A stretch of 64,000 nt of DNA. It comes from an uncultured Gammaproteobacteria bacterium. Lineage in GTDB: Bacteria > Patescibacteriota > Microgenomatia > Levybacterales > UBA12049. Location: positions 17,835 to 81,834 of the forward strand of contig CAYYSJ010000005.1 in NCBI GenBank assembly GCA_964474445.1, written 5' to 3'. Below are positions 1 through 64,000 of the stretch, one piece after another. A model generated the notes under the pieces. That model was given only the letters and a program-made list of their open reading frames with translations. It had not been told where the DNA came from and ran no database searches. Positions within the stretch are counted from its first letter, which is position 1. Each line of letters starts with the position of its first letter. The translations under genes and the position numbers were made by a program.

Positions 1-58
1 GTTGAGATAGAAGACTTAGTTAAAATTGCGACAATAAACGGCAGAAGGACACTAGGAA

Positions 59-868
59 TCAGTTAATCTCTAAAATATTCGTCAGGCAATGTGCACCTCC
101 TCCTGACTTCATAAATTCACTCAAATCAACCTCTTCTGTTTTATATCCTAAGTCATGAAGTTGTTCTACAAATGTTGGGTTACCTTTTTGGACAATCACA
201 TGATGGTCTGTCACAACACTATTGGATGAAAAACCAAATGCTTCCTCTTTGGTCAATTCTAGTAAATTGGGAATTCTTTTTTTTAGTTCCTGGATAGTTC
301 CAGGAGAATATGCAGGTGGATAATAAAATACGGTCTCATTGTTGAGTGGAAAAAAACCTACATCCAGATGATAAAAAGCAGGATCCATAATTTTTAAGTA
401 CACCACTTCCTTATCATATTTTTTCTGAAGAAATTTGGGGATTTCAGGATCTGAACGATATCCTGTTCCAACAAAAATGGTGTCATTCCAAAAATAGGTC
501 TCACCATTTCCTTCAAGATAATGATGTTTTGGCAATTCTACTATGTCATATCCTTTGTCCCTAAACCATTTTTTATAGTGCTCCCTTTCTCCTTGTCGTT
601 GTACCGGTCTAAAATTACTCAGCAGTACTTCCCTTTCCTTCACAATTCCTTGATCAGTTGCAAAGACCATATCATGCAATCCTTTTACTTGTGGAATGAC
701 ATCAACTGAAATGCCAAGTCTCTCGTAAATTTGTTTTAAACTATTCCATTGTTCTTTCGCTTTTTTTCTATCAACACTTCCAGGTTTCATCCAAGGGTTA
801 TAGATAAACTCAACAGTAAAGTGTAGGGGATCACACATCAGGACGCGGGTAATATTGGAGTGTTTCAT
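59..868 (-). CDS. Amidinotransferase-superfamily enzyme (DDAH / arginine-deiminase-like, about 269 aa)
   Basis: C-terminal GGGAHCLT motif with a catalytic-Cys signature typical of the amidinotransferase/DDAH/ADI fold. The size fits DDAH-like enzymes rather than a 410-aa ADI. Sits next to argG. Confidence 0.5.
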   Translation of the reverse strand: MKHSNITRVLMCDPLHFTVEFIYNPWMKPGSVDRKKAKEQWNSLKQIYERLGISVDVIPQVKGLHDMVFATDQGIVKEREVLLSNFRPVQRQGEREHYKKWFRDKGYDIVELPKHHYLEGNGETYFWNDTIFVGTGYRSDPEIPKFLQKKYDKEVVYLKIMDPAFYHLDVGFFPLNNETVFYYPPAYSPGTIQELKKRIPNLLELTKEEAFGFSSNSVVTDHHVIVQKGNPTFVEQLHDLGYKTEEVDLSEFMKSGGGAHCLTNILEIN

Positions 869-874
869 AGGAAA

Positions 875-2491
875 CTATTTTGATGCTGATAATTTTTCTA
901 TAAATTCATGTGCAACTGTTGGTGATGTGATAAGTGGTGCGTTATACCGGACCGCCATTTGTCTTGTGAATTGCCCATCTGTTTTTTCCTTGTTTGTTGT
1001 TATTTTCCCCGTTGGGATATTAATAATGACGTCAAACCGATTTGCTTCTAATAAGTCCTTGAGATTTGGTTTGAGATGAGGTTGCGACACTTTGTTCACT
1101 GCAACTGATTCGATGTGATGTGCTTTCAAGAATTTATGGGTTTTATACGTAGCATAGAGTCGGTATTTAAGGTCTGATAAGCGTTTAATATCTGGAAGCA
1201 TTTTTATTTTATTCTCTCTTTTTCCAATACTGACTAATGCCGTTCTTTCTGCTCGTTGTGCTAGTCTCATTTGCAGTGTATAGAGCTCAATAAACCCAGC
1301 TGAAGCATTTTGATTGAACGCAGTGCTTGCCATAAAGGTTGCAAGTTTTTCTTCAAAAATCGTATTAGGAGTTTCAAGAGCTATCATATGAACGTTTCCT
1401 TTATATAACTTAAGAGTAACTTTTCCTGTCACCTTCTTATTCACATTATCAACATATGCATTCAAATCGTCCATGAGAGGCTCGTACCATAATCCTCCGT
1501 AACATAAGTATGCCCATTTTGTATCAATCAGAGATTTGAATTCATTTTCTGCCCGTGTTGAAACATATGCTTCCAGTTGCTTGTGGGCAGTAACAATAAC
1601 TTCCGCAGCAGGGGCTTCAAAAATATCACGAATTTTTAGTCCAACTACCCTATCTTCAATATGAATATTAGTGCCAACACCATGCTTTGATCCTATGGTG
1701 TTTAATTTCATAATAAGATCTGCAAGTTTCATTTGTTGTCCATTGAGAGCAACAGGAAGACCTTTCACAAATTCAAGATCAACAATTTCTGATGTGTCTG
1801 GAGCTTCCTCTGGAAGTTTGTTGATTTGAAGAATTTTCTCAAGTGGAGCAACGAGTGCAGGATTTTCTATTTCTCCCCCTTCTCCTGAGATTCCCCACAT
1901 ATTGTCATCGTATGAATATGGCTTATCTTTTGTTTGGCTTACTGGAATACCGTGTTTTTTTGCGTAGTCTATTTCTTCATCTCTTCCCATATTCCACTCT
2001 CGTACTGGTGCAATAATTTTCATGTCAGGATTGAGAGCAAGAATCGTTCCCTCAATTCTCACCTGGTCATTCCCTTTGCCCGTGCATCCATGTGCAATAC
2101 AGTCTGCCCCTTCTTGCTCTGCAATTTTGACTGCCCATTTTGCGAGCAGTGGTCTTCCAAGAGGTGTTGCAAGACGATATTCTTGTTGATAAGAGGCATT
2201 TGCTTTGATTCCTTTTGCAATATACTCTTGTGCAAATTCATCTTTTGCATCGATAACAAATGCTTTCACAGCACCAAGTTTGAGTGCTTTTTTCTTGATG
2301 ACATCTAAATCATCTGCAATTTGACCAATATCAATAGTTAGTGCAATAACTTCTGCTTTGTATTCTTCATGAATCCATTTGAGCATGACTGATGTGTCCA
2401 GACCACCGGAATAGAGGAGAACAACTTTATTGACCTCACCTTTTCGGCCTTCGTAGGAGGAAACTTTTACGTATTCTGTTTTTTTCTTCAT
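875..2491 (-). CDS. argG: Argininosuccinate synthase with a C-terminal CarB-type MGS-like (allosteric) domain fusion
   Basis: N-terminal PP-loop VVLLYSGGLDTSV and ArgG-wide similarity over about 400 aa. The extra roughly 130 C-terminal residues (YRLYATYKTHKFLKAHHIESVAVNKVSQPHLKPNLKDLLEANRFDVIINIPTGK...RQMAVRYNAPLITS) match the MGS-like allosteric domain of the carbamoyl-phosphate synthase large subunit. Confidence 0.8.
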   Translation of the reverse strand: MKKKTEYVKVSSYEGRKGEVNKVVLLYSGGLDTSVMLKWIHEEYKAEVIALTIDIGQIADDLDVIKKKALKLGAVKAFVIDAKDEFAQEYIAKGIKANASYQQEYRLATPLGRPLLAKWAVKIAEQEGADCIAHGCTGKGNDQVRIEGTILALNPDMKIIAPVREWNMGRDEEIDYAKKHGIPVSQTKDKPYSYDDNMWGISGEGGEIENPALVAPLEKILQINKLPEEAPDTSEIVDLEFVKGLPVALNGQQMKLADLIMKLNTIGSKHGVGTNIHIEDRVVGLKIRDIFEAPAAEVIVTAHKQLEAYVSTRAENEFKSLIDTKWAYLCYGGLWYEPLMDDLNAYVDNVNKKVTGKVTLKLYKGNVHMIALETPNTIFEEKLATFMASTAFNQNASAGFIELYTLQMRLAQRAERTALVSIGKRENKIKMLPDIKRLSDLKYRLYATYKTHKFLKAHHIESVAVNKVSQPHLKPNLKDLLEANRFDVIINIPTGKITTNKEKTDGQFTRQMAVRYNAPLITSPTVAHEFIEKLSASK

Positions 2492-2677
2492 AGAGAGAGA
2501 AAAATGAAGGAGATTTCTTGGAAAATGTGATATTTTTTATATTTTTTTACGTTTTTCCAAAAAAAGTAACCCTTACTACAGTAGAGAAAATGGCAAAGCT
2601 TTGTCAATAGGCAAATTGAAGAATTCTAAATAAATATGTATTTTCTTTTAAAAATGAACGTTTTATTGTTAAATTTA

Positions 2678-3535
2678 TTAATTTTTTAGAGATTTTTCAG
2701 TAGCAACGACTAAATTCTCCATGAGACACGCAACATTCACTGGTCCTACTCCTCCCGGGATTGGCGTATACCATCCTGCTTTGTCCTTTATATCTTCTTC
2801 ATCGTAATCTCCCACAAATGTTCCCTCTTCTGTCCTACTCAGACCAATCCCAACAAGAATTGCATCCTTTTTTATCATGTCAGAGGTAAGGACATGTGGC
2901 TTGCCAACAGCGGTGATAATGATATCTGCTTGTTGTGTGATTTCTGATGGGTGAGGAGTTTTTGAGTCAATAACAGTCACATCTTCTCCACGTTTTTTTA
3001 GGAGCTCTATAACAGGTAGTCCTCCAGTTTTTCCTTTCCCCATGACAACAATCTTTTTTGATGCAAGCCATTCATTGAAAGACTCTCCTGTTTTCTCTGT
3101 CTCTTTTATCATAGGGATTTCCAAAACTTTCATGACTGCATTTGCAATAGGGATAATAAATTGGGAATTCGGAACAAATCCGTCAACATCTTTGTTTGGA
3201 TGAATTTCTTTAATCAGTGCTTCATAGTCAATATGGGAAGGTACAGGGAGTTGAAGGATAAGACCGTGAACATCTGTTTTGTCTTGTAAAAATGCGATGC
3301 ACTCTTTAAGTGTTTGCTGGTTAACAGAGTCTGGAAAATTGTAAACAGAAACAACTGCGCCAATTTGTTTGGCCATTTTTTCTTTTTGTGCAATATATGA
3401 AGAAATTGCTGGATCCTCTCCTACTCGAATAACTGCCATGTGAGGTTGAACCTGAAAATCTTGATCAAGCTCATCAACACGATGTAAAAGGTCTGCAAGA
3501 ATATAATTTGAGATTGTCTTGCCGTCAATAATCAT
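2678..3535 (-). CDS. folD: Bifunctional methylenetetrahydrofolate dehydrogenase/cyclohydrolase
   Basis: Full-length similarity to FolD: GKTIS start and PIPGGVGPVNVACLMENL C-terminal motif. Confidence 0.85.
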   Translation of the reverse strand: MIIDGKTISNYILADLLHRVDELDQDFQVQPHMAVIRVGEDPAISSYIAQKEKMAKQIGAVVSVYNFPDSVNQQTLKECIAFLQDKTDVHGLILQLPVPSHIDYEALIKEIHPNKDVDGFVPNSQFIIPIANAVMKVLEIPMIKETEKTGESFNEWLASKKIVVMGKGKTGGLPVIELLKKRGEDVTVIDSKTPHPSEITQQADIIITAVGKPHVLTSDMIKKDAILVGIGLSRTEEGTFVGDYDEEDIKDKAGWYTPIPGGVGPVNVACLMENLVVATEKSLKN

Positions 3536-3568
3536 AGAGGTATTATACCAGATTGAACTCAGAAGTCG

Positions 3569-3967
3569 TTACTGCTTTTTGCGATTTCTCTGTTTTCTTC
3601 TTTCGTTAGTTATTCGTTGAGAGAGAATGTTATAACGACGTGCAGTATCAGGAGAAGATAAAACATAACTTCTGCTTCTGGGAGAAAATTCTAAACCATC
3701 AGGATAGGTATCCCCAAATTGTGAAGCAGTAAAGTCCTCTCTTTCTCCATCTGGAAGCTCATTAATATAGTGAGACCGCATGTGAGCAAAAGCTGATCCT
3801 TCCAGTGACGCTCGAAGGAGTCTTCCGCCTAGCCTTTTTTGAGCGGCTGCAGCAACAACAGCACATTGCCCATACATTGGATTTTCAGAAGTCCAATTGT
3901 TAGGATCTGAGGATGTATCTTGTTGACATGCTTGTGTTAGCGTTGTGGTAAACTCTTCTTTTCTCAT
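3569..3967 (-). CDS. Hypothetical protein (132 aa), last gene of a six-gene small-protein operon
   Basis: Intact ORF, adjacent to the upstream gene. Conserved-looking NWTSENPMYGQCAVVAAAAQKRLGG segment. Arg/Lys-rich tail. Confidence 0.4.
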   Translation of the reverse strand: MRKEEFTTTLTQACQQDTSSDPNNWTSENPMYGQCAVVAAAAQKRLGGRLLRASLEGSAFAHMRSHYINELPDGEREDFTASQFGDTYPDGLEFSPRSRSYVLSSPDTARRYNILSQRITNERRKQRNRKKQ

Positions 3968-3969
3968 TC

Positions 3970-4209
3970 TTATGAAGCTCTTCGCATTCTGCTTTTTGCT
4001 GCCTCCCTTGCAATTTCATAATGGACTCCTAATAGGAGTGGATTCATTGCCGCAATACCATTTGATTCTGCTTCTCTCATGAATTTTCTTGACTTGTGTA
4101 AAAAGAGACCTTTATTTGGCCTCAGCTCATCCTCATATGCTGCTCGTCTTGCTTTTGCAAGAAATGCTTCTTGTTCTGGAGTAAGTTGATACTCTTGTTC
4201 TCTTAGCAT
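3970..4209 (-). CDS. Hypothetical small protein (79 aa)
   Basis: ORF tightly packed in an operon (3-5 nt gaps). Charged, helical composition. Confidence 0.35.
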   Translation of the reverse strand: MLREQEYQLTPEQEAFLAKARRAAYEDELRPNKGLFLHKSRKFMREAESNGIAAMNPLLLGVHYEIAREAAKSRMRRAS

Positions 4210-4214
4210 AGTAA

Positions 4215-4553
4215 TTATCCCAAATCTTCCAATGGCATTTTTGCAAGAAGCCTTCTTTTTTGTTTGGTTCCTTCTATATCTCTTATCGCTTCTACATCTG
4301 ATGTTGTTTCCACCTCACGATAATCAAATGCCCTCTCAAGACGGTCTCTTTCTGCTATGGCGCTTTGTCTTCTCTGCTCAACCTCTTCCCTTTTTACATC
4401 ACTAAGAGGTGAAGAAAGTTGCAGACGAGTTCGTCGAAGTTCTTCTGTTACAGAACGAAATTCTTTTTGCAGTCTCATAAGTCGTCCTCTTTCTTGAAAA
4501 TCAATAAGATTCATAGCTAGGTAGCCTTTACGTACCCTTTCTTTCGTAGCCAC
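4215..4553 (-). CDS. Hypothetical coiled-coil protein (112 aa; alternative start at 4514 gives 99 aa)
   Basis: ORF with a strongly Arg/Glu-rich heptad-like sequence. The alternative ATG at 4514 lies 2 nt after the upstream stop codon. Confidence 0.35.
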   Translation of the reverse strand: MATKERVRKGYLAMNLIDFQERGRLMRLQKEFRSVTEELRRTRLQLSSPLSDVKREEVEQRRQSAIAERDRLERAFDYREVETTSDVEAIRDIEGTKQKRRLLAKMPLEDLG

Positions 4554-4948
4554 AGTTGTGTTCGTTTATATTGTTCATCATCATGTTCTCTTCGTTCTTG
4601 TCCATCAGGTCCTGTAGCTGTTCTCGTTGTTAGTTTATCTAAAACTTCTCCTTTTGCCTTTCGTATTGCATTCAATTCTTTTGCCACGTGCTCTAATGTA
4701 ACCGGAGTTTCTCTGGTGCCTTGAAATGCAGAGACTCGTCTTTTGAGTTCTGCTCCATCTAAAACGTGATGACCATTCGCAGTTGAAATGCGTCGTTGTT
4801 GCTCAAGATCGTCATACTCTTTCCTCAGTGCTTGTTCACGTCTTCGTTGGTCAAGATCAATAGGCTGAGTATTGGCAGTACTTTCGTTATGAGAAGGAGT
4901 GCTTTGTGGATGTTCGATTTTTTTTTGTTCAAAGTCAATAATTGTCAT
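4517..4948 (-). CDS. Hypothetical protein (143 aa)
   Basis: ORF in an operon. Charged low-complexity sequence with no recognised domain. Confidence 0.35.
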   Translation of the reverse strand: MTIIDFEQKKIEHPQSTPSHNESTANTQPIDLDQRRREQALRKEYDDLEQQRRISTANGHHVLDGAELKRRVSAFQGTRETPVTLEHVAKELNAIRKAKGEVLDKLTTRTATGPDGQERREHDDEQYKRTQLWLRKKGYVKAT

Positions 4949-4951
4949 AGG

Positions 4952-5509
4952 TTAGCTTGCTCTTCTTCTTGGACCTTTTTTGGGCCCTTCGGTTGGGCCA
5001 TCAAATGGTTTCCAGTCAAAAGTTCCTCTTCGTACCGCTTGTATTGTATTTGCTACAGCAATTGCTGCCATTTCGTGATCCCATGCGTCATTGTGATATG
5101 GCTCTCCCCTTTTCATGAGTCTTTCCCTTTCTGCTTTCATCTTGATAAATGCTTCTGGGTCAGTGCGATATGCTCTTCTTGCTCGTGCGGTATCTGGATG
5201 AATAATCTCATCAACAGGATTTAAATTTCCTCCAATATGAATATCTTCACAAACAGAGATTACGTTATACGGATGATCTGCTGCTTTTGCAGAGAGACCT
5301 TTTACTTGGACTTCAACACCAAAAGGGCTCACATGATGTACGTGCAATGTTTTATCTTTGCCATTGCATACATGCACTCCTGGAAATTGACACTCATATC
5401 CATCTCTTCTTCTAATTTCCTCTTTTGCTGCGTCCGTTAATGTGCGTTTTTCTATTGGATATAATGTATATTTTTCGCCTTGGTCTTTTCTTACATCTGG
5501 TTTTCCCAT
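4952..5509 (-). CDS. HNH endonuclease-domain protein
   Basis: Motif CQFPGVHVC...LHVHHV...NVISVCEDIH fits the Cys...Cys / HH / N...C..H HNH nuclease pattern. Confidence 0.5.
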   Translation of the reverse strand: MGKPDVRKDQGEKYTLYPIEKRTLTDAAKEEIRRRDGYECQFPGVHVCNGKDKTLHVHHVSPFGVEVQVKGLSAKAADHPYNVISVCEDIHIGGNLNPVDEIIHPDTARARRAYRTDPEAFIKMKAERERLMKRGEPYHNDAWDHEMAAIAVANTIQAVRRGTFDWKPFDGPTEGPKKGPRRRAS

Positions 5510-6294
5510 CGTCTTCTCCTTCCTATATCTTCTTTTCCAAATACTTTTCCCGTGGCAGCTTCTACCTCATTGCTGTATCCTTTTTTTGCCATTGGACCAA
5601 GAATGTCGTTATACATAAAAAAAAGCAGCTCTTGTTGAGCTGCTGGATTAGAGGCAAGAAGGCCGAAAAGGCTTTCCCCTGGCTCAAGCAACCAGGTGAA
5701 CGCATTAGTGAGATGTTCTCTTAATGCTGTGTCAAATTCTTGAGGAGAAAGATTTGCATAATGGGGCAAGGTCTTTAGGGTTTTTACAATAAATCCTCTG
5801 TCAAAAATGGTGAGTGGTTGGGCTTTATCAAGAACACGGGTCATAAAGCCTTCTTTATCCATGCGTCCTTCACGATGTTCAAATCTGTCATCTAAGTCTT
5901 CTACATAGACTCTGTCCTGTTGGGAAAAAAGTGGAAAAACATCACTTTCCTTGTATTCCTGTTCATATGCATCATATTGAGCGCGAAGTTGGTCATAGTC
6001 TTGGCGGCCTCTTGATAAATCTCCATGAAGGTTTGCTTCTCCACTATCATGCAGGTCTGCCATAATATCTACTTCGTTCAAGTTAATTGCTTTCGAAAGG
6101 TGAGGATACTTTTGCCTTATGGAGCCAGAAAGTCTTTTCATGCCATTGACGTGATCAAGGACTGTTTCTTGTCTTCCTTGGTTATCTGTTATACCGTTGT
6201 AGCGAATAATTTGAGGAAGAATAGTACTCCTCACACGAGCAAGTGAGGCTTTAAGAGTAGGACTAGAGGCTAATGCTTCGGCTCTCTGAACCAT
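5491..6294 (-). CDS. HD-domain phosphohydrolase (YfbR-like 5'-deoxynucleotidase fold)
   Basis: VLDHVNGM ... IMADLHDSGEANLHGDL matches the H...HD...D metal-binding signature of the HD superfamily. Confidence 0.45.
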   Translation of the reverse strand: MVQRAEALASSPTLKASLARVRSTILPQIIRYNGITDNQGRQETVLDHVNGMKRLSGSIRQKYPHLSKAINLNEVDIMADLHDSGEANLHGDLSRGRQDYDQLRAQYDAYEQEYKESDVFPLFSQQDRVYVEDLDDRFEHREGRMDKEGFMTRVLDKAQPLTIFDRGFIVKTLKTLPHYANLSPQEFDTALREHLTNAFTWLLEPGESLFGLLASNPAAQQELLFFMYNDILGPMAKKGYSNEVEAATGKVFGKEDIGRRRRWENQM

Positions 6295-6446
6295 ATAATA
6301 GTGTGCTATAATACGCTTTGATCTTCAAAAATTCAGAGAGAATGGTTGATCGTATCTTGAAAACACTAGACATAAACATTTACTCGAGTAAGCATTTGCA
6401 TGTACTCATGTTAATATTAACTCAAGTCTAATGGTAATTGTAATTA

Positions 6447-6863
6447 GTGTCAATGGATCATACTATGTCAAATTCAGCTAAAAAAATTGGTGGATATACA
6501 AAATACCAGCGAGAGAAAAAGGGGTATTCTCTCAATGAGTTTGCCCGTCTTTGTAATTTTACCTCATCGTTCTTGCTTAAGCTTGAACGAGGAGATTACC
6601 ATAATGTGAAATTTGATGTTATTGAGAAGATATCGAATGCGCTGGATATGTCTATTGAGGATTTTCTTATTAAGTGTCAAATTACTTCTGGCAAAAAAAA
6701 ACTAGACAGTCTTGATTATTACTTTAAAGAATCATACCAATTTCCGGAAGAAGCTATTAGTGATTTAAAGCTTTTTATTCAATTGCTTCAGAAAAAATAC
6801 AAAACGCAAATTAAAGAGTTAAAAGAAGCGCACAAAAAATATTGGGAAGAGAAAACAAAGTAG
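6447..6863 (+). CDS. XRE-family (Cro/C1-type) helix-turn-helix transcriptional regulator
   Basis: N-terminal YSLNEFARLCNFTSSFLLKLERG...ISNALDMSIEDFL is a canonical XRE HTH. Divergent from the HD/HNH operon. Confidence 0.65.
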   Translation: MSMDHTMSNSAKKIGGYTKYQREKKGYSLNEFARLCNFTSSFLLKLERGDYHNVKFDVIEKISNALDMSIEDFLIKCQITSGKKKLDSLDYYFKESYQFPEEAISDLKLFIQLLQKKYKTQIKELKEAHKKYWEEKTK

Positions 6864-6897
6864 TTTTTGGAGTTTCCCTCACAGCTTTTGAGAGTTA

Positions 6898-9453
6898 CTA
6901 CACTTTTTCTTCAACACACGTTGCAGAGGCAATCTTATCAGCATCTTTGGAGAATCGCATGAGAATGACTCCTTGTGTTGCTCGTGAAAGTCGTGGAATT
7001 GAAACAGCGTCAAGTTGCACAACTTGACCTTTCTTTGAAGTCATAATCACTGTTTTGCAACTTGCTGGCATAATTTGTGAGACAACAACTTTTCCAGTCT
7101 TTTCTGTCACATTTGCTACTTTCACTCCCATGCCTCCTCTACTCTGTCCTCGGAATTCTGATGCTAAGGTTTTCTTTCCAAGACCATTTTCCATAATAGT
7201 GATAAGCACTGCTTCTTTATCATCTTTATTGATAATATCCATACTAATCACTTCGTCACTTGCTGGAATTTTAATACCTCTCACACCTTGTGTTGCACGG
7301 CCCATTGGTCTCACATCTTCCTCTGAAAAGCGGATTGCTTTTCCTTCTTTAGTGACAAGAAGAATAACATCCTCTCCAGTTGTTAAGTTACTCCAGACTA
7401 ATTCATCTTTTGTCTCAAGTTTTATTGCAACAATACCAGAGCGTCTGATATTTGTGAATTCTGAGACTGCAGATTTTTTAACAGTTCCATTTCGAGTTGT
7501 AAGGAAGACGTATTTCCCTTCAATTTTTCCTGAGTAGCTGATAAATGATTCAACTCGTTCCCCTGCTTCAATATTCAGAAGATTAACAATAGCTGTGCCT
7601 TTACTTGTTCTGCTACTTTCTGCAATTTCATATGCTTTCAATTGATAGACTTTTCCTTTATTGGTGAAGAACAAAATATTGTCATGTGTTTGGGCATAGC
7701 GAATTGCCATAATTTCATCTTCATCTTTCGTAGTCATGCCTTTCACTCCTTTGCCCCCTCTATTTTGCGTTGAGAATGAGGAGGTTGATTGTCTTTTAAT
7801 ATATCCTGTTGAGGTGATGGTGATAACCGTTGGTTCATTTGGAATAAGATCCTCTTCTGAGAATTCATCGACTTTTCCTTTGTATACTCTGGTTCGTCTT
7901 GCATCACCATATTTTTCTTTGAGTTGCTTCAATTCTTCTCCAATCACTTTCAAAATCTTTTCAGAATGTGCAAGTAAATCTTCCAAATATGCGATGGTTT
8001 CCTTGATCATTAACAACTCATCTTCAATCTTTTGTCGCTCCAGTGCTGCAAGTCTTCGAAGCTGCATGTCCAAAATAGCTGTTGATTGAATTTCTGAAAG
8101 CTTGAATTTCTCCATCAAGTTCTTCTTTGCTTCTTCTTGGTCTTTTGAGGCACGAATTGTTGCAATAACAGCATCAATATGGTCAACAGCAATCTTTAAT
8201 CCTTCCAAAATATGCAGTCGTGCTTGTGCCTGTCTCAATTCGAACTCTGAACGTCTAGTGACAACAATGAATCGGTGTCTTAGGTATTCTTCAAGAATTG
8301 CTTTGAGGGTAAGTGTCTGTGGTGTTCCATCAACAAGTGCAACAACATTTCCAGGGAATGATGTTTGCAAGGATGTATTTTTGAAAAGATTGTTTAATAC
8401 TTTCTTTGGTGCAGCATCCCTTTTTAATTCAACAACAACTCGAAGACCATGTCTATCTGATTCATCCCTCAGATCGGTAATACCTTCAATCTTTTTCTCT
8501 TTTGCTAAATCAGCAATGCGGCTGACTAAGAGTGCTTTGTTTACTTGGTATGGAAGCTCGGTAATAATAATTGCTGATTTTCCTTGTCCAATATCTTCAA
8601 TTTCTGCTTTTCCTCGAATAACAATCTTGCCTTTTCCTGTTGTGTAAAGATTTCGAATTTCTTGAATATCATAAATTGCACCAGCTGTTGGAAAATCAGG
8701 GCCTTTGACGTACTCTAACAACTCATCAACAGTAATGTCAGTTTGGACGTTGACGCGTAACTTACTTTCCTGTGTCAGAGCTTCTGCAGGGAGGACTGCT
8801 CCTTCTCCACTACTCTCTTTACCCGCAAGTGGGACTGGAGTATCTTTGGCAATTTTTGTTTTGGCAATCATTGCCTCAAGTGCATCAATTACTTCAGTTA
8901 AATTGTGTGGAGGGATTTTTGTTGCCATACCAACAGCAATTCCCTCTGCTCCCATCAGCAACAGATTTGGTAATTTTGCAGGAAGATAGAGTGGCTCTTG
9001 CAGTGTGTTATCAAAATTTCCTTTTGTTTCAACAGTTTCTTTCTCAAGGTCATACAGCATTTCAGCAGTAATTGCTGCCATTCGAGCTTCTGTGTAACGC
9101 ATTGCCGCTGGTGGATCGCCATCAAGTGAACCGAAATTTCCTTGGCCATCTACTAGAGGATATCTCATTGAGAAATTTTGAGCTAAACGAACCAAAGCAT
9201 CATAAATTGGCATGTCTCCATGTGGGTGGTATTTACCCATCACTTCTCCAACAATTTTTGCAGATTTTGAATACTTTGCAGAATGGTACAGACTCATTTC
9301 ATGCATTGCGTACAAAATTCTTCTGTGGACTGGCTTTAGACCGTCTCGTACATCAGGAAGTGCACGATCGACAATAACAGACATTGCGTAATCTAAATAC
9401 GCACGTCGCATCTCTTGTGTCAGCTCTGTTTTTTGTAATTTACCAATTTCCAT
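6898..9453 (-). CDS. gyrA: DNA gyrase subunit A
   Basis: 851 aa with a full-length GyrA signature ([28 protein letters not shown]) and C-terminal beta-pinwheel repeats. Confidence 0.95.
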
Positions 9454-9459
9454 AATGGA

Positions 9460-10002
9460 TTATTTGGAGAAGCCCTCTTCGTTGTATCGGGCGATACATT
9501 CGTGGACAATCTTTTTTGCTTCCTCTACATCTCCCCATCCCAGCACTTTAGTTGTGCCCGGCTTTTTGAGATCTTTGTAGTGGGCAAAATGGAATTCAAT
9601 TTTTTGTTTCCATCTTTTTGGCAGATCATCAAGCGAATTGATTGCATCTCCTGTATTTCGATCATCATCTGGAACACACACAATTTTGTAATCCATTTCT
9701 CCATCATCTTCAAAATTGAAAATGCCGATGATTTTTCCTTTTACAAATACTCCTGTTGGGATTGGTTCATGGCAGATCATTAACACATCTAATTCATCAC
9801 CATCTGTGTCTTTGGTTGCTGGAATGAAGCCGTAGTTTACTGGTTTTGGAAACACATCTGGTTCAACGCGGTCCAACATGAAGATGCCATGTTCACGGTC
9901 GTATTCGATTTTGAGTGAGGATCCTTGAGGAATATCAATAATAGTATTGACCATTCCATTATCAACATCACCTGGTGTAAGAATCTTATTAAAGTCTGGC
10001 AT
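9460..10002 (-). CDS. ppa: Inorganic pyrophosphatase (family I)
   Basis: DGDELDVLMI and a KIVCVPDDD-type Asp cluster. Size 180 aa. Confidence 0.9.
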   Translation of the reverse strand: MPDFNKILTPGDVDNGMVNTIIDIPQGSSLKIEYDREHGIFMLDRVEPDVFPKPVNYGFIPATKDTDGDELDVLMICHEPIPTGVFVKGKIIGIFNFEDDGEMDYKIVCVPDDDRNTGDAINSLDDLPKRWKQKIEFHFAHYKDLKKPGTTKVLGWGDVEEAKKIVHECIARYNEEGFSK

Positions 10003-10096
10003 ACAATTATTATAACACAGTGTTCGTATGAAGAATATAGTATCTGTATCAAGAGTATATGCTTAATACATACTCTACAATTCTTCTATACTATAA

Positions 10097-12121
<2,025 letters not shown>

Positions 12122-12141
12122 TCATCATGAGTTGGACATAT

Positions 12142-12651
12142 CTATGCAACAGTAACACGCCTTTTAGAGATACCTTCTTTGTTAAGAGCTTTTGCAATGC
12201 GAGTTTCTAGGTCAGAGTTCATGGGATTTTTGTATCCATCCTTTCCCCTTGCAGCTACCTCTTGTTGAGCAAGGGAAATCCCAAGTCGTCTTGCCATATG
12301 GAAAGGATAGTGAAGATCCCCGTCATGCATCTCACCGAGCGCTTCTTGCAGAATTGTTGGTGTCAAATAGAGCGAGAGTGTGACGTATGTACGTGCGCTT
12401 TGCTCAAGTTTTGCGGCTAGTTTTTTTTCTCCCTGTTTTCTATATGTAAGCGCAGCTGTTGCTTGTAAACATGCTTTTTGAAATAGATAGTGCCCTGCAA
12501 CTGTGTCAATATGCCTATCAGGAACGAGACGACGATAGCCGCTTATAGTAAGCATACGAGTTACATATGCTTCTGTTTGCTCTTTCAGTCTTTGTGTTTG
12601 TGGACGTAACCCCCCTCGATTGGCAACACTCCCCTCAACCATGCCAAACAT
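12142..12651 (-). CDS. Hypothetical protein (169 aa)
   Basis: Intact ORF between gyrB and dacA. No confident domain. Confidence 0.35.
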   Translation of the reverse strand: MFGMVEGSVANRGGLRPQTQRLKEQTEAYVTRMLTISGYRRLVPDRHIDTVAGHYLFQKACLQATAALTYRKQGEKKLAAKLEQSARTYVTLSLYLTPTILQEALGEMHDGDLHYPFHMARRLGISLAQQEVAARGKDGYKNPMNSDLETRIAKALNKEGISKRRVTVA

Positions 12652-12817
12652 GCTAATGGAATCTTTTCAAAAGCAAGCAAGAGAACAGTAAGAAGTCGGC
12701 AAGATAGGAAAAATATTCCTTTGTAAGAAAATGATAAGGTGATTCTCACAAAATTCGTAAGATAGGCTATCTTGTCTGCCGGTATCTTTATAATCTTGTT
12801 TCCCCTTCCCTGTTGCC

Positions 12818-13894
12818 TTGCTTGAAGTAGTCTATGACCTTTGGTATGGTCATAGACAAATGAAACGTATTAGTACAATCCTTTCTATCGTGGTACTTCT
12901 TTTTCTTCAGTTACACTCTGTAGAATTAGCAAAATCTGTTGCAAAATCAACCACTTCCCTCTTCCCTGCTCCGCAAAAGCAGTTAACATGGAATGCTGTG
13001 CAAAAAAAATTAGCAGTACAAAAAGATACCTATTCCTTGCATTATTCCTCCTCCCTTATTCCAACAGCTCATGCTGCAAGTATCTATGACAATGCGTCTT
13101 CGTATATAACAATTGATTATCAAAGTGGTGACGTATTACTACAGAAAAATCCTGATGCTTCTGTTCCAATAGCATCTCTAACAAAAATTATGACTGCTAT
13201 TGTTGCATTGGATTTGATGACACCACAAGAACAGATAACCATTTCTCAAAACGCTCCGACTGTTGTTCCAACAAAAATAGGAGTTGATAGTGGCGAGCGA
13301 ATGAGCCTTTCGGATTTGCTCCAAGCAATGCTGATGTATTCGGCAAATGATGCAGCGCAAGCGGTTCATGATGGTGTCAATGAAAGATATAGTCAACCTT
13401 TGTTTATTCAAGCAATGAATGAAAAAGCACAGTTGTTAGGACTTACTCATACACATTTTGCAAATCCACAGGGGTTTGATGATCCCAATAATTATAGTAG
13501 CGCTGCCGATTTAGCAGTATTATCTCACTATGCACTGAGTCACTATCCACTTATTGCCCAAATAGTTAGTCAAGATTATACCGTTGAACCTGCAACAGCT
13601 GCACATAAAGCATATGATTTACCAAATTGGAACGGTCTTCTGGGAGTATACCCTGGGGTGAGTGGGATAAAAATTGGTAATACAGAAAATGCTGGTTATA
13701 CAACAGTTGTTGCATCAGAGCGAGATGGTAAAAAAGTGTTGGCAGTTGTTTTAGGAACACCTGGGATATTACAGCGAGATGAGTGGACTGCTACACTTCT
13801 GGATGACACCTTTGCACAAGAATACAATTTGCCACCCGTGAATATTACTCCTTCACAGCTTCAGGCAAAGTATGCAAGCTGGTATCAACAGTAA
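12818..13894 (+). CDS. D-alanyl-D-alanine carboxypeptidase (serine-type, PBP5/DacA-like) with a signal peptide/TM
   Basis: N-terminal hydrophobic segment. SxxK (IASLTKIM), SxN (YSANDAA) and KxG (IKIGNT) active-site motifs. Confidence 0.75.
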   Translation: MLEVVYDLWYGHRQMKRISTILSIVVLLFLQLHSVELAKSVAKSTTSLFPAPQKQLTWNAVQKKLAVQKDTYSLHYSSSLIPTAHAASIYDNASSYITIDYQSGDVLLQKNPDASVPIASLTKIMTAIVALDLMTPQEQITISQNAPTVVPTKIGVDSGERMSLSDLLQAMLMYSANDAAQAVHDGVNERYSQPLFIQAMNEKAQLLGLTHTHFANPQGFDDPNNYSSAADLAVLSHYALSHYPLIAQIVSQDYTVEPATAAHKAYDLPNWNGLLGVYPGVSGIKIGNTENAGYTTVVASERDGKKVLAVVLGTPGILQRDEWTATLLDDTFAQEYNLPPVNITPSQLQAKYASWYQQ

Positions 13895-14204
13895 TCTGTT
13901 GTATGGGCTTGTTGAAATTTTTACTGAGATATAGAACGCTGGCAAGAAGAAGCTCTGCCACCCATTCCCCAAGAACTCCACAGGCAAGTGTTCCGTAGAG
14001 AAAACAGGTAAGTATTGCCCCAGCAAATAAATAGCTACCAAAAAGAGAAGAGATGAAGAGAAGAAGAATGATAATAGATTGTTCGATATGGTGTGCCATG
14101 TTTTTGTGCCAAAATTTGCCTATGAGTACTCCGATAGAAAGAAAAAGAAATATGGTGGGAAGGGTTATCCCATATTGGGCAAGTTCCATAGTCCTATCTT
14201 GCAA
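13845..14204 (-). CDS. Small integral membrane protein (hypothetical)
   Basis: Three or four hydrophobic helices. Overlaps the dacA 3' end by about 50 nt on the opposite strand, so the call is weak. Confidence 0.25.
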   Translation of the reverse strand: MQDRTMELAQYGITLPTIFLFLSIGVLIGKFWHKNMAHHIEQSIIILLLFISSLFGSYLFAGAILTCFLYGTLACGVLGEWVAELLLASVLYLSKNFNKPIQQITVDTSLHTLPEAVKE

Positions 14205-14268
14205 AAGCTTTACAAAAAAAAGCTATGGGTTAGTTAAGAATTTGGTAAGGAAGCTCTCTCTTGGTTTG

Positions 14269-14538
14269 TTAATTTCCTCTTTTGTTTCCCTCTTGGGCTC
14301 CTCCATCGATCATTGTTAACAGTTTTCCTAACTCTTTGACAAGCTTTTTTGCATGTTCTTGACTCATACCGATTCGTGCAACAACATTGGATTGATTTGA
14401 AGATCCGATTCGTTGTGCGATATCAAGAACTACCCCCTCTTCGCTGGTATTGATGATAACATTGTCTGTGTATAAAACAGGAGTTGTCACTGGATTAATG
14501 TTCACTGCAACTTGTTGCTGATTCGTTTCATTTGCCAT
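14269..14538 (-). CDS. DUF3467-like small protein
   Basis: LYTDNVIINTSEEGVVLDIAQ ... VVARIGMSQEHAKKLVKEL resembles the DUF3467 family pattern. Confidence 0.4.
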   Translation of the reverse strand: MANETNQQQVAVNINPVTTPVLYTDNVIINTSEEGVVLDIAQRIGSSNQSNVVARIGMSQEHAKKLVKELGKLLTMIDGGAQEGNKRGN

Positions 14539-14611
14539 GATCTCACCTCCTTTCGTGAAAGTAGTAGAGAAAAATTATCTATCTTCCTCGTTAGATAATT
14601 GTAACAGAAAG

Positions 14612-14947
14612 TTAGGGAGTGGTTCTTCTATATTCACAGGTTACTCTATGTCCACAAACACCGCAGTTATCTGTTATTACTCGTGGTTGAGTAGTTGGGC
14701 CAAGGGCAGTAAATATGGTCACAGCTTCATCTACGACACAGGAGGCATTGGGAACCTGTTGACGAAGTATGTCTAGTGCTTTTCCTGTAACGGGACGAGC
14801 AACAAATGCAGCTTCAACTGCATATCCAGATACTTGATCTAAAGGAATAGTGACTGTTTGGTTTAAGGCGTTAATATCTCCTTGACTATCGACTGGAAAA
14901 GTCTTTAAAGGGTAGGCCTCACAATCTGGTCTCCTTGGGGAAGTCAT
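14612..14947 (-). CDS. Hypothetical protein with a C-terminal CxxC...C metal-binding-like motif
   Basis: DNCGVCGHRVTCEY at the C-terminus. No confident family. Confidence 0.35.
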   Translation of the reverse strand: MTSPRRPDCEAYPLKTFPVDSQGDINALNQTVTIPLDQVSGYAVEAAFVARPVTGKALDILRQQVPNASCVVDEAVTIFTALGPTTQPRVITDNCGVCGHRVTCEYRRTTP

Positions 14948-14978
14948 AAAAAGAGTATAGCGTAAACTACTCTAGGAT

Positions 14979-15605
14979 TCAATATGTGGGAGTATTTTCC
15001 AAACTTCTCCATAAATACCAACACGCAGCACTTCTATACGGTTTCCAGTTCTCAGAGAGTGTAAGCATTTCTTTTTGGTCTGTTATGCCATACAGTTTGG
15101 TGATAGCATTTCGTAGTCCTAGATCACCAATAGAAAAAACATCTGGCCTCATGAGCGTAAAAATGAGAATCATTTGTGCAGTCCACTTTCCCACTCCTCG
15201 GATTTGGGTGAGAGTGGTAATCACTTCTTCATCAGTCATTTTTTGTATTTTTTGTACGTCTAAAAGGTCTGAGACGAATGCATCAGCAACACTTTTCATG
15301 TAGGAAATTTTTTGAAAAGAAATACCTGCTGTTCGTAAGGTTTCATCCGGCATATCTAAGACTTCCTGAGGGGTGGGACAAGGAAGAGATGCTGAATCAA
15401 GTTCAGAATGGTGATTCGTAAAAAGGTTTTTAAATCTGTTATAGATAGTATCCGCTGCTTTTATAGACAGTTGTTGAGAGATAATTGATTCAATAAGGTC
15501 TTCATACAAATATGCACTCCTGTCTTTGAAGTTTGGTGCAGGATAAGTAGAGATAAGGTTATTTAAAATGGTGTCTGAAAAAGAAAAGGTATGTGATTGT
15601 TTCAT
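14979..15605 (-). CDS. alkA: DNA-3-methyladenine glycosylase II (HhH-GPD family)
   Basis: HhH-GPD motif LTQIRGVGKWTAQMILIFTLMRPDVFSIGDLGLRNAI with the catalytic Asp. Confidence 0.75.
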   Translation of the reverse strand: MKQSHTFSFSDTILNNLISTYPAPNFKDRSAYLYEDLIESIISQQLSIKAADTIYNRFKNLFTNHHSELDSASLPCPTPQEVLDMPDETLRTAGISFQKISYMKSVADAFVSDLLDVQKIQKMTDEEVITTLTQIRGVGKWTAQMILIFTLMRPDVFSIGDLGLRNAITKLYGITDQKEMLTLSENWKPYRSAACWYLWRSLENTPTY

Positions 15606-15607
15606 TG

Positions 15608-16267
15608 CTATATCGTCAGAAAGGTATGCTCTAAGAGAAGTCGAAGGTTAACATTTGTTGTTTGGAGAATGGTGTATGCTTCTTGAAATTGTTGCAAAAC
15701 TCGTGCCACTTCCCCACTCTCATGCAAGTTTTCAAGGAGCTTTTTGTGTACTATTTGTATCATTGTTTCAAGCCATTCTTGTGCTTTTTGCTTATCTGAA
15801 GATAGGGTTTCTGCTAATGCAAGCTTATATGAAATATCTTCTTGGATCAGTTGTTGATATTGGGTGATAAATGCTTGTTGTGTCTCTTCTTCTATATCTT
15901 TTGTTTCTTCCTGAAGGACAAGAAGCTTACACCTTGAGAGAATTGTTGGAAGGAATGCATTGCTCGTTGATGAAGAAAGGAAAAAATAGGTATGCAGTGG
16001 TGGCTCTTCTAGAATTTTTAAAAGCGCATTTTGTGCTTCTGGTGTAAGAGTCTGGGCATTTTCAAAGACGATAAGCTTTTTTTCTCCTTTCAGGGGTTTG
16101 AAGTAGAGTGTTTTTTGCATATCACGAATCATTTCTATTCCAATAGAGGATGTTTCTGTGGAAATAACTGTTTGGTCAAATGGACTAATATGTTCTTTTG
16201 TAGAAAACGTGTCAATGTAGTTTTTTCGATTGTTTGGGTTTTTTGCAATAATGATAAAGCTATTCAT
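15608..16267 (-). CDS. holB: DNA polymerase III delta-prime subunit (short form; start refined to ATG 16267)
   Basis: LLKILEEPP...ILSRC clamp-loader delta-prime signature. A longer start at 16336 would overlap the divergent pilB start. Confidence 0.65.
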   Translation of the reverse strand: MNSFIIIAKNPNNRKNYIDTFSTKEHISPFDQTVISTETSSIGIEMIRDMQKTLYFKPLKGEKKLIVFENAQTLTPEAQNALLKILEEPPLHTYFFLSSSTSNAFLPTILSRCKLLVLQEETKDIEEETQQAFITQYQQLIQEDISYKLALAETLSSDKQKAQEWLETMIQIVHKKLLENLHESGEVARVLQQFQEAYTILQTTNVNLRLLLEHTFLTI

Positions 16268-16315
16268 ATGGTCTTTCCTTGACATTCTATCACTCCCTCG
16301 CCTACTATAAAAGTA

Positions 16316-18262
16316 ATGCCCGATCAAATTGTCCAATCACCAGCGGGAGTAGTACCTGTTGGTGATGTTTCTGCTACGCAAGTTCCCATTGATGGGAGTG
16401 TTCCAGGAGTTCTTCCAAGTGATCCCTCCCTTCCAGTTGTCCAAGATGCAACAGTCTCTCTTGATGCTGTTACTCCTCCAGCCCCTTCTGTAAGTACTAC
16501 GGCATCTACAGAGCCACCAGCTCTTGATTCTGTTCGCGAGTTCTATTCAGCATCTCCAGGATCACAATCTATTTTAGACATTTTGCTTGAAGAAAAATTA
16601 CTGACCCCCGCTCAGGCGGATGAAGTCAGAGTGGAAAGTGCAACACAAAATAAATCTATTGAGTCTGTCCTAGTTGATAAGCAAATTGTCACAAGTGAAA
16701 AAATTGCTGAGGCAAAAGCAAAGATGCTTGGTGTTCCGTATCTGTCACTTGCCACAGCCTCATTCTCACCTGAAGCACTGAACTTTATTCCTCGTGCTGT
16801 TGTTGAACGGTTCCAGTTAATTCCCTTCATGTATGACGATACAACGAAGACGTTATCCGTTGCAATGGCAAATCCTGTGGATCTAGAAGCACAGCAATTT
16901 GTCCGTCAGAAAACAGGCCTTACGATCAAAACCTATGCTGCATCTCCTGAAGAAGTAAAAAATGCAATTGATGTGCAATATCGTCAGGAGTTAGTTGGAG
17001 AAGTTGGGAAAGCAGTAAAAGAAACAGAAGAATTAAAGCAAGAAAATCAAGCAAAAACAATAAATGCTGACCAAATTGGACAAATTATCAAAGAAGCTCC
17101 GATTGCAAAAATTGTTGCGACAATTCTTGAGTATGCTGTTACCTCTCGAGCTTCTGATGTACATATTGAGCCGATGGAAGATAGAGTTCGTGTTCGCTAT
17201 CGTATCGATGGTATTTTATATGACAGACTTTCATTGCCAAAGACAGTACAAGAAGCAGTTATTTCTCGTATTAAAGTATTATCAGAAATGAAAATTGATG
17301 AACACCGAACTCCTCAAGATGGTCGTTTTAATTTTAAATCTGGCAATGAAGAAGTCGACCTTCGTATTTCTGTGTTACCAACAGTGAATGGTGAAAAAAT
17401 CGTTATGCGTTTGCTCAAAAAATCGGGAGGTATTCCAACATTGCCTGAATTGGGACTCGCTGGTATCTCTCTCAAAGAACTTGAGACAGCAATCTTACGA
17501 CCTCACGGTATTATTTTGGTTACTGGTCCTACGGGCTCTGGAAAAACAACAACGCTGTATGCTGTGCTATCAAAGCTTAATACCACACGGGTGAATATCG
17601 TGTCCTTGGAAGATCCTGTCGAATACCAAATTGCTGGAGTAAATCAGGTACAAATAAACCCGGCAGTCGGACTTACTTTTGCTTCAGGTCTGAGATCTTT
17701 TTTACGACAAGATCCAAATATCATTCTTGTCGGAGAAATCCGAGATGGTGAAACAGCTGATCTTGCAATTCAAGCAGCCTTGACGGGCCATTTAGTGTTC
17801 TCAACCCTCCATACCTCAGATGCCGCTGGAGCTCTTCCTCGTCTGTTGGATTTAGGAGCAGAAACATTCCTGCTTGCCTCAACCATTACTGCTGTGATGG
17901 GACAAAGAATTACCAGAAAAATTTGTGACCATTGTAAAGCACCGTACACTCCTGCACCACAACTTGTCGAAGAGATCAGAACAATTTTGGGTCCTCTGAT
18001 GCCTCCAGGTGAAGTGAAATTGTATCGAGGAAAAGGATGCAGTGAATGCGGGGATTCGGGGTATATAGGAAGAATTGGTATTTTTGAAGTGTTGACCGTT
18101 ACAGATAGTGTAGCGCATTTAGTGTTGCAGCGAGCAGATGCTGAAACAATAGAAAAGCAAGCTGTTGCAGAAGGAATGATCACCATGAAGCAAGATGGAT
18201 ATCTAAAAGCACTTGCAGGAGTGACAAGCATTGAAGAAGTATTGCGAGTTGCTCAGGAATAA
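16316..18262 (+). CDS. pilB: Type IV pilus assembly ATPase PilB (GspE family)
   Basis: N-terminal GSPII_E_N domain. Walker A VTGPTGSGKTT. C-terminal tetracysteine CDHC...CSEC. Confidence 0.9.
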   Translation: MPDQIVQSPAGVVPVGDVSATQVPIDGSVPGVLPSDPSLPVVQDATVSLDAVTPPAPSVSTTASTEPPALDSVREFYSASPGSQSILDILLEEKLLTPAQADEVRVESATQNKSIESVLVDKQIVTSEKIAEAKAKMLGVPYLSLATASFSPEALNFIPRAVVERFQLIPFMYDDTTKTLSVAMANPVDLEAQQFVRQKTGLTIKTYAASPEEVKNAIDVQYRQELVGEVGKAVKETEELKQENQAKTINADQIGQIIKEAPIAKIVATILEYAVTSRASDVHIEPMEDRVRVRYRIDGILYDRLSLPKTVQEAVISRIKVLSEMKIDEHRTPQDGRFNFKSGNEEVDLRISVLPTVNGEKIVMRLLKKSGGIPTLPELGLAGISLKELETAILRPHGIILVTGPTGSGKTTTLYAVLSKLNTTRVNIVSLEDPVEYQIAGVNQVQINPAVGLTFASGLRSFLRQDPNIILVGEIRDGETADLAIQAALTGHLVFSTLHTSDAAGALPRLLDLGAETFLLASTITAVMGQRITRKICDHCKAPYTPAPQLVEEIRTILGPLMPPGEVKLYRGKGCSECGDSGYIGRIGIFEVLTVTDSVAHLVLQRADAETIEKQAVAEGMITMKQDGYLKALAGVTSIEEVLRVAQE

Positions 18263-18316
18263 CAATTACTAGTAACTCCCGTAGAAAAACTTTACAATAA
18301 AATAAAGGGACAATAT

Positions 18317-19384
18317 ATGGATTTACAACAATTACTCGATTTAGTAGTGAAAAATAATGCATCTGACTTGCATTTGATGCCAGGTCTTCCCCCTGCAATA
18401 CGAATTGATGGAATGTTGCAATACGTCTCTTCACTCCCTTCTATGAGCAGTGAAAGTGTCCAGAGTATGATATTTACCCTTCTAAATCCTGAGCAAAAAG
18501 ACTTATTAACAGCAAACAAAGAGTTAGACTTTTCTATGCCCTATGGGGGAGGAATTTATGGACAATTAGGAAGGTTTCGTGTTAATGCATATTTTCAAAG
18601 AGGACAATTATGTGCAGCGTTTCGATTCTTGCCAAAAAGCATTAAAACAATAGAAGAGTTACGCCTTCCTCAAATTTGTCATACGTTTGCTAATCTTCGT
18701 CAAGGATTTGTTCTTGTTACCGGGCCAACAGGTCAAGGGAAATCAACAACCCTTGCATCAATGATTAATGAGATTAATATGACCAGATCTTCTCATATTT
18801 TAACGATTGAAGACCCAATTGAATATGTTTATCCAAATGGAAAAAGTATTATTTCCCAACGAGAGATGAAAACTGATACTCATTCATGGACCATGGCACT
18901 TCGTTCTGCTCTTCGTGAAGATCCTGACGTTGTGCTCATTGGAGAAATGAGAGACCCTGATACAATGCAGGCAGCAATGACCATTGCTGAGACAGGCCAC
19001 TTAGTGTTTTCAACACTTCACACAAATTCTGCTGCTCAAAGTATTGATCGTATTATTGATTCCTTTCCTGAACATCAGCAGGGACAAATTCGCACACAGC
19101 TTTCCTTTACCTTGAAAGGTATTCTTTCACAACGACTGATTCCGCAAATTAGTGGCGGGAGAATCCCAGCGGTTGAAGTATTAGTTGGAACGCCAGCTGT
19201 TGCAAGTAATATTCGGGATGGGAAAACCCATTTGATTGATTCAATCATTCAGACATCTCAAGATGTTGGTATGGTGACACTTGATTATTCGTTATCCCAA
19301 CTGGTACTTTCAGGTGCAATCAGTCTTGATACTGCAAAATCATATAGCCTGCATCCTGACGAGTTATTGAGGATGGTTGGGTAA
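18317..19384 (+). CDS. pilT: Twitching-motility/retraction ATPase PilT
   Basis: Walker A VTGPTGQGKSTT, PilT-type AIRExxDVVLIGEMRD motif. 355 aa. Confidence 0.9.
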   Translation: MDLQQLLDLVVKNNASDLHLMPGLPPAIRIDGMLQYVSSLPSMSSESVQSMIFTLLNPEQKDLLTANKELDFSMPYGGGIYGQLGRFRVNAYFQRGQLCAAFRFLPKSIKTIEELRLPQICHTFANLRQGFVLVTGPTGQGKSTTLASMINEINMTRSSHILTIEDPIEYVYPNGKSIISQREMKTDTHSWTMALRSALREDPDVVLIGEMRDPDTMQAAMTIAETGHLVFSTLHTNSAAQSIDRIIDSFPEHQQGQIRTQLSFTLKGILSQRLIPQISGGRIPAVEVLVGTPAVASNIRDGKTHLIDSIIQTSQDVGMVTLDYSLSQLVLSGAISLDTAKSYSLHPDELLRMVG

Positions 19385-19471
19385 AAGAAACATGAACCGT
19401 CAAGCATCAGCCGTTCAAGGATTTTTAGAAAAAACTATCCTCATACTCATCGGTTAAGGGTCTATGCTGTT

Positions 19472-20674
19472 ATGAAAGTACAATATCGTGCAACCACAAA
19501 AGACGGGAAAGTTGTTCAAGGAGTTTTAGAAGCAAAAGATACACAAGAAGCTGCATTTTTTCTACGTGGAAAAGAGATGCTTCCGCTGTCTCTTCGTCAA
19601 GTAGAACAAAAAGAAATACCTTTTGCTTCCCTTTTTAAAAAATCGAGTACATCTGATTTAGTCTTATTCACGAGACAATTATCATCGATCCTTTCATCAG
19701 GTCTGACACTGATGCAAGCATTAGCAATCCTCAAGGAACAAATACAAAATCCAGTGATGAGAGAAGTTGTTACTGGTATTATTGCTGATGTTCAGGAAGG
19801 AAAAACATTTGGAACTGCAATTGAAAAGTATCCAAACATTTTCAGCAAAATTTATATCGCACTTATTAAAGCTGCAGAATCTTCAGGTTTTTTGGATAAG
19901 GTATTACTCCGACTGGCTGATAATCTAGAAAAAGAACAAAAGTTAAAATCAACGATTAAATCAGCCCTCATGTATCCAATTATCGTTGTTATTTTGATGG
20001 TTGTTGTGATGTTTGTCATGATGATTTTTGTTATCCCACAACTGACTGTGTTGTATCAAAATTTAAATATTCCACTTCCCTTTACAACCCAAGTTCTTGT
20101 TACCGTTTCAAATCTTACTATTACCTTCTGGCCTATTGTTTTGGGAAGCATTGTTGCTATTGGTATTGCCTATCAACGATGGGTCAAAACTGACTCAGGA
20201 GAGTTGTTAACCGATGGATTGAAATTAAAAGTACCAGTGTTTGGCAAGCTTATTCGTCAAACAATTCTTGCTGAATTTTCTCGTACCTTTGGTCTTTTAG
20301 TTGGAGCAGGAACACTGGTTGTCCAGTCATTGAATGAGGCTGCTGATACATCCGGAAATAGGATTTATGAGAATGCGATCCAAGAAATTGCAAAACGTGT
20401 TGAGAAGGGAATTTCTATTGGAGATGCAATGGCAGCTTTTGATATCTTCCCTCCTATTCTCGTCCAAATGGTAAAAATTGGTGAACAGACTGGAAAACTA
20501 GATGAATCACTGTTAAAAGTCAGTGAATATTTTGAACGAGAAGTAGATGGGACAGTCAAGACATTAACAACAGCAATGGAACCATTTATCATGATTGTCT
20601 TAGGTGTTGGTGTTTCCTTCCTGATTATTTCTATTATTACGCCAATTTACAACCTTACCTCAAGTATTCAATAG
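19472..20674 (+). CDS. pilC: Type IV pilus inner-membrane platform protein PilC (GspF family)
   Basis: Two GspF repeats and three TM segments. 400 aa. Confidence 0.9.
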   Translation: MKVQYRATTKDGKVVQGVLEAKDTQEAAFFLRGKEMLPLSLRQVEQKEIPFASLFKKSSTSDLVLFTRQLSSILSSGLTLMQALAILKEQIQNPVMREVVTGIIADVQEGKTFGTAIEKYPNIFSKIYIALIKAAESSGFLDKVLLRLADNLEKEQKLKSTIKSALMYPIIVVILMVVVMFVMMIFVIPQLTVLYQNLNIPLPFTTQVLVTVSNLTITFWPIVLGSIVAIGIAYQRWVKTDSGELLTDGLKLKVPVFGKLIRQTILAEFSRTFGLLVGAGTLVVQSLNEAADTSGNRIYENAIQEIAKRVEKGISIGDAMAAFDIFPPILVQMVKIGEQTGKLDESLLKVSEYFEREVDGTVKTLTTAMEPFIMIVLGVGVSFLIISIITPIYNLTSSIQ

Positions 20675-20700
20675 TTAACTTCGTGGTCTGGGGCTAGGTT

Positions 20701-21171
20701 TTAAAAAGGTCTTCCCATCTCTTCAAGTTCTTTTATTCCTTCTATGGAGTGGATAATAGAATCGACTGCTACGTTTTCCCTATCTGCAATAATAAGTCCC
20801 TGAATAATATTTCGGGCTCTAATGGCATCCCTTTTTTTAAGATGACGAATACTCATTACCTGATTTTGGAATACTCGTCCAGGAAGAATATGCAGTGTTG
20901 CAAAAAAAAGACTGTGGTCGACTGAAAGATCGGAAATATGTTTAATAGGAACAGAATGAATTTGTGCTGATCCAAAAAAATCACGAATGATAACACTCAC
21001 TTTTTCACTATCAATAACCAGATCATCTGGGAAAAAATCAAAGGGAAAAACAGTTTTTGTTCGAAAGAGGACACACGAACATTTGCCCCTCAAGTGATCT
21101 ATCGTTTGTTTTTCTGAAGGGGTAAGAGGAAGTGACGTATCTCTGCGAAAAATGGTACCAGGTTGAAGCAT
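20701..21171 (-). CDS. Hypothetical protein (possible PH/PilZ-like beta-sandwich), start refined to 21171
   Basis: ORF convergent with pilC. aagga precedes the internal ATG. No confident motif. Confidence 0.3.
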   Translation of the reverse strand: MLQPGTIFRRDTSLPLTPSEKQTIDHLRGKCSCVLFRTKTVFPFDFFPDDLVIDSEKVSVIIRDFFGSAQIHSVPIKHISDLSVDHSLFFATLHILPGRVFQNQVMSIRHLKKRDAIRARNIIQGLIIADRENVAVDSIIHSIEGIKELEEMGRPF

Positions 21172-21296
21172 ACATATCCTTTCATACCTAATGATGTGAC
21201 ACGATTTTATAAAAACTATGTGGTAAATAGTGATGAAACATGTAGGAATAAGGGAGTTTACAAATTGGTAATTGCTTTCTATCATAAGAAGACATT

Positions 21297-22466
21297 ATGA
21301 GGAAGTTGTTCTTTATTGATTATGCATCACTGTTTCTGTTTTCTTTTGTTGTCACAATTACTGTGACGACATTTATCTATCCTCCCAGTAACCGTATGGA
21401 TTTTAGTATTTATCTTCTTGTTACAAAAGTTGCGCTTTTGCATAAATCGCTCTATCCATTATTTATTGACGGAGTTCTCTTTCCATATACTCACCCAACA
21501 AGTCTTACTCCATTTTTCTTTCCCTTTTTATTTCTCTCCCCTTCTCTTGCCGCAAGTGTATGGAATGCTCTTTCATTAGTGTGTTTGATTAGTGGCATCT
21601 TTTTTGTGATACGAAGTGTTCACCCGGTAAAACTTTCAACAATGCTTCTTATCCTTTCAAGTGTTCTTTTATTAGAACCTGTAAGAGAAAGTTTTCTTTT
21701 TGGTCAGAATAATTGTGTTGTATTATTGTTTGTGTTACTAGCATTTCTTTGTTCTAGGAAAAACAAATTTTCCTATCAAATCATAAGTGGTATATGTATT
21801 GGTATTGCCGCTTCTTTGAAATTATTTCCACTTTTTCTTCTTGTCTATTTTTTACTAAAAAAACAGTGGGTTAGTCTTATGGTGAGTCTTTTGATTTTTG
21901 TTTTTTTCCTACTCCTTGGAACATTTGGTCATGTTTCCTATATAGGGGAATACATGCAGTATGCGTTTGGTGTGATGGATTCTTCCCGTGTCCTCCCCGG
22001 TGATTACTCTTTATCATCATTACTATTTCTCTTTTTCCCTATGCCTTCTCTTCTGCGAATGATTTGTGTTAGTCTTTTCTCTATGCTGTTTATTGCAGTG
22101 TCTTTTTTTATTTGGAAAAAAGGAAGAAATGATGATCTGTCTGACTTTCTTTTTTTTAGTAGTATACTTGCTGTTACAATTCTTATGATCACACCACTAG
22201 CATGGGTGCATCATCTTGTCTTTCTTATTCCGTTTTGTCTGGGTCTTTTTCTCAAAGCACTCGAAACATCAGGCATACAAAGTAAGGTTATTTTTCTTGT
22301 CGCGTTTCTTCTCATATTTGTCAATTGGGAAGACTTTGTTATTTTTTTGCAAACACATGGAGCTGGATATATTCCGTTATTGTATTTTCATGCGTTATTT
22401 GGTTTGGGAGTGGTAATAATTGGAGAGCTTCTTTTACTTTCGTTTCAAAAGTTTGAAAAGAAGTAG
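21297..22466 (+). CDS. Polytopic membrane protein, probable GT-C glycosyltransferase (DUF2029/GT87-like)
   Basis: About 11 TM helices. Motifs GQNNCVVLL, GIAASLKLFPLFLL and PLAWVHHLVF resemble the DUF2029 (GT87) family. Confidence 0.4.
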   Translation: MRKLFFIDYASLFLFSFVVTITVTTFIYPPSNRMDFSIYLLVTKVALLHKSLYPLFIDGVLFPYTHPTSLTPFFFPFLFLSPSLAASVWNALSLVCLISGIFFVIRSVHPVKLSTMLLILSSVLLLEPVRESFLFGQNNCVVLLFVLLAFLCSRKNKFSYQIISGICIGIAASLKLFPLFLLVYFLLKKQWVSLMVSLLIFVFFLLLGTFGHVSYIGEYMQYAFGVMDSSRVLPGDYSLSSLLFLFFPMPSLLRMICVSLFSMLFIAVSFFIWKKGRNDDLSDFLFFSSILAVTILMITPLAWVHHLVFLIPFCLGLFLKALETSGIQSKVIFLVAFLLIFVNWEDFVIFLQTHGAGYIPLLYFHALFGLGVVIIGELLLLSFQKFEKK

Positions 22467-24689
22467 ACTTACGCTAAGTGGTGGTAAGGCAAGGAGTATC
22501 CACGCTAAATTAATCGTTATTGTTTTTTTCACTGGTGCAACATGGATTGCAGCAACAGTCGTTTTTTGTGCAGTATCAAAGGTTGTTCGCACGGTCCCTG
22601 AACCTCCTTGAGCAGTTGGTCCATTGGTGTTTTCAGTGATTGGATTTTGGTTGTTTGATGCGGTTGGTGTTGTTGCAAGTTGCGCTGGCTGCTGTGGTGC
22701 AGAACTTGGTGATGGAGATTGGGTTGGTGTTGCAATACTTTGTGTAGTTGTTTGTTGCGCATTTGTCTGTGTATTGGTATTGTTTTGTGGTGTTTGCGTA
22801 TGTTGTTTTGTCTGGCCCGGTGTCACAAAGTCGCCTACCCATTTCCCAAATACATTAACAACAGTAACAAACAGCTTGCCCTTTCCAACAATATTGTCAT
22901 TAACAAAGTTAACAATGTTCGCAAGAATTTTTGCATCCCCTGTTTGAACAGTGACATTTCCTCCGGTATTTTCATTTGCAATATTGCCACCAGTATTGGC
23001 AGAAAGAGTAAGTTTGTTGCCAACTGTACCTGTATTTTTTTGTTGTGTTGTTGTTTGGGAATTTTGCGTTGTTTGTGCGTTATTAGTACTCCCTGCTCCA
23101 TTTCCATTATTACTTGCACTTACATTTCCATTTGCATCACTCGTAATCGTAAGACCATTTGATGCAACAGTAGATCCACTGGGTGCCCCGATCAGCTGAC
23201 CAATCCACTGCCCTGCTTTGTTAACAAGGACAAGCCATAAGTTACCGTCTGAAATATTGGAGTTTGCGATATTCAACACATGTGAATCCGCGGACGCTTG
23301 TCCACTATTTACCGTTGTTGTACCACCCGTATTTCGTGTGGCATCATTTCCTCCTGTTGTACTAGTCGTTTGCAGATTGTTGTCGATGACAGCGTCATTT
23401 GTTTGAGAAAGAAGATTATGTGACATCTGATTTGCAACCGAAGTATTGCTACTGCCTGCTCCGTTTCCTGCATTACTTAAGGATGTATTTGTGTTGTTGC
23501 AGCCATTTGTGCAGGGATTAAACGAATCCAACACGCTTTGTGGCAGGATGATATCTCCCTGTAAGTTTCCATAAATATTCACAACACCGTAGACAACATT
23601 TCCTGAAGCGATATTATTGTTCAAAAATGTTAATGAGTTTGCGGATACATTGGCATTGCCTGTTTGAATCCCTGTATTTCCTCCCGTATTCTTGTTTGAG
23701 AGATTGTCTCCAGAATTTGCCGTGAGAACTAAATTATTTCCAACACTTCCATCATTGGTTTGTGTGAGGGAGGATTGAGACGTTTTGTTTGCTTGAGAAG
23801 TGTTAGTACTCCCTGCCCCATTGCCGATATTTTTCACTATTTCTCCTGGAACTGTTGTTGAACATCCACTAATACAATGTGCTCCAAAATCCAAGACAAG
23901 ATCACCAGTATGGTTGTCTGCAATATTGAATTCTGCAACTGCTACACCATCAACGTTCGTGTTTTGCGCGGTAATGATTGTTCCGGAAACATTTGCATCG
24001 CCTGTTTTGGTTGCTGTATCTCCAACATTTTCAGAAGCATTGTTTTTGCCTGTGACAGATGCTTGTGAAAGTGTTTGGGCAGAACTTGCAGTATTTGTTT
24101 GGACAGCACTCGTTGTATTGTTTGTTGATGTCGATGTTGCATTGGTAGATTGTGCTCCGTTTCCTGCATTTGTTGCATTTGATGATGATGGTGTTGGTGA
24201 GGCATCATGTGTTGTTCCAATTCCTGATGGGGACGTCGCTCCATTATTGTTTCCAGTTGTTGTACTGGTATTTTGTGGATTTGCGTTACCTGTTGTCACG
24301 GCGTTTGTCCCTGCTGGTGCAGAAGTTGGTGTGGGAGATGTAGAAACTGTTGGATCCCAATGAGGATCATTTTGCTGTGGATTCCCTCCAGAATTTACAC
24401 TTGGACTTTGTGTAGGGGTAGAAGTAGTTGGGGTATGTTCGTGAGGAGGATTGTTTGTAGTATTGTTCGTGTTACTTGTAGAGGTTTGTTGTTGCGGTGA
24501 TGGTGTTTGAGAAGTGGAAGGTACAGATGGAGCTGCTGGGGCGCTTGGTGCTGTTGGAGCACTGGGTGGTGTTTGTATCGTTGCTGCATGGATAGGAAGC
24601 GTGTTAAAAAGAATCATGCAGAGAATCAGTATGCCTGTGAAGAATTTTTTTAGACTGATTTCTCTATATTGTTTTATTTTATGTTTCAT
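22434..24689 (-). CDS. Secreted/surface Asn-Thr-Gly-rich tandem-repeat protein (751 aa) with a C-terminal hydrophobic anchor
   Basis: N-terminal signal peptide. Pro/Ser/Thr-rich linker. Three approximately 100-aa repeats (GNGAGS.N...NTGGN..V.TG.A...). C-terminus LAWILLALPPLSVSLLLFKLLKRK (TM plus basic tail). Confidence 0.6.
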   Translation of the reverse strand: MKHKIKQYREISLKKFFTGILILCMILFNTLPIHAATIQTPPSAPTAPSAPAAPSVPSTSQTPSPQQQTSTSNTNNTTNNPPHEHTPTTSTPTQSPSVNSGGNPQQNDPHWDPTVSTSPTPTSAPAGTNAVTTGNANPQNTSTTTGNNNGATSPSGIGTTHDASPTPSSSNATNAGNGAQSTNATSTSTNNTTSAVQTNTASSAQTLSQASVTGKNNASENVGDTATKTGDANVSGTIITAQNTNVDGVAVAEFNIADNHTGDLVLDFGAHCISGCSTTVPGEIVKNIGNGAGSTNTSQANKTSQSSLTQTNDGSVGNNLVLTANSGDNLSNKNTGGNTGIQTGNANVSANSLTFLNNNIASGNVVYGVVNIYGNLQGDIILPQSVLDSFNPCTNGCNNTNTSLSNAGNGAGSSNTSVANQMSHNLLSQTNDAVIDNNLQTTSTTGGNDATRNTGGTTTVNSGQASADSHVLNIANSNISDGNLWLVLVNKAGQWIGQLIGAPSGSTVASNGLTITSDANGNVSASNNGNGAGSTNNAQTTQNSQTTTQQKNTGTVGNKLTLSANTGGNIANENTGGNVTVQTGDAKILANIVNFVNDNIVGKGKLFVTVVNVFGKWVGDFVTPGQTKQHTQTPQNNTNTQTNAQQTTTQSIATPTQSPSPSSAPQQPAQLATTPTASNNQNPITENTNGPTAQGGSGTVRTTFDTAQKTTVAAIHVAPVKKTITINLAWILLALPPLSVSLLLFKLLKRK

Positions 24690-24785
24690 AGTTCTTTATT
24701 ATTGTTTCTTCTTTTTTTGTTGCTTTCGTCTTCCTGTAGGGTTTGGAGAGAAGTGCTTCTCCAAGATCCCTACAGAAAGAACTAG

Positions 24786-26024
24786 TTATAGATGCATAGA
24801 TCCAAGAGCATTACCCATATCAAAGGTAAAATTGAGATCTGTTCCTCCTGGAAGCTGCAATCCACCTGGCCCAAAGGTATTTACATTAGCATTGTTTCGT
24901 ACCGTTGTATCACTCCCTGAATGTCCAGTCACGACGTCGACTGGATCACCTCGGAATAGATTTCCTGTATTTCTGTTTGCATTGTTTTTACCGGTACTTC
25001 CTTTGCTGGTAACATCGTTTGATATCGCTGCGTTTCCATCTTGGAAGGCAGAAAGTTCGTCTGTCGAACGATGGGTAATATTGTTCTCAGATTGTGCTCC
25101 GTTTCCAGAGATTCTTCCAAAGACACCATCATCTCGAAGACATCCACAGTTACCTAAGTCTGCACTATTAAAGTTTGCTAATGTTCTGACACCAGTGCGG
25201 TTGGTTGCATTGCCTGTATCAACAGTAACGTTGCCATCGGTATTTTCATTTGCGTTATTTTTTCCTGTTGTTGCATCTGCATGAACTTTATTGCGAACAT
25301 CGGCTTGGTTGTCTTGTACCAAACTGACGGAGTTGTTACGGTTGAGATCTATCTGATTAGAAGACTCTGCACCGTTTCCATGGATACGCAATTCAGCTCC
25401 TGTACCATTTCCATTTCCTCCATCATTTCCCATTCTTGCCACATTGGCGTTCACTGCTGTACTCAGCGCTGTGTCATTGGCTGCATGTCCTGTAAGGACT
25501 GACACATCTCCTCCTGTATTCCTATCTGCATTGTTGTGACCTGTCCTTGCGTTTGCAGTGACATCATTCGTCACGTTTGCTTCATTGTTTTGGAAAAGAG
25601 ATGTATTACGGGTTGTGTCAACAGAAGCATTATTGTTGGAATTAAAACCATTACCAGAAAGGGTAACGGTTGATTGTCCATCTCCGTTGCAGTTACAGTT
25701 TCCTACATCTGCAACATTTGCATTTGCTCGTGTTCTAACATCAGTCGTGTTACGAGCATTTCCTGTATCAATACTGACATTCCCTCCCGTATTTTCATTT
25801 GCTCTATTTCCTCCTGTTGTTGCATCTGAATGGACGTTATTGGAAATGTCTGCGTTATTGTCTTGGACAACTGTTGTCTTTTTGTTGGAAGTGGTATCTA
25901 CAGAATTATTCGATTCTGCTCCATTTCCGTTGATGCGTAATGTGGAATCTGCGAATACCATTGGCGTTAATGCATTAAGTAAAAGAGTTCCACTTGCGAA
26001 CATCGTCAGTAATTGTTTTTGCAT
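24786..26024 (-). CDS. Secreted Asn-Thr-Gly-rich tandem-repeat protein (412 aa), paralogous repeat type to the upstream gene
   Basis: Signal peptide. About 3.5 approximately 100-aa repeats (NGNGAES.N...TTG.N.ANENTGGNV..DTGNA...) with conserved CNC/CGC pairs. Confidence 0.6.
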   Translation of the reverse strand: MQKQLLTMFASGTLLLNALTPMVFADSTLRINGNGAESNNSVDTTSNKKTTVVQDNNADISNNVHSDATTGGNRANENTGGNVSIDTGNARNTTDVRTRANANVADVGNCNCNGDGQSTVTLSGNGFNSNNNASVDTTRNTSLFQNNEANVTNDVTANARTGHNNADRNTGGDVSVLTGHAANDTALSTAVNANVARMGNDGGNGNGTGAELRIHGNGAESSNQIDLNRNNSVSLVQDNQADVRNKVHADATTGKNNANENTDGNVTVDTGNATNRTGVRTLANFNSADLGNCGCLRDDGVFGRISGNGAQSENNITHRSTDELSAFQDGNAAISNDVTSKGSTGKNNANRNTGNLFRGDPVDVVTGHSGSDTTVRNNANVNTFGPGGLQLPGGTDLNFTFDMGNALGSMHL

Positions 26025-26189
26025 ATATTCTGTTCACCCCCTTTCCTTTCAAAGATCCTGTTTTTCTCAGGCGCACTTCAGCGCAAACTGTAGAGAGTAG
26101 CTCTTAAGGAGAAGTTAATAAGCAGTAAGACTTGGGTAATAACAAAGATGAAGTGACAAAAACAATTATGAATGGTCAAAGAACAGATG

Positions 26190-26795
26190 TTATTTTTTCA
26201 GAGGAATATTAATGACTGTTTTTTGTCCATTGATTTCTCCAACATGCAGCTTCACGTCTTTTATTGTGTCATTCACTGGTAAACCAATTCGTGTATATTT
26301 TGTTGAAATTGGTTGGATGGTAACAGGATCATTGTGAATTTCTGGAGCCAACAACTCTGGATGATTATCAAGACTAATTCGGATAAAATCGCGACTATTC
26401 AGTTGCATACTTTGTGTACTTGGATTACCAATTTTTAAATTGAGGATAAGAAATGTTCTTCCTGCAACTGCGTCTGCTTTTTGTCCTTGCAAAATAATTT
26501 GATCTTGTAAATCCAGAGATTGAATAGTATAGGTAACTTGCGTAATGACGTCTCCCTTATCATCTCTCACAGGAAATGAGAAATCTTTATTAATCGTTTT
26601 AGAATAATAGGGTTTGGCAACACTGATTTTTGTAGGAGACTTTTTCGCTGTTTGATTCCCGACAACATATGCAGCGATAATAAGAAGAACAACAAGGAGG
26701 ATTTTTCCTCCTGTCCATACTGTTCTTTTTGCAATCACTCCTTTCTTGGAAGAAGTTGTTGTGGGTTGATAGATAGCAAGTGGACTGATATGCAT
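26190..26795 (-). CDS. Membrane-anchored DUF4352-like (Ig-like) protein
   Basis: Single N-terminal TM, then a beta-rich domain (FLILNLKIGNPS...). Confidence 0.35.
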   Translation of the reverse strand: MHISPLAIYQPTTTSSKKGVIAKRTVWTGGKILLVVLLIIAAYVVGNQTAKKSPTKISVAKPYYSKTINKDFSFPVRDDKGDVITQVTYTIQSLDLQDQIILQGQKADAVAGRTFLILNLKIGNPSTQSMQLNSRDFIRISLDNHPELLAPEIHNDPVTIQPISTKYTRIGLPVNDTIKDVKLHVGEINGQKTVINIPLKK

Positions 26796-26798
26796 AGA

Positions 26799-27224
26799 TT
26801 AGTCACAGAGTGCATGGATAAAAATTGTTGTCGATGTTTCCTTTGCACCTTTGCCAATAATAATGGAAAGTTGTTGATGATTTTTTTCTCCAACAAGCAT
26901 GTTTGATGATGTTCCGTTCGTGTTGTCGACAATATCGGTTACAATGGAAAATTGTTCCTGTTGTAGCTTTTCTTTATACCATTCCACAACATGCAATGGT
27001 TCGTCTGTTGTTTCTAAACGCACATATTCTTGTTGATTGTCTTTTACTATTGTTTTGGGGTAAAAAAATGCTGAAGGACAGGGTTTTTGTAGTGGCAGTT
27101 GGGATATTTTTGTTTGTGTTTTAGTGTTTGCAAGGGTAAGTTGTTGCTGTTTATTCCACGACGAGACATATACTTGAAAAAGAATTACTGCAATAAGAAA
27201 AAAAAGAGGCCAATATTTTTTCAT
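26799..27224 (-). CDS. Small membrane-anchored hypothetical protein
   Basis: N-terminal TM helix and ORF adjacency. Confidence 0.3.
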   Translation of the reverse strand: MKKYWPLFFLIAVILFQVYVSSWNKQQQLTLANTKTQTKISQLPLQKPCPSAFFYPKTIVKDNQQEYVRLETTDEPLHVVEWYKEKLQQEQFSIVTDIVDNTNGTSSNMLVGEKNHQQLSIIIGKGAKETSTTIFIHALCD

Positions 27225-27301
27225 ACAAAGCAGTCAGGCAACATCATAAAAATACCTATTATGAAACTTTGTTGAATTGTGTAAGACTTACGTAACAAGG
27301 A

Positions 27302-28891
27302 CTATGTTTTCGGAATACGAAATGAAAACGTAGAACCTTTGCCTGGTGTACTTGCCACAGACATATCTCCTCCATGGGCTTTCACAATTTGTGATGAGAT
27401 ATACAGGCCAAGGCCAAGTCCCTGCGTAAATTGTGTTTGTTTTTGCTCTCCTCGATAAAACCGTTCAAAAATCTTTCTAGCAACATCTTTTGACATCCCT
27501 ATGCCAAAATCGGTGACGTGAATCAACATATCTTTTCTTCTATTCTCGAGTGTTACCAGAATACGTGTTGCCTCAGGAGAATATTTAATTGCGTTATTGA
27601 GGAGATTAATCAGGACTTCTTCTATTTTTCTTTTATCTATCATGATTGATGTTTTAATGGTACCCTTTTTGATAATGCGATGTTGTTTTTCAGAAGACTG
27701 TATTGTTTCGATAATCTCTTGAACAAGTTGATTGATATCAACTTGTTCTTTGTTCAGTATGACTGATCCTTTTTGAATTTGTGAGACATCAAGGAGTGTT
27801 GTGATCAAATCAAAAAGTCTCTGCAATTGGTTTGATGCTTTTTTTAGATAATTTTGTGCATCCTTGTCTGGATGCGTTTGATAATATTTTTGCAATAATT
27901 GTAAATACAAAGCGGTACTGGAAACTGGATTTTTTAGTTCATGAGCAGCAATACTAATAAAATCTTCTTTTTCTTGTTCTTGACGTTTTACGTCTGTTGT
28001 GTCTCGAAAAAGTTTAATAAATCCATAGAATTGATTATTACTTGTCCAGAGTGGAGTAGTAAATCCACTTGAGAAAAACCGTGACCCATTTTTCTTTTGT
28101 AACTGATTTTCATCTGTTGATTTTCCATAACGAAGAGCTTTCACAAACTCTTTTTCTGGTATATTTTTTTCTTTATCCTCTTGTGTATACAAAATTGAAA
28201 TAAATTTACTCTGAAGCTCTCCTCTCTTATATCCAGTAAGACGATAGACACCTTCATTTGCATCAGTAATATATCCCCTTTTATTAAAGAAAATAATGCC
28301 GTAATCTGTTGTATTTTCAAGAAGAAGTTGAAATGAGAGTTTTATTGATTCTGCTTGTGTCGTTGCATTTTTTAGATTAGCAATGAAATAACTTACCACG
28401 ATACCCTCAATACCATAGAGAAGAAGAACAACGACGTTTCTTATCGGATGTATGGCAAAACTCCAAAATGGAGGAACAGCAATATATGAGACAACAAATA
28501 TTCCTAAAAGCGTTGCGAGAAGACCAGAATACAACCCTGCTAACCAACTGCTAAAAATAACTGGGAATAAAAAAAGAAACAATTGTACATTGGAAAAAAC
28601 CTGGGAAAACTGGATTTTTATAATAAGCACAACAAGGACAGTGATAATAGGAAATCCAAACCCTCTCACCCAAGAAGAAATGACTTCCTGCATCTCTTGT
28701 TGAGGAGTTTTCTCAGGCTCATGGTTTCGAAATTCTCTGATAACTGCCTTAATGATATTTTCCTTCTGTATTTGTTTCAATGAAGGAATTCGTGGAGGCA
28801 TATAGTATTGGTTTTCTGTGTCTACTATCTGTGGTATCAGTAAAAATTTATAGAGAAATTCGTAAGAATGTTTCAAGATTACAGATAACAA
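27302..28891 (-). CDS. Membrane sensor histidine kinase (TM - PAS - HisKA - HATPase_c); an alternative start at 28801 is possible
   Basis: H-box ISIAAHELKNPVSS. N, G1 and G2 boxes (NLLNNAIKYS, DFGIGM, GLGLGLYIS). Four N-terminal TM helices. No adjacent response regulator. Confidence 0.8.
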   Translation of the reverse strand: MLSVILKHSYEFLYKFLLIPQIVDTENQYYMPPRIPSLKQIQKENIIKAVIREFRNHEPEKTPQQEMQEVISSWVRGFGFPIITVLVVLIIKIQFSQVFSNVQLFLFLFPVIFSSWLAGLYSGLLATLLGIFVVSYIAVPPFWSFAIHPIRNVVVLLLYGIEGIVVSYFIANLKNATTQAESIKLSFQLLLENTTDYGIIFFNKRGYITDANEGVYRLTGYKRGELQSKFISILYTQEDKEKNIPEKEFVKALRYGKSTDENQLQKKNGSRFFSSGFTTPLWTSNNQFYGFIKLFRDTTDVKRQEQEKEDFISIAAHELKNPVSSTALYLQLLQKYYQTHPDKDAQNYLKKASNQLQRLFDLITTLLDVSQIQKGSVILNKEQVDINQLVQEIIETIQSSEKQHRIIKKGTIKTSIMIDKRKIEEVLINLLNNAIKYSPEATRILVTLENRRKDMLIHVTDFGIGMSKDVARKIFERFYRGEQKQTQFTQGLGLGLYISSQIVKAHGGDMSVASTPGKGSTFSFRIPKT

Positions 28892-28938
28892 TACCTATTG
28901 ACAAGGTTAAAATTAGTGTGCTTAACTTAAACTGTAGG

Positions 28939-29481
28939 ATGAAAAAACTGTCCAACCTCATTCGATGTTTTTCAATAAAACCTCAAGCTGGATTTACTCT
29001 TATCGAACTGCTTGTTGTTATTGGTATTTTAGGTGTGTTAGCAGCTGCACTGGTCGCAACAATTGATCCTTTTGAGCAGTTGAAAAAGGCAAATGATGCC
29101 AATATAAAAAATACTGCAGTTGAATTTATTAACGCGAATATTCGTTACTATACAACCCACAATCAAATGCCATGGATCGCTAATTGTTTGGGTGCTGGAG
29201 CAACTGCTCCATCTGGAAATCCATTATATCCTAACCTGACTGGTTGTTTAGTAAGCTTGGTTGGAGATGGAGAAATTAAAAGTGCCTTTACGACGGTAAC
29301 TGGCGTCTTAAGTAGTATTACCATTACCGGGGATGCGAACTCGGTGACTGCATGTTTCTTACCACAATCAAAAGCGCAACGAGCAGATGGGAATACGAGA
29401 TGGAATAATACTGGTTCTGCTACAATAGCACCAGCAAGCTGTGGACCTACCTCAACGCTTTGTTACTGGTGTTCACAGTAA
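28939..29481 (+). CDS. Type IV (major) pilin with a class III signal peptide
   Basis: Prepilin cleavage motif KPQAG/FTLIELLVVIGILGVLAAAL after the internal ATG at 28939. C-terminal Cys pair. Confidence 0.8.
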   Translation: MKKLSNLIRCFSIKPQAGFTLIELLVVIGILGVLAAALVATIDPFEQLKKANDANIKNTAVEFINANIRYYTTHNQMPWIANCLGAGATAPSGNPLYPNLTGCLVSLVGDGEIKSAFTTVTGVLSSITITGDANSVTACFLPQSKAQRADGNTRWNNTGSATIAPASCGPTSTLCYWCSQ

Positions 29482-31508
29482 CAAACCTCATGATAAAAAA
29501 ACACATACAAGCATCCATACTTATTGTTGTCGTTTTTATTCTGTATCTACACAACCTTTCTCGTAGTGTGTATGGTGGAGATGTTGGAGATTTAGTCACT
29601 GCTGCTTCTCTTATGGGTGTTGCCCATCCTCCTGGTTACCCTCTCTTTACTTTCCTCGGATTCTTGTTAACACGTTTGACATTCCTGCACCTTCCTCAGG
29701 CATTTTTAGTAGGACTGATTTCTGTTTTTTCGGCAGTGATAGGTGTCGGAGCTTTTTACGCTTTGACTTTCCAGTTGTCAAAAAATAGACTCTCCTCTCT
29801 TCTTGCAACTGCTATTCTTTCGTTCTCTTTTCTCTATTGGTTCTATGCTGAAATTGCAGAAGTATTTGCGCTCAACAGCATGTTTGCCATTTTGTTACTC
29901 CTTGTTGCACTCCTTTTCCGAAAAAAACCAACATTATCTCTCTTAGGAATCTTCTCCTTTCTCCTTGGCCTTTCCATTACAAATCATCAAACAATTATTC
30001 TTCTCTTTCCATCCCTAGCTCTTCTTACTGTCAAACCAGTGTGGCATATGGTGAAAACAGCAAAAAAAGCAATTGGAATTGTTTGTATAGGCGTACTCAT
30101 AGGTATGTTGCCCTATAGCTATATCCCCTTTGCAGCATCGCACCACCCGATTGTGAATTGGGATAATGTTCATGATCTTCGTTCATTCTTGCATCTTGTC
30201 TTACGACAGGATTATGGAACATTTCAGGCAGGTATTTTTGAAAAGCCGACCTTGTTACAACGACTTGTTACACTCAAGGTATATAGTCTTTATCTTATCT
30301 CACAAGTAACAATTCCCGTTGTTTTGGTAAGTTTTCTAGGATTTGTGACACTTTGGAAAAAGGAGAGAATAGTCAGTATTGCACTGTTTCTTGCATTTCT
30401 TCTTTCAGGACCAGTGTTTATCGCATATGCAGGATTTCCGTTAACAGGTAGTTTTATTTTAGGGGTGTATGAACGCTTTTTCCTCCTCTCATCCATTGTG
30501 CTTCTTATCCCCTTTTCTGTAGGAATTCTATGGATTGCGACGCGTCTGAGTTCAATTCTTTCAAGAAAAATCTATATCTCTGTTTTCCAGCTCGTTTTTT
30601 TCCTTATTCCACTGGCACTGTTGCTGTATAACTTTCCCAAAACAGATCTTTCATCAGTCATGGTTGGAGATACCTATGCAGAAGATCTTCTCAATTCTCT
30701 CCCTCAAAACTCTTTGCTGGTATTTAGCGGAGATACCCTTGTTTTTAACACATGGTATGTCCACTATGTACGACATGTCAGACCAGATATTACGCTGTAT
30801 AATTTTGGAGGTGAAGTGCAGAATGCCTCTTCACGTCTTACCCCAATACAGAGAGTGGAAAATAAATTGAATACATTGGTTGCAACGTTGATAGAGAATG
30901 CAAAAGAACGTCCTGTTTTCTCTTCAGTGCTTTTAGAACCAACAAACGATAGGAAAAAAATAACCTGGATTCCTTATGGATTGGTATACAAATTGAGTTC
31001 TTCATCAGACGGCCTTCCTGGAAAAGATGCCTATGTCCCAGACCAAAAACGTTTATGGTCTATGTTTCATCTTCCAACCCAGGAGGAGATGAAAAAAAAT
31101 GTCTTTCATAATTTAACGATTGCAGCATTCCCAACTGCTTTCTCTGATGCTGCTCTGACGACAGGAACATTTATCTATACCAAGTATGCTGACAGTGAGG
31201 ATGCCATGTCATATTATCAAAAAGCCCTTGCCTTAGATCCTGGTAATGCGAAAGCGTACGAAACACTTGGAGCATATTATGTTGGTGTAAGTGGAAAATG
31301 TTCTGAGGTTGTTGGTAATTTGAGCAAATCTCTTTATTTGAATCCGTTTGAAAAGCTTCCGTATTTTCTGTTATATGCAACGTATAAAGATTGTTATCAC
31401 AGAATGGATATTGCGAAAAAAATTGCATTGCAATTTAATACAGTCTTTCAGCAGGATTTTACAAAAGAAATGAAAAATCAAGTTTCTGCAACACTTTTCT
31501 CTCAGTAG
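29460..31508 (+). CDS. GT-C fold membrane protein of the DUF2723/TMEM260 family with a C-terminal TPR domain (putative protein O-glycosyltransferase)
   Basis: N-terminal GGDVGDLVTAASLMGVAHPPGYPLF motif, which is the DUF2723 hallmark. At least 10 TM helices. C-terminal TPR-like YYQKALALDPGNAKAYETLGAYY. Confidence 0.55.
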   Translation: MLLVFTVTNLMIKKHIQASILIVVVFILYLHNLSRSVYGGDVGDLVTAASLMGVAHPPGYPLFTFLGFLLTRLTFLHLPQAFLVGLISVFSAVIGVGAFYALTFQLSKNRLSSLLATAILSFSFLYWFYAEIAEVFALNSMFAILLLLVALLFRKKPTLSLLGIFSFLLGLSITNHQTIILLFPSLALLTVKPVWHMVKTAKKAIGIVCIGVLIGMLPYSYIPFAASHHPIVNWDNVHDLRSFLHLVLRQDYGTFQAGIFEKPTLLQRLVTLKVYSLYLISQVTIPVVLVSFLGFVTLWKKERIVSIALFLAFLLSGPVFIAYAGFPLTGSFILGVYERFFLLSSIVLLIPFSVGILWIATRLSSILSRKIYISVFQLVFFLIPLALLLYNFPKTDLSSVMVGDTYAEDLLNSLPQNSLLVFSGDTLVFNTWYVHYVRHVRPDITLYNFGGEVQNASSRLTPIQRVENKLNTLVATLIENAKERPVFSSVLLEPTNDRKKITWIPYGLVYKLSSSSDGLPGKDAYVPDQKRLWSMFHLPTQEEMKKNVFHNLTIAAFPTAFSDAALTTGTFIYTKYADSEDAMSYYQKALALDPGNAKAYETLGAYYVGVSGKCSEVVGNLSKSLYLNPFEKLPYFLLYATYKDCYHRMDIAKKIALQFNTVFQQDFTKEMKNQVSATLFSQ

Positions 31509-31549
31509 TTTTGCTTGTTTGCATGCTTTTCTCATAGTATACTGAAACC

Positions 31550-32710
31550 ATGAAAATAGACTGGCATATTGTTGGTATGATCGCATTTGTGAAAATATGT
31601 ATTTTCTCATTACTGTTTCTTTCTTTTGAGTTTTTTCCTTTTAATACTGTCTATTATTTCTCAAACTTTATCTATCCAAAAGGAGAGGCTATTTCATTAA
31701 AAACTGCGTACAAAACATGGGATGCTCAGCACTTCTTATTTTTGAGTGAAAAAGGATATCATGCAAAAAATGATTCAAATGCCTTTCCTCCTTTGTATCC
31801 ACTTGCTATATTTTTACTCACGACTCTCACAAAAAATAGCTTTGTGTCTGGCTTAATTATTTCCAATCTTTGCTCTCTGGTTGGCTTCTATCTGTTCTAT
31901 GAGCTTGTCTCTCTTTGGTTTACAAAAAAAATTGCGTATACAAGTCTTCTTCTTTTACTCTCATTTCCAACAAGTTTTTTCTTCTCACTGATTTATTCTG
32001 AATCACTATTCTTTTTGTGCCTTATGCTGTTTTTCTCGTTTCTAACAAAGAAACAGATCGGTTTTGCTGCTCTCATGGCTCTTCTTCTTCCGACAATCCG
32101 TTTAGTTGGAGTTGCTATTGTGCTTCCTTTTGTCAGCTGGTATGTGTTTGACATGCGCAAGTTGACTCTTTTTGATGAGGTAAAAAATATTGCAGAAAAC
32201 ATGCTGAGAAAAGAGGCACTCCTTCTCCTCTCTCCCCTACTTGGTTTTGGAGTTGTCCTGCTTTGTATGTTTTTGTTTACAGGAAATGCATTTGCACCAT
32301 TTGATGCGTTGCAACAATATGTTTCTCATCACTCGGTACTTTCCTTGTTTAATCTCTTCTCTTTTCTTGGAGTATTCTTCCATTTCCCCCTTGCTTTACA
32401 TGGGTATACAAATTCTATTTTTGATAGAGTGTTCTTTCTCGGATTCGTACTGCTTAGTGTACTCATGATACGAAGAGTATCGATAACGCTTCTTCTCTTT
32501 AGTATTGCCTTTGGGGTACTTCCCGTTTTGAGTGGAAGTTTCATGTCATATATGCGCTACGTTGCTGTTATCTTTCCTCTCTATATTGTCTTAGCACAAC
32601 TTGTAGAAGAAAAAAAATATCAAGCTTTCAAATTTCCTTTGTTATTTTTCTTTATTCTCTTGCAAACGCTATTTGTTATTATGCATAGTATAAATTATTG
32701 GGTTGCGTAA
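31550..32710 (+). CDS. PIG-V/GT76-like (Mannosyl_trans2) polytopic membrane glycosyltransferase
   Basis: WDAQHFLFLSEKGY...NAFPPLYPL resembles the PIG-V mannosyltransferase motif. Multi-TM. Confidence 0.45.
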   Translation: MKIDWHIVGMIAFVKICIFSLLFLSFEFFPFNTVYYFSNFIYPKGEAISLKTAYKTWDAQHFLFLSEKGYHAKNDSNAFPPLYPLAIFLLTTLTKNSFVSGLIISNLCSLVGFYLFYELVSLWFTKKIAYTSLLLLLSFPTSFFFSLIYSESLFFLCLMLFFSFLTKKQIGFAALMALLLPTIRLVGVAIVLPFVSWYVFDMRKLTLFDEVKNIAENMLRKEALLLLSPLLGFGVVLLCMFLFTGNAFAPFDALQQYVSHHSVLSLFNLFSFLGVFFHFPLALHGYTNSIFDRVFFLGFVLLSVLMIRRVSITLLLFSIAFGVLPVLSGSFMSYMRYVAVIFPLYIVLAQLVEEKKYQAFKFPLLFFFILLQTLFVIMHSINYWVA

Positions 32711-33498
32711 GCATGCTTGCTGTTATGATATATTTTTTTGTATTTATTGTTGGACTGTGTGTTGGTTCTTTTTTGAATGTTGTTATTGATAGAATCCCTC
32801 ACCATAGATCTATTGTGAAAGGAAGATCAGAGTGTGATTTTTGTCACCATACTCTTGCCTGGTATGATCTTATTCCTGTTTTCTCATTTGTCTTTCTCAG
32901 AGGTGCATGCAGATATTGCAAACACACGTTGTCACTTCAGTACCCGATTGTTGAAATACTTACCGGAGTATTATTTCTTGTGTCATACGTCTTACTACTA
33001 GGAAGTCCAGGTGTTTTTGCATTGGGAAAGTCGTTTCTTCTTTTGAGTCTTTTTGCAACATTTTTTGCTCTTTCTGTAATGGATATAAAATATGGAATAT
33101 TATCTGACACGTTAATCCTCTTTTCGGTAGGACTAACAGTTGGACTGTTGTTATTTTCTCCTGCGCTTTTTTTTGCACATCTTTTGGTTGGATTTGTGTG
33201 TTTGGGCGTATTATTGCTTCTTTTTCTTGTGACGAAAGGTCGAGGAATTGGGCTTGGTGATGTCAAACTAAGTTTTGTGATGGGACTATTGCTTGGATTC
33301 CCCTCAATTGTCGTTGCGTTCTATATAGCTTTCTTGACAGGTGCTTGTATTGCAATCATACTAATAGTAGCAAAGAAAAAAAAGCTGGTTGGAGGGACAA
33401 TAGCATTTGGTCCTTTCTTGCTTCTTGGGACATATATCAGCTGGTATTTTGGTAGCAGCGTATGGATGTTTTTTCTGCACATACTCGGCATTCTTTAG
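32698..33498 (+). CDS. pilD: Prepilin peptidase PilD (A24 family)
   Basis: N-terminal CxxC...CxxC zinc-binding region (CDFC...CRYC). Eight TM helices. Asp-containing peptidase motifs. Confidence 0.85.
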   Translation: MGCVSMLAVMIYFFVFIVGLCVGSFLNVVIDRIPHHRSIVKGRSECDFCHHTLAWYDLIPVFSFVFLRGACRYCKHTLSLQYPIVEILTGVLFLVSYVLLLGSPGVFALGKSFLLLSLFATFFALSVMDIKYGILSDTLILFSVGLTVGLLLFSPALFFAHLLVGFVCLGVLLLLFLVTKGRGIGLGDVKLSFVMGLLLGFPSIVVAFYIAFLTGACIAIILIVAKKKKLVGGTIAFGPFLLLGTYISWYFGSSVWMFFLHILGIL

Positions 33499-34232
33499 AA
33501 AAAGGGTTTACGCTTATTGAACTATTAGTTGTTGTTGTCATGTTTGCAACACTACTTCTTGGTCTTATTGTTACCTTTAATCCACTCGGTCAGATCAATA
33601 AGGCAAAAAACCTTGATCGTGAACATAACCTTGACCAAATAAAATCAGCCTTGGATAGTTATTATAACGATAATGGGTGTTACCCAACTGCTCTCACGTT
33701 TGGGTCCATATGGCAAAATAACAATAGTGTCTATATGCCAAAAGTCCCCCAAGATCCTGATTTTGTCAGCGGCTCAACAAGCAATCTTCCCTACGTCTAT
33801 CAAACAGATGGGTCAAGTTGTCCTCAATGGAATGTGTTGTATGCGGGACTTCGGGTACCTATTAATATTTCACTTCCCTGTCCTCTTGCCAAAAGAACAG
33901 CATGTGTTCCCCAGGGATTTAACTCGTTCTATAATTTCTGTCTCTCCTCAGGAACGGTAAATTGTGCGTATATTGCCTCCACAAGTCTTCAGACAGGTCC
34001 TACTCCTACCCAACCTGCAACTCCTACACCAACTGTGGGTCCAACCCCAACTCCCTATATTGTTAATTGTCAAACAAACTATTATGCATGTACTGGAGAT
34101 AACAGGTGTAATGTCTTGAGTGTTGATCCTGTGTCGCATCAACCAACACAGTGTTTTGGCTATGGAGGGACGTACCAATGTTATTGTGATAATCTTTGTC
34201 GAGTAAATGGCGTGCTACAATGTGCACACTAA
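33462..34232 (+). CDS. Type IV pilin-like protein with a Pro/Thr linker and Cys-rich C-terminal domain
   Basis: EKG/FTLIELLVVVVMF class III signal. TGPTPTQPATPTPTVGPTPTP linker. C-terminal module with nine Cys. Confidence 0.7.
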   Translation: MDVFSAHTRHSLEKGFTLIELLVVVVMFATLLLGLIVTFNPLGQINKAKNLDREHNLDQIKSALDSYYNDNGCYPTALTFGSIWQNNNSVYMPKVPQDPDFVSGSTSNLPYVYQTDGSSCPQWNVLYAGLRVPINISLPCPLAKRTACVPQGFNSFYNFCLSSGTVNCAYIASTSLQTGPTPTQPATPTPTVGPTPTPYIVNCQTNYYACTGDNRCNVLSVDPVSHQPTQCFGYGGTYQCYCDNLCRVNGVLQCAH

Positions 34233-34241
34233 GCAATTGCT

Positions 34242-34841
34242 ATGAAAACAAAAAAACGAGTAGGACACTCCTTTATCACACGTAATCATCATGCTGGTTT
34301 TACCATGGTAGAACTGTTAATTAGTATTGGTGTGTTAGCAATACTTGCTGTGTTTGCATTAGCTGCAGTAAACCCGATTGATCAATTTAAAAAAGCAAGA
34401 GACTCGCAGAGAAAATCTGATTTAGCACAACTGCAAAAAGTTTTGGAACAATACTATCAAGACTGGGGACACTATCCTCCCAATAGCAATGCGTATCAAC
34501 TTGAGGATGAGAGAGCAAATCCCTATACTATCATTCCGTGGGGAGGGTCTGGAGGATGGACTCCCTATATTGATCTTGTTCCAAAAGATCCTGATCCTGC
34601 TCGTACGTATATCTATTACTCAACAAATAGCGGCCAAAAATATTATGTATATACCTCTCTGGAAAGAGGACCGCTTGATCCGACAACATGTATGGCAACA
34701 AATGCGCAGTGTAAGGCAAATCCTACAAGCACATTCTGTAATTGTACAGGTGCAACGAGTTTAACAACGCCGACATTTTGTGGGGCAACAACACTCCTTC
34801 CTTGTAATTATGGTGCGACAAGTTCAAACACGACACCCTAA
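34242..34841 (+). CDS. Type IV pilin (GspG/PilA-like)
   Basis: HAG/FTMVELLISIGVLAILA prepilin motif. Confidence 0.75.
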   Translation: MKTKKRVGHSFITRNHHAGFTMVELLISIGVLAILAVFALAAVNPIDQFKKARDSQRKSDLAQLQKVLEQYYQDWGHYPPNSNAYQLEDERANPYTIIPWGGSGGWTPYIDLVPKDPDPARTYIYYSTNSGQKYYVYTSLERGPLDPTTCMATNAQCKANPTSTFCNCTGATSLTTPTFCGATTLLPCNYGATSSNTTP

Positions 34842-34859
34842 GACGTTGACGATTTCTTT

Positions 34860-35387
34860 GTGACACTTTACTATAACAATATGAAGATAAAAAGAAAAAA
34901 CAGTATATACACTCGCTCACTCACGACGATACAACGAGGGTTTACTCTTGTTGAGCTGTTGATTGTTATTGCAATCATTGGCATTCTCTCAACACTGCTA
35001 ATGGCCAATTTTATCGGTATCAGACAACGAGCACGAGATGCGCAACGAAAATCTGATGTGCGACAAATCCAGTCAGCACTTGAGTTGTATAGAGCAGATA
35101 ATGGAAGTTACCCTGCACCGGCAGGGTCGAATGGGTTAACAACAAATTGCCCAAATCCAGCCGCCTTTACTGCAAACGGGACAACGTATATGGCTCAAAT
35201 CCCTTGTGATCCACTGGGAGCCTCTTTCTATCACTCAGGAAACTATTTTTATAAACTAACAACAGGTGGATATGAACTGGGTACATGTTTGGAAAATATA
35301 GCTGACAATGATTATTATTCTGGCAGTTTTGATGGAGCTGATAATTCTTGTACCACAGCACACTATTTTGTAAAAACAAACCCCTAA
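34860..35387 (+). CDS. Type IV pilin (GspG/PilE-like)
   Basis: QRG/FTLVELLIVIAIIGILS prepilin motif. Conserved NGSYP segment. Confidence 0.75.
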   Translation: MTLYYNNMKIKRKNSIYTRSLTTIQRGFTLVELLIVIAIIGILSTLLMANFIGIRQRARDAQRKSDVRQIQSALELYRADNGSYPAPAGSNGLTTNCPNPAAFTANGTTYMAQIPCDPLGASFYHSGNYFYKLTTGGYELGTCLENIADNDYYSGSFDGADNSCTTAHYFVKTNP

Positions 35388-35426
35388 TACATTGACGCAG
35401 AAGATCCAACCATTTACCATAGAATT

Positions 35427-35996
35427 ATGTTAGACAAAAAAGGAAGGACGTCTCAGTCGGGGTTCACTCTTATTGAGCTTATTATTGTCTTCACGCTTTT
35501 TACGCTTCTTTCAGGAGTTGGTGTTGCTTCCTTTGTTACCTATAGCAGAAGCCAGGCAGTTGATAATAGTATGAAAGAGCTAAAAACCACACTATTTACT
35601 GCCAGGTCGCGAGCACTTTCCCAGTTAAAAGATGCGAGTTGTGGAAGTTCAACAAATCTGCAACTTCTTGGATATGAGGTTGTTTTATGTACAGTTCCAG
35701 GTCATTCCCACCCTGCAAATGTTGCGTGTAATGCTGCCTCAAACTCCTATGAGTTACAAATTATTTGTGGAAAGCCAGATGGTTCAGGACAAATTGCAAC
35801 TACGGTGCTTGGAAAAAGTTTTATTGATCGAAATATCAGTTTTGATACAACCTCAACTGCAACGTATTTCTTTTTCACATCAATAACAGCATCTGTTATA
35901 TCAGATAATGCAAGTGGTGGAAACCCAACAGCTGTTATCAATGGCTATTCTCTGAAAAAATCGGTAAATGTATCCCAGACTGGAGTTATTCAATGA
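35427..35996 (+). CDS. Pseudopilin (GspH/FimT-like)
   Basis: QSG/FTLIELIIVFTLF class III signal. Confidence 0.7.
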   Translation: MLDKKGRTSQSGFTLIELIIVFTLFTLLSGVGVASFVTYSRSQAVDNSMKELKTTLFTARSRALSQLKDASCGSSTNLQLLGYEVVLCTVPGHSHPANVACNAASNSYELQIICGKPDGSGQIATTVLGKSFIDRNISFDTTSTATYFFFTSITASVISDNASGGNPTAVINGYSLKKSVNVSQTGVIQ

Positions 35997-36526
35997 TCAG
36001 AAATGAACGTGGCCAGACTCTTATTGAAGTATTAGTAGGACTTGCCGCTGCTGTGATTGTTATTGCAGCAATTACTGTTGCTGCTGTTTCCTCTTTAAAT
36101 AATGCTGAATATAGTCGTGACCAGAGTTTAGCAACTCAGTATACGCAAGAAGGCATTGAGGTTGTCAGAAATATGCGAGATCAGAATATCTCTTCAATCA
36201 GTTCTTCCTCTCTTCCTGATGGCACCTATTGTATGGCAAAAGGGTGTCAGTCAATAACGCCAAACGCTGGAAATTGTGGACCACGAAGTGGAAACCGCTG
36301 TAGTCAAAATGTCAATAATTTTGTTCGAGAAATCACCATCCTTCACAATGATAGTACGTGTAATGGCAATGGACCAACCCCGAACCCTACGCCAACGCCG
36401 ACGTTAAAAATAACAGCGGTAACGTACTGGGGTGATACGAAATGTACAAGTTCGACAAATCCATTTTGTCATAGCGTTATCTCAACATCATGTCTTTCTG
36501 ATTTTACGATTGTCCCAACGCCATAA
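35993..36526 (+). CDS. Pseudopilin (PilV/GspI-like)
   Basis: RG/QTLIEVLVGLAAAVIVIAAI N-terminus with Glu at position +5. Confidence 0.6.
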   Translation: MIRNERGQTLIEVLVGLAAAVIVIAAITVAAVSSLNNAEYSRDQSLATQYTQEGIEVVRNMRDQNISSISSSSLPDGTYCMAKGCQSITPNAGNCGPRSGNRCSQNVNNFVREITILHNDSTCNGNGPTPNPTPTPTLKITAVTYWGDTKCTSSTNPFCHSVISTSCLSDFTIVPTP

Positions 36527-36528
36527 CT

Positions 36529-37086
36529 ATGAAAATTTCTCGACATGTTTTTCGTTTACCAAGGCAAGAGGCTGGTTTTACTCTTGTTGAGATGCTTGCT
36601 GTCATGGTTGTTTTTATTATTGTTGGGAGCATTATGCTCTCTATCCTCGTGACAACATTCAGAACATCTCAAAAAACAGATACCCTGACGCAAGTCAGAG
36701 AAAATGGCAACTATGTTCTTACCCAAATGGCAAAAACAATTCGCAGTGCGACAGGTCTTGTTGCTCCTTTCCCCTGTGTGACCCCAGTCATAACAAGTAC
36801 CCTAACCGTTCTGACGCCTGATCATAATCAGATTATCTATGATTGTACGATCCCACCCAGTCCAACTCCTGCCACGATTGCATCAAACAGTGCATCTGTC
36901 CTGGATACCTCAGCCGTTACATTAACCGCCTGTAGCTTTACGTGTACACAAAATAGTAAAAGCGAATTGCCTATCATACAAATCAATTTTTCGCTCAAAC
37001 AGCAAAGTAGTAGTACCTTTGTTGAAAAAACCGTTTCCACTGTTTCTTTCCAAACATCCGTTGTTATGAGAAACATCATTCGCTAG
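36529..37086 (+). CDS. Pseudopilin (PilW/GspJ-like)
   Basis: EAG/FTLVEMLAVMVVFIIVGS class III signal. Confidence 0.7.
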   Translation: MKISRHVFRLPRQEAGFTLVEMLAVMVVFIIVGSIMLSILVTTFRTSQKTDTLTQVRENGNYVLTQMAKTIRSATGLVAPFPCVTPVITSTLTVLTPDHNQIIYDCTIPPSPTPATIASNSASVLDTSAVTLTACSFTCTQNSKSELPIIQINFSLKQQSSSTFVEKTVSTVSFQTSVVMRNIIR

Positions 37087-37133
37087 CTACCTTTGCAATT
37101 GACAGGCTCTTTCACTCTTGTTACTCTAGAAGT

Positions 37134-38033
37134 ATGGTATTTCTTACCGAGTTTTTCCGTAGTCGTGAACAAGAAAAAGGACAAGCACTCTTAATTGTTG
37201 TCCTCGTGATTGTGGTGACCTTAACCGTTGGTCTCTCATTGGCCTCGCGCAGTATTGTCCAGCTTCGCAATACAACGGATGAGGCAAATTCCCAAGCAGC
37301 ATTTTCTGCAGCCGAAGCAGGGGTTGAGCAAGCAACCAAATTAGGAAACGTCAATGGCAGTGGCGTTATTAGTGGCATCAATTTGAATGATAAAAATAAT
37401 TCTCAAATTAGTACTGTTGATGTCACTATTATGAAAGCAGATAGTGTGTTAATCAACAATGGCACTCCTCTATTTCAAGATAATGGAGCTGACTTGTGGT
37501 TAACTCCTTACGATACAAACCAGGCAAACCTCTTTGATAGCACGAAAGCGTTCAACGGGACATTAACCATCTATTGGGGAACAAATACCAATCCTTGTGT
37601 AGATCCTGCAGTTGAAATCCTTATTATCTCAGGAACAAGAACAAGTCCGACGCTGAGTAAATATGCCTATGACCAATGTGGGTCAAATAGTACCCAACCT
37701 CTCAAAAGAGCAAATGGATTTCCTGATGCCCCTCAAAAAGTAACCTCCCAGACACAATCTGCCTTTACCATTAGTGGAACAAACGGTTCTACAGTGTTTA
37801 ACTATAAAGCACAAATTGCTGTTGGTAGTGGTCTTATTGCTCGCATTATTCCACTCTACAATTCAGGCCAAGTTGGAGCATCTGGTATTGGTTTACCAGA
37901 TCAGGGGAAAATTATCACATCAACGGGAACAGCAGGCATTTCAAACCAACAAGTTGTGCGAAAAGTAGGCTTTTTCCAAGGACATGAGCAATTGCCCATT
38001 CAATTTTACTACTCACTTTTTACATCACGATAA
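37134..38033 (+). CDS. PilX/GspK-like minor pilin
   Basis: KGQALLIVVLVIVVTLTVGLSLASRS...ANSQAAFSAAEAGVE is a typical PilX N-terminal helix. Confidence 0.55.
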   Translation: MVFLTEFFRSREQEKGQALLIVVLVIVVTLTVGLSLASRSIVQLRNTTDEANSQAAFSAAEAGVEQATKLGNVNGSGVISGINLNDKNNSQISTVDVTIMKADSVLINNGTPLFQDNGADLWLTPYDTNQANLFDSTKAFNGTLTIYWGTNTNPCVDPAVEILIISGTRTSPTLSKYAYDQCGSNSTQPLKRANGFPDAPQKVTSQTQSAFTISGTNGSTVFNYKAQIAVGSGLIARIIPLYNSGQVGASGIGLPDQGKIITSTGTAGISNQQVVRKVGFFQGHEQLPIQFYYSLFTSR

Positions 38034-39055
38034 TGAAACAAAAAGCATTTGGACTCGATATTGGGACAAACAGTATAAAAGTAGTATGGCTTTCTCGTGA
38101 ATCAAAAGGATTTTTTTTGCAAGCTGCCCAAGTAATCCCTACTCCACTTCGTGGCATGCTATCTGAATCACCACTGGATCAGGAAGAAATGGCAAAAGCA
38201 ATTCGTGCGATTGTCACTGAATCAAGAATTTCAACGAGATACGTCAATATTGCGCTTCCTGAGAATCAAGTATATACCCGTGTCATTGATATGCCTCCGC
38301 TGTCTGATAAAGAACTTTCCAGTGCAATTTATTGGGAAGCAGAACAATATATCCCTGTTCCGCTGCCAACAATTACCCTTGATTATAAAGTGTTACGGCG
38401 TCCTCAACCAGGAAGCATGGAAAAGATGCAAGTTTTGTTAGTAGGAGCACCAACTGCAATTATTGATAAATACGAATCTGTTTTAAATCTTGCAGGATTA
38501 TCAATCAATGCTGTTGAAACAGAACTGCTCTCTTTAGTTAGAGCACTTGTGGTTGATGAGAAATTTCCCGCATCTCTCATTGTTGCTATTGGAGCGGTAA
38601 GTACGTCTCTTGCCATCATTCATGACAACATGCTTGTATTTACCTATTCATTGCCAACAGGAGGTGTTGCCCTGAGCCGTGCGATTGCTGCAGATTTTGG
38701 CTTTGCGATACAACAAGCAGAAGAATATAAAAAAGTGTACGGGTTAGCAGATCAGAATATTGGAGGGAAAATTGGCAAGGTTACTGAACCAATTCTTTCA
38801 TCTATTTTAACAGAAATGAAAAAGGCATTAGCATTCTATGGGAATAAATACCCTACTGATCCTATCAAGCAACTTATTATCTCAGGAGGGACAGCACGCT
38901 TGCCTGGTCTTGCCACTTATTTTACTGCCAATACTGGTATTGAAACAGCAATAGCAAATCCGTGGAAAATTTTAGTAGAGCAAGAAGTGCCAAAAGATAT
39001 TATTGAAAATGCTTCTGAGTATAGCATTGCAGTTGGCCTTGCAATGAGAGATTAA
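38033..39055 (+). CDS. pilM: Type IV pilus assembly protein PilM (actin-like ATPase fold)
   Basis: FGLDIGTNSIKVV N-terminal phosphate-1 motif. 340 aa. Confidence 0.85.
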   Translation: MKQKAFGLDIGTNSIKVVWLSRESKGFFLQAAQVIPTPLRGMLSESPLDQEEMAKAIRAIVTESRISTRYVNIALPENQVYTRVIDMPPLSDKELSSAIYWEAEQYIPVPLPTITLDYKVLRRPQPGSMEKMQVLLVGAPTAIIDKYESVLNLAGLSINAVETELLSLVRALVVDEKFPASLIVAIGAVSTSLAIIHDNMLVFTYSLPTGGVALSRAIAADFGFAIQQAEEYKKVYGLADQNIGGKIGKVTEPILSSILTEMKKALAFYGNKYPTDPIKQLIISGGTARLPGLATYFTANTGIETAIANPWKILVEQEVPKDIIENASEYSIAVGLAMRD

Positions 39056-39059
39056 TGGT

Positions 39060-39596
39060 ATGAGTAATGATATTAACCTGCTCTCACATCAGAGTAAAAC
39101 ACGTTTTTCACAGGAGCAAATCCTTGCTTACAGTAAGGTAGCAGCAATCATATGCAGTATCCTTACTGTTTCACTGGCACTGATGCTGTTTCTTCTCAAT
39201 CGTGACCCTACTCTTTCGCAACTGCAAGGACAGCAACAAACGGTTTTGGCAGAGTTAACGATTCTTCACAGTAAGACGGCAAAAGATTTAATTATTCTGG
39301 ATAGAGTAAAACGTATTGTACAAATTAATCAACAAAGAAGTTCTCTTGGACAAAAAGTAACAGATATCCAAAAACAACTTCCCAGTGGTATATCGATCTC
39401 ATCATTCACTCTTGATAGTAAACACGTTAATCTCACTATTACTTCATCATCGCTTGTTCCCATGGGGACGTTTATTAACAATCTGACACAGGCAATTAAC
39501 AATAAAACGTTGTTGAAACAACTAACAATTCAAGGAATTATCTCTGATGAAAAAACAGGCACGTATTTACTGAGTATTACCGGTGATTTATTATGA
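39060..39596 (+). CDS. pilN: PilN-like bitopic inner-membrane protein
   Basis: Single TM after a short cytoplasmic N-terminus, then a coiled coil. Position directly after pilM. Confidence 0.55.
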   Translation: MSNDINLLSHQSKTRFSQEQILAYSKVAAIICSILTVSLALMLFLLNRDPTLSQLQGQQQTVLAELTILHSKTAKDLIILDRVKRIVQINQQRSSLGQKVTDIQKQLPSGISISSFTLDSKHVNLTITSSSLVPMGTFINNLTQAINNKTLLKQLTIQGIISDEKTGTYLLSITGDLL

Positions 39597-40312
39597 GCGC
39601 ACTTAATCCAAAAGTTTCGTTAGACCAACTTGTTCTGAAAGCTCTGTACTATCGGTACAAGAACTTTCTTGTTCCTATGGGGACAATTGCAGTATGTGTT
39701 CTGTTGTTTCTGTTTATCATTATCCCCCAAATACAAGCATGGTTTGCCATGAAGGATGAAATATCAGTTGATACGCAAAAACTTCAAACGTTAAAACAAA
39801 ACCTGCAAACAATCTCCCGTCTTGATGATGGACAATTAGATACGTATTTAACAACAGCATCCAATGCCCTTCCAACAGACAAAGACTTTGGGAGCATCTT
39901 ACAAACATTGGCAGCTGCGGCAGCAACTGCAGGGACAAGTTTAGGAGACTATAACTTCCAAATAGGAGATTTAGTCAGTCCAGACACAAAAACTACTGGG
40001 GGTCAGATTCCTCTTGAATTATCGATTAATCTTAAGGGAGATGTCACAACAGGGAAACAATTTATCGATGCGTTGAAAGCACAGCTGCCTATTTCTGATG
40101 TGACATTAATGAATGTCAATGCAAACGGAACAATCAATATCACTCTTGTCTTCTATTATGCTCCACTGCCAAAGATTACGTTTGATGATTCTGTACCATT
40201 ACAAACGCTTTCTGCAAAGGATCAAGCTATGTTACAACTTCTTGCAACACCTCAGGTAACACCATTGATTACGCAGCCTCCTGCTACTACATCAGCAAAA
40301 CTTACTCAGTAG
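39593..40312 (+). CDS. pilO: PilO-like bitopic membrane protein
   Basis: Single TM, then coiled coil and a periplasmic domain. Position after pilM and pilN. Confidence 0.5.
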   Translation: MSALNPKVSLDQLVLKALYYRYKNFLVPMGTIAVCVLLFLFIIIPQIQAWFAMKDEISVDTQKLQTLKQNLQTISRLDDGQLDTYLTTASNALPTDKDFGSILQTLAAAAATAGTSLGDYNFQIGDLVSPDTKTTGGQIPLELSINLKGDVTTGKQFIDALKAQLPISDVTLMNVNANGTINITLVFYYAPLPKITFDDSVPLQTLSAKDQAMLQLLATPQVTPLITQPPATTSAKLTQ

Positions 40313-41000
40313 AGGTAAGATCGGGGCGATACTGTTTCGTTAGTTTTTTTGCTTCTTCTTTTTTCCACTCTTCTATTTTTTTATGATCTCCCGAAACGAG
40401 AATATCAGGTACTTTCATCCCTTTATATTCCCTTGGTGTTGTATATTGTGGGTATTCAAGGAGAATATTCCCTTCTTTATCGGTACTAAATGATTCATAA
40501 AACGTGGCGTCTTCTTTAAGAACTCCTGGGACAAGTCTACTCACTGCATCAGTAATAAGCATTGCAGGAATTTCTCCACCGGTGAGAACAAAGTCCCCTA
40601 TGGAAATTGTTTCATCAACCAGACTCCTCACCCGTTCATCAACGCCTTCATAATGAGCACACAAAAGAATAAGGTGTTTAAGCTCTGAGAATTCTTGTGC
40701 TTTTGCTTGTTTGAAGGTTTCTCCCCGTGGGTCCAAAAGGACTACTTTCTGTTCTTGGCTACTGAATGTGGGATCTTTTACTGCCTGTATTGTCTGATCA
40801 AGAATATCAACTTTCATGACCATTCCGACTCCCCCACCGTATGCCCTGTCATCCACAACTTTATGACGTCCAATACCAAAATCTCGAATATTAACAAAAT
40901 TTATTTCTAAAAGCCCTTTTTCTTGTGCTCTTTTCAGAATTGACTCTGAAAAAGGTCCCTCAAACATGTCAGGAAAAAGTGTCAAAATGGTGATTTTCAT
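40302..41000 (-). CDS. trmD: tRNA (guanine37-N1)-methyltransferase
   Basis: TrmD signature ITILTLFPDMF...RAYGGGVGMVMK. 232 aa. Confidence 0.9.
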   Translation of the reverse strand: MKITILTLFPDMFEGPFSESILKRAQEKGLLEINFVNIRDFGIGRHKVVDDRAYGGGVGMVMKVDILDQTIQAVKDPTFSSQEQKVVLLDPRGETFKQAKAQEFSELKHLILLCAHYEGVDERVRSLVDETISIGDFVLTGGEIPAMLITDAVSRLVPGVLKEDATFYESFSTDKEGNILLEYPQYTTPREYKGMKVPDILVSGDHKKIEEWKKEEAKKLTKQYRPDLTSTE

Positions 41001-41041
41001 AATGGTATTGTACCAAAGTGGGGAAATTATTGGATGTGGAA

Positions 41042-41272
41042 TTATTCTCCGAGCTGGATTTGCACTTTTTTGTGTTCTTTCATTGCAGGGATCTTCATGA
41101 CATTGCGGATAGAGCGGATAACTTTGCCTTGCTTTCCAATAAGCTTACCCATATCTTCTTTTGCTGCGTGGATTGTGTAAGTGACAACACCATCAACATC
41201 TTCTTCATCAACGGTGATTGCATCTGGAGAGTCAACTATTGCTTTAACGATGTATTCGAGTACGTCTTTCAT
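41042..41272 (-). CDS. KH-domain RNA-binding protein (YlqC/UPF0109 family)
   Basis: GKLIGKQGKVIRSIR KH GxxG loop. Located between rpsP and trmD as in the canonical operon. Confidence 0.7.
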   Translation of the reverse strand: MKDVLEYIVKAIVDSPDAITVDEEDVDGVVTYTIHAAKEDMGKLIGKQGKVIRSIRNVMKIPAMKEHKKVQIQLGE

Positions 41273-41502
41273 TATTTTTTCTCAATGAGCTTTTTTACTG
41301 TTGCTGAAGGTTGTGCACCTTGAGACAACCAGTATGTTATTCGTTCCATGTTGATATCTTTTTGTGTCCCTTTGGTTGTTTTGGTAACCCATCCAAGGTA
41401 TTCTGCTGGACTACCGTCTCTTCGATATCGTTTTTCTGTGACAACGAGTCGGTATTTTGCTTCGCCTTTATGTCCTGTTTTTGTAAGTCTAAGTACTAAC
41501 AT
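41272..41502 (-). CDS. rpsP: 30S ribosomal protein S16 (start refined to ATG 41502)
   Basis: MLVLRLTKTGHKGEAKYRLVV... is the S16 N-terminus. The longer ORF-track call overlaps the rnc 3' end. Confidence 0.85.
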   Translation of the reverse strand: MLVLRLTKTGHKGEAKYRLVVTEKRYRRDGSPAEYLGWVTKTTKGTQKDINMERITYWLSQGAQPSATVKKLIEKK

Positions 41503-41518
41503 ATCTATATTATACCAT

Positions 41519-42181
41519 TTACTTCCCCTTCTTCTCAAGGGCTTGTTTCGCTGCGTTTTCTTCTGCTTCTTGCTTTGATTTTCCTTTTCCTTCGCCAAGG
41601 AGGACGTCCTTCACATACACGCCTACGGTAAATACCTTTGCGTGTGAAGGGCCTTCTTCAGTTATCACTTTATATACAGGTGAAGCATGTGTTTGAGCCT
41701 GCATTTGTTCCTGGAACAGACTTTTTGGATCTTTAAAGTTCTTTTTTGCAACAATTGCGTCCATTTTTGGGAACAGTGTTTCTTTGATAAAGTGTTCTAC
41801 GACCTCTATTCCTTGATCTAGGAAGAGAGCTCCGATAAATGCTTCAAATGAATCAGCAAGAAGACTTTGGTTTTCCCGTCCTTTTGCATCTTCTTCTCCT
41901 TTAGAGAGTTTCAGGTATTCACCAAACCCTAATTCCTTTGCTGTTTCGGCTAAGGTTTTGGTATTGACCAGAAGGGACCTGATATTGGTGAGGGTTCCTT
42001 CATGATATTCTGGATATTTTCGAAACAGTTCTTGGGAAACAATGTAGGAAAGGATACTATCCCCTAAAAATTCGAGTCGTTCATTAGAATCAACTTTTTG
42101 CTTTGACTCATTAAGATATGACCTATGGGTAAAGGCTTGATGGAATAAGCTTTGGTTTTTAAATGTTGGTAATTGTGTCAT
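41519..42181 (-). CDS. rnc: Ribonuclease III
   Basis: RNase III signature ERLEFLGDSILS and a C-terminal dsRBD. Confidence 0.9.
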   Translation of the reverse strand: MTQLPTFKNQSLFHQAFTHRSYLNESKQKVDSNERLEFLGDSILSYIVSQELFRKYPEYHEGTLTNIRSLLVNTKTLAETAKELGFGEYLKLSKGEEDAKGRENQSLLADSFEAFIGALFLDQGIEVVEHFIKETLFPKMDAIVAKKNFKDPKSLFQEQMQAQTHASPVYKVITEEGPSHAKVFTVGVYVKDVLLGEGKGKSKQEAEENAAKQALEKKGK

Positions 42182-42525
42182 TTTTTTACAAAGTGATCTA
42201 AAGCCCCATTCACAAAGGCTGAGCTGCTTTGGCCTCCATATTCCTTTGCAAGCTCAATTGCTTCATCGATAACGACTTTTGCAGGCTCTTTTTTGATCAA
42301 AAGGAGCTCATAGAAAGCTAGTCGCAAAATTGCTAAATCCACCTTGTTAATCTTCTCTATTGGAAATTCAGGGGCAGCTTTTACGATTTCACTATCTAAA
42401 AAATCTTTTTGTTCAAGGATTTTTTGTGCTTCTTGATCTATTTTTTGTGGATGGAAATCACCTTTGAAGAGTTCTTCAACCAACAATTGTCGACGAATAT
42501 GTCGTGGATCAAGAGGATTTTTCAT
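42178..42525 (-). CDS. nusB: Transcription antitermination factor NusB
   Basis: ILRLAFYELL...VVIDEAIELAKEYGG...FVNGAL pattern. 115 aa. Confidence 0.7.
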   Translation of the reverse strand: MKNPLDPRHIRRQLLVEELFKGDFHPQKIDQEAQKILEQKDFLDSEIVKAAPEFPIEKINKVDLAILRLAFYELLLIKKEPAKVVIDEAIELAKEYGGQSSSAFVNGALDHFVKK

Positions 42526-42535
42526 GAGATCCTTA

Positions 42536-42739
42536 TTAATTTCGTGTTACTTTTGCTCGTGTAGAAGTTTTAACAACCTGTGTCCCCTTATAAAATCCGC
42601 ATGTTGCGCAGACTCTATGAGGCACCATTGCGCTTCCACAATTTGGACAAGTAACAACTTTGGTAACTGCAAGTTTAATACTTGCTCGTCTTTTGCCTTT
42701 TCTTTGAATTGAATGTCTTCGTTTCGGTTCGTGTGGCAT
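42536..42739 (-). CDS. rpmF: 50S ribosomal protein L32 (start refined to ATG 42739)
   Basis: MPHEPKRRHSIQRKGKRRAS... with a CPNCG...CATCG zinc ribbon. Confidence 0.8.
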   Translation of the reverse strand: MPHEPKRRHSIQRKGKRRASIKLAVTKVVTCPNCGSAMVPHRVCATCGFYKGTQVVKTSTRAKVTRN

Positions 42740-42834
42740 AGGTTTTAATAGTATCTGTATTTTACTCGATTTTACCAATTTCTGCAAGCTTGGAGTTCTG
42801 AAGACACGTTAACACATGGACAGAAGAGATGCCA

Positions 42835-43110
42835 TTAGTGTTGAGGGGTAATATTATCCACTAAATTCTTAACCCTTTGCAATGCTTCCCTGCTAGAATC
42901 TCCTCGTTCCATATAAAATACACCATAATCAACGACTTGTCTTCTTGTTGCTTTTAACTGAACACTTTTATTCGGATGCTTATCTAAAAAGCTGACAAAC
43001 GGTTGATCAGTTTCCAGATTGGACCAACGTTGTCTGGCAAATTGCACCAGAGGTTTCACTTCGGAATAACTTATATGTTGTTGTGGTATTGCATGTTCAG
43101 GACTTGTCAT
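42835..43110 (-). CDS. Hypothetical protein (91 aa)
   Basis: ORF upstream of rpmF. No motif. Confidence 0.3.
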   Translation of the reverse strand: MTSPEHAIPQQHISYSEVKPLVQFARQRWSNLETDQPFVSFLDKHPNKSVQLKATRRQVVDYGVFYMERGDSSREALQRVKNLVDNITPQH

Positions 43111-43251
43111 ATTGAGGCTATAATAGCAATGGAGTGTGTGATGGCAAGTAAGAAAAGAAACCCTATATTCATCAATATCTTGAAAGAGTTTTGTAATAAA
43201 TTTTTATTAGGATATTGTTATTGGTAATAAAGAAGAATAATAATAGGAATT

Positions 43252-44046
43252 ATGGAAGAGCAAGTAATTTCTCCTGCAAAAACTACTAGAGAAGGGTTTT
43301 CAGTTCCTCGTTACAATCTCGAAAACCTTGGTGAGAAGAACCAGCATATCCAAGATATTCTCAACAGACACCCTATCGCAAAAGACTTGTTACGTCAGCT
43401 TGCAGAGTATCATTCCGGGACGTTTGATCATAGTATTGATGTTGGGAGAGGTGTTTATGCATTTACTACCCAAATAACTTCTCGTGATACTCTTTCTCCT
43501 GATGATATCGAAGCTGTTACGCTTGCAGGACTGCTTCATGATATTGGAAAAATGAAACTGGGAGAAGAAGGCAAAGAGATTCTCTCCTCTCCCCGACCTT
43601 TAACAGATGACGAGAGAACAAAGGTGGAACAGCATGCGAGATTAGGGTTTGTCATGGTAAAAGAGGCTGCTGAAAGAGTTGTCCCCAGGGATAATCTTCT
43701 ATCAGAAGCTGCAAATATTATGATTGCTCATCATGAATTCCAACCAAACCCTTATCCAAGAGATCTACAGAAGGATGATGCAAGAAGAGAACCAAATCCA
43801 AAGAGGCAATTACTCCAACGATATGTTGCAGCTTTTGATCAAGCAGTTGGCCTTGCTCAAGGAGGAGAAGGTGGACATGCATATATGGGAAACAATTTAT
43901 CTGCACGAGAAGTAAGACAAAGACTTATGGTCGATAGAAATAATAACCCAACCGCCCATTTTGCTGATATATCTCCTCGTGTTGTCTATACTCTTGTCAA
44001 AATTGGAGTCATTCAAAATGTTCCTAATCAGGTGAGACATGGTTAA
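43252..44046 (+). CDS. HD-domain phosphohydrolase
   Basis: HSIDVG...GLLHDIGK HD motif. Confidence 0.6.
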   Translation: MEEQVISPAKTTREGFSVPRYNLENLGEKNQHIQDILNRHPIAKDLLRQLAEYHSGTFDHSIDVGRGVYAFTTQITSRDTLSPDDIEAVTLAGLLHDIGKMKLGEEGKEILSSPRPLTDDERTKVEQHARLGFVMVKEAAERVVPRDNLLSEAANIMIAHHEFQPNPYPRDLQKDDARREPNPKRQLLQRYVAAFDQAVGLAQGGEGGHAYMGNNLSAREVRQRLMVDRNNNPTAHFADISPRVVYTLVKIGVIQNVPNQVRHG

Positions 44047-46060
44047 GGGTCAATTCAGTAACTTTTCCCAAAAGTTGTGGGTATTTTTGTAACTCTGGGA
44101 ATACTTTGTTTGCTTCCTGTCTTGCAGTACTAATGAGTTTCATATCACCAATTTGTGCAATTTTTAACCATGCTTTTCCATGTTGGAGTGTGCCGTATAG
44201 TTCCCCTGCTCCTCTCAGTTTTAAATCCAACTCTGCCAGCTCTGCTCCGTTATGGATTTTTTCCAAGGATTTGAGTCTATGAATGGTACCGGGGGATCTT
44301 GACTCGGTAAACAAGAGACAATAGGATTGCTTTTCCCCTCTTCCCACTCTTCCTCGCAGTTGGTGTAACCCGGCAAGACCAAAGCGTTCTGCTGCCTCAA
44401 TAACAATTATAGTTGCATTAGGAATATCGATACCAACCTCAACGACAGGTGTTGCAACCAAAATGTCTATCTTCTTATCCCGAAAATCCTGAAGAATTGC
44501 ATCTTTTTCTTTTGGCCGCTGCTTTCCATGCAGAAGTCCTAATCGAAGTTTTGGAAATACATGCTTTTGTAGTCTTTCAAATTCAACAGCAGCAGCTTTT
44601 ACAGTTGTCATACTTTCTGACTCTTCGATAAATGGACATACAATAAAGGCTTGGTCTCCTTCATTCACTTTTCCTTCAATCCACTTGTATGCTCCCTCTC
44701 GTTTTATTTCTGGGATAAGCCAGGTTTTAATGATTTGTCTTCCTTTTGGCAGTTCATCGATAACAGAAAGGTCCAAATCACTGTAGAGAGTGAGAGCAAC
44801 AGTACGAGGAATTGGTGTTGCTGTCATGGTTAAAACATGAGGATTTTCTCCTTTTTCTCTCATAACTCCCCGCTGTTGTACGCCAAATCGATGTTGCTCA
44901 TCAATAACGATAAGACCAAGTTTCTCAAATTGAACTGTTTCTGCAAGAACTGCATGGGTACCAACGAGGATATCAGTATTATGTGGTTTTTTACTCTCCT
45001 TCTCTTTTACCGTTTTACTGTTTCCTGTTTGCAGCCCAACAGTTATCCCTAGTGGCGTAAGGAGTTTGTTCAGTGTTTGGTAATGTTGCTCAGCCAAAAT
45101 CTGTGTTGGTGCCATGAGGACTGATTGGAACCCATTTAAAAAAGCAAGATACATGGCAATGCCAGCAACAACTGTTTTTCCTGATCCAACGTCTCCCTGA
45201 ACAAGTCGGTTCATTGGCTCTGTTTTTTCCAAGTCTTTGAAAATTTCATGAATCACTCGTCGTTGTGCATTCGTTGGTTCAAAAGGAAGCTGCTCCCAGA
45301 ATTTTTGAATGTCTTTTTCAAATTTCTCAATGGTAAATGCGTGTCCTTTTAATTTCTGTCTCCATTCTGACTTTCTCTGCAGTGCTGCGAGTTGCAGAAG
45401 AAAGACTTCATCAAATCCAAGTCGTTCTCGTGCTTTTTCTGCTTTTTCCAAAGACTCTGGAAAATGAATTTCATGTAATGCAGAGGAATAATCCATTAAT
45501 CCTAAGGTGTGGAGTGTGGGCTTTGGTAAAAAGTCAGTCAACTCATCTGTTTTCTGAAGCAGTTTATATACCTGTCGTCGAAGCCATTTTGAAGAAACTC
45601 CTGCAGTCTCCGGATAGACAGGAACAAGTCTTCCTGTGTGAATGGTATGACCGTCTTCTGGAATGATTTCAAAATCAGGTGCAGTAAGAGAGAGTAAAAA
45701 TCCATCGCTTTCAATTCGTCCGGAAAGAGCAATCTTATCACCAAATTTGAGTGTTTTGGTAATAAAGGGTTGATTAAACCAGACAATGTTGATACTTCCT
45801 GTTGGATCAGTAACTTGCGCTTTTTGGATTTGTTTATGACTTTTTGTATAGTGGTTGGAAATATCAGTAATAGTTCCTTGAATCGTAACGACCTCTCCTG
45901 CTTTGACGTTTGTAATAGGGGTAATAAGGGAATAGTCATCATAGCGATGAGGGAGATGGTATAAAAAATCTTTCAGAGTGAGAATTTCTAGATTCTCCAA
46001 CCTCTTTGCATACATGTGGTAGAGTTTGCCTGCATCGGCAACAGGAGTAGAAAGATTCAT
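44024..46060 (-). CDS. recG: ATP-dependent DNA helicase RecG
   Basis: Walker A GDVGSGKT, DEQH box, TATPIPRT motif, N-terminal wedge domain. 678 aa. Confidence 0.9.
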   Translation of the reverse strand: MNLSTPVADAGKLYHMYAKRLENLEILTLKDFLYHLPHRYDDYSLITPITNVKAGEVVTIQGTITDISNHYTKSHKQIQKAQVTDPTGSINIVWFNQPFITKTLKFGDKIALSGRIESDGFLLSLTAPDFEIIPEDGHTIHTGRLVPVYPETAGVSSKWLRRQVYKLLQKTDELTDFLPKPTLHTLGLMDYSSALHEIHFPESLEKAEKARERLGFDEVFLLQLAALQRKSEWRQKLKGHAFTIEKFEKDIQKFWEQLPFEPTNAQRRVIHEIFKDLEKTEPMNRLVQGDVGSGKTVVAGIAMYLAFLNGFQSVLMAPTQILAEQHYQTLNKLLTPLGITVGLQTGNSKTVKEKESKKPHNTDILVGTHAVLAETVQFEKLGLIVIDEQHRFGVQQRGVMREKGENPHVLTMTATPIPRTVALTLYSDLDLSVIDELPKGRQIIKTWLIPEIKREGAYKWIEGKVNEGDQAFIVCPFIEESESMTTVKAAAVEFERLQKHVFPKLRLGLLHGKQRPKEKDAILQDFRDKKIDILVATPVVEVGIDIPNATIIVIEAAERFGLAGLHQLRGRVGRGEKQSYCLLFTESRSPGTIHRLKSLEKIHNGAELAELDLKLRGAGELYGTLQHGKAWLKIAQIGDMKLISTARQEANKVFPELQKYPQLLGKVTELTLNHVSPD

Positions 46061-46262
46061 AGTACTAATTGTTTCACTGTTATATTGCTACATTGATGGA
46101 CTTATTGCAACTATGAATCTATCGTCCAAGTGCGAGATATGGAAGGAGTGCCCCAAGGACAAGCGCAATACTTGAGATTGCAATAAGTACTTTTAAAACC
46201 CACTGATGTTTTCTAAAAAATTCCATATGATAGGTTATGATATCCTCTCTATTTCAAACCCA

Positions 46263-47459
46263 TTATTCTTGTACTGTTACTTTTACAAACTTTCTCTTTC
46301 CTACTTTTACAACAACAGAATCTTCTATTGCAACCTCTTTTGCAGGATTTTCTTGCCTTTCCTCATCAATCATAACTCCTCCCTGCTCTACTAATCTCTT
46401 TGCTTCTGTTTTGCTGTTTGCAAGACCAAGTCTCACCAGTAAGTCTGCAAGTTGGAAAAGGTTCTCTGATGCGCTAACTGTAACAACAGGGATTTCATCT
46501 GGTATTTCCTTGTTCTGAACTGTCCTTTCAAAATATGCTGCTGCCTCTTGTGCTGCATCTTCACCATGGAATTCTTTAACTATCTCAAGAGCGAGTTCTT
46601 TCTTGATACGCATTGGATGCTCGCCTGATGCAAGACGTGTTTCAACGTCATAGACCTTTTCCATAGGGACACGGGTTCCCAGTTTGAAGTAATTGACAAT
46701 GAGGTCATCTTCAATAGCCATAACTTTTGCAAACATATCTCGTGGTTCTTCCTCAAGCCAAATTGCGTTTCCTCCAGTTTTGGACATTTTTTTGCCATCT
46801 GTCCCAATCAAGAATTCCATAGTCAGGACAAAAGAATCTTTGTTTCGCAAATCTTTTTGCAGTGTTCTTCCTGCTTGCATATTAAATGTTTGATCAGTAC
46901 CACCTATTTGAATATCAGTATCCAAAAAGTAACTGTCATATCCTTGCATAACAGGATACAATACTTCATGAAGACCTACCCGTTTATTTTCCTGTAATCG
47001 TTTTCTGATAAGTTCCCGTCCAACAAAATCTCCAACTGCGAAATGTTGCGTAAGTTTGACAATCTCTGTAAATGGTAGTTTGGATAACCATTCACTATTA
47101 TGGACAACTCGTACTTTAGAGAAATCAACAATTTTTTCTGCCTGCTTTTTATAGGTTTGAAAATTCTCATGAATTTGTTCAGAGGTAAGGACCGGTCTTT
47201 CAGAATCTTTATCTGATGTATCTCCGATAAGTGCGGTGAAGTCTCCAATAAGAAAGGTAACAGTGTGTCCTAATTCTGCAAATGCTTGTAGTTTTCGTAA
47301 AGGAACAGCATGACCTAAATGAATTTTTGTTGCGGTAGGATCAATGCCTAAATAGATATGTAATTTTTCTCCGGAATCTAAACGTTTTCTGAGTTCTTCT
47401 TTTCCAGGGATAATATTTGCTACACCTCGTGTGAGTACTTCTTCAATCTTGTCATTCAT
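46263..47459 (-). CDS. tyrS: Tyrosyl-tRNA synthetase
   Basis: HIGH-class motif (IHLGHAVPL), KMSKT motif (KMSKTGGNAIWL), C-terminal S4 domain. Confidence 0.9.
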   Translation of the reverse strand: MNDKIEEVLTRGVANIIPGKEELRKRLDSGEKLHIYLGIDPTATKIHLGHAVPLRKLQAFAELGHTVTFLIGDFTALIGDTSDKDSERPVLTSEQIHENFQTYKKQAEKIVDFSKVRVVHNSEWLSKLPFTEIVKLTQHFAVGDFVGRELIRKRLQENKRVGLHEVLYPVMQGYDSYFLDTDIQIGGTDQTFNMQAGRTLQKDLRNKDSFVLTMEFLIGTDGKKMSKTGGNAIWLEEEPRDMFAKVMAIEDDLIVNYFKLGTRVPMEKVYDVETRLASGEHPMRIKKELALEIVKEFHGEDAAQEAAAYFERTVQNKEIPDEIPVVTVSASENLFQLADLLVRLGLANSKTEAKRLVEQGGVMIDEERQENPAKEVAIEDSVVVKVGKRKFVKVTVQE

Positions 47460-47492
47460 AGCTTAAAGTATAACACGCTCATGTAATTTCTG

Positions 47493-47753
47493 CTATTGCC
47501 TTGCAACCACAAGAAATCTTGTCAGATTATCTTTTTTATCCTGCAAATCTTTTGCAATAATATCAAAATGATAGTGATCAGCAAGAGTCTTAGGGCCTAA
47601 AATTGCCGTGGTTGATGGAAGATTTCCTTTTGCCAATTCTTCTGCTGCTTTTGCTGTATCAACAAGATCTCCTTCTCCACTCATAAGAGTAAGATGTGAG
47701 TATGTTGCTCGCAATGTTTGCTCACATTGTTTGAATACTTGAGGGTGAGCCAT
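47493..47753 (-). CDS. pheA: C-terminal portion of the prephenate dehydratase (PDT) domain. In frame with the upstream ORF across a single TGA at 47778-47780.
   Basis: MAHPQVFKQCEQTL... aligns to the PDT core (SHPQALAQC in E. coli PheA). The reading frame is the same as ORF 47778..48824. Confidence 0.6.
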   Translation of the reverse strand: MAHPQVFKQCEQTLRATYSHLTLMSGEGDLVDTAKAAEELAKGNLPSTTAILGPKTLADHYHFDIIAKDLQDKKDNLTRFLVVARQ

Positions 47754-47777
47754 AATTGTTGTAATATCCTTTTCTTC

Positions 47778-48824
47778 TCAATCGTTTCGTTTCATGAGAA
47801 AGTGACGTATGAGAAGAGTAAAGTCTTCTACAATAACAAACTTGTACCTTGCCATTGCTTGTAGAGACTCCTCAACGAGTCCTCCTGTTGCATTAGAAAT
47901 GGCAAAAAGCCCATAATCAATCGTTCCTTCATACAGATGTTGTAACACTTTCTCTGATGTATAGAGATACTGGGTCGTGTGTTTTTCTACTCCATGACTT
48001 AAAAGGTAGAGTTGTAGTGCTTCTTCATTAAAACTCCCTTTTCCTCCTTGGATACCAAATGTCAAAAAATCAGGATCCACTTGGTTTGGGAGTAACTCAT
48101 TGTACAGTGTATCGAACGCTTGCCCTATCTGGATTCTCATTGCTTTTGTAGATGGATTGTATGTCTGTAAGTCATGGAAAAGTTCTCGTGTATCGTTACA
48201 TGTTTGATCTTTCACTTCTAACAATTTTTTTGTCCCAAGTGAATCAATTGGTGTTGGTTGAAAATGTACTTTTTCAAGAAGTCTTCCAACAAAATGCGTT
48301 ACTCCTTGAGACCGTGCTGCATAATCATCATGTTCTTCTGCTGACATCTCTACAACTCGAAGTTGTTTCCTTTCAAAATATTCTTTCCAGAAACGATATG
48401 TCTCATCTGTTGTTTTGAATTGATCAAGAATAATAGGGAGTCCTGAAAATCCATCTTTGCTACTATCGGGACCAAACATCGGATGGGTTAGTAATACTTG
48501 ATTGGTATGAATATATGTTTCACATATTTTTTTCGGGTGTACTTTTACTGACAATACATCAATAAGAATATTGTACGGTTTTATATGCAGTTGGTGTTCT
48601 TGTATAACGGATGCAAATGCATTAATTGGGACAGCATAAAAAATAGCATCACTTTCATATACTTCATCAAGTGTTGTTGCAATAGTTGTATGTTTTGTAA
48701 AATGTTCTCTCTCCGTAGGTGGGATAGTGCTTCTGTTAAAAATGGTAATAGCAAAGTCGTCTTTTAGTAAACGATAAAGGGTTTTTCCAAATCTTCCAAA
48801 TCCAACAATGCTGACTGTCTTCAT
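47778..48824 (-). CDS. tyrA: Prephenate dehydrogenase (TyrA) fused to the N-terminal part of prephenate dehydratase. Terminated by an in-frame TGA.
   Basis: N-terminal Rossmann IVGFGRFGKTL (TyrA). From about residue 250 the PDT motifs follow: LTFGIQGGKGSFNEEA...GLFAISNATGGLVEES. Confidence 0.7.
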   Translation of the reverse strand: MKTVSIVGFGRFGKTLYRLLKDDFAITIFNRSTIPPTEREHFTKHTTIATTLDEVYESDAIFYAVPINAFASVIQEHQLHIKPYNILIDVLSVKVHPKKICETYIHTNQVLLTHPMFGPDSSKDGFSGLPIILDQFKTTDETYRFWKEYFERKQLRVVEMSAEEHDDYAARSQGVTHFVGRLLEKVHFQPTPIDSLGTKKLLEVKDQTCNDTRELFHDLQTYNPSTKAMRIQIGQAFDTLYNELLPNQVDPDFLTFGIQGGKGSFNEEALQLYLLSHGVEKHTTQYLYTSEKVLQHLYEGTIDYGLFAISNATGGLVEESLQAMARYKFVIVEDFTLLIRHFLMKRND

Positions 48825-49966
48825 AAGTAGGTATCAAGATCAGTAGTATCGGCGCAAATACTTGCACGAATATATTTTTTGCCATTGTTTCCAAATGCTG
48901 ACCCTGGTGCAAAAAAGACTTGTTTTTCTCGAAGGATTTTTAACACATAGCTTTCGGAATCAGGTTCATTATCAGGGATTTTTGCCCAAATATATAATCC
49001 TCCTTTTGGAAGAGTGAAGGTCAAACCTAATGCTGTCAGTTTTTCAGCGATTTTGTCTCTTCTTTTTTGATAACTTTCTATCATTGCTTGATGCCACGAG
49101 TTGTCTGGGTGAGAAAGTGCAAAAGCACCTAGTTCTTGCAGAGGAAGTGACATACCTGAATCAAGTTGCGATTTTATTTTCGTTAATGCGTCAATCACGT
49201 GTTTATTTCCAACAATCCACCCCATTCGATATCCAGCAAATGAATAACTTTTTGAAAAAGATCCTATTTCAACTGCAACATCTTTTGCTCCTGCTATTTC
49301 TAAAATACTGGGAGCAACAACTCCATTAAAGGTAATTTCTGAATATGCGTTGTCATAAATGAGAACAATATTGTGTTTTTTTGCAAATTGGACAAGTGGA
49401 ATAAGTTGTTCTTTTGTTGCAACTTGTCCTGTTGGATTAGAAGGAAAATTAACCCATAAACACTTTGTTTTAGGAGTAATTTTTGCAGCAAGTTCCTTCA
49501 TGTCAATTGGATTCTCTCCATCTATATGAAGTGTATAGGGAACAGGAACACCACCAAAAAGTAGGATCGGTCCACTAAAACCAGGGTATCCTGGGTCTGG
49601 TACAAGAGCTTGATCTCCCTCGTCAAGAAGAGCCAAGGAAATATGACTTGTCCCGTCTTTTCCCCCTAAGAGTGGCAGTAATTCATCTTCTGAAAGTTCT
49701 ACTCCAAACCGTTTTTTGTACCACTCTATGAGTGCAGATGCAAATGATGGTATTGCCTTGTACCCAGGATACAGATGCGCCTTTGGTGCATCAAGAAGTT
49801 CTTGATATTTCTCTACATAGAGTTTGCTTGGTGGTACATCCGGAGATCCGATTCCTAAATTGATCACCTTTCTTCCTGATTCTTTTTCTACTTCTTTGAT
49901 CACTTTGTTCATTCGAGAGAAAATGTATTCGGGGAAATTATTGAGCCGTTTTGCAAGCTGTATCAT
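48821..49966 (-). CDS. Class I/II pyridoxal-phosphate aminotransferase (probable aromatic/aspartate aminotransferase)
   Basis: PLP-Lys region SFSKSYSFAGYRMGW. N-terminal NLGIGSPD. 4-nt overlaps with both neighbours. Confidence 0.8.
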   Translation of the reverse strand: MIQLAKRLNNFPEYIFSRMNKVIKEVEKESGRKVINLGIGSPDVPPSKLYVEKYQELLDAPKAHLYPGYKAIPSFASALIEWYKKRFGVELSEDELLPLLGGKDGTSHISLALLDEGDQALVPDPGYPGFSGPILLFGGVPVPYTLHIDGENPIDMKELAAKITPKTKCLWVNFPSNPTGQVATKEQLIPLVQFAKKHNIVLIYDNAYSEITFNGVVAPSILEIAGAKDVAVEIGSFSKSYSFAGYRMGWIVGNKHVIDALTKIKSQLDSGMSLPLQELGAFALSHPDNSWHQAMIESYQKRRDKIAEKLTALGLTFTLPKGGLYIWAKIPDNEPDSESYVLKILREKQVFFAPGSAFGNNGKKYIRASICADTTDLDTYL

Positions 49967-50232
49967 ACTTGTTCCTCTTTCTTCAATGATTCTTTATGAA
50001 TAGTGTTCCAAATAGTTATGATGAACTCTTCTGTAAGTCCGAGTTGTTTTCCTATTTCTGTTCGCGTTTTCACGACTTCGTCCCACCGTGCTTTATCTAA
50101 TGGAGGTATGTTTTGTATTTTTTTCAGTTTTCCAATGTTACTCACAATTTCCATTCTTTTTGCCAATATGTGCAGTAATGTGTTATCTACCTCATCAAGT
50201 TCTTTTCGCAGTGCTGCAAGGTGTTTATTCAT
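49963..50232 (-). CDS. Chorismate mutase (AroQ class)
   Basis: LRKELDEVDNTLLHILAKRMEIVSNIGKLK fits the AroQ helix-1 pattern. 89 aa. ATGA overlaps. Confidence 0.75.
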   Translation of the reverse strand: MNKHLAALRKELDEVDNTLLHILAKRMEIVSNIGKLKKIQNIPPLDKARWDEVVKTRTEIGKQLGLTEEFIITIWNTIHKESLKKEEQV

Positions 50233-50987
50233 TTCCAGTCCTCCATGATGGTGTCAAATTCGTCCCATGTCACTTGTTGTTTCGAATCAGTCAACGCATG
50301 TTTTGGATCGTGATGTACTTCAATCATGAGTCCATCTAAATTGTTTTGTGCTGCTTCTTTTGCTAAGTAAAAAACATTGGGGACATTTCCTCCACTGTGT
50401 GATGGGTCAAAGATAACCGGGATTCCGGTCTTTTCTTTTACTCTCTCAGTCATAGCATAATCTGGCTTATTTCGAAGTCCCAGTGGATTATCACCATGAG
50501 GAGAAAATCCCCGATGGCAGTTTATAAGATGATCTTTGTCAACTCCTCCTGAGAGGACATGCTCCACAATACCTTCCCAATGTTCCTCATTTACCCATGG
50601 TTGATTCTTTACTAAAAGAAATGCTCGTTTATCTTTTGCAACAATTTGTGCAATTTCTTTTTGAATAAAATGATTTTGATTTCTTGCACCTATCCATAAC
50701 AGTACTTTTGTATTGGAAACAGCAGAAAGAACAGCGTCCATAACAAGTTGTGCTTGTTTTGGTGTGAGCACTTCTGTTCCCGGATTAACTCCCTGTTTTG
50801 CTGCTGCAATCATCCATGGAATACCTTCCTCCCCTACCCCTTCAAAGCCTGGTTTAGTTCGAGGTTTCCATAAATTAACGCGCAAAAAATCAACATGTCT
50901 TTTCTTTGCTTCTTTAATTGCTATATCGATTTGTTCTTTTGATTCAGCAGCACAGGGCCCGGGAATCATGATTGGTTTTTTCTTCAT
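50229..50987 (-). CDS. 3-deoxy-7-phosphoheptulonate (DAHP) synthase, type I-beta
   Basis: IPGPCAAES, GARN, FDPSHSGG motifs of the KDO8P/DAHP-I-beta family. Confidence 0.85.
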   Translation of the reverse strand: MKKKPIMIPGPCAAESKEQIDIAIKEAKKRHVDFLRVNLWKPRTKPGFEGVGEEGIPWMIAAAKQGVNPGTEVLTPKQAQLVMDAVLSAVSNTKVLLWIGARNQNHFIQKEIAQIVAKDKRAFLLVKNQPWVNEEHWEGIVEHVLSGGVDKDHLINCHRGFSPHGDNPLGLRNKPDYAMTERVKEKTGIPVIFDPSHSGGNVPNVFYLAKEAAQNNLDGLMIEVHHDPKHALTDSKQQVTWDEFDTIMEDWK

Positions 50988-51898
50988 AGTTCAAGTCCTT
51001 GAAAATAATTGGTTATTGTTTTTCGTTTAACAGATTTTTTTTGAATCACAAGATTTCTGCACAATGCAATTTCTTGTTTAGTTGGTATTGCTGCAACATT
51101 TCCTACTTTAGTACATTGCAGTGCTGCTACCAAATTGGCGAATTGTATCGTTTCATGAATGTCCCAATCTTGCAATATCCCAAATGCAAAAGCTCCTCGA
51201 AAAATATCCCCTGCTCCTGTTGTATCAATTGTTTTAATTGACAGTGACGGGATAATTTCCATTTTTTCGCCGTCAAATAAGAGAGATCCTAATTCTCCTG
51301 CTGTTGCAATGAGAGGTTTGGATGAAAGTTTTTGTACTGTTTTCAGACAACTTAATAAATGTTTTTTCTTGTTCACTTTGAGTAATGCCTCGATAGGAAC
51401 AATTGGGTATGTTGCGTGTCGTAACATATCAATGGTAAAGTCAGAGATCTCTGTTGATGTATCAACAAGAAGTGTGGTTGTGGGGTTTTTCTTAGCAATG
51501 ATTTCATAAAACGCTTCTTTTTCATGTCTGTCTAGTAGAATCAAGTCAAATTGGCGAAGGAACGCAGGAGTCAAGTGAGTAATAGGACGATGTTTGATTG
51601 CTTCACGTTTTTTTTCTCGCTGACCAGTCTGTGCATCGACAATAATCGTATGGATTTTGGTTCTTTCCTGTTTATGGGTAATCACTTGTACCTGTTCTTC
51701 TTGTAACGTTTGTTGAATGATATTTCCATACGAATCATTTCCAAGGCTTGTTATTAATGTGCATTCCATACCAAGTCGAGAGAGTAAAATGAGGCCTACT
51801 GGAACAGGTCCACCGACATGTTGTTCTGTAGTTTCCAAACGCCTGTCTTTTATAATGACATTGTCTATAACTGATTCACCAATTCCTAATATTTTCAT
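50984..51898 (-). CDS. PfkB-family carbohydrate/sugar-acid kinase (start refined to ATG 51898); first gene of the aro operon
   Basis: DTTGAGDIFRGAFAFG anion-hole motif. N-terminal GIGESVID. 4-nt overlap with DAHP synthase. Confidence 0.75.
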   Translation of the reverse strand: MKILGIGESVIDNVIIKDRRLETTEQHVGGPVPVGLILLSRLGMECTLITSLGNDSYGNIIQQTLQEEQVQVITHKQERTKIHTIIVDAQTGQREKKREAIKHRPITHLTPAFLRQFDLILLDRHEKEAFYEIIAKKNPTTTLLVDTSTEISDFTIDMLRHATYPIVPIEALLKVNKKKHLLSCLKTVQKLSSKPLIATAGELGSLLFDGEKMEIIPSLSIKTIDTTGAGDIFRGAFAFGILQDWDIHETIQFANLVAALQCTKVGNVAAIPTKQEIALCRNLVIQKKSVKRKTITNYFQGLEL

Positions 51899-51908
51899 AT
51901 ATTTACAC

Positions 51909-51931
51909 AAAAAAACCTCCCGGTTGGGAGG
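51909..51931 (-). terminator. Intrinsic terminator (attenuator 3:4 helix): CCUCCC-AACC-GGGAGG followed by U7
   Basis: Plus-strand aaaaaaacctcccggttgggagg. On the minus strand a 6-7 bp GC stem with a 4-nt loop and seven U. Lies 11 nt upstream of the kinase ATG. Confidence 0.65.
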
Positions 51932-51957
51932 TGTTCTTTTTGCTTCGTCGTTATGAC

Positions 51958-52032
51958 TTATGCGAGCAACAAACCTCCCTCGTCAGAGGTAAAAAAGTAA
52001 AAATAAAAGTTTGCTGCTTTTCTAATATGCAT
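51958..52032 (-). CDS. Leader peptide MHIRKAANFYFYFFTSDEGGLLLA (24 codons, six consecutive Phe/Tyr codons)
   Basis: Hand-translated on the minus strand: atg cat att aga aaa gca gca aac ttt tat ttt tac ttt ttt acc tct gac gag gga ggt ttg ttg ctc gca taa. Sits between a promoter-like element and the terminator. Confidence 0.55.
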   Translation of the reverse strand: MHIRKAANFYFYFFTSDEGGLLLA

Positions 52033-52044
52033 AGGTTAGTTGAA

Positions 52045-52073
52045 ATTATTCCATACCTTGTTTTCTTTGTCAA
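52045..52073 (-). promoter_or_regulatory. Sigma70-like promoter: TTGACA, 17-nt spacer, AATAAT
   Basis: Minus-strand ttgaca (52073-52068), a 17-nt spacer, then aataat (52050-52045). This is a sequence pattern only. Confidence 0.4.
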
Positions 52074-52241
52074 GTTGGCACAATATTCTCCGGAGAAATC
52101 TGAAAATGAGAAACTTAGTTTTTCGGATTAACCATGATTAATCGCCTACTCTTAAATCCATCATGTATTGTTACACCAAAGCCTTGAGGCACTTCTGCTA
52201 ATCTAAAAAAAGATGGAGAGTTCGTCTCGTATATGTTGCTT

Positions 52242-54341
52242 TTATATAGTGGGTAACAAAAAACAAAAGGAGGTCTGTTTTTTCTGTTGATCACTTCTTC
52301 CCCAAATTTTTCCATTGTGTGCTTTGATAATTTCTGCTGCAATGTAGAGTCCTAATCCCATTCCAGGAACACGGAGTTTTTTAGGATTTGTACGAACAAA
52401 AGGTTTAAAGATGCTATCTAAATCTTTTTTATTGATACCAATTCCATAATCTTTGACACACACTTTTATATTATTTGTCTCTCTTGAAAGCATAATATCA
52501 ATTGAGGTTGCATCGGGAGAATATTTCACTGCGTTATTAACGAGATTGATAAGTACTCGGCGGATCTTCTCTTTATCTCCTAATACTTTTCCTTCAACTG
52601 TCCCTTTTATATGCACAGTATGAGTAAGTATTGTCGGTTTCATTTCACTAATAGTTTCTTTGACTAGCTTCCCAAGAGCAATCTGTCTTTTACGAATTTT
52701 TTCTTCGCTATATTTTATTTTTGTGATATCAAGCATGTCCTTTACTAAAGATGATAATCTGTTTGTTTGTTCGATAGACTGTGTTACGATGCGAGGCATA
52801 TTCTCATATTGATTATTTTTCAAAGAACGTTGTAATGCTGATAGGTACAAGGTCAGACTTGTTAATGGCGTTTTTAATTCATGACTGGCAATGCCAATAA
52901 ACTCCTCTTTTATCAACTCTTTTTGTTTTAGATCAGAAATATCTTGCACAATGTCTACAATATTTTGTAGTGTTTTTTTATACACAATCGGGAAGGACTT
53001 AATTCTTAACCATTGTGTTGTTTCATCATCCCAAGTTAAACACAAATCCTTTTCGTATACATGAGGATCCTGGAACATTTTTTCGTAGTGTAATTGCGTT
53101 GTGTCCATCTGCCTTCCCTCTTCGTCAGTGACAAAAAGTAGGTTTCTTTTCCCTGACAAGGAAGTTTCTTGTTTTCCGTCAGAAAACAGATATACTCTTT
53201 TTGCTTCATTGTTCATAAAAAGAATCTTTCCCCTTGCGTCCCGAATAATAATCCCCTCCCCGACCTTAAGAAGAATTCTTTCTAAATCTTGTTTGGATTG
53301 ATACAATTTTTCTCTGGAAATAACTCTATCCAGTGCTTGTGCACATTGTCCAGCAAGCATAAGAATCACTTGTTTATCAAAATCTGTAAAGTTTTGGGGT
53401 GTCCGAAAGTAAAAATTAATACTCCCAAATACTTTTTCTTTTACTTTTAACGGGAGAAACGAGAGAGATGATAAACCTGTAGCATGGATAATTTCGTTCA
53501 GTGTCTTAAATTTTTTATCTATCGAATGTACATTGGTAATAAATAGTGGTTGTTTTTTTTGAATAACTACGTTGGTAAGATAGGTATCTTTAGCACGGTA
53601 CGTTGTTGGCCACGTATCAACAAGTTTTTTAGGATAACCAATCTGGGTAATAACGTCATAGGTATTTGTTTTTTCGTCAAAGATAACAACCTCTCCAACT
53701 TGAGCGTCTATCATATTAAACCCTTCTTTCACCATAATTTCGCCAACCTTTTCTTTCGTAGATGCATAAGACAAAAGTGAGGTAATCTTTTGCAATCCCA
53801 CAATCTTTTTCACAATATTTTCATATTTGGGTATTTCCGAAAACTCGACGGATTGTTTTTCTATGACATTGAGCATTTGATCAGCAAAAGCCAATGCTAT
53901 CTCTTTTGTAAACAAAGAAAACCGTTTCACAGGGAGAAAGAAAAAACATATGTATTCAGCAGTATTTTTACGAATTCTCATAACAATACATGTTTCGGGG
54001 GTGTTTTGAAGATAGGTGTGTAACTGAGGTATGGCTTTCCAGAATGAAAGATCTTCTACAAAAAGAACCTCTTGAGAGGAGAAAAGTTGTTCAAAAAGCA
54101 CATACTCAGCGTTAAGCGCGTGAGTAACGTATTCCATTGTTTGCTTATTCTTCCCAATGTGCGTTAGAAGTTTAAGCGGTGAACCAATCTCTTTCTTCCA
54201 TATAGCCGCTGCTTGTGCTCCGAGGAGAGAACTTCCTAATGTTACGACGATTTCTGAAAGTTGATTCAAAGAAGTAGCATGAGCTAATGCAATAGAAACC
54301 TGTGAAAATTTTGCCAATTGTTCTTGAGCACGTCCGTTCAT
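52242..54341 (-). CDS. Cytoplasmic sensor histidine kinase (GAF - GAF - PAS - HisKA - HATPase_c)
   Basis: H-box IGIASHELKTPLTS, N-box NLVNNAVKYS, G-boxes DYGIGI and GMGLGLYIA. No TM. No adjacent response regulator. Confidence 0.8.
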   Translation of the reverse strand: MNGRAQEQLAKFSQVSIALAHATSLNQLSEIVVTLGSSLLGAQAAAIWKKEIGSPLKLLTHIGKNKQTMEYVTHALNAEYVLFEQLFSSQEVLFVEDLSFWKAIPQLHTYLQNTPETCIVMRIRKNTAEYICFFFLPVKRFSLFTKEIALAFADQMLNVIEKQSVEFSEIPKYENIVKKIVGLQKITSLLSYASTKEKVGEIMVKEGFNMIDAQVGEVVIFDEKTNTYDVITQIGYPKKLVDTWPTTYRAKDTYLTNVVIQKKQPLFITNVHSIDKKFKTLNEIIHATGLSSLSFLPLKVKEKVFGSINFYFRTPQNFTDFDKQVILMLAGQCAQALDRVISREKLYQSKQDLERILLKVGEGIIIRDARGKILFMNNEAKRVYLFSDGKQETSLSGKRNLLFVTDEEGRQMDTTQLHYEKMFQDPHVYEKDLCLTWDDETTQWLRIKSFPIVYKKTLQNIVDIVQDISDLKQKELIKEEFIGIASHELKTPLTSLTLYLSALQRSLKNNQYENMPRIVTQSIEQTNRLSSLVKDMLDITKIKYSEEKIRKRQIALGKLVKETISEMKPTILTHTVHIKGTVEGKVLGDKEKIRRVLINLVNNAVKYSPDATSIDIMLSRETNNIKVCVKDYGIGINKKDLDSIFKPFVRTNPKKLRVPGMGLGLYIAAEIIKAHNGKIWGRSDQQKKQTSFCFLLPTI

Positions 54342-54410
54342 AACAAGATAACCTACTTTGATTTTTCTTTACTGTGTCTCTATACTAAAATTATATCAGT
54401 AATCTTGCTA

Positions 54411-55142
54411 ATGAAATCAATAAGAAATCCTTATAGCAAAAGCTTCTCTAACTTTTACGACATCTATGCGAACGAAGATTTCTCGAAAGTCACTCAACTT
54501 GTCAATTCACTGTTAGATACACACAATCCAGATGGGAAAACGCTACTTGAGTTAGGATGTGGAACAGGAAAGATTCTGGAAAGCATTTCGAAACGATATA
54601 CCTTTGAAGGTCTTGATATTTCTCAACATATGCTTGCAATTGCAAAAAAGAAATTCCCAAAAGCACGGTTTTATCTCAAAGACATGACAAATTTTTCCAT
54701 TCATAAAAAATTTGATGCTATTATTTGCTTTTCAGATGCTATTAATCATCTGCATACATTTTCGGAATGGAGGAAAACGTTTCAAAGAGTTTCTACCCAT
54801 CTGAGGAAAGGAGGCATCTTTATTTTTGATATGAATACCCAGGTACGATTGGAAAGGCTCTCTCATATGACGCGTTATGTGAGTCCGCTTTTACAGAATC
54901 AGTTTTTTACTGTGAAAGTGTCTCACGTAAAAGATACGATGTATAGCTTTTCTATTCAACTATTCACAATGGAAAAAAACGCTATTTCGCTTCATGAAGA
55001 CGTTATTATGGAAAGCTCTTTTCCCATACAAAAAGTAAAGAAATCTTTGGAAGGACACTTTACCATTAAGGACATGTTAGATGTAGTGCGACCGAAAGTA
55101 AGCAAAAAAACAGGAAAGGTAGTCTTTATTTGCAAAAAATAA
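54411..55142 (+). CDS. Class I SAM-dependent methyltransferase (start refined to ATG 54411)
   Basis: Motif I LLELGCGTGK. Acidic motif II LKDM. Confidence 0.7.
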   Translation: MKSIRNPYSKSFSNFYDIYANEDFSKVTQLVNSLLDTHNPDGKTLLELGCGTGKILESISKRYTFEGLDISQHMLAIAKKKFPKARFYLKDMTNFSIHKKFDAIICFSDAINHLHTFSEWRKTFQRVSTHLRKGGIFIFDMNTQVRLERLSHMTRYVSPLLQNQFFTVKVSHVKDTMYSFSIQLFTMEKNAISLHEDVIMESSFPIQKVKKSLEGHFTIKDMLDVVRPKVSKKTGKVVFICKK

Positions 55143-55480
55143 TATTGCCTAAGTTCTACTCTTCCCTGCTGTTTATTTATTTTTATAGGGCGCCGAGTGG
55201 GCCCCCGCCTAATCTGATCATATACTTTTATATAAACCCTTTTCCATCTGGAATGCAATAAGCCGAGTTTAGGATGTTATAAGGTGATTTGTGCGTATCT
55301 ATTACCATGGTGCTTCATTTTAGAGAAATGTAAAGGTAGTTTTCGTAACATGTCGTCACTTGGCAGATTCAATTTTTTTTGTATTTTCCTCTAGAAGCTT
55401 GTTTATGGGACACTTTATATCTTGAATCTAGAATTTTAATTAGTAAATGGATCAGAATGAAGATAAATAAATGGAGAATC

Positions 55481-55524
55481 TTGCTCTCTGATGTTCAGAT
55501 GCTTCGAACGTATTTTATAGAAAC
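55481..55524 (+). repeat. 44-nt direct repeat copy R1 (TTGCTCYCTGAYGTTCASAYRCTTCGAACGTATTTTMTWGAAAY)
   Basis: ttgctctctgatgttcagatgcttcgaacgtattttatagaaac. It lies 37 nt past the 3' end of the minus-strand gene 55561..56244. Confidence 0.7.
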
Positions 55525-55560
55525 TAATAGAGAATCTTACACAATTGTATTTAAGCTTCC

Positions 55561-56244
55561 TTAAAGTCTATCACGAAGTACTCTTAAATTATCTAGAAAA
55601 CGATCTCGCAGAAGCCGATTTTTTTTCATTAAATCTTCTCGTTGTTCAACATTTATTTTTGCCTCATGCAAATCCAGTATCATCAATTGCCATGAACCGT
55701 TAGGATGGACAAGAAGTTCAAAAGCATCATCACCGTCTGGAAGCTGAATGCCATTTGTTGTTGCAATGTCTACACACCTGTTTACTTGGTCTTCAATTAA
55801 GCGTATTTGACGTGATCCAACAATTTTTTTGAACAAAGGATCTATGTTAGTTCTTCTTCTGGGAGATGGGTCATCTTCCCTAAAGCCTAACACTATACTT
55901 AGAGCCAAACCCTTACCATAAGTTTCACTTCCATCGGCCTTAACATCGGTAACAAAAACTGTACCTTCATCTGTTTCTCGAACTGTATCTACTACTGGTA
56001 ACCCAACTCTCTTAAGCTCTACCCAATTTGCGAAATATAAACCCTTTCTTCGTCGCTTATCTATATCTGTACCAAATGATCTTTCGATTAGATGTACCTC
56101 TCTTCCTTTAGGGAACCTAACATTTGCCTTTACTCTAAATTTTGGCTCTACTCCTCCACCCGTAAACTTAATTGCTTCTGTAATGTAAAGGGTGTGTATA
56201 CGTTGACCTGAACCAGGAATTGCATCAACTACTCTCTCTGTCAT
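55561..56244 (-). CDS. Hypothetical protein (227 aa)
   Basis: Intact ORF flanked by repeat copies R1 and R2. No domain recognised. Confidence 0.4.
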   Translation of the reverse strand: MTERVVDAIPGSGQRIHTLYITEAIKFTGGGVEPKFRVKANVRFPKGREVHLIERSFGTDIDKRRRKGLYFANWVELKRVGLPVVDTVRETDEGTVFVTDVKADGSETYGKGLALSIVLGFREDDPSPRRRTNIDPLFKKIVGSRQIRLIEDQVNRCVDIATTNGIQLPDGDDAFELLVHPNGSWQLMILDLHEAKINVEQREDLMKKNRLLRDRFLDNLRVLRDRL

Positions 56245-56291
56245 GAGGTAATTTTATATTAAGAAGCGTTAAAAGTCAAACTATAGGTTTA

Positions 56292-56335
56292 TTGCTCCCT
56301 GATGTTCAGATACTTCGAACGTATTTTATTGAAAC
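56292..56335 (+). repeat. 44-nt direct repeat copy R2
   Basis: ttgctccctgatgttcagatacttcgaacgtattttattgaaac. It lies 33 nt past the purN stop. Confidence 0.7.
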
Positions 56336-56367
56336 AGAGGAAAATTTTATATCTACCCTTACCTAAA

Positions 56368-56979
56368 TTACTTAATAGCAATTTTGTCTAAATCAATTTC
56401 TCCAGTACTAATTTTTTGCAATATTTCAGAAAAAAACTTATGTTCCTCTGCAAGAACTCTCTCTGCTAATGATTTCGGAGTATCATTTTCTAAAACGGGT
56501 ACTTCACTCTGGGCAACTATTTCGCCTTCATCATAATTTTCATTTACAAGATGAATTGTTACTCCTGAAACTTTTTCTTTTGCTTCAATAACTGCGTCAT
56601 GAACAAATTGTCCATACATTCCCTTGCCACCAAATTTTGGGAGTAACGCTGGATGTATATTAAGAATACGATTTTTATAATAGGTCAGTGTTTTATGCCC
56701 AAGCATTCGCATGTATCCTGCAAGAACTATTATATTCACATGATATTTTTGTAGGGTTTGCAGTATCACTTCATCTAAGTCTTCTGGATTTGTTTTACCA
56801 CTCAAGTGAAAAGCTGGTACTCCTTCTTTTCGTGCTCTTTCTAAAGCCAAAGAATCATTATTGTTACTGATTACAACGCATGGAGTCCCATCAAGCTTTC
56901 CCTCTTTACAGGCCTCAATAATTGCTTGCATATTTGACCCACCATGAGAGGCAAGAAACCCTACATTAAGATGAGACAT
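56368..56979 (-). CDS. purN: Phosphoribosylglycinamide formyltransferase (PurN-like)
   Basis: Formyl_trans_N motifs NIHPALLP, the His-containing VLAGYMRML, and TIHLVNENYDEGEIVAQ. 203 aa. Confidence 0.8.
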   Translation of the reverse strand: MSHLNVGFLASHGGSNMQAIIEACKEGKLDGTPCVVISNNNDSLALERARKEGVPAFHLSGKTNPEDLDEVILQTLQKYHVNIIVLAGYMRMLGHKTLTYYKNRILNIHPALLPKFGGKGMYGQFVHDAVIEAKEKVSGVTIHLVNENYDEGEIVAQSEVPVLENDTPKSLAERVLAEEHKFFSEILQKISTGEIDLDKIAIK

Positions 56980-57040
56980 AAACAGCTAGATTATAACAGA
57001 AGTTCGAAGATTCAACCTGATCTGAGGCTAATAAAGACCG

Positions 57041-57084
57041 TTGTTCCCTGACGTTCACACACTTCGAACGTATTTTCTAGAAAT
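57041..57084 (+). repeat. 44-nt direct repeat copy R3
   Basis: ttgttccctgacgttcacacacttcgaacgtattttctagaaat. It lies about 165 nt past the stop of gene 57248..57868. Confidence 0.65.
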
Positions 57085-57247
57085 TGAGGAGAAGTTTGAA
57101 CCTGTTACTACTATGAAGCGTATCCCTCTTGTAGTTGTCTTGTTGTTACTATCTGGACTGCTTCCTCCTTAAGGTGCTGCTTTTTCTGCTACTTTGATAT
57201 ATTTTTTAAAATAGGGACCATGCAAGCTATTCCTCGTAGATATGCTA

Positions 57248-57868
57248 TTAACCTTGTTTATGGAGAAGAGGATAAAATTTATCGAACAGTCTTCGTAAAG
57301 GATTTACTGCTCTATACGTTTGTCTAAACGCGGTTGCATCAATAATATATGGTTCCCCCCTTAATTCTCTTGTTTTAGGATTATAAGTATCTGCTAACAT
57401 GGCATCTGCTCCACCATTTTGCATGTATCCCCAGGAAGCCATCATTGTAATTTTTCTCTTATATGGGTTTCTTCTGGATCTGATCTGTCCTTTATCAACA
57501 TATGTTCTTGTTTCGCCTGGTTGAGGCTTCCTTTGCCCTCGTTTTAGAGAATATGTCACAGTCATTTCTGTAGGATCAATAATGTATTGTTCTCCTCCTG
57601 GGTTAGTTACAATACCATCCCCTCGCTTTGCAATATCTGTTGTTTCAAGCCTTCCATCAGTAAATCGTGTAGTGATTTGTTCTTGACCTCTTGCAATTGT
57701 AATTTGTACTTTTCCCACTTTTCGATATCTTGGAGCTCTGCGAAGACTTCGCATGATTTTAGGATTATGCCTATCTACTTCTAAAACTTGTTCTGCTTCT
57801 CTGTTGGTCATATAATTAATACTATAATACCGCAAATTTGCTAGTTTGTCAAAGATATGGGGCAACAT
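57248..57868 (-). CDS. Hypothetical protein (206 aa)
   Basis: Intact ORF. Basic, Gly/Arg-rich. No recognised domain. Confidence 0.4.
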   Translation of the reverse strand: MLPHIFDKLANLRYYSINYMTNREAEQVLEVDRHNPKIMRSLRRAPRYRKVGKVQITIARGQEQITTRFTDGRLETTDIAKRGDGIVTNPGGEQYIIDPTEMTVTYSLKRGQRKPQPGETRTYVDKGQIRSRRNPYKRKITMMASWGYMQNGGADAMLADTYNPKTRELRGEPYIIDATAFRQTYRAVNPLRRLFDKFYPLLHKQG

Positions 57869-58042
57869 GCATTAGATGAAACAAGATGTTAATGCATGCG
57901 TAAACGATAACGCCCATTTTCTATGGGTTTATACAAGCGTTCGGATGGTTAAAGAAGTTAGTATGGCTCCTATTAAGGAATAGAAGCAGATGAACAGGCT
58001 GGTACCTTGATTAGATTTGTCCTGTAGTGTATAATTTCAGAT

Positions 58043-59563
58043 GTGAATAAAGAAGCATTTGCAAGGTGGATTTCTTTTGAAGGCAGACCTTCTATGACTG
58101 CTGATCAGGTTGCGAAAATCCCTACTCCAAGACATGTTATTCGAACACGAACGCTTGCTCGTGAAGTGAGCAAAGCAAATAGTGTTCCCTATACAGAAGC
58201 ACTACATGAAATTATGGTACGCCAGAAAGGAAGAGCTGACGGCTTTTTCCCTCGAATACGTATTCTTGAACCCTTTGGTGAGCGAGTTGCGTATGTAGGA
58301 GATATTCATGGAGGAAATGATGCATTTTATAAGCGTCTAGAGAGAATGGCAGACAATCCTCCAGATTTACTTATTCTCAGTGGAGATATTGCAGGCTCAC
58401 TTGACTATGAAGAGTTACAACGGCGTTTTTATAACACCTTGGTAAATCATACCAAGCCTTTTCTCAAGGAAAATCCCTCTGATGAAGAGTTATTAAGCTA
58501 CCGAGATGTTGTGGGAGAGGATCCCCTCACCCATCAAAAAGTGCATACAGATACGATGAAAGAAGGATTCTTAGGTCTTCGAAAAAAAGAACTTTCAGTT
58601 GCAGGGAAGAGTCCAGAAGAGATTGAAAGCATGATGCAAAGTCTTGACGATGCAACAATTGCCTCAGAAATAAGAAGGTATAGCAAGTACGTTCATTTTG
58701 GCCATTATGTATCCAATTTGCCAGAGGAAGTTGTTAAAAACTTAGTTGCGCAGTTAGATGAGGGGGTACAAACTTTTGTAAATGCAGTAAGACCACTTCA
58801 TGAGAAAGGGACACAAATAATTATCAATCGGGGGAATTGGGACAGTGCTACACCAACTGATTTTGAGAGAGGAACAGAAAAGCCGGTAAGACTTCCTGAA
58901 AATGAGAGACCTTTTAGAGTGTGGGATGCCATCCATGCAAAAGATGCAGCACTTACCATGATAGATGGCCCTGTTTCTGTTGAAAGATCAAAACGATCTC
59001 GGTCTCTGCATGTTGTTGTTCCTTTTGATTCCTTGGTTGGTCTTGTGGGAAAGGATGGACAAGTAAGAGAGGATGATTTGCAAAATAAATTTGGGGAATT
59101 GAAACAAAAAGTTGATCGTGCGCGAAAAAAAGGAAAAGCAGTGATTCTTGTTACTCACGGGCAGCCAGATTGGGAGATGCATTACCTCAATTACCGCAGT
59201 CAACCAGAAGAAAAACGTCCACAACCAAATGCTGAAAATAAAGCAGTTATTGCTGGAACGAAACGATTAGTTGCATACGTCGGTCCTGACGAACTTGTTT
59301 ATGGACATATGCATGAGCAAAAGGATGAGAATGGAGACGACATTGCTCCTCATGTACGATATGTATTACAAGTTACAAAAGATGGAAGATCTGTAGATGT
59401 TGTGCAAAGTCCTGAGGAATTTAGTAAGGGGGATGTTGTTGCTTCTTTAACTCCTCTTCAGGAGATAGCAAGAAGCTATATCCCAGCAAAAAGAAGATTA
59501 CGAGGCATATCGTTGAACGGAAAAAACAAAGGAAGAAAAGCTGCAATTATAGAAAGAGAGTAG
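58043..59563 (+). CDS. Calcineurin-like metallophosphoesterase-domain protein
   Basis: VAYVGDIHGG, LLILSGDIAG and NRGNWD (GNH[DE]-like) metallophosphatase motifs. Confidence 0.6.
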   Translation: MNKEAFARWISFEGRPSMTADQVAKIPTPRHVIRTRTLAREVSKANSVPYTEALHEIMVRQKGRADGFFPRIRILEPFGERVAYVGDIHGGNDAFYKRLERMADNPPDLLILSGDIAGSLDYEELQRRFYNTLVNHTKPFLKENPSDEELLSYRDVVGEDPLTHQKVHTDTMKEGFLGLRKKELSVAGKSPEEIESMMQSLDDATIASEIRRYSKYVHFGHYVSNLPEEVVKNLVAQLDEGVQTFVNAVRPLHEKGTQIIINRGNWDSATPTDFERGTEKPVRLPENERPFRVWDAIHAKDAALTMIDGPVSVERSKRSRSLHVVVPFDSLVGLVGKDGQVREDDLQNKFGELKQKVDRARKKGKAVILVTHGQPDWEMHYLNYRSQPEEKRPQPNAENKAVIAGTKRLVAYVGPDELVYGHMHEQKDENGDDIAPHVRYVLQVTKDGRSVDVVQSPEEFSKGDVVASLTPLQEIARSYIPAKRRLRGISLNGKNKGRKAAIIERE

Positions 59564-59649
59564 CATCCTTTTTGCATGGTACCTTTTCTGGTGGGTTATC
59601 ATCCGATGATTTGCCATTTCACCGTAAATTTGGTTTAATTTAATAGTAT

Positions 59650-61944
59650 TTGTCTATGCAGGACTTTAAAAGTCGACGGCGAAGTAAAGGTATTTTTCAT
59701 ATTCTGCTCCACTTGATTCCGGGAATTGGTGGGAAATCTGATATTGAGCTACTCAGTACTCTTACAAAATATGCGTTTTTTGCACTCATTGGCCTTGTTG
59801 TTGTTGTTGTCTTTCTCTTTATTTGGTATGGCAAAGACTTGCCAACTCCAGGAAAATTAATTACCAGTAGTCTTACTGAATCAACAAGAATCTATGACCG
59901 AAAAGGCATCTTACTTTACTCAGTGTACAAGGATCAAAATAGAGCGTATGTGCAATTGCAAGATATCCCCAAAAACCTACAACATGCAACCATTGCCATT
60001 GAAGACAGGAATTTTTACCAAAATTCCGGATTCTCTATCAGAGGATATTTACGAGCGTTTGTTGGGATTATTACCCTTCGTGGGATTTCTGGAGGATCTA
60101 CACTTACCCAACAGTTAGTAAAAAATGTGTTGTTGCAAGATACCAGGCAAACAGTTACTCGTAAAATAAAAGAGCTCATTTTAGCAATTCAGGTCGATAA
60201 GAGGTATTCCAAAGATCAAATTTTAGAAATGTATTTAAATGATGTGCCATATGGTGGTGCAAATATTGGTGTTGAAGCTGCTGCTGAGGCATATTTTGGA
60301 AAGCATGCGAAAGATTTGGATGTTGCTGAATGTGCATTTCTTGCAGGTCTTCCTCAAGGACCAAGTCTCTACTCCCCTTTCAATGGTCATAAATATTATT
60401 TAGGAAGAAGTAAGAATGTGTTGCAGGCAATGACGGACGAAAATTATATTACCCAAAAACAAGCAGATGCTGCGTATAAAGAAATTCAAGGCATGACGTT
60501 CTCAGATACGGATAGGTCCATCAAAGCGCCACATTTTGTTATGTATATCAAGCAATTGGCAGCAAAACAATTTGGTGATGCAACAGTACAAAATGGAGGA
60601 CTGCAAATCTATACGACCCTTGATTATGACATTGAAAAACAGGCAGAACAGATTGTGAAAGATGAGGTTAGCAAATTAAAGGGATATCATGTGGCAAATG
60701 GTGCAGCAATGGTGATGGATCCAAAGACTGGACAAATTCTGGCAATGGTTGGAAATACCGATTATTTCGATACGACGGCGGATGGTAACTTTAATGATGC
60801 AGTTGATGCAAAAAGACAACCAGGATCATCCCTAAAACCTGTTATTTATGCAACAGGTCTCATGAAAGGATACACTGCAGCGACTACCTTTATGGATGTG
60901 AAGACTGATTTTCCAAGTGGAGATCCAACACATCCTACCTATACCCCGGTGAACTATGATGGCAAGTTTCATGGACCAATCCAAATGCGGTTTGCTCTGG
61001 GGAATTCTATGAATATTCCTGCTGTGAAGATGCTTGCGATGGTTGGTATTAAAGACGCAATGCAAACAGGTTATCAGATGGGAATCCAAAGTTGGGAGCC
61101 AACACAAGAAACAATTGCAAGTGTTGGACTATCACTTGTTTTAGGAGGACGAGAAACAACATTGTTAAATGAAATGACAGCATATAGTACCTTTGCAACA
61201 GGCGGTATTCGTCATGATCCAGTCTCAATCATGAAAATAACAGACAGTCATGGAAACACCCTCTTTACCAACACAGATAAACCAGGAGTAAAAGTATTGT
61301 CACCTGATGTCTCCTTCATTATTTCTCATATGCTTTTGGATAACAACGCAAGAACTTTGGAATTTGGACCAAGTAGTTATTTAGTGATTCCTGGAAAGAC
61401 TGTGAGTGTAAAGACGGGAACCACCGATGATAAACGGGATAACTGGACCATGGGCTATACCCCCTCCTCTGTTGTTGGAGTATGGGTTGGAAATAATGAT
61501 AATACGCCAATGAATCAGGCCATTGCCTCAGGGGTGACCGGTGCTTCTCCAATCTGGAATAGGATTATGACTGCAGTTCTTAAAGGCAAAGCAGATGAAC
61601 AACCCCAAAAGCCAGATAATGTGAATGCTGTTTCGATTGATGCTCTCTTTGGAGGGTTGCCCGTGGATGGACAGCCAACACGAGTTGAGTACTTTATTAA
61701 AGGGACAGAGCCAACAAGCAAATCCTCTGTGTATCAACAAAAAGATGGGAAAACGTATTATATAGTGAGAGAGAGTGATCCTGTCTCAACAGATGGACAG
61801 AATCGCTGGCAACAAGGGATAGATGCGTGGATTCATGAAAACCATTCAGCAGCAGATTACCAATGGTACCCACCAGATGATTTACTCAAGTCTTTGGGGA
61901 TTACCCCAGCACCGAGTATTACACCTACCCCCACTCCACACTAG
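59650..61944 (+). CDS. Class A penicillin-binding protein (PBP1A; glycosyltransferase + transpeptidase)
   Basis: N-terminal TM. GT51 motif IEDRNFYQNSGFS. TP motifs SSLKP, SMN and KTGTT. Confidence 0.85.
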   Translation: MSMQDFKSRRRSKGIFHILLHLIPGIGGKSDIELLSTLTKYAFFALIGLVVVVVFLFIWYGKDLPTPGKLITSSLTESTRIYDRKGILLYSVYKDQNRAYVQLQDIPKNLQHATIAIEDRNFYQNSGFSIRGYLRAFVGIITLRGISGGSTLTQQLVKNVLLQDTRQTVTRKIKELILAIQVDKRYSKDQILEMYLNDVPYGGANIGVEAAAEAYFGKHAKDLDVAECAFLAGLPQGPSLYSPFNGHKYYLGRSKNVLQAMTDENYITQKQADAAYKEIQGMTFSDTDRSIKAPHFVMYIKQLAAKQFGDATVQNGGLQIYTTLDYDIEKQAEQIVKDEVSKLKGYHVANGAAMVMDPKTGQILAMVGNTDYFDTTADGNFNDAVDAKRQPGSSLKPVIYATGLMKGYTAATTFMDVKTDFPSGDPTHPTYTPVNYDGKFHGPIQMRFALGNSMNIPAVKMLAMVGIKDAMQTGYQMGIQSWEPTQETIASVGLSLVLGGRETTLLNEMTAYSTFATGGIRHDPVSIMKITDSHGNTLFTNTDKPGVKVLSPDVSFIISHMLLDNNARTLEFGPSSYLVIPGKTVSVKTGTTDDKRDNWTMGYTPSSVVGVWVGNNDNTPMNQAIASGVTGASPIWNRIMTAVLKGKADEQPQKPDNVNAVSIDALFGGLPVDGQPTRVEYFIKGTEPTSKSSVYQQKDGKTYYIVRESDPVSTDGQNRWQQGIDAWIHENHSAADYQWYPPDDLLKSLGITPAPSITPTPTPH

Positions 61945-62009
61945 GATGGATGATGCTTTTCCACTCGATAAGTTCTATTTGGGTTCTTCAAAAAGCTCAG
62001 GATGATAAT

Positions 62010-62558
62010 TTAGCCAATTAATTTAAGGAGGAGAGGAAATTCTTTGTAAGGTTGATTAAAATAATCAGAACCCATATGTGCTTCTCCTTTTGGAATAATT
62101 AATGTGCCTTTTTCTAATTGATCAAGCATATATCTTCCTTCAACGTCATTGCATCCCCAAGGATCATTGTCAGAATTAATAAAAATAATATCATCTACAT
62201 TATCTGAAATTTTTTTCCAGTCATATGTGTTTTGGAGAATTTTTTCTGGATCTTTTTCCTCACCTTTTGGTCTTGCATAACCGGCAACAAGAATTGCCTG
62301 TTTAATCTTTACGTCAATATTCTCTAAAACACTTAGTTGTAAGGGGCCTCCAGCAGAATGTCCTAAGAGAATTGTTTCCTCGTTGTAATTTTCTTTTAGT
62401 GCAACAGGAAGCCAATTAGCCAAATCAGGATAATCTGGATTTGGAAGAAGAGGAATAGAAACAGAATATCCTTTTTCTTCTAATTCTTTCTTTAACCAAG
62501 GAAACCAAAAAGATTGATCTGTTTCACCTGTTCCGTGGAGAATGATGATGTTTTTCAT
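62010..62558 (-). CDS. Alpha/beta serine hydrolase (YdeN/RBBP9-like)
   Basis: GHSAGG nucleophile elbow. 182 aa. Confidence 0.6.
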   Translation of the reverse strand: MKNIIILHGTGETDQSFWFPWLKKELEEKGYSVSIPLLPNPDYPDLANWLPVALKENYNEETILLGHSAGGPLQLSVLENIDVKIKQAILVAGYARPKGEEKDPEKILQNTYDWKKISDNVDDIIFINSDNDPWGCNDVEGRYMLDQLEKGTLIIPKGEAHMGSDYFNQPYKEFPLLLKLIG

Positions 62559-64000
62559 TTTACTTTTCCTTTGAAGGTTTTCTCAATTGAGGAAATAATC
62601 TTTTTACGAATATCAGCTACGTCTTCTGTTGTGAGATTTTTTTCTTTGTGTTGATAGACAATATGGAAAGTTCTAGTGTTCTCATAGATATCTAGTAATG
62701 AAACTTCTGTGATCAAATCACTTTGTTTTTGGATATTTACTATCACATCTCCTGTTCTCACTTTACTATCCAACACAAAAGCAAGATCTTCTGTAATTGC
62801 TGGATACTTAGCAAGTGGTGTATATGTTTTATGCAGTGTTGCATGTTTGAGGAGTGTCTCAAAGTCAAATTCTGCAGTAACAACATGTTTATCCATTACT
62901 TCAATAACTCCCACATGATCTTTTCCAATATAGACACTTGCTCCAATACCACCAAGTTCTGAGTCAGTAAAGGTGAGATCGTGTATGCCAAATTCTTTTG
63001 CTAATTGCTCAATGGTTCCTTTTGCATGAGAGAATGTTCCTCGTTTGCCTTTGAGAATATATGCAAGTGTTCTTCTCTCATCTGGCAATTTCTTCTTTTT
63101 ATTCTTTGTATACACATTGGCAATTTCAAAGATTTCAACAGTATCCCTTGCCTTATTTTCTGCAACAACTTGCAAAAGACTTGGGGTAAGCGTTGTTCGC
63201 ATATGCACATGATCATTATCCAACGGATTTGCAAGCGTGACTGCTTCATCAATTGGTCCTTCAAGCAGTGCCTCACTGACCATGGAGTAGGTGTACACTT
63301 CTGTTAATCCCCATAATTTGAGCATGTCTTTTGCTTTTTGTTCCCAGAAGAATTGGTTACTTCCCTGATGATATGGTGTTGTAAAAGTAAATGGAGGAAG
63401 CGTACTTGGAATATTATGATACCCATACATTCTTGCAACTTCTTCAATAACATCCTCTGGAATCGTAACATCCAGTTCCCGCCAACTTGGCACTTTAACC
63501 ATTAAACTGCTATTTTTTTCTTCCACTTCAAATCCGAGACCTTTTAAAATGGTGATGGATTTTGAGAGAGGAATAGCAACACCAATCGTGCGATTAATTT
63601 CTTCGTGAGTGACGGTTACTGTTGCTGGTTTTACTTTTCCTGGGTAAATATCAATAACCTCACTGACAACTTTTGCATGTGCCACTTCTTTATATAACTG
63701 TACTCCCCTTTGAAGTGCTTGCAATGCAAGCTCTGGATCAACACCTTTTTCATTCAATGCTGCTGCTTCGGTACGAATAGCAAGCCCCATCGATGTTTTT
63801 CGAATTCTCCATGGATCGTTGTTATCAAAGAAGAAAAGAATTCGTTTAGTAGCATCTGTGACAACACTATTTGCTGTTCCCATGATCCCCAGCAAATCAA
63901 TAATTTCCCCTTCTCCGTTATCAGCAACAATATCTCCACCTGAAAGCGTATGTTCCTTTTTATCAAGCGTTACAATTTTTTCTCCTTTTTTGGATGGACG
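62555..64000 (-). CDS. pheT: Phenylalanyl-tRNA synthetase beta subunit. 3' portion only; the reading frame stays open to the window edge.
   Basis: B3/B4 region (DLLGIMGTANSVV), B5 and the C-terminal FDX-ACB/anticodon-binding-like region. Hand translation of 63896-64000 shows no stop codon, so the N-terminus is outside the window. Confidence 0.8.
   Translation of the reverse strand, partial: RPSKKGEKIVTLDKKEHTLSGGDIVADNGEGEIIDLLGIMGTANSVVTDATKRILFFFDNNDPWRIRKTSMGLAIRTEAAALNEKGVDPELALQALQRGVQLYKEVAHAKVVSEVIDIYPGKVKPATVTVTHEEINRTIGVAIPLSKSITILKGLGFEVEEKNSSLMVKVPSWRELDVTIPEDVIEEVARMYGYHNIPSTLPPFTFTTPYHQGSNQFFWEQKAKDMLKLWGLTEVYTYSMVSEALLEGPIDEAVTLANPLDNDHVHMRTTLTPSLLQVVAENKARDTVEIFEIANVYTKNKKKKLPDERRTLAYILKGKRGTFSHAKGTIEQLAKEFGIHDLTFTDSELGGIGASVYIGKDHVGVIEVMDKHVVTAEFDFETLLKHATLHKTYTPLAKYPAITEDLAFVLDSKVRTGDVIVNIQKQSDLITEVSLLDIYENTRTFHIVYQHKEKNLTTEDVADIRKKIISSIEKTFKGKVK

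Follow-up and report, generated by a model that had tools for sequence, protein, structure and literature searches.

The Microgenomates genome studied here encodes two adjacent proteins, A and B, in the midst of its type IV pilus genes. Do they belong to the pilus, do they act as adhesins, or do they build a surface layer? The earlier note on this locus had suggested either pilus-associated adhesins or a surface layer. We analysed a 64-kb window (the whole stretch of DNA, 64,000 nt, of contig CAYYSJ010000005.1, assembly GCA_964474445.1) together with related loci from other genomes.

Repeat architecture, family and predicted fold

ORF A (22434..24689, minus strand) encodes 751 aa and ORF B (24786..26024, minus strand) encodes 412 aa. 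The two proteins are paralogous (BLASTP E = 2.5e-43, ~30% identity, with several register-shifted alignments), and the HMM of the B family matches A in four separate stretches. Three to three and a half repeats had first been counted in each protein. A single-repeat HMM finds four, at residues 29-110, 121-201, 212-293 and 304-389 of B and at residues 175-254, 289-366, 407-483 and 528-613 of A, with a period of ~91 aa in B and ~113-121 aa in A. As annotated features, the B repeats span residues 29-112, 121-203, 212-295 and 304-389 (25689-25940, 25416-25664, 25140-25391 and 24858-25115, minus strand) and the four A repeats, each of ~115 aa and with an extra hydrophobic hairpin, span residues 173-640 (22770-24173, minus strand). 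The proposed skeleton GNG...Q.N.A...TG.N.A..NTGG...TG.A is genuine, being invariant in 54 homologues. The CNC and CGC pairs described for the smaller protein are also present, at residues 110-112 and 293-295, where they follow repeats 1 and 3; A has CISGC and CTNGC. Both compositions are biased (Asn 18%, Gly 12% and Thr 11% in B; Thr 16%, Asn 14% and Ser 10.5% in A).

The N-termini of both proteins are of the export type, in agreement with the signal peptides reported before: called by eye on the protein sequences and on the consensus of the family, they have a basic N-terminus, a hydrophobic core and AFA or IHA ahead of the presumed mature part. The signal-peptide-like segment of B covers residues 1-25 (boundary PMVFA/DS), and the putative signal peptide of A residues 1 to about 36 (24582-24689, minus strand). 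In A, the Pro/Ser/Thr-rich stalk of the earlier note corresponds to two segments, one rich in Pro, Ser and Thr at residues 37-172 (24174-24581, minus strand) and a Thr/Gln/Pro-rich spacer at residues 641-724 (22518-22769, minus strand). B has no anchor and ends in a conserved LP.G...F.FD...L tail.

Neither protein could be placed in a named family, as had been anticipated. Scans of both against Pfam (E <= 1) and NCBIfam return zero matches, the B-family profile has none among PDB sequences at E <= 10, and literature searches on CPR surface proteins, sortases and S-layers turned up nothing on this repeat family. Full-length homologues nevertheless number in the hundreds at 40-60% identity. At least 341 are B-type and at least 291 are A-type, of constant length and none of them named, from Levy-, Davies-, Gottesman-, Woese- and related 'bacteria', and the repeat domain is present in 3227 representative clusters. 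Four paralogue classes can be distinguished: class A (four repeats and a C-terminal membrane anchor bearing an NLAW signature), class B (four repeats, no anchor), class C (three repeats, followed by LP[AVIT]TG, a transmembrane segment and RLRSGRSP) and class D (two repeats). Repeat number is fixed per class, and the variation in number that the earlier note had raised is not supported. Tandem Repeats Finder detects no long-period tandem repeat in the DNA, and we therefore reject variation of the slippage type. The class C gene, which many relatives have as a third paralogue, adjoins a sortase gene (Pfam E = 1.7e-21); sortase is near-ubiquitous in Microgenomates (PMC6744442).

AlphaFold2 predicts an all-beta fold for A and B with an identical strand pattern in each repeat (repeat cores at pLDDT 85-95, mean pLDDT 66-69, pTM 0.62-0.66) and with isolated bridges at equivalent loop positions. 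The description of A and B as secreted or surface paralogues with long all-beta repeats is supported. Foldseek against the PDB finds nothing at E <= 0.001 for either model, all matches having TM <= 0.24, and a search of the viral BFVD library finds nothing significant either. The top-ranked PDB matches of both models are to CsgA and FapC (far from significant, E 0.015-0.96, TM <= 0.11, for FapC up to 0.24), and weak matches also include PfbA, SRRP and autotransporter beta-helices.

Coevolution within the family is dominated by the repeats: 149 of the top 200 pairs join equivalent positions in different repeats, forming ladders that include DDDD, DRDR, RRRR, FFFF and KKKK (ERER in the sequence of the window). 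Gene conversion as the sole cause of these ladders is rejected, since synonymous codon sharing between repeats is near random (0.499 versus 0.449). The charge alternation DRDR/ERER was considered as proof of stacking and downgraded, because non-complementary alternations such as DVDV and STST are also common. These patterns, and the strong couplings between repeats n and n+2, could stem from an ancient duplication or conversion of blocks and not from contact, and the like-charge ladders (DDDD, KKKK) fit awkwardly with tight stacking. Confidence in the models as a whole is moderate and their stacking topology is indirect. The beta-solenoid build that had been proposed stays plausible: strand pattern, coevolution and the top-ranked, non-significant CsgA matches all fit it. 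Overall, the models, coevolution without codon homogenisation and the weak curli and FapC matches suggest stacked, solenoid-like repeats.

A four-gene cassette with expression signals on B

The genes for A and B belong to a cassette on one strand, in the order cl3, cl1, B, RNA hairpin, A, which reaches position 27224. The first gene, cl3 (26799..27224, minus strand, 141 aa, from the ORF list), encodes an N-terminal hydrophobic anchor and a small extracytoplasmic domain with a W-Y pair that is invariant in the alignment; Pfam, NCBIfam and PDB searches with it return no match. The second, cl1 (26190..26795, minus strand, 201 aa, from the ORF list), encodes an N-terminal transmembrane anchor followed by a DUF4352-like beta-sandwich domain with the conserved core ...APDIHNDPV..STK.TR.GF.... 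Pfam DUF4352 is matched by 9 of 45 cl1 members (best E = 3.8e-5), the cl1 profile has no match among PDB sequences, and the homologues, at least 203 and none named, come without exception from Microgenomates. Of the 81 related loci gathered with a 16-sequence profile, all contain B, 74 contain A, 76 have cl1 and 27-41 have cl3. The cl1 gene lies beside the B-type gene in 76 of 81 loci (78 of 82 by clustering), and cl3 lies directly upstream of cl1 in 41 of 82 loci by clustering and in 27 of 81 by tblastn. The conserved neighbours of the pair are cl3, cl1, a DUF2292 gene and the sortase gene.

B alone in the pair has a strong ribosome-binding site. A Shine-Dalgarno-like sequence, AAAGGGGGUGA (26034..26046, minus strand), lies 9-21 nt upstream of its start codon (26024). 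With longest-ORF starts and a generic anti-SD sequence, the median duplex energy is -10.6 kcal/mol for B-type genes, versus -0.6 for A-type genes (p = 2e-12) and -1.8 for 957 other genes (p = 9e-20). Directly 3' of the B stop codon lies an RNA hairpin (24723..24784, minus strand) with a stem of about 20-23 bp, the loop AGCACUUC, a dG of -30 kcal/mol and z = -5.9. It is kept in 61 of 61 tested relatives, with an invariant GCACUUC in the loop, and its covariance model matches solely the position after B in 1.41 Mb. Paired positions covary (score 0.427, versus 0.195 for shuffled data, 0/500), and 22 of the 23 pairs show double changes. The hairpin has no match in Rfam (E <= 1, positions 22000-27600) and no U-tract follows it; promoter and terminator scans do not rise above chance, and no canonical minus-strand terminator was found between B and A. 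A UUCG tetraloop was considered for the loop and rejected because its G is not conserved. We infer that the hairpin stabilises the 3' end of the mRNA, marks a site of processing or terminates transcription in part, keeping the expression of B apart from that of A. Taken together, the strength of the Shine-Dalgarno site and the stable, conserved 3' hairpin are indirect marks of very high expression of B-type genes.

Our preferred explanation, in which we place about as much belief as doubt, makes A and B the central components of a four-gene surface cassette of Microgenomates (CPR), with a probably abundant secreted subunit B, its tethered paralogue A and an RNA hairpin. B would be synthesised at a high level and exported via Sec. 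Its four repeats would form an in-register stack, a flat all-beta body that is solenoid-like, has open edges and bears ladders of Asn, Gln and Gly. As the putative major secreted subunit, B would self-associate and dock on the homologous repeat body of A, which would anchor or nucleate it; polymerisation of B and its contact with A are both inferred from paralogy and the predicted fold. The C-terminal helix of A would hold it in the cytoplasmic membrane, its Thr/Pro/Gln-rich linkers spacing it through the wall, and in other lineages the LPxTG paralogue would do the same job from peptidoglycan. The hairpin and the weak start site of A would make B much more plentiful than A, and cl3 and cl1 may act as assembly or anchoring partners. 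Such an assembly would cover the cell with a surface layer or a fibre coat made of protein, and the surface layer of the earlier note is still a live reading. Ultrasmall groundwater cells, likely CPR, bear a periodic surface layer of which the constituent proteins are unknown (PMC7906910). Within the window we found no sortase gene, no DUF2292 gene and no further member of the repeat family besides A and B, and the absence of the LPxTG paralogue and the sortase from the window of the source genome counts against this explanation.

An alternative that deserves attention, although we consider it unlikely, is that A and B do not polymerise and are monomeric surface proteins, such as adhesins for attachment to hosts or proteins that bind glycans, minerals or cations, with B released or loosely associated with the wall and A displayed on its stalk. 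Repeat-rich, Asn/Thr-rich beta proteins with a stalk and an anchor do resemble typical adhesins, PfbA, SRRP and autotransporter beta-helices are among the weak fold matches, the Asp-rich ladders (DDDD, at several sites) could bind cations, and the lifestyle is episymbiotic. Adhesins usually vary in length and sequence, whereas in this family length, repeat number and at least 38 invariant residues are fixed over many candidate phyla. The exceptional ribosome-binding site and 3' hairpin of B indicate a bulk structural protein instead, and the recurrence of one fold in paralogues with no anchor, a membrane anchor or a wall anchor suggests an association among them.

The surface cassette can also be put in a more specific form, which we offer as speculation and hold to be rather improbable as a whole. 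B and A, joined in other lineages by the LPxTG paralogue, would make up a new kind of surface polymer of giant-rung, four-rung beta-solenoids (~90-120 residues per rung) that join edge to edge and are nucleated on paralogues anchored in membrane and wall. Its stoichiometry would be set by the dedicated hairpin, whose invariant loop would bind a factor, the NLAW-transmembrane tail would serve as a novel signal for anchoring or sorting, and the polymer would form the periodic layer of the ultrasmall, likely CPR cells. The dimensions of 31-residue strands (~10 nm) and of eight rungs (~3.8 nm) equal the two periodicities reported for that layer (PMC7906910), which we treat as coincidence and not as evidence.

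The C-terminal tail of A and the pilus locus

As noted before, A ends in a hydrophobic segment and a basic tail, without LPXTG or PEP. The anchor, TINLAWILLALPPLSVSLLLFKLLKRK, covers residues 725-751 (22437..22517, minus strand). Its signature, KKK-[VI]-x-[IV]-N-L-A-W-(L)5-P-(about 8 hydrophobic)-[RK]3, is found in 57 of 67 A-type proteins, with N, L and A at 100%, W at 98% and P(+9) at 92%. The tail is thus tripartite (signature, transmembrane segment, basic cluster) and conserved position by position. NLAW directly abuts the hydrophobic stretch in A, and the hydrophobic run after W has 14 residues in most A-type tails. In 1.41 Mb of neighbourhoods plus the 64-kb window, the NLAW tail is confined to A-type proteins.

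This architecture could be that of a cleaved sorting signal for a processing enzyme, on the pattern of the exosortase, archaeosortase and rhombosortase systems, in which case A would be attached covalently to lipid or wall and not be held by a helix. A strict signature immediately ahead of a short hydrophobic stretch of fixed length and a basic cluster is what such a signal would look like, and the full conservation of N, L and A, at an overall identity of only ~40%, suggests that a partner recognises them. Most sorting systems have more than one cargo, whereas this tail was seen on A-type proteins only in 1.41 Mb. The residues beyond the helix range from 5 to 40 across A-type proteins, with a second helix in some; models of known sorting and anchor signals (NCBIfam, Pfam) do not match; no exosortase-, archaeosortase- or rhombosortase-like enzyme is present among the conserved neighbours (~20 kb per genome); and the sortase that adjoins the family in relatives has another obvious substrate, the LPxTG paralogue. 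We consider cleavage improbable. LPXTG and PEP-CTERM signals share with the A tail the succession of signature, hydrophobic stretch and basic cluster, whereas NLAW matches no known model, is limited to one family in these data and is followed by a cytoplasmic tail of variable length.

The position of the pair between pilC and the pilin and histidine-kinase genes is confirmed. On one side lie pilB, pilT and pilC (16316-20674), and on the other (27302-39596) genes for a histidine kinase, a pilin, a prepilin peptidase, pilin-like proteins, a PilX-like protein, PilM and a weakly PilN-like protein. These neighbours would favour accessory adhesins or tip proteins of the surrounding type IV pilus, as would the attachment of CPR cells to their hosts via pili (PMC7906910). 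Synteny in related loci largely refutes this reading: of 81 loci, 2 have PilB/T/C close to the pair and 1 has a pilin there (glycosyltransferases likewise in 1-2 of 81), and the conserved neighbours are instead cl1, cl3 and, elsewhere, sortase. The cassette also lies on the strand opposite to that of the surrounding pilus genes, and the N-termini of A and B are Sec-type, with no match to the N_methyl prepilin motif of Pfam. The position in a pilus locus is peculiar to the source genome, and a pilus role for A and B is highly improbable.

Of the antisense ORFs across this low-complexity DNA, the earlier note was right that they exist and are spurious, although its example 22624-23162 fuses two ORFs of different frames; one of the frames antisense to B contains just 3 stop codons over 1239 nt, and we therefore take these ORFs to be by-products of composition. 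That A and B are themselves low-complexity artefacts, or fast-evolving, strain-variable contingency proteins without a conserved role, as the biased composition and the many overlapping antisense ORFs might be read, is refuted by conservation (hundreds of homologues at 40-60% identity, invariant columns, kept gene order), has the lack of a DNA tandem repeat and the confident repeat-core models against it, and can be dismissed.

Parallels in known systems and significance

The surface cassette has partial parallels in several known systems, and its proposed logic, a secreted subunit beside an anchored paralogue, recurs in curli CsgA/CsgB, in chaplins and in the Sulfolobus S-layer SlaA/SlaB. Like A and B, the curli subunits CsgA and CsgB are encoded by adjacent paralogous genes; one product is a free major subunit and the other a cell-associated partner that templates or anchors it, roles that B and A would share. 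Both pairs have imperfect internal repeats in which Asn, Gln, Gly, Ser and Ala abound and Q/N positions are invariant; those of curli probably stack as rungs, and those of A and B may do likewise. CsgA (8c50) is in the top two Foldseek matches of both models, at non-significant scores. In contrast, the Curlin repeat (PF07012) is not detected in A or B at E <= 1, hhalign of the B profile against E. coli CsgA gives a probability of 0.3%, and curli repeats measure ~22 aa versus 91-120 aa here. Genes of the csgE/F/G type are missing from the conserved neighbours of the pair, the host is monoderm, and the anchored paralogue uses a C-terminal helix, unlike curli. FapC of Pseudomonas is likewise a secreted protein whose imperfect repeats are few and long, with much Asn, Gly, Ala, Thr and Ser, and which has conserved Cys motifs; its structures 9nqd and 9u4u are top-ranked but weak Foldseek matches (E 0.045-0.41, TM <= 0.24, non-significant); fap operon genes are absent here, and host type and anchoring differ.

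Streptomyces chaplins comprise long forms (ChpA-C) with a sortase signal and short secreted forms (ChpD-H), which share a self-assembling domain and form a surface layer. Like the relatives of A and B, they combine unanchored and LPXTG-anchored paralogues beside a sortase pathway in a monoderm cell, whereas the window holds only unanchored and helix-anchored members. The chaplin domain (PF03777) has no Pfam match in A or B, whose repeat is far larger, and the hydrophobic coating formed by chaplins has no parallel in the evidence here. In the S-layer of Sulfolobales, SlaA forms an anchorless outer canopy and SlaB a stalk with a C-terminal transmembrane helix and a Ser/Thr-rich region. These too are an adjacent gene pair with one unanchored and one membrane-anchored product; unlike A and B, SlaA and SlaB are not paralogous to each other and have different folds, and neither matches A or B in sequence or fold. 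S-layer and SLH anchoring domains were not detected in A or B (Pfam, NCBIfam, PDB sequences).

A large part of bacterial diversity belongs to the CPR, whose members live attached to other cells and whose envelope proteins are essentially unknown. The cassette described here is conserved over many candidate phyla of the Microgenomates, and its repeat domain occurs in more than 3000 clusters without a Pfam model or a PDB fold match. The marks of a bulk structural protein, namely the translation signal, the hairpin at the mRNA end and the paralogues with membrane and wall anchors, make the cassette a candidate for a CPR surface layer; it also supplies candidates for a new C-terminal anchoring signature and a new cis-acting RNA motif. 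The B gene and its hairpin are simple markers by which the system may be recognized and quantified in metatranscriptomes and metaproteomes.

Repeat architecture and family distribution

Protein A (751 aa; 22434-24689, (-) strand) and protein B (412 aa; 24786-26024, (-) strand) share ~30% identity (BLASTP, E = 2.5e-43), with several alignments offset by at least one repeat unit. The earlier note described them as secreted proteins of 3-3.5 tandem repeats each. Both ORFs are present as it gave them, and its repeat skeleton, CNC/CGC pairs, Pro/Ser/Thr-rich stalk and A tail are all confirmed. However, a single-repeat HMM identified four units in A and four in B, therefore the copy number must be corrected to four. 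A whole-protein HMM of the B family also matches A in four separate stretches. Minor corrections apart, the observation holds. The repeat period is ~91 aa in B and ~113-121 aa in A, every unit of which carries an extra hydrophobic hairpin. Protein A has Pro/Ser/Thr-rich segments at residues 37-172 and 641-724, Cx3C pairs (CNC/CGC in B), and a C-terminal tail ending in ...TINLAWILLALPPLSVSLLLFKLLKRK.

From sequence alone, the N-termini of A and B look like Sec signal peptides (family consensus M..KK...AIATGA.LLN..P.AFA|.TT.ISGNG). In the public annotation, B is 405 aa long and begins at Met8 (P0001; window 26003-26024); judged by this consensus, the upstream ATG at 26024 fits better. The antisense ORFs, already called spurious in the earlier note, are by-products of composition, and just 3 stops interrupt one antisense frame of B in 1239 nt. 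Gene A and the GT87 glycosyltransferase gene on the (+) strand are convergent, their 3' ends overlapping by 33 nt (window 22434-22466).

Neither protein has a Pfam or NCBIfam match at E <= 1, and no PDB sequence matches the B-family profile at E <= 10. Nonetheless, A-type and B-type proteins are large, tightly conserved families. We identified at least 341 B-type (~400-440 aa) and at least 291 A-type (~700-800 aa) homologues, all unnamed or 'hypothetical'; where a source is named, it is a Levy-, Davies-, Gottesman-, Woese- or related Microgenomates candidate phylum. The repeat itself occurs in 3227 representative clusters (exhaustive HMMER search; 1061 at E <= 1e-30). An alignment of 54 B-type sequences has ~38 invariant columns, which fall on corresponding positions across the four repeats (GNG, Q.N, N, G.N, N..G and N.N). 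Many cassette contigs (including those of loci L004, L011 and L012) carry the title 'uncultured Gammaproteobacteria bacterium', with Methylomirabilota or Saccharimonadales on single contigs. For contigs with a Microgenomates-type cassette, these names resemble placeholders or binning errors, and they were left out as taxonomic evidence.

Gene neighbourhood and surface anchors

In the window, type IV pilus genes lie on both sides of the A/B pair: PilB, PilT and PilC at 16316-20674, and a pilin, a prepilin peptidase, six pilin-like genes, a PilX-like gene, PilM and a weak PilN-like gene at 28780-39596. The six pilin-like genes are consecutive (33462-37086, (+)), have N_methyl motifs and follow the prepilin peptidase (32698-33498), with the PilX-like, PilM and PilN-like genes next; this minor-pilin set is unusually rich. 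We searched 81 loci (78 from species-representative genomes and three further loci) with the genes of the window. B is present in 81/81 and A in 74/81, the 201-aa ORF in 76/81 and the 141-aa ORF in 27/81, but PilB/T/C in only 2/81, the pilin in 1/81 and the GT87 glycosyltransferase in 1/81. The linkage to pilus genes is not conserved, and the earlier suggestion of pilus-associated adhesins is unsupported.

De novo clustering revealed a constant one-strand cassette consisting of cl3 (a membrane protein of ~150 aa; 141 aa here), cl1 (~208 aa; 201 aa here), sometimes a DUF2292 gene, a B-type and an A-type gene. From this order, the cassette of the window spans 27224 to 22434. The cl1 protein is N-terminally anchored and DUF4352-like (PF11611 is matched by 9/45 members), and belongs to an unnamed family confined to Microgenomates. 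In 30 loci (e.g., L005:5422-5673 (+)) the DUF2292 gene (83 aa) separates cl1 from the B-type gene; it is absent from the window. About 40 loci add a third paralogue (~385 aa) and a sortase (Pfam E = 1.7e-21); both are absent from the cassette site in this genome and its closest relatives (L002 and L004), and from the rest of the window.

Shortly downstream of the cassette and on the other strand, many relatives encode a further set of surface proteins (e.g., L038:3484-4518 (-), L078:17864-18670 (-) and L073:17385-18092 (-)). It comprises a 2-repeat family member (~200 aa), then proteins with SipW-type/camelysin (TasA-like) signal peptides, one of which carries RTX calcium-binding repeats. No such set occurs in the window. 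Three GT-C-type glycosyltransferases on the (+) strand (GT87, 21297-22466; TMEM260-like with TPR, 29460-31508; PIG-V/PMT_2-like, 31550-32710) flank the cassette and pilin genes in the window and might add O-glycans to the pilins or to the Ser/Thr-rich segments of A. They have no conserved adjacency to the cassette in other genomes.

The C-terminus of 57/67 A-type proteins carries the signature K-K-K-[VI]-x-[IV]-N-L-A-W-(L)5-P-(8 hydrophobic)-[RK]3, in which N, L and A are conserved at 100%, W at 98% and Pro at 92%. Across 1.41 Mb of neighbourhoods this signature is restricted to A-type proteins. The hydrophobic run past W is nearly always 14 residues, and the cytoplasmic tail has 5 to 21. In four proteins (from L042, L047, L052 and L073) ~40 residues follow the NLAW helix, including a second hydrophobic helix, which speaks against a sorting signal that is simply cleaved. 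The third paralogue, whose gene adjoins the sortase, ends in LP[AVIT]TG, a hydrophobic stretch and RLRSGRSP, by sequence a textbook sortase signal. Repeat number (repeat HMM) is constant within each homologue class: four in A-type proteins (NLAW-TM anchor), four in B-type (no anchor), three in C-type (LPxTG) and two in the short D-type (~200 aa, no anchor). The classes differ in anchor, thus one fold comes in free, membrane-tethered and wall-linked versions.

Predicted fold and coevolution

AlphaFold2 models of B (54-sequence alignment; mean pLDDT 66, pTM 0.62) and of A residues 165-650 (64 sequences; mean pLDDT 69, pTM 0.66, with pLDDT >= 90 for 151 residues) are all-beta with an identical pattern per repeat: a short strand, the GNG turn, a ~31-residue strand, the TG.N.A..NTGG loop and return strands. 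Isolated bridges occur at equivalent positions of the modelled loops. Foldseek found nothing significant in the PDB for either model. Among the top two or three non-significant matches of both are two functional amyloids of bacteria, CsgA (8c50) and FapC (9u4u, 9nqd), with beta-helix proteins next; we treat these model-based matches as leads, not evidence.

Independently of the models, we applied mean-field DCA to 311 B-type proteins (Neff 283). The top 200 pairs comprise 77 between equivalent positions of adjacent repeats, 63 between repeats n and n+2, 9 between n and n+3, and 38 within repeats. The intra-repeat pairs recur in all repeats and describe an antiparallel ladder between the long and return strands with size compensation (I-A against V-L), a beta1/beta2 contact and a GNG/NTGG loop contact. 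The inter-repeat couplings also form ladders, as in the quadruplets at positions 77/168/260/351 (DDDD 59, DRDR 43, RRRR 31, FFFF 21, ERER 9; ERER in B of the window). The simplest reading of these sequence couplings, although not proven, is that the four repeats stack in register, through selection on spatially coupled equivalent positions. An old two-repeat duplication could account for the strong n+2 couplings and the non-complementary XYXY patterns. Repeat identity is 0.55 within a protein vs 0.44 for different-index repeats across proteins. Codon sharing at identical residues is only slightly above expectation (0.499 vs 0.449, n = 17393), so recent gene conversion does not account for the ladders.

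Expression signals and a proposed envelope role

The B gene has a strong Shine-Dalgarno-like site (AAAGGGGGUGA) upstream of the ATG at 26024. Median anti-SD duplex energies, approximate because start codons are longest-ORF starts, are -10.6 kcal/mol for B-type, -0.6 for A-type and -0.7 for cl1 genes, and -1.8 for 957 other genes (B vs A, p = 2e-12; B vs others, p = 9e-20). In the Microgenomates neighbourhoods searched here, most genes lack a recognisable site (only 11% of the 957 reach <= -6 kcal/mol), which makes B-type genes conspicuous.

Directly 3' of the B stop codon lies an RNA hairpin (24723-24784, (-); dG -30 kcal/mol, z = -5.9), found at the same position in 61/61 tested relatives (median dG -30, median z -6.2). 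The loop, (A/U)GCACUUC, is nearly invariant and the stems vary. Covariation over the 23-pair structure is 0.427 vs 0.195 +/- 0.010 in shuffles (0/500 as high) and 0.09-0.18 in slid controls, with double changes at 22/23 pairs. A covariance model searched against both strands of 1.41 Mb matches solely at the B 3' position, once per locus, and 11 of the loci matched had not been used to train it. No Rfam 15 entry matches the hairpin. Its 3' flank is A-rich, so it is not a canonical intrinsic terminator. The hairpin probably acts as an mRNA-end stabiliser, processing site or partial terminator, holding B far above A. The invariance of the loop sequence suggests a binding partner, and the element could represent a new motif, specific to the B-type gene, for cis-regulation or processing.

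From these features we infer a function for the cassette. B would be an abundant, exported subunit without an anchor, and A its membrane-tethered paralogue, whose spacers could reach across the wall; in many lineages a sortase would link the third paralogue to peptidoglycan. With a stacked-repeat body and open edges, the free subunit could build up a surface layer or fibres on the anchored ones, with cl3 and cl1 presumably as assembly or anchoring partners. Curli CsgA/CsgB, chaplins and SlaA/SlaB follow the same logic of a secreted subunit and an anchored paralogue, but A and B have none of their defining sequence features. In cryo-TEM, ultrasmall groundwater cells, likely CPR, lack an outer membrane and show a surface layer with periodicities of 3.8 and 10 nm (PMC7906910). 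In Microgenomates sortase is near-ubiquitous and group-enriched families are mostly hypothetical (PMC6744442). The earlier reading of a surface layer, beta-solenoid-like repeats and an unusual anchor is partly supported. The A/B locus is a real, widespread envelope cassette that brings three new sequence features, namely the repeat domain, the NLAW anchor and the hairpin RNA.

Follow-up and report, generated by a model that had tools for sequence, protein, structure and literature searches.

In silico analysis of a 64,000-nt stretch of DNA (the window) points to a ribosome-mediated leader-peptide transcription attenuator on the minus strand, at the head of an operon encoding a PfkB kinase, DAHP synthase, chorismate mutase, an aminotransferase and TyrA/PheA, and we put the probability of this reading at about 0.85. 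A first-pass annotation of the same DNA had proposed an attenuator sensing the supply of aromatic aminoacyl-tRNAs, and the proposal withstood computational checks of conservation, covariation and constrained folding. The reduced low-GC genome that it had remarked on belongs to Patescibacteria (candidate phyla radiation, CPR), as judged from GyrB and PfkB homologues. The element is, very probably, a transcription switch of the classical type that senses amino acids; for its host group, our literature search, covering subscription journals in part, found no description of a leader peptide, attenuation, a T-box or a riboswitch.

The element, all parts of which are read from the minus strand, lies downstream of a histidine-kinase gene. 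The gap up to the operon had been given as 330 nt and measures 343 nt when taken to the PfkB kinase ATG at 51898, the start favoured by homologue alignment, in which M1 is nearly invariant; the promoter, the 24-codon mini-ORF, the four pairing segments and the U7 tract described earlier were all found in their places. The putative leader promoter, TTGACA-N17-AATAAT, is the top-scoring promoter-like site within 46000-52600 (11/12 match, 17-nt spacer). Its -35 box TTGACA is located at 52068..52073, and its -10 box AATAAT (52045..52050), with TG directly 5′, ends 12 nt upstream of the leader ATG. The leader ORF MHIRKAANFYFYFFTSDEGGLLLA (51958..52032; 24 codons plus TAA, with the ATG at 52032-52030 and the TAA at 51960-51958) has homologous mini-ORFs in 32 loci and is preceded by no Shine-Dalgarno sequence in the window. 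Codons 9-14 (51991..52008), TTT TAT TTT TAC TTT TTT, encode FYFYFF and are the predicted regulatory codons, so that a promoter-proximal short ORF carries clustered codons for the operon's own products, as expected of an attenuator.

Four segments of the leader RNA can form alternative helices. Region 1 (51986..52018), assigned from MFE folds, consists of AGCAGCAAACUUU (52018-52006) and CCUC (51989-51986, part of ACCUC 51990-51986), both of which pair with region 2 in the folds of the untranslated RNA; its span also holds the regulatory codons. Region 2 (51965..51979), supported by complement search, folds and covariation, starts 11 nt past the end of the aromatic run (relatives have a median of 12 nt) and comprises GGGAGGU (51979-51973), which pairs with region 3, and UUGCU (51969-51965), the inner strand of the antiterminator, whose partner in the fold is AGCAA (51940..51944), the 3′ strand of that inner helix. 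Region 3, ACCUCCC (51926..51932), is both the terminator 5′ arm and the antiterminator 3′ strand. Region 4 and the U7 tract (51909..51921) consist of the terminator 3′ arm GGGAGGU (GGGAGG at 51921-51916) and T7 (51915-51909). The resulting intrinsic terminator, with a 7-bp stem, a 4-nt loop and a U7 tract ending 10 nt upstream of the kinase ATG, separates the leader ORF from the first structural gene, again as in attenuators, and the leader has a total length of roughly 125 nt.

The first structural gene (50984..51898) encodes a PfkB-family sugar kinase (Pfam PF00294; every NCBIfam match fell below its cut-off). The kinase protein also occurs in the sequencing runs ERR3317248 and SRR31070047. 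Profile matches identified the following genes, all on the minus strand, as a type I-beta-like DAHP synthase (50229..50987), an AroQ-type chorismate mutase (49963..50232) and a class I/II aminotransferase (48821..49966), followed by a prephenate dehydrogenase-prephenate dehydratase fusion, TyrA-PheA (47493..48824), and by tyrS (TyrRS, 46263..47459). The reported 4-nt overlaps were found at four junctions (50984-50987, 50229-50232, 49963-49966 and 48821-48824), as was the 33-nt gap between the fusion gene and tyrS.

The same device was found before the same operon in 32 of the 33 related CPR loci sampled, namely those with a PfkB homologue and readable upstream sequence, giving 36 copies with the window counted. 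These loci share a mini-ORF rich in F/Y/W codons, a segment complementary to the 5′ arm of the terminator and lying about 12 nt past the run, and the terminator itself, which bears out the original proposal as to both the aromatic mini-ORF and the alternative pairing. PfkB is the first gene past the leader in most of these loci. A strict pattern, requiring a mini-ORF with at least five F/Y/W in six codons and a terminator no more than 90 nt from its stop, occurred once in the window. In 0.94 Mb of CPR sequence it gave 33 matches (a count that takes in the window and L001, the window's own genome), and in 1.05 Mb of non-CPR loci none. All 33 matches precede either this operon or a gene of an aromatic pathway; the exceptions to the operon position are L004, where the leader stands before a DAHP synthase gene that precedes PfkB, and the first copy in L013, which stands before aroB. 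Among the relatives the leader heads the whole shikimate pathway (L012 and L013), as well as operons whose last genes are pheST or tyrS.

Across the 36 leaders, F, Y or W accounts for 202/216 codons of the best 6-codon window (105 F, 72 Y and 25 W). Both synonymous codons are in use for Tyr (TAT 40, TAC 32) and for Phe (TTT 93, TTC 12), and selection acts on codon identity in the aromatic run. Outside the run the peptide shows no amino-acid conservation and varies in length from 14 to 35 residues, with the stop codon at or just past region 2. Past the run, conservation is of nucleotides: the string GGGAGG is kept but translated as E-G-G, G-R or R-E-E depending on the leader, which points to a constraint at the RNA level.

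Because a plain MAFFT alignment left the divergent leaders out of register, pairing was assessed by alignment-free complement searches with shuffle and swap controls and on covariance-model alignments. For the terminator 5′ arm, the best Watson-Crick complement reaches 6 nt or more in 24/32 leaders, sits 8-20 nt (median 12) past the aromatic run in 30/32, and is matched by at most 20 of 1000 shuffles in 23/32. Where the terminator stem varies (CCGCC, CCCGC, CUCUCUUC, CCUCCU), the upstream segment is altered to match, giving the covarying pairs GGGAGGU/ACCUCCC, GGCGGU/ACCGCC, GGCGGCU/AGCCGCC, GCGGUU/AACCGC, GCGGG/CCCGC and AGGAGG/CCUCCU. In the swap control, 32/36 leaders had a longer complement to their own arm than, on average, to the arms of other classes. 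On a covariance-model alignment fitted to the 2:3 helix, 83.8% of cells pair, against 39-64% in slid controls, with compensatory changes at 3/7 pairs and a score reached by none of 500 shuffles; on an alignment not fitted to 2:3, the value was 75.5% against 70.7% in shuffles (1/500). The terminator pairs in 91% of cells over the 36 leaders, with compensatory changes at 6/7 pairs and a score reached by 0/500 shuffles. The small hairpin at the place of AGCAA/UUGCU differs among relatives. The covariance model built here was applied to the loci sampled and could serve to annotate metagenome leaders; in the window it found this attenuator only.

The folding of the window leader is consistent with a switch. 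Its fold has a z-score of -3.96, with 0/200 shuffles as stable, and none of 1000 shuffles of the upstream sequence contained a complement to the terminator arm as long as the 7 nt seen here. Strong hairpin+T5 sites number only three on both strands of the 64-kb window, including the leader terminator; the other two are unrelated, the one at 5643-5613 lying inside a coding region. The antiterminator, formed by GGGAGGU:ACCUCCC and UUGCU:AGCAA, has a computed energy of -14.1 kcal/mol and excludes the terminator, which is a further feature of attenuators. For the geometry of the switch, transcripts were truncated before region 4 and folded with a ribosome footprint masked. Placing the footprint on an aromatic codon led region 3 of the window to pair with region 2 (-17.4 to -18.1 kcal/mol), and this stalled-ribosome mask yielded the 2:3 antiterminator in silico in 30/32 leaders; placing it on the stop codon abolished 2:3 pairing in the window and in 27/32 leaders. 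In the untranslated window RNA the 1:2 helix formed (-22.3 kcal/mol) and region 3 was unpaired. These folds agree with the behaviour predicted for the element, namely an antiterminator with the ribosome stalled and a terminator with the ribosome at the stop codon or absent. When the full-length leader was folded under the stalled-ribosome mask, the terminator conformer was still the MFE state (-26.1 kcal/mol), and the switch must therefore be kinetic, that is co-transcriptional, as in classical attenuators.

The 1:2 helix is poorly conserved. It is present in the MFE fold of the window, as had been proposed, whereas across relatives 72.6% of its cells are paired, compared with 69.6% in shuffles, and 27/500 shuffles attain that level. 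The untranslated truncated leader already favours 2:3 in about 20/32 relatives. Between regions 2 and 3 the leader varies and carries different small hairpins by lineage, and 1:2 competes with 2:3; RNAalifold gave no consensus structure for truncated leaders, either with regions 1-3 or with regions 2-3.

The position of the promoter bears on how translation of the leader may begin. Most of the other 31 aligned leaders are likewise preceded by a TTGACA-N16-18-TAnnnT element (about 24 score at least 10/12), and the -10 box ends 6-13 nt upstream of the leader ATG in 27/32. Of 53 window genes, only 8 carry an SD-like 4-mer, and in many a -10 box stands some 7 nt upstream of the ATG, so that initiation without a Shine-Dalgarno sequence is normal in this genome. 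The leader transcript, having no such sequence and a -10 box so close to its ATG, is thus probably leaderless or nearly so. From the position of the -10 box we infer a 5′ UTR of about 5 nt for the window leader. A transcript with such a 5′ UTR is not strictly leaderless. The corynebacterial leader genes studied by Neshat and co-workers are reportedly leaderless transcripts, which would match the promoter-to-ATG geometry here. The arrangement suggests that leaderless initiation can drive an attenuator in Patescibacteria, in line with reports from actinobacteria.

In the proposed mechanism, transcription would begin a few nucleotides upstream of the leader AUG, as indicated by the -10 position and the missing Shine-Dalgarno sequence, and a ribosome would load on the leaderless-like mRNA and trail RNA polymerase. 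If charged tRNA-Phe or tRNA-Tyr were scarce, this ribosome would stall on the six F/Y codons, covering region 1 and leaving GGGAGGU exposed. Region 2 would then pair with ACCUCCC once region 3 is made, the UUGCU/AGCAA inner helix adding stability, and the 2:3 pairing would forestall the terminator and let polymerase enter the operon. Given charged tRNAs, the ribosome would reach the UAA 13 nt beyond region 2 and cover region 2 together with the inner strand; with region 2 masked, the 3:4 hairpin and U7 would terminate transcription. A leader left untranslated would form the 1:2 pairing and be expected to terminate too.

Several other explanations were weighed. The hairpin could serve as an ordinary terminator separating the histidine-kinase gene from the operon, or as an insulator, with the mini-ORF and the GGGAGGU repeat arising by chance in AT-rich DNA. 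Phe/Tyr codons do arise easily in U-rich DNA and intrinsic terminators are common between genes, but a strong predicted promoter stands between the histidine-kinase gene and the hairpin, the upstream neighbour differs in relatives (rplT) while in 32 loci the downstream operon is still accompanied by the mini-ORF, region 2 and the terminator, the strict pattern is absent from the 1.05 Mb of control loci, and region 2 covaries with the terminator arm, so that coincidence has a negligible chance of being the answer. It is also very improbable that the mini-ORF is untranslated and the switch independent of ribosomes (a T-box, a metabolite riboswitch, or a TRAP- or PyrR-like protein). All such mechanisms share terminator/antiterminator pairs, the leader ORF has no Shine-Dalgarno sequence, and tyrS and aromatic genes of Firmicutes are typically under T-box control (PMC1262725 and general knowledge). 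Against this, no Rfam family covers the element. Neither the window nor 9 related loci yielded a match that reached a family's gathering score, or any match to the T-box covariance model (specifier loop and T-box sequence, about 200-300 nt). The leader of about 125 nt is too short for a T-box, and it has no conserved aptamer-like core. The sole notable Rfam match in the window, Phe_leader (RF01859; 40.3 bits, E = 3.4e-5, gathering score 55), is itself a leader-peptide family, and the match is driven by the terminator and the U-rich codons. What the relatives keep is an open frame, with an ATG near the promoter, an aromatic run that varies synonymously and a stop at or after region 2.

The remaining possibility is that ACCUCCC acts as an anti-SD mimic hiding a kinase ribosome-binding site, GGGAGG, in a form of translational control, or that the product is a functional aromatic micropeptide acting at the membrane or by nascent-chain arrest. 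GGGAGGU is indeed SD-like and ACCUCCC anti-SD-like, an alternative TTG start lies at 51910, 5 nt past GGAGGU, and leader peptides acting in trans are known, for example peTrpL (PMC7298713). The kinase ATG at 51898, with its nearly invariant M1, lies 17 nt past GGAGG, however, SD use is rare (8/53 genes), and the GC-rich 7-bp hairpin with its U7 tract has the canonical make-up of an intrinsic terminator. The peptide, for its part, is conserved only in its aromatic run while its length ranges from 14 to 35 residues, which leaves both variants of this idea with little probability next to leader-peptide attenuation.

Among known systems, the attenuator inferred here resembles E. coli pheL-pheA (PMC11802643, PMC3082878) in its short leader ORF with a run of such codons as Phe, its 1/2/3/4 alternative pairing and its terminator before an aromatic-branch gene. 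Unlike pheL, the window leader has mixed Phe/Tyr codons (Phe/Tyr/Trp in most relatives) and no Shine-Dalgarno sequence, and the operon starts with PfkB kinase and DAHP synthase; the hosts also differ, pheL-pheA being from Gammaproteobacteria. The window terminator core CCUCCCAACCGGGAGG is nearly identical to the RF01859 consensus, whereas the long helices of that model are unmatched and the window alignment contains many non-canonical pairs. Leader-peptide attenuation had been called classically proteobacterial in the first-pass annotation, a view that needs widening since it is also found in Actinobacteria and some Firmicutes (PMC2965389). Corynebacterium glutamicum, an actinobacterium, has an F-Y-F leader upstream of aroF (the aroR-aroF attenuator; Neshat et al. 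2014, as described in PMC11802643). Compared with that description rather than with the sequence, the window run is longer, at six codons, and the patescibacterial leaders usually include a Trp codon and can head the whole shikimate pathway and an aminoacyl-tRNA synthetase gene. In E. coli pheM-pheST, a leader peptide with Phe codons controls an aromatic aminoacyl-tRNA synthetase operon (PMC11802643). Similarly, the L013 leader heads an operon ending in pheS-pheT, and those of the window, L003 and L035 head operons ending in tyrS, but here the synthetase gene is distal in a biosynthetic operon and seemingly has its own -10 box. Mycobacterial leaderless polycysteine short ORFs sense one amino acid and attenuate downstream operon genes (summary description in bioRxiv 10.1101/834739); as summarised there, they share with the present leader a short regulatory ORF at the 5′ end of a leaderless transcript, here a predicted one, and differ in using Cys codons and in belonging to another phylum.

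Gene regulation in Patescibacteria is barely known because most members are uncultured, and the 36 copies with their covariation allow a rare regulatory mechanism to be inferred in CPR with some confidence. Attenuation of this kind would extend leader-peptide control to another major bacterial lineage, and its operation in Patescibacteria would argue that ribosomes follow RNA polymerase closely there. Thr/Ile-rich leaders precede thrS in at least 4 genomes and constitute a second leader family. The odds seem evenly balanced that leader-peptide attenuation on leaderless or near-leaderless transcripts is a general means of amino-acid sensing in these Patescibacteria, filling the role that T-boxes have in Firmicutes, with the aromatic family and its F/Y/W codons controlling the shikimate and Phe/Tyr pathways. 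Were this so, transcription and translation would be tightly coupled in candidate-phyla-radiation bacteria, and some supposedly auxotrophic episymbionts would keep and regulate de novo synthesis of aromatic amino acids. The leader may also flag CPR lineages that still make these amino acids, and it marks the PfkB kinase, DAHP synthase, shikimate and Phe/Tyr genes as one predicted aromatic-responsive regulon, membership of which gives a functional lead for the uncharacterised PfkB kinase. A role of this kinase as a replacement for shikimate kinase was ruled out, since a normal aroK is present in the operon or cluster of L012 and L013.

Two genes at the distal end of the operon depart from the earlier description. 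The gene called TyrA/PheA is a fusion as its name implied, but in the window it is split by an in-frame TGA (47780-47778). TyrA-PheA is uninterrupted in 12/12 relatives, which rules out a conserved in-frame stop or recoding site. Given this TGA and the lack of aroB-aroC genes within the 64-kb window, the regulated operon may be decaying in this genome. As for tyrS, it had been placed under the attenuator, with no space for a T-box before it. The 33 nt available confirm the latter point, and read-through from the operon may reach tyrS, but an extended -10 box of its own, TGTTATACT (47475-47467), ends 7 nt upstream of its ATG. The gene thus probably has its own promoter and is not controlled by the attenuator alone. 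An equivalent -10 box was found before the operon-terminal aminoacyl-tRNA synthetase gene in L003, L035 and L013.

Read on the minus strand, all parts of the attenuator proposed in the first-pass annotation (promoter, mini-ORF, Phe/Tyr codons, four pairing segments and T7 tract) proved to lie where it had placed them. The putative promoter consists of a -35 box TTGACA (52073-52068) and a -10 box AATAAT (52050-52045) spaced by 17 nt; it matches at 11 of 12 positions, carries a TG before the -10 box and is the top promoter-like site within 46000-52600. The leader ORF (ATG at 52032, TAA at 51960-51958) has the product MHIRKAANFYFYFFTSDEGGLLLA, and its codons 9-14 read TTT TAT TTT TAC TTT TTT (52008-51991). 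Behind these codons lie ACCUC (region 1, 51990-51986), GGGAGGU (region 2, 51979-51973), ACCUCCC (region 3, 51932-51926), GGGAGG (region 4, 51921-51916) and the T7 tract (51915-51909). The gap upstream of the operon, described as 330 nt, exists, with its length corrected to 343 nt up to the ATG supported by homologue alignment. Folding of the 141-nt leader gave -39.5 kcal/mol (z = -3.96), equalled by 0/200 shuffles, and none of 1000 shuffles of the upstream leader equalled its 7-nt complement to the terminator arm. Hairpins with at least four G-C pairs followed by T5 are rare, numbering three in the 64 kb on both strands, the leader terminator being one of them. A 7-bp hairpin followed by T8 at 5613-5643 (minus) falls within a long ORF (...PAAQQELLFFMYNDILG...); this intragenic resemblance to a terminator probably arose by chance and is no attenuator.

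The leader had been assigned to a reduced low-GC genome; the GC content is indeed 35-40%, and the genome is more exactly one of the candidate phyla radiation (CPR, Patescibacteria), because homologues of both the operon's kinase and GyrB are Patescibacterial. The kinase homologues carry the names Saccharimonadales, Pacebacteria, Roizmanbacteria and Patescibacteria group, to which a genome scan added Levyibacteriota, Dojkabacteria and Gracilibacteria, and the window GyrB shows 86-92% identity to 'Patescibacteria group bacterium' proteins and 78% to a Levybacteria protein. The window also contains gyrA, a type IV pilus ATPase, PBP1 and argininosuccinate synthase.

Scanning genomes with the kinase-homologue alignment yielded 34 CPR loci (L003-L036) and 44 distant loci, mostly acidobacterial. 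Search of these relatives for the aromatic mini-ORF and alternative pairing was positive: an aromatic-rich mini-ORF and then a terminator stand immediately before the operon in 32 of the 33 CPR loci whose upstream sequence could be read, L021 being the sole one without the device. The mini-ORF products include MNIRKTTNFWFYFYTLSEGGLLRA (L003), MNLQQAYYWFYFTSQPGRLSDGLK (L012), MNRVTSNTFYFYFWRTAIGV (L027) and MSKLTVKNWGFFFYFTRSLGG (L031). When the search strictly required five or more F/Y/W in six codons and a terminator no further than 90 nt from the stop, it matched 33 times in 0.94 Mb of CPR sequence, always upstream of the operon or an aromatic-pathway gene, and 0 times in 1.05 Mb of non-CPR loci. 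A covariance model with the terminator as its only structure (E <= 1e-4) recovered 36 leaders, exactly one of them in the window and some from outside the training set (L013:1211-1340 and tandem pairs in L004 and L029). The tandem leaders before the operon lie at L004:5109-5224 and 5253-5367 and at L029:2418-2532 and 2556-2653; those of L013 are separate, 1211-1340 for aroB-aroC and 6854-6989 for the kinase to pheST.

Within the six-codon window of the 36 leaders, 202 of 216 codons encode F/Y/W (Phe 105, Tyr 72, Trp 25), and both synonymous codons are used for Tyr (TAT 40, TAC 32) and Phe (TTT 93, TTC 12). Codon changes in the run remain aromatic, though most single-base changes of TTT would not, which indicates selection for codon identity and would thereby imply translation of the mini-ORF. 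The constraint 3' of the run appears to act on the RNA, because GGGAGG is conserved as nucleotides while its reading frame differs (E-G-G, G-R or R-E-E). The 25 TGG codons fall in the runs of most relatives but not in that of the window; sensing Trp as well suits control of the common pathway.

Of the mutually exclusive helices that had been proposed, the terminator (3:4) and the antiterminator (2:3) covary across the leaders. In the 36-leader alignment, which was fitted to helix 3:4 itself, 91% of cells are paired, 6/7 pairs show compensatory changes and 0/500 shuffles scored as high. Helix 2:3 was evaluated free of alignment by taking the terminator 5' arm from each leader's own fold and finding its longest upstream Watson-Crick complement. 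The complement reached at least 6 nt in 24/32 leaders, lay 8-20 nt (median 12) past the aromatic run in 30/32 and was equalled by at most 20/1000 shuffles in 23/32. Region 2 tracks the arm as it changes, from GGGAGGU/ACCUCCC to GGCGGU/ACCGCC (L025), GGCGGUU/AACCGCC (L031), GGCGGCU/AGCCGCC (L034), GCGGUU/AACCGC (L036), GCGGG/CCCGC (L020, L029) and AGGAGG/CCUCCU (L035). As a swap control, the complement to a leader's own arm exceeded the mean complement to other-class arms in 32/36 leaders, and against the majority arm the values were 7 vs 3 (L031) and 7 vs 4 (L034). With an alignment not fitted to it, helix 2:3 was 75.5% paired vs 70.7% shuffled (1/500) and 40-59% when the partner was slid; with a fitted alignment it was 83.8% paired, with 3/7 pairs compensatory, 0/500 shuffles as high and 39-64% on sliding. 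Helix 1:2 is weakly supported across relatives, its pairing of 72.6% vs 69.6% shuffled being a level met by 27/500 shuffles. RNAalifold returned no consensus structure on truncated leader alignments, and the small hairpins in the region 2-3 spacer differ between lineages.

To model the ribosome, a 28-nt footprint (-15 to +12 about the A-site codon) was masked in transcripts ended just before region 4. With the ribosome on any aromatic codon of the window leader, GGGAGGU:ACCUCCC forms (MFE -17.4 to -18.1 kcal/mol); evaluated alone with an inner UUGCU/AGCAA pairing, alternative to that of the MFE, it gives -14.1. With the ribosome on UAA, 2:3 pairing is absent and region 3 unpaired; without a ribosome, 1:2 forms (-22.3 kcal/mol) and region 3 is again unpaired. 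The stalled mask produced 2:3 in 30/32 leaders and the stop-codon mask lost it in 27/32, in agreement with the switch as proposed. The stop codon lies just before or inside region 2 in short-leader relatives and 13-27 nt past the start of region 2 in the others, and in most relatives a ribosome at the stop would cover part of region 2 or of the inner strand. The terminator hairpin of the window alone amounts to -12.6 kcal/mol. Helix 2:3 is thus competitive in transcripts cut before region 4, but in full-length window RNA the terminator is the minimum-energy state even under the stalled mask, so that in this model the decision must be kinetic, as in classical attenuators.

No Shine-Dalgarno sequence was found ahead of the leader ATG. 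Since a TTGACA-N16-18-TAnnnT promoter ends 6-13 nt before this ATG in 27/32 leaders (12 nt in the window), the leader mRNA, with its inferred transcription start, is predicted to be leaderless or to have a very short 5' UTR. The rest of the window agrees with this: an SD-like 4-mer precedes only 8/53 long ORFs, and in many of them a TAnnnT box ends some 6-8 nt upstream of the ATG (for example at starts 3535, 10002, 31550, 41000, 47459 and 56979), suggesting that leaderless mRNAs are common in this genome. Regions 2 and 4 (GGGAGGU) are themselves SD-like and regions 1 and 3 (ACCUC, ACCUCCC) anti-SD-like, in a genome that seldom uses SD sequences.

Downstream on the minus strand follow genes for a PfkB-family kinase (51898-50984), DAHP synthase (50987-50229), AroQ chorismate mutase (CM, 50232-49963), an aminotransferase (49966-48821), a prephenate dehydrogenase-prephenate dehydratase fusion (TyrA/PheA, 48824-47493) and TyrRS (tyrS, 47459-46263). 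The claimed order, four 4-nt overlaps and 33-nt gap before tyrS all hold, but an in-frame TGA at 47780-47778 (context HFLMKRND*EEKDITTIMAHPQVF) splits the fusion gene. This position is a sense codon (mostly Val, Ile, Ala) in 12/12 relatives examined, where the gene is unbroken; possible explanations of the TGA are that a recent nonsense mutation made the gene a pseudogene, that the assembly is wrong here, or that the codon is read through. The same gene order stands behind the leader in L003 and L035. In L012 the leader precedes the kinase, a DAHPS-like gene, aroB, aroA, aroK, aroE, aroD, aroC and CM; of the two leaders in L013, one precedes aroB-aroA/K-aroE-aroD-aroC and the other the kinase, a DAHPS-like gene, TyrA/PheA, pheS and pheT. 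No aroB-aroC genes were found within the 64-kb window. The PfkB-family kinase gene lies near position 7001 in L003-L036, and in most of these genomes it heads the aromatic operon, the DAHP synthase gene coming first in L004. Every NCBIfam match of the window kinase fell under its cut-off; a role as shikimate kinase substitute was ruled out by the presence of aroK in L012 and L013, and one may speculate that it supplies a precursor.

The claim that tyrS is governed by the attenuator stands as far as read-through is possible, but sole dependence is unlikely, as the tyrS ATG comes 7 nt after the end of an extended -10 box TGTTATACT (47475-47467, minus). Because similar TG-extended -10-like boxes occur 6-13 nt before the ATG of tyrS in L003 (~11470) and L035 (~11685) and of pheS in L013 (~10150), the synthetase gene at the operon end probably has its own internal promoter, with read-through additional. 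The window also holds pheT (PheRS beta subunit) at 62555-63883 (minus); pheS, together with its upstream region, would fall past the window end.

Conservation, 2:3 covariation and masked folds bear out the central reading: within the reach of sequence analysis, a ribosome-mediated aromatic attenuator is supported. Its mechanism is classical, not a new kind of system. Vitreschak et al. reportedly made comparative predictions in 2004 of some attenuators in Bacteroidetes/Chlorobi and Thermotogales. Leader-peptide attenuators are known in Proteobacteria and Actinobacteria, with some found in Firmicutes (PMC2965389), and the closest functional analogue is the Corynebacterium glutamicum aroR leader (Phe-Tyr-Phe) before the aroF operon (PMC11802643). 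For mycobacteria, short regulatory ORFs on leaderless transcripts have been described (bioRxiv 10.1101/834739). Rfam gave no family at gathering score in the window or nine related loci; the only notable sub-threshold match was Phe_leader (RF01859, 40.3 bits vs 55), whose score stems from the terminator core and U-rich codons, the model's long helices being unmatched. The window terminator core CCUCCCAACCGGGAGG (leader span 51906-52022, minus) is near-identical to the enterobacterial consensus, a resemblance taken as convergent; the element appears to work like pheL-pheA but does not belong to the Phe_leader family. Full-text literature on Patescibacteria/CPR yielded no report of a leader peptide, attenuation, T-box or riboswitch. 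The leaders form a well-supported new family, and for their lineage the search turned up no earlier description of such a cis-regulatory element. The family would combine leaderless-type initiation, at an inferred start, with mixed F/Y/W sensing.

Thr/Ile-rich mini-ORFs were observed before thrS at L005:3669-3761, L006:577-~680, L011:3647-~3745 and L014:388-~480 (peptides MIYSDIITTTIIL, MIRQITTIIATTNP, MSQGITITTTTIL and MTNAIIITTTIL), each with a promoter right at the ATG and followed by a complementary segment and terminator; the other loci examined had no thrS-type leader. They resemble E. coli thrL but differ in their position before a synthetase gene, and this candidate sister family hints at general use of such leaders. 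Weak leader-model matches of 25-31 bits (L036:11145-11306, L024:11317-11468, L033:2638-2743 and L011:981-1093) likewise comprise a promoter, an Ile/Leu-rich or mixed mini-ORF and a terminator upstream of other genes; these too may be attenuators, responding to different amino acids.

Follow-up and report, generated by a model that had tools for sequence, protein, structure and literature searches.

A conserved 45-bp box upstream of purN and a kinase-like gene is a candidate shared regulatory element in an uncultured bacterium

The locus described here lies in a 64-kb window (the whole stretch of DNA that was analyzed, 64,000 nucleotides) and comprises three minus-strand genes, coding for a PGDYG-family protein, phosphoribosylglycinamide formyltransferase (PurN), and a kinase-like protein, together with three copies of a repeat (Table 1). 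A match to TIGR00639 at 176 bits, above the cutoff of 150.1, identifies the predicted product of 56979-56368 as a true PurN. The gene is solitary, as had been stated in the first-pass annotation of this DNA, with no other pur gene in the 64-kb window. The two other proteins had been described there as unrecognizable, which no longer holds, since one belongs to the PGDYG family (PF14083) and the other is kinase-like by fold. The PGDYG reading frame of 206 aa is too long: because the TTGACA-17-TATTAT promoter (57852-57824) falls inside the 206-aa ORF and homologues are about 160 to 190 aa long, we place its start at the ATG at 57811. The AF2 model of the PGDYG protein is confident (pLDDT 89) and has no significant match in the PDB. 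The 227-aa kinase-like protein has no family match in Pfam, NCBIfam, PHROGs, or PADLOC; with an AF2 model of pLDDT 86, its best Foldseek matches are Bud32, WaaP, RIO2, and other kinases (E values of 4e-4 to 1e-3, TM scores of about 0.4 to 0.5), and the model thus points to a minimal protein-kinase-like fold. An adjacent metallophosphoesterase of 506 aa has no homologue at all.

Apart from this locus, the window carries ordinary chromosomal genes: argG, folD (2678-3535), gyrA/B, ppa, type IV pilus genes, rnc, trmD, recG, tyrS, aromatic amino acid genes, and the genes for PBP1A, PheT, and two histidine kinases. Of the 57 candidate genes with products of 120 aa or more, 55 were covered by Pfam scans, the exceptions being the short pilin-cluster ORFs at 34242-34841 and 34860-35387, and among the scanned genes there was no integrase, recombinase, transposase, or LysR-type regulator. 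There is no GC island or anomaly in the window. The locus was present in four sequencing runs (Logan contigs) with the same gene order; because these contigs are identical in sequence and stem from a single run series, they are uninformative on strain variation.

Table 1. Genes, predicted promoters, and repeat copies at the purN locus (window coordinates)
Feature	Position	Strand	Description
Noncoding gap	55143-55480		338 nt; downstream of box copy 1
Box copy 1	55481-55537 (core, 55481-55525)	-	Orphan; no ORF after it
Kinase-like gene	55561-56244	-	227 aa; predicted minimal protein-kinase-like fold (Bud32/WaaP/RIO-like)
Kinase-like gene promoter (predicted)	56251-56279	-	TTGACT-17-TAAAAT, then 6 nt to ATG (leaderless)
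Box copy 2	56292-56348 (core, 56292-56336)	-	Upstream of kinase-like gene
purN	56368-56979	-	Phosphoribosylglycinamide formyltransferase; TIGR00639 and PF00551
purN promoter (predicted)	56990-57015	-	Extended -10 cTGtTATAAT/TGtTATAAT (56998-56990), 10 nt to ATG
Box copy 3	57041-57097 (core, 57041-57085)	-	Upstream of purN
PGDYG-family gene	57248-57811	-	PF14083; 187 aa from ATG at 57811
PGDYG gene promoter (predicted)	57852-57824	-	TTGACA-17-TATTAT, then 12 nt to ATG

A repeat search found three direct copies of 57 nt with 81 to 82% identity to copy 2, spaced 811 and 749 nt apart. Together with a consensus match, this bears out the three same-orientation copies and the spacing reported in the first-pass annotation. 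Its estimate of about 90% identity is roughly right for the 44-mer on which it was based, for which the pairwise identities counted from the sequences are 82 to 93%. The 36 nt at the start of its consensus recur without a mismatch in all three copies and at no other site in the window; in 100 shuffles the number of consensus matches expected by chance was 0.00. A 15-mer, CTTCGAACGTATTTT, is invariant across the three copies, and an 8-mer, CTTCGAAC, occurs four times in the 64-kb window, each time at the repeat locus. With a 45-nt position matrix, no weaker copies were detected in the 64 kb: the copies score 65 to 67 bits and the next-best site 2.3 bits, against up to 5.6 bits in shuffled sequence. 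On the gene strand, the repeat reads as an asymmetric block about 45 bp long, AAAATACGTTCGAAG-N5-TGAAC-N-C-N-GRGARYAA, referred to here as the box. It contains a dyad, GTTC-N9-GAAC (56304-56320 in copy 2 and 57053-57069 in copy 3), that embeds a T-N11-A motif, and it has little internal symmetry otherwise, with no dyad beyond this 4- to 6-bp arm pair. Similarity among the copies ends sharply at the borders of the box, and the 15-mer core inside it is unchanged, a pattern that argues for selection on the box rather than a recent duplication of the whole spacer. Each copy does lie 3' of the stop codon of a minus-strand gene, as had been noted before, at 24, 20, and 151 nt from the 57-nt repeat for copies 1, 2, and 3, respectively. 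The 338-nt gap that follows copy 1 contains no convincing ORF, Rfam match, or fold signal.

Across all candidate genes of the window, a TATAAT-like hexamer stands 6 to 12 nt before the ATG of many genes and Shine-Dalgarno sequences are few, so that the genome appears from its sequence to be largely leaderless. This arrangement pins the promoters, which are consensus predictions throughout, to the start codons and places the box upstream of them. The distance from the end of copy 2 to the -35 hexamer of the kinase-like gene is 12 nt. For purN, the -35-like TTGAAT at 57015-57010 is poorly spaced, with a spacer of just 14 nt, and the fourth CTTCGAAC lies within this spacer (57002-57009, minus strand). 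The box spans about -48 to -92 relative to the kinase-like gene and -62 to -106 relative to purN. Copy 1 is the exception in that it is followed by no gene and only by a weak TTCATT-17-TAAAAT (55461-55433), while copies 2 and 3 are both oriented toward a promoter. The PGDYG gene has its own promoter and no copy of the box upstream, and the divergent gene at 58043 is preceded by TTGATT-17-TATAAT, with 7 nt to its GTG.

The box is conserved in a second organism. A scan of metagenomes recovered it, as TTATTCCCCGTTGTTCATGCACTTCGAACGTATTTTATGAAAAC, on two overlapping soil contigs, L012 and L013, which are 100% identical over 1,929 nt and count as one independent locus outside the window (n = 1). 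BLASTN aligns L013 with copy 2 over 74 nt (78% identity, E value of 4e-9), and the alignment extends through a spacer of 12 to 13 nt and the -35 hexamer (TAAACCTATAGT-TTGACT in the window, TAGTCCTGTAGTATTGATT in L013); by our own count, about 37 of the 46 positions outside the search pattern agree. No L013 protein matches any window protein, and the box is all that the two share. On L013 the box sits between two diverging gene starts, with no gene end adjoining it. In the orientation seen in the window it is followed, after 13 nt, by TTGATT-17-TATGAT, and on its other side about 37 nt separate it from TTGACA-17-TATAAT-9-ATG of a 101-aa gene. The L013 copy is thus oriented toward a promoter like copies 2 and 3, and the distance from box end to -10 hexamer is 35 nt for copy 2, 36 nt for L013, and 45 nt for copy 3, that is, the copies differ by one helical turn. 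The dyad is centered at about -68, -69, and -78, respectively, relative to the ATG or transcription start site. L007, where the nearest homologue of the kinase-like protein (42% identity) is encoded, carries CCTGTAGTATTGACT before the gene start and shares with L013 a 13-mer, CCTGTAGTATTGA, at an equal position relative to the -35 hexamer, while the distal core of the box is absent there. More distant homologues, whether of the kinase-like or of the PGDYG protein, are encoded at loci without the box. A scan of GTDB genomes with GTTCANNNNCTTCGAACGTATTTT gave a single match, in coding-looking sequence of a Saprospiraceae MAG, which we attribute to chance, about this number being expected.

The explanation that best fits these observations, and to which we give roughly an even chance, is that the repeat is a cis-regulatory, protein-binding box shared by promoters and coregulating purN and the kinase-like gene. 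Among the possibilities raised in the first-pass annotation was a shared operator placed 50 to 110 nt upstream of the next gene, and this is the one that agrees best with the regular distance between box end and -10 hexamer. The box would act as DNA on the minus strand, that of the genes, from a position immediately before sigma-70-type promoters giving rise to leaderless mRNAs. A sequence-specific DNA-binding protein, presumably encoded outside the window, would occupy it and contact RNA polymerase at the adjacent promoter, always from the same face of the helix; both purN and the kinase-like gene might then answer to one signal. Activation seems the more plausible outcome of such contact, although repression is conceivable. 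A protein-binding role is suggested by the sharp borders of the box, its invariant core amid diverged flanks, its fixed orientation, and its helical-phase-consistent spacing, as well as by its conservation in a second organism beside unrelated genes and the lack of an RNA or coding signal. Further support comes from the presence of three copies against a chance expectation of none, with weaker copies absent from the rest of the 64 kb, from the confinement of CTTCGAAC to the locus with one of its four occurrences inside the purN promoter spacer, and from the CCTGTAGTATTGA segment that L007 and L013 share near the -35 hexamer. Several observations count against this explanation. Copy 1 has neither a gene nor a good promoter after it; in the window alone, "behind a gene" describes three of three copies and "before a gene" two of three; on L013, unless the target is a tiny ORF of 11 codons, the gene downstream of the box must have a leader of about 150 nt; and a 45-bp box with little symmetry exceeds the typical length of a single operator. 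Neither the window nor the neighborhood of the L013 copy yielded a regulator gene.

The position of the window copies behind genes is shared ground for two other readings. In the first, which the first-pass annotation had raised from the pattern of genes with 3' sites, the locus would be a cassette array, integron-like or built by other site-specific recombination, with the repeats as its attC-type sites. Its gene-repeat-gene-repeat geometry, single orientation, and unrelated cargo genes do resemble integron attC arrays, including attC clusters that lack an integrase. We nevertheless find this reading scarcely credible. No integrase or recombinase was detected in the 64 kb by the Pfam scans, and pairs of RYYYAAC and GTTRRRY at 40 to 130 nt from each other number zero on either strand of 55400-57300 and two in the whole window; the first-pass annotation had itself noted the lack of intI and attI and of an evident GTTRRRY core. 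Unlike attC sites, the repeats have no R''/R' cores and no hairpin or other palindromic structure, with fold energies on both strands no better than those of shuffled sequences (z scores of +0.2 to +2.2). The cargo genes have their own promoters directly before the ATG, whereas the ORFs of attC cassettes are mostly promoterless. There is no GC anomaly, gene order is unchanged in the four runs that hold the locus, and the L013 copy, between diverging starts, is 5' of genes rather than 3' of one. The second reading, that the box acts as RNA, serving as a processing, stability, or termination signal in a PGDYG-purN-kinase cotranscript or at the 3' ends of genes, is quite improbable. It would account for the occurrence of every window copy after a stop codon, and a plus-strand hairpin is possible (ACGUUC-N9-GAACGU followed by AUUUU, the variable position pairing as U-G or C-G). 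That hairpin is weak, however, with 5 to 6 AU-rich pairs and a 9-nt loop, and it and the U run are on the strand opposite to the genes; the fold energies just given tell against structure on either strand; each gene has its own promoter; and Rfam 15 gave no match at gathering score in the window and none at E values up to 5 in 55100-58100. The shared 3'-UTR or terminator-like element that had also been suggested fails because the box on L013 lies 5' of genes and behind none, and because no terminator-like site overlaps any of the repeats. A coding role is very improbable as well. Small peptides could be read from TTG codons on the plus strand of the boxes (M-L/F-S/P-D-V-Q/H-x-L-R-T-Y-F-I/L-E-...), the translations LLSDVQMLRTYFIET, LLPDVQILRTYFIET, and LFPDVHTLRTYFLEI are alike, with some of the nucleotide differences synonymous, and a GGAG precedes the TTG of copy 1 by 4 nt. 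Copies 2 and 3, in contrast, have no ribosome-binding site, the peptide tails differ in length and sequence, and gene callers predicted nothing at the boxes on the Logan contigs. On L013, TTA replaces TTG, and after the upstream stop codon no in-frame ATG, GTG, or TTG occurs until past the conserved part. Across the four sequences, variable sites fall at codon positions 1, 2, and 3 in 5, 3, and 7 cases, without a clear excess at the third position.

Closer to the protein-binding explanation is the possibility of promoter reuse: a module of upstream promoter DNA would have been duplicated in front of or beside unrelated genes and moved between organisms, and the similarity would reflect common descent rather than a dedicated regulator. 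Nijveen, Matus-Garcia, and van Passel (2012; PMC3575422) describe such a phenomenon, with highly similar, homologous promoter regions before nonhomologous genes, both within a genome and across organisms, some of them shared between taxa. The locus is like those cases in that similar upstream DNA precedes nonhomologous genes: the box is found before purN, before the kinase-like gene, and before an unrelated gene on L013. The 74 nt that copy 2 has in common with L013 take in the -35 hexamer, yet the flanking proteins are unrelated; on this view, copy 1, an orphan, is a remnant. It differs from the reuse described there in that the core promoter is common to copy 2 and L013 alone. Copies 1 and 3 have the distal box in common but not the promoter, which is easier to reconcile with a conserved binding site than with the copying of a whole promoter, and the survival of the 15-mer core, intact in all four sequences amid fully diverged flanks, points to continued selection on the box itself. 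We consider promoter reuse as the whole explanation unlikely, if worth keeping in view; it overlaps with the regulatory box, since one concerns origin and the other function. As for a mobile repeat, there are no mobile-element genes or terminal repeats, and nothing was found in phage, plasmid, or viral collections. The copies of the box are three, clustered and in the same orientation, in 64 kb, and a REP-like motif ubiquitous between genes, which would have spoken against a special array, is not seen within the window. BLASTN against phages and plasmids returned only E values of 0.4 or more. The 15-mer had 36 matches on viral contigs, including one (L024) that seemed similar at first; these matches are ascribed to chance because the scores of their flanks do not stand out.

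Little is known about how uncultured bacteria with small genomes regulate their genes, and a 45-bp box with sharp borders, conserved in two organisms, offers a handle on both a regulator and its regulon, since it could be used as bait in a pull-down or as a pattern for whole-genome searches. If regulation through the box is real, it would show why a lone purN is kept, under common control with a mini-kinase. The false lead of an integron-like cassette system at the locus is removed. On a broader and doubtful view, the box and the -35-proximal segment might serve as operator in a stress regulon specific to the lineage, the stress perhaps being DNA damage or nucleotide supply. Such a regulon would wire the solitary PurN and the Bud32-like mini-kinase to a single regulator in a bacterium with mostly leaderless transcripts, and the module, a portable unit of promoter and operator, would have passed between unrelated organisms.

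The box was compared with known regulatory sites. The Gram-positive-type LexA (Cheo) box is GAAC-N4-GTTC. The box described here is like it in having CGAAC followed by four bases, and homologues of the kinase-like protein often lie near DNA repair genes. It is unlike it in the second half, which reads TTTA or TTTC instead of GTTC and matches at two or three of the four bases. Since the partner half-site is TTTA or TTTC, the LexA palindrome is missing, and a LexA/SOS box was rejected, the CGAAC half-site being all that agrees. None of the CodY, PurR, sigma-54, ECF, and LytTR patterns fits in a by-eye comparison with consensus sequences. The closest parallel in layout is the nod box, a sequence of about 47 bp that precedes several nod operons and to which NodD binds; within it, ATC-N9-GAT, the T-N11-A signature of LysR-type transcriptional regulators (LTTRs), is centered near -65. 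Like nod box and other LTTR promoters, our locus has an element of about 45 bp in several copies before unrelated genes, in a fixed orientation upstream of the -35 hexamer, with an N9-spaced dyad, GTTC-N9-GAAC, that embeds T-N11-A and is centered at about -68/-69 or -78. Unlike LTTR systems, neither the window nor the surroundings of the L013 copy contain an LTTR or other regulator gene, and the sequence of the box is unrelated to that of the nod box. The resemblance is one of geometry only, and we treat it as an analogy rather than as membership of this class.

When neighborhoods were searched for a regulator, the genes neighboring the box and those neighboring homologues of the kinase-like gene proved to have no family in common, and none of them matches the window. 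Around the homologues themselves, DNA repair genes were present in four of the six distinct loci examined, which we regard as a lead and not as a result: the repair neighbors are a umuD-like gene with a Y-family polymerase gene (L010), radA (L008), Ku (L053), and uvrABC (L057).

The 8-mer CTTCGAAC recurs at the purN promoter, where its fourth copy (57002-57009, minus strand) is located between the -35-like and -10 elements, in the orientation opposite to that of the boxes (the three copies of the repeat); no occurrence beyond these four copies was found in the window. An identical 13-mer, CCTGTAGTATTGA, was seen at positions 451-463 of L013, a soil-metagenome contig carrying the box between two diverging gene starts, and at 1066-1078 of L007, the locus of the closest homolog of the kinase-like gene; these two sequences were reached by different retrieval routes. 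The 13-mer extends into TTGA, the first four bases of the -35 hexamer, and its counterpart at the same place in the window is CCTATAGTTTGA. In L013, the box is directly adjoined by a strong 12-bp hairpin (375-410; AGGAAGG...CUUUCCU; fold z, -2.5), of which the window has no counterpart. A family among the viral contigs retrieved with the box 15-mer (L018, L021, L026, L028, L046, and L050) has TAGAATGTTCATGTGATATTCCTTCGAACGTATTTT in common; this sequence probably belongs to phage coding DNA that is conserved and, except for the 15-mer, unrelated to the box.

Across the whole window, most genes carry a TATAAT-like hexamer 6 to 12 nt 5' of the start codon and are not preceded by a Shine-Dalgarno sequence; judged from these start regions, leaderless mRNAs appear to be the main mRNA type of the organism.

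Structure prediction indicates that the 227-amino-acid protein encoded beside the boxes has a minimal kinase-like fold. Its homologs are rare, and DNA repair genes are found nearby in four of the six distinct homolog loci examined: umuD-like and Y-family polymerase genes (L010), radA (L008), Ku (L053), and uvrABC (L057). The PGDYG open reading frame was called too long at its 5' end, and its start is likely the ATG at 57811; the protein is all-beta, and its confident AF2 model (pLDDT, 89) had no significant match in the PDB. A search of 5.8 billion proteins with the metallophosphoesterase returned only itself and no other homolog.

Features of the window
Feature	Position	Strand	Remark
Kinase-like gene, 227 aa	55561-56244	-	Predicted Bud32/WaaP/RIO-type fold
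PGDYG ORF	57248-57868	-	
Calcineurin-like metallophosphoesterase, 506 aa	58043-59563	+	
SAM-dependent methyltransferase	54318-55142	+	PADLOC model mad2, E 9e-18
Argininosuccinate synthase + C-terminal MGS-like domain	875-2491	-	Domain fusion
Prephenate dehydrogenase + prephenate dehydratase segment	47778-48824	-	Domain fusion
Example gene	2678-3535		TATAAT-like hexamer, no Shine-Dalgarno
Example gene	9460-10002		As above
Example gene	40302-41000		As above
Example gene	46263-47459		As above

Downstream of the orphan box copy (copy 1) is a gap of 338 nt (55143-55480), unusually long for this otherwise compact genome, in which no open reading frame, RNA family match, or fold signal was found; it may be what is left of a decayed gene, or it may yield a transcript that is not annotated. 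The mad2 match of the methyltransferase probably reflects a generic methyltransferase domain only. The TTG start of this gene overlaps the start of a divergent histidine kinase gene.
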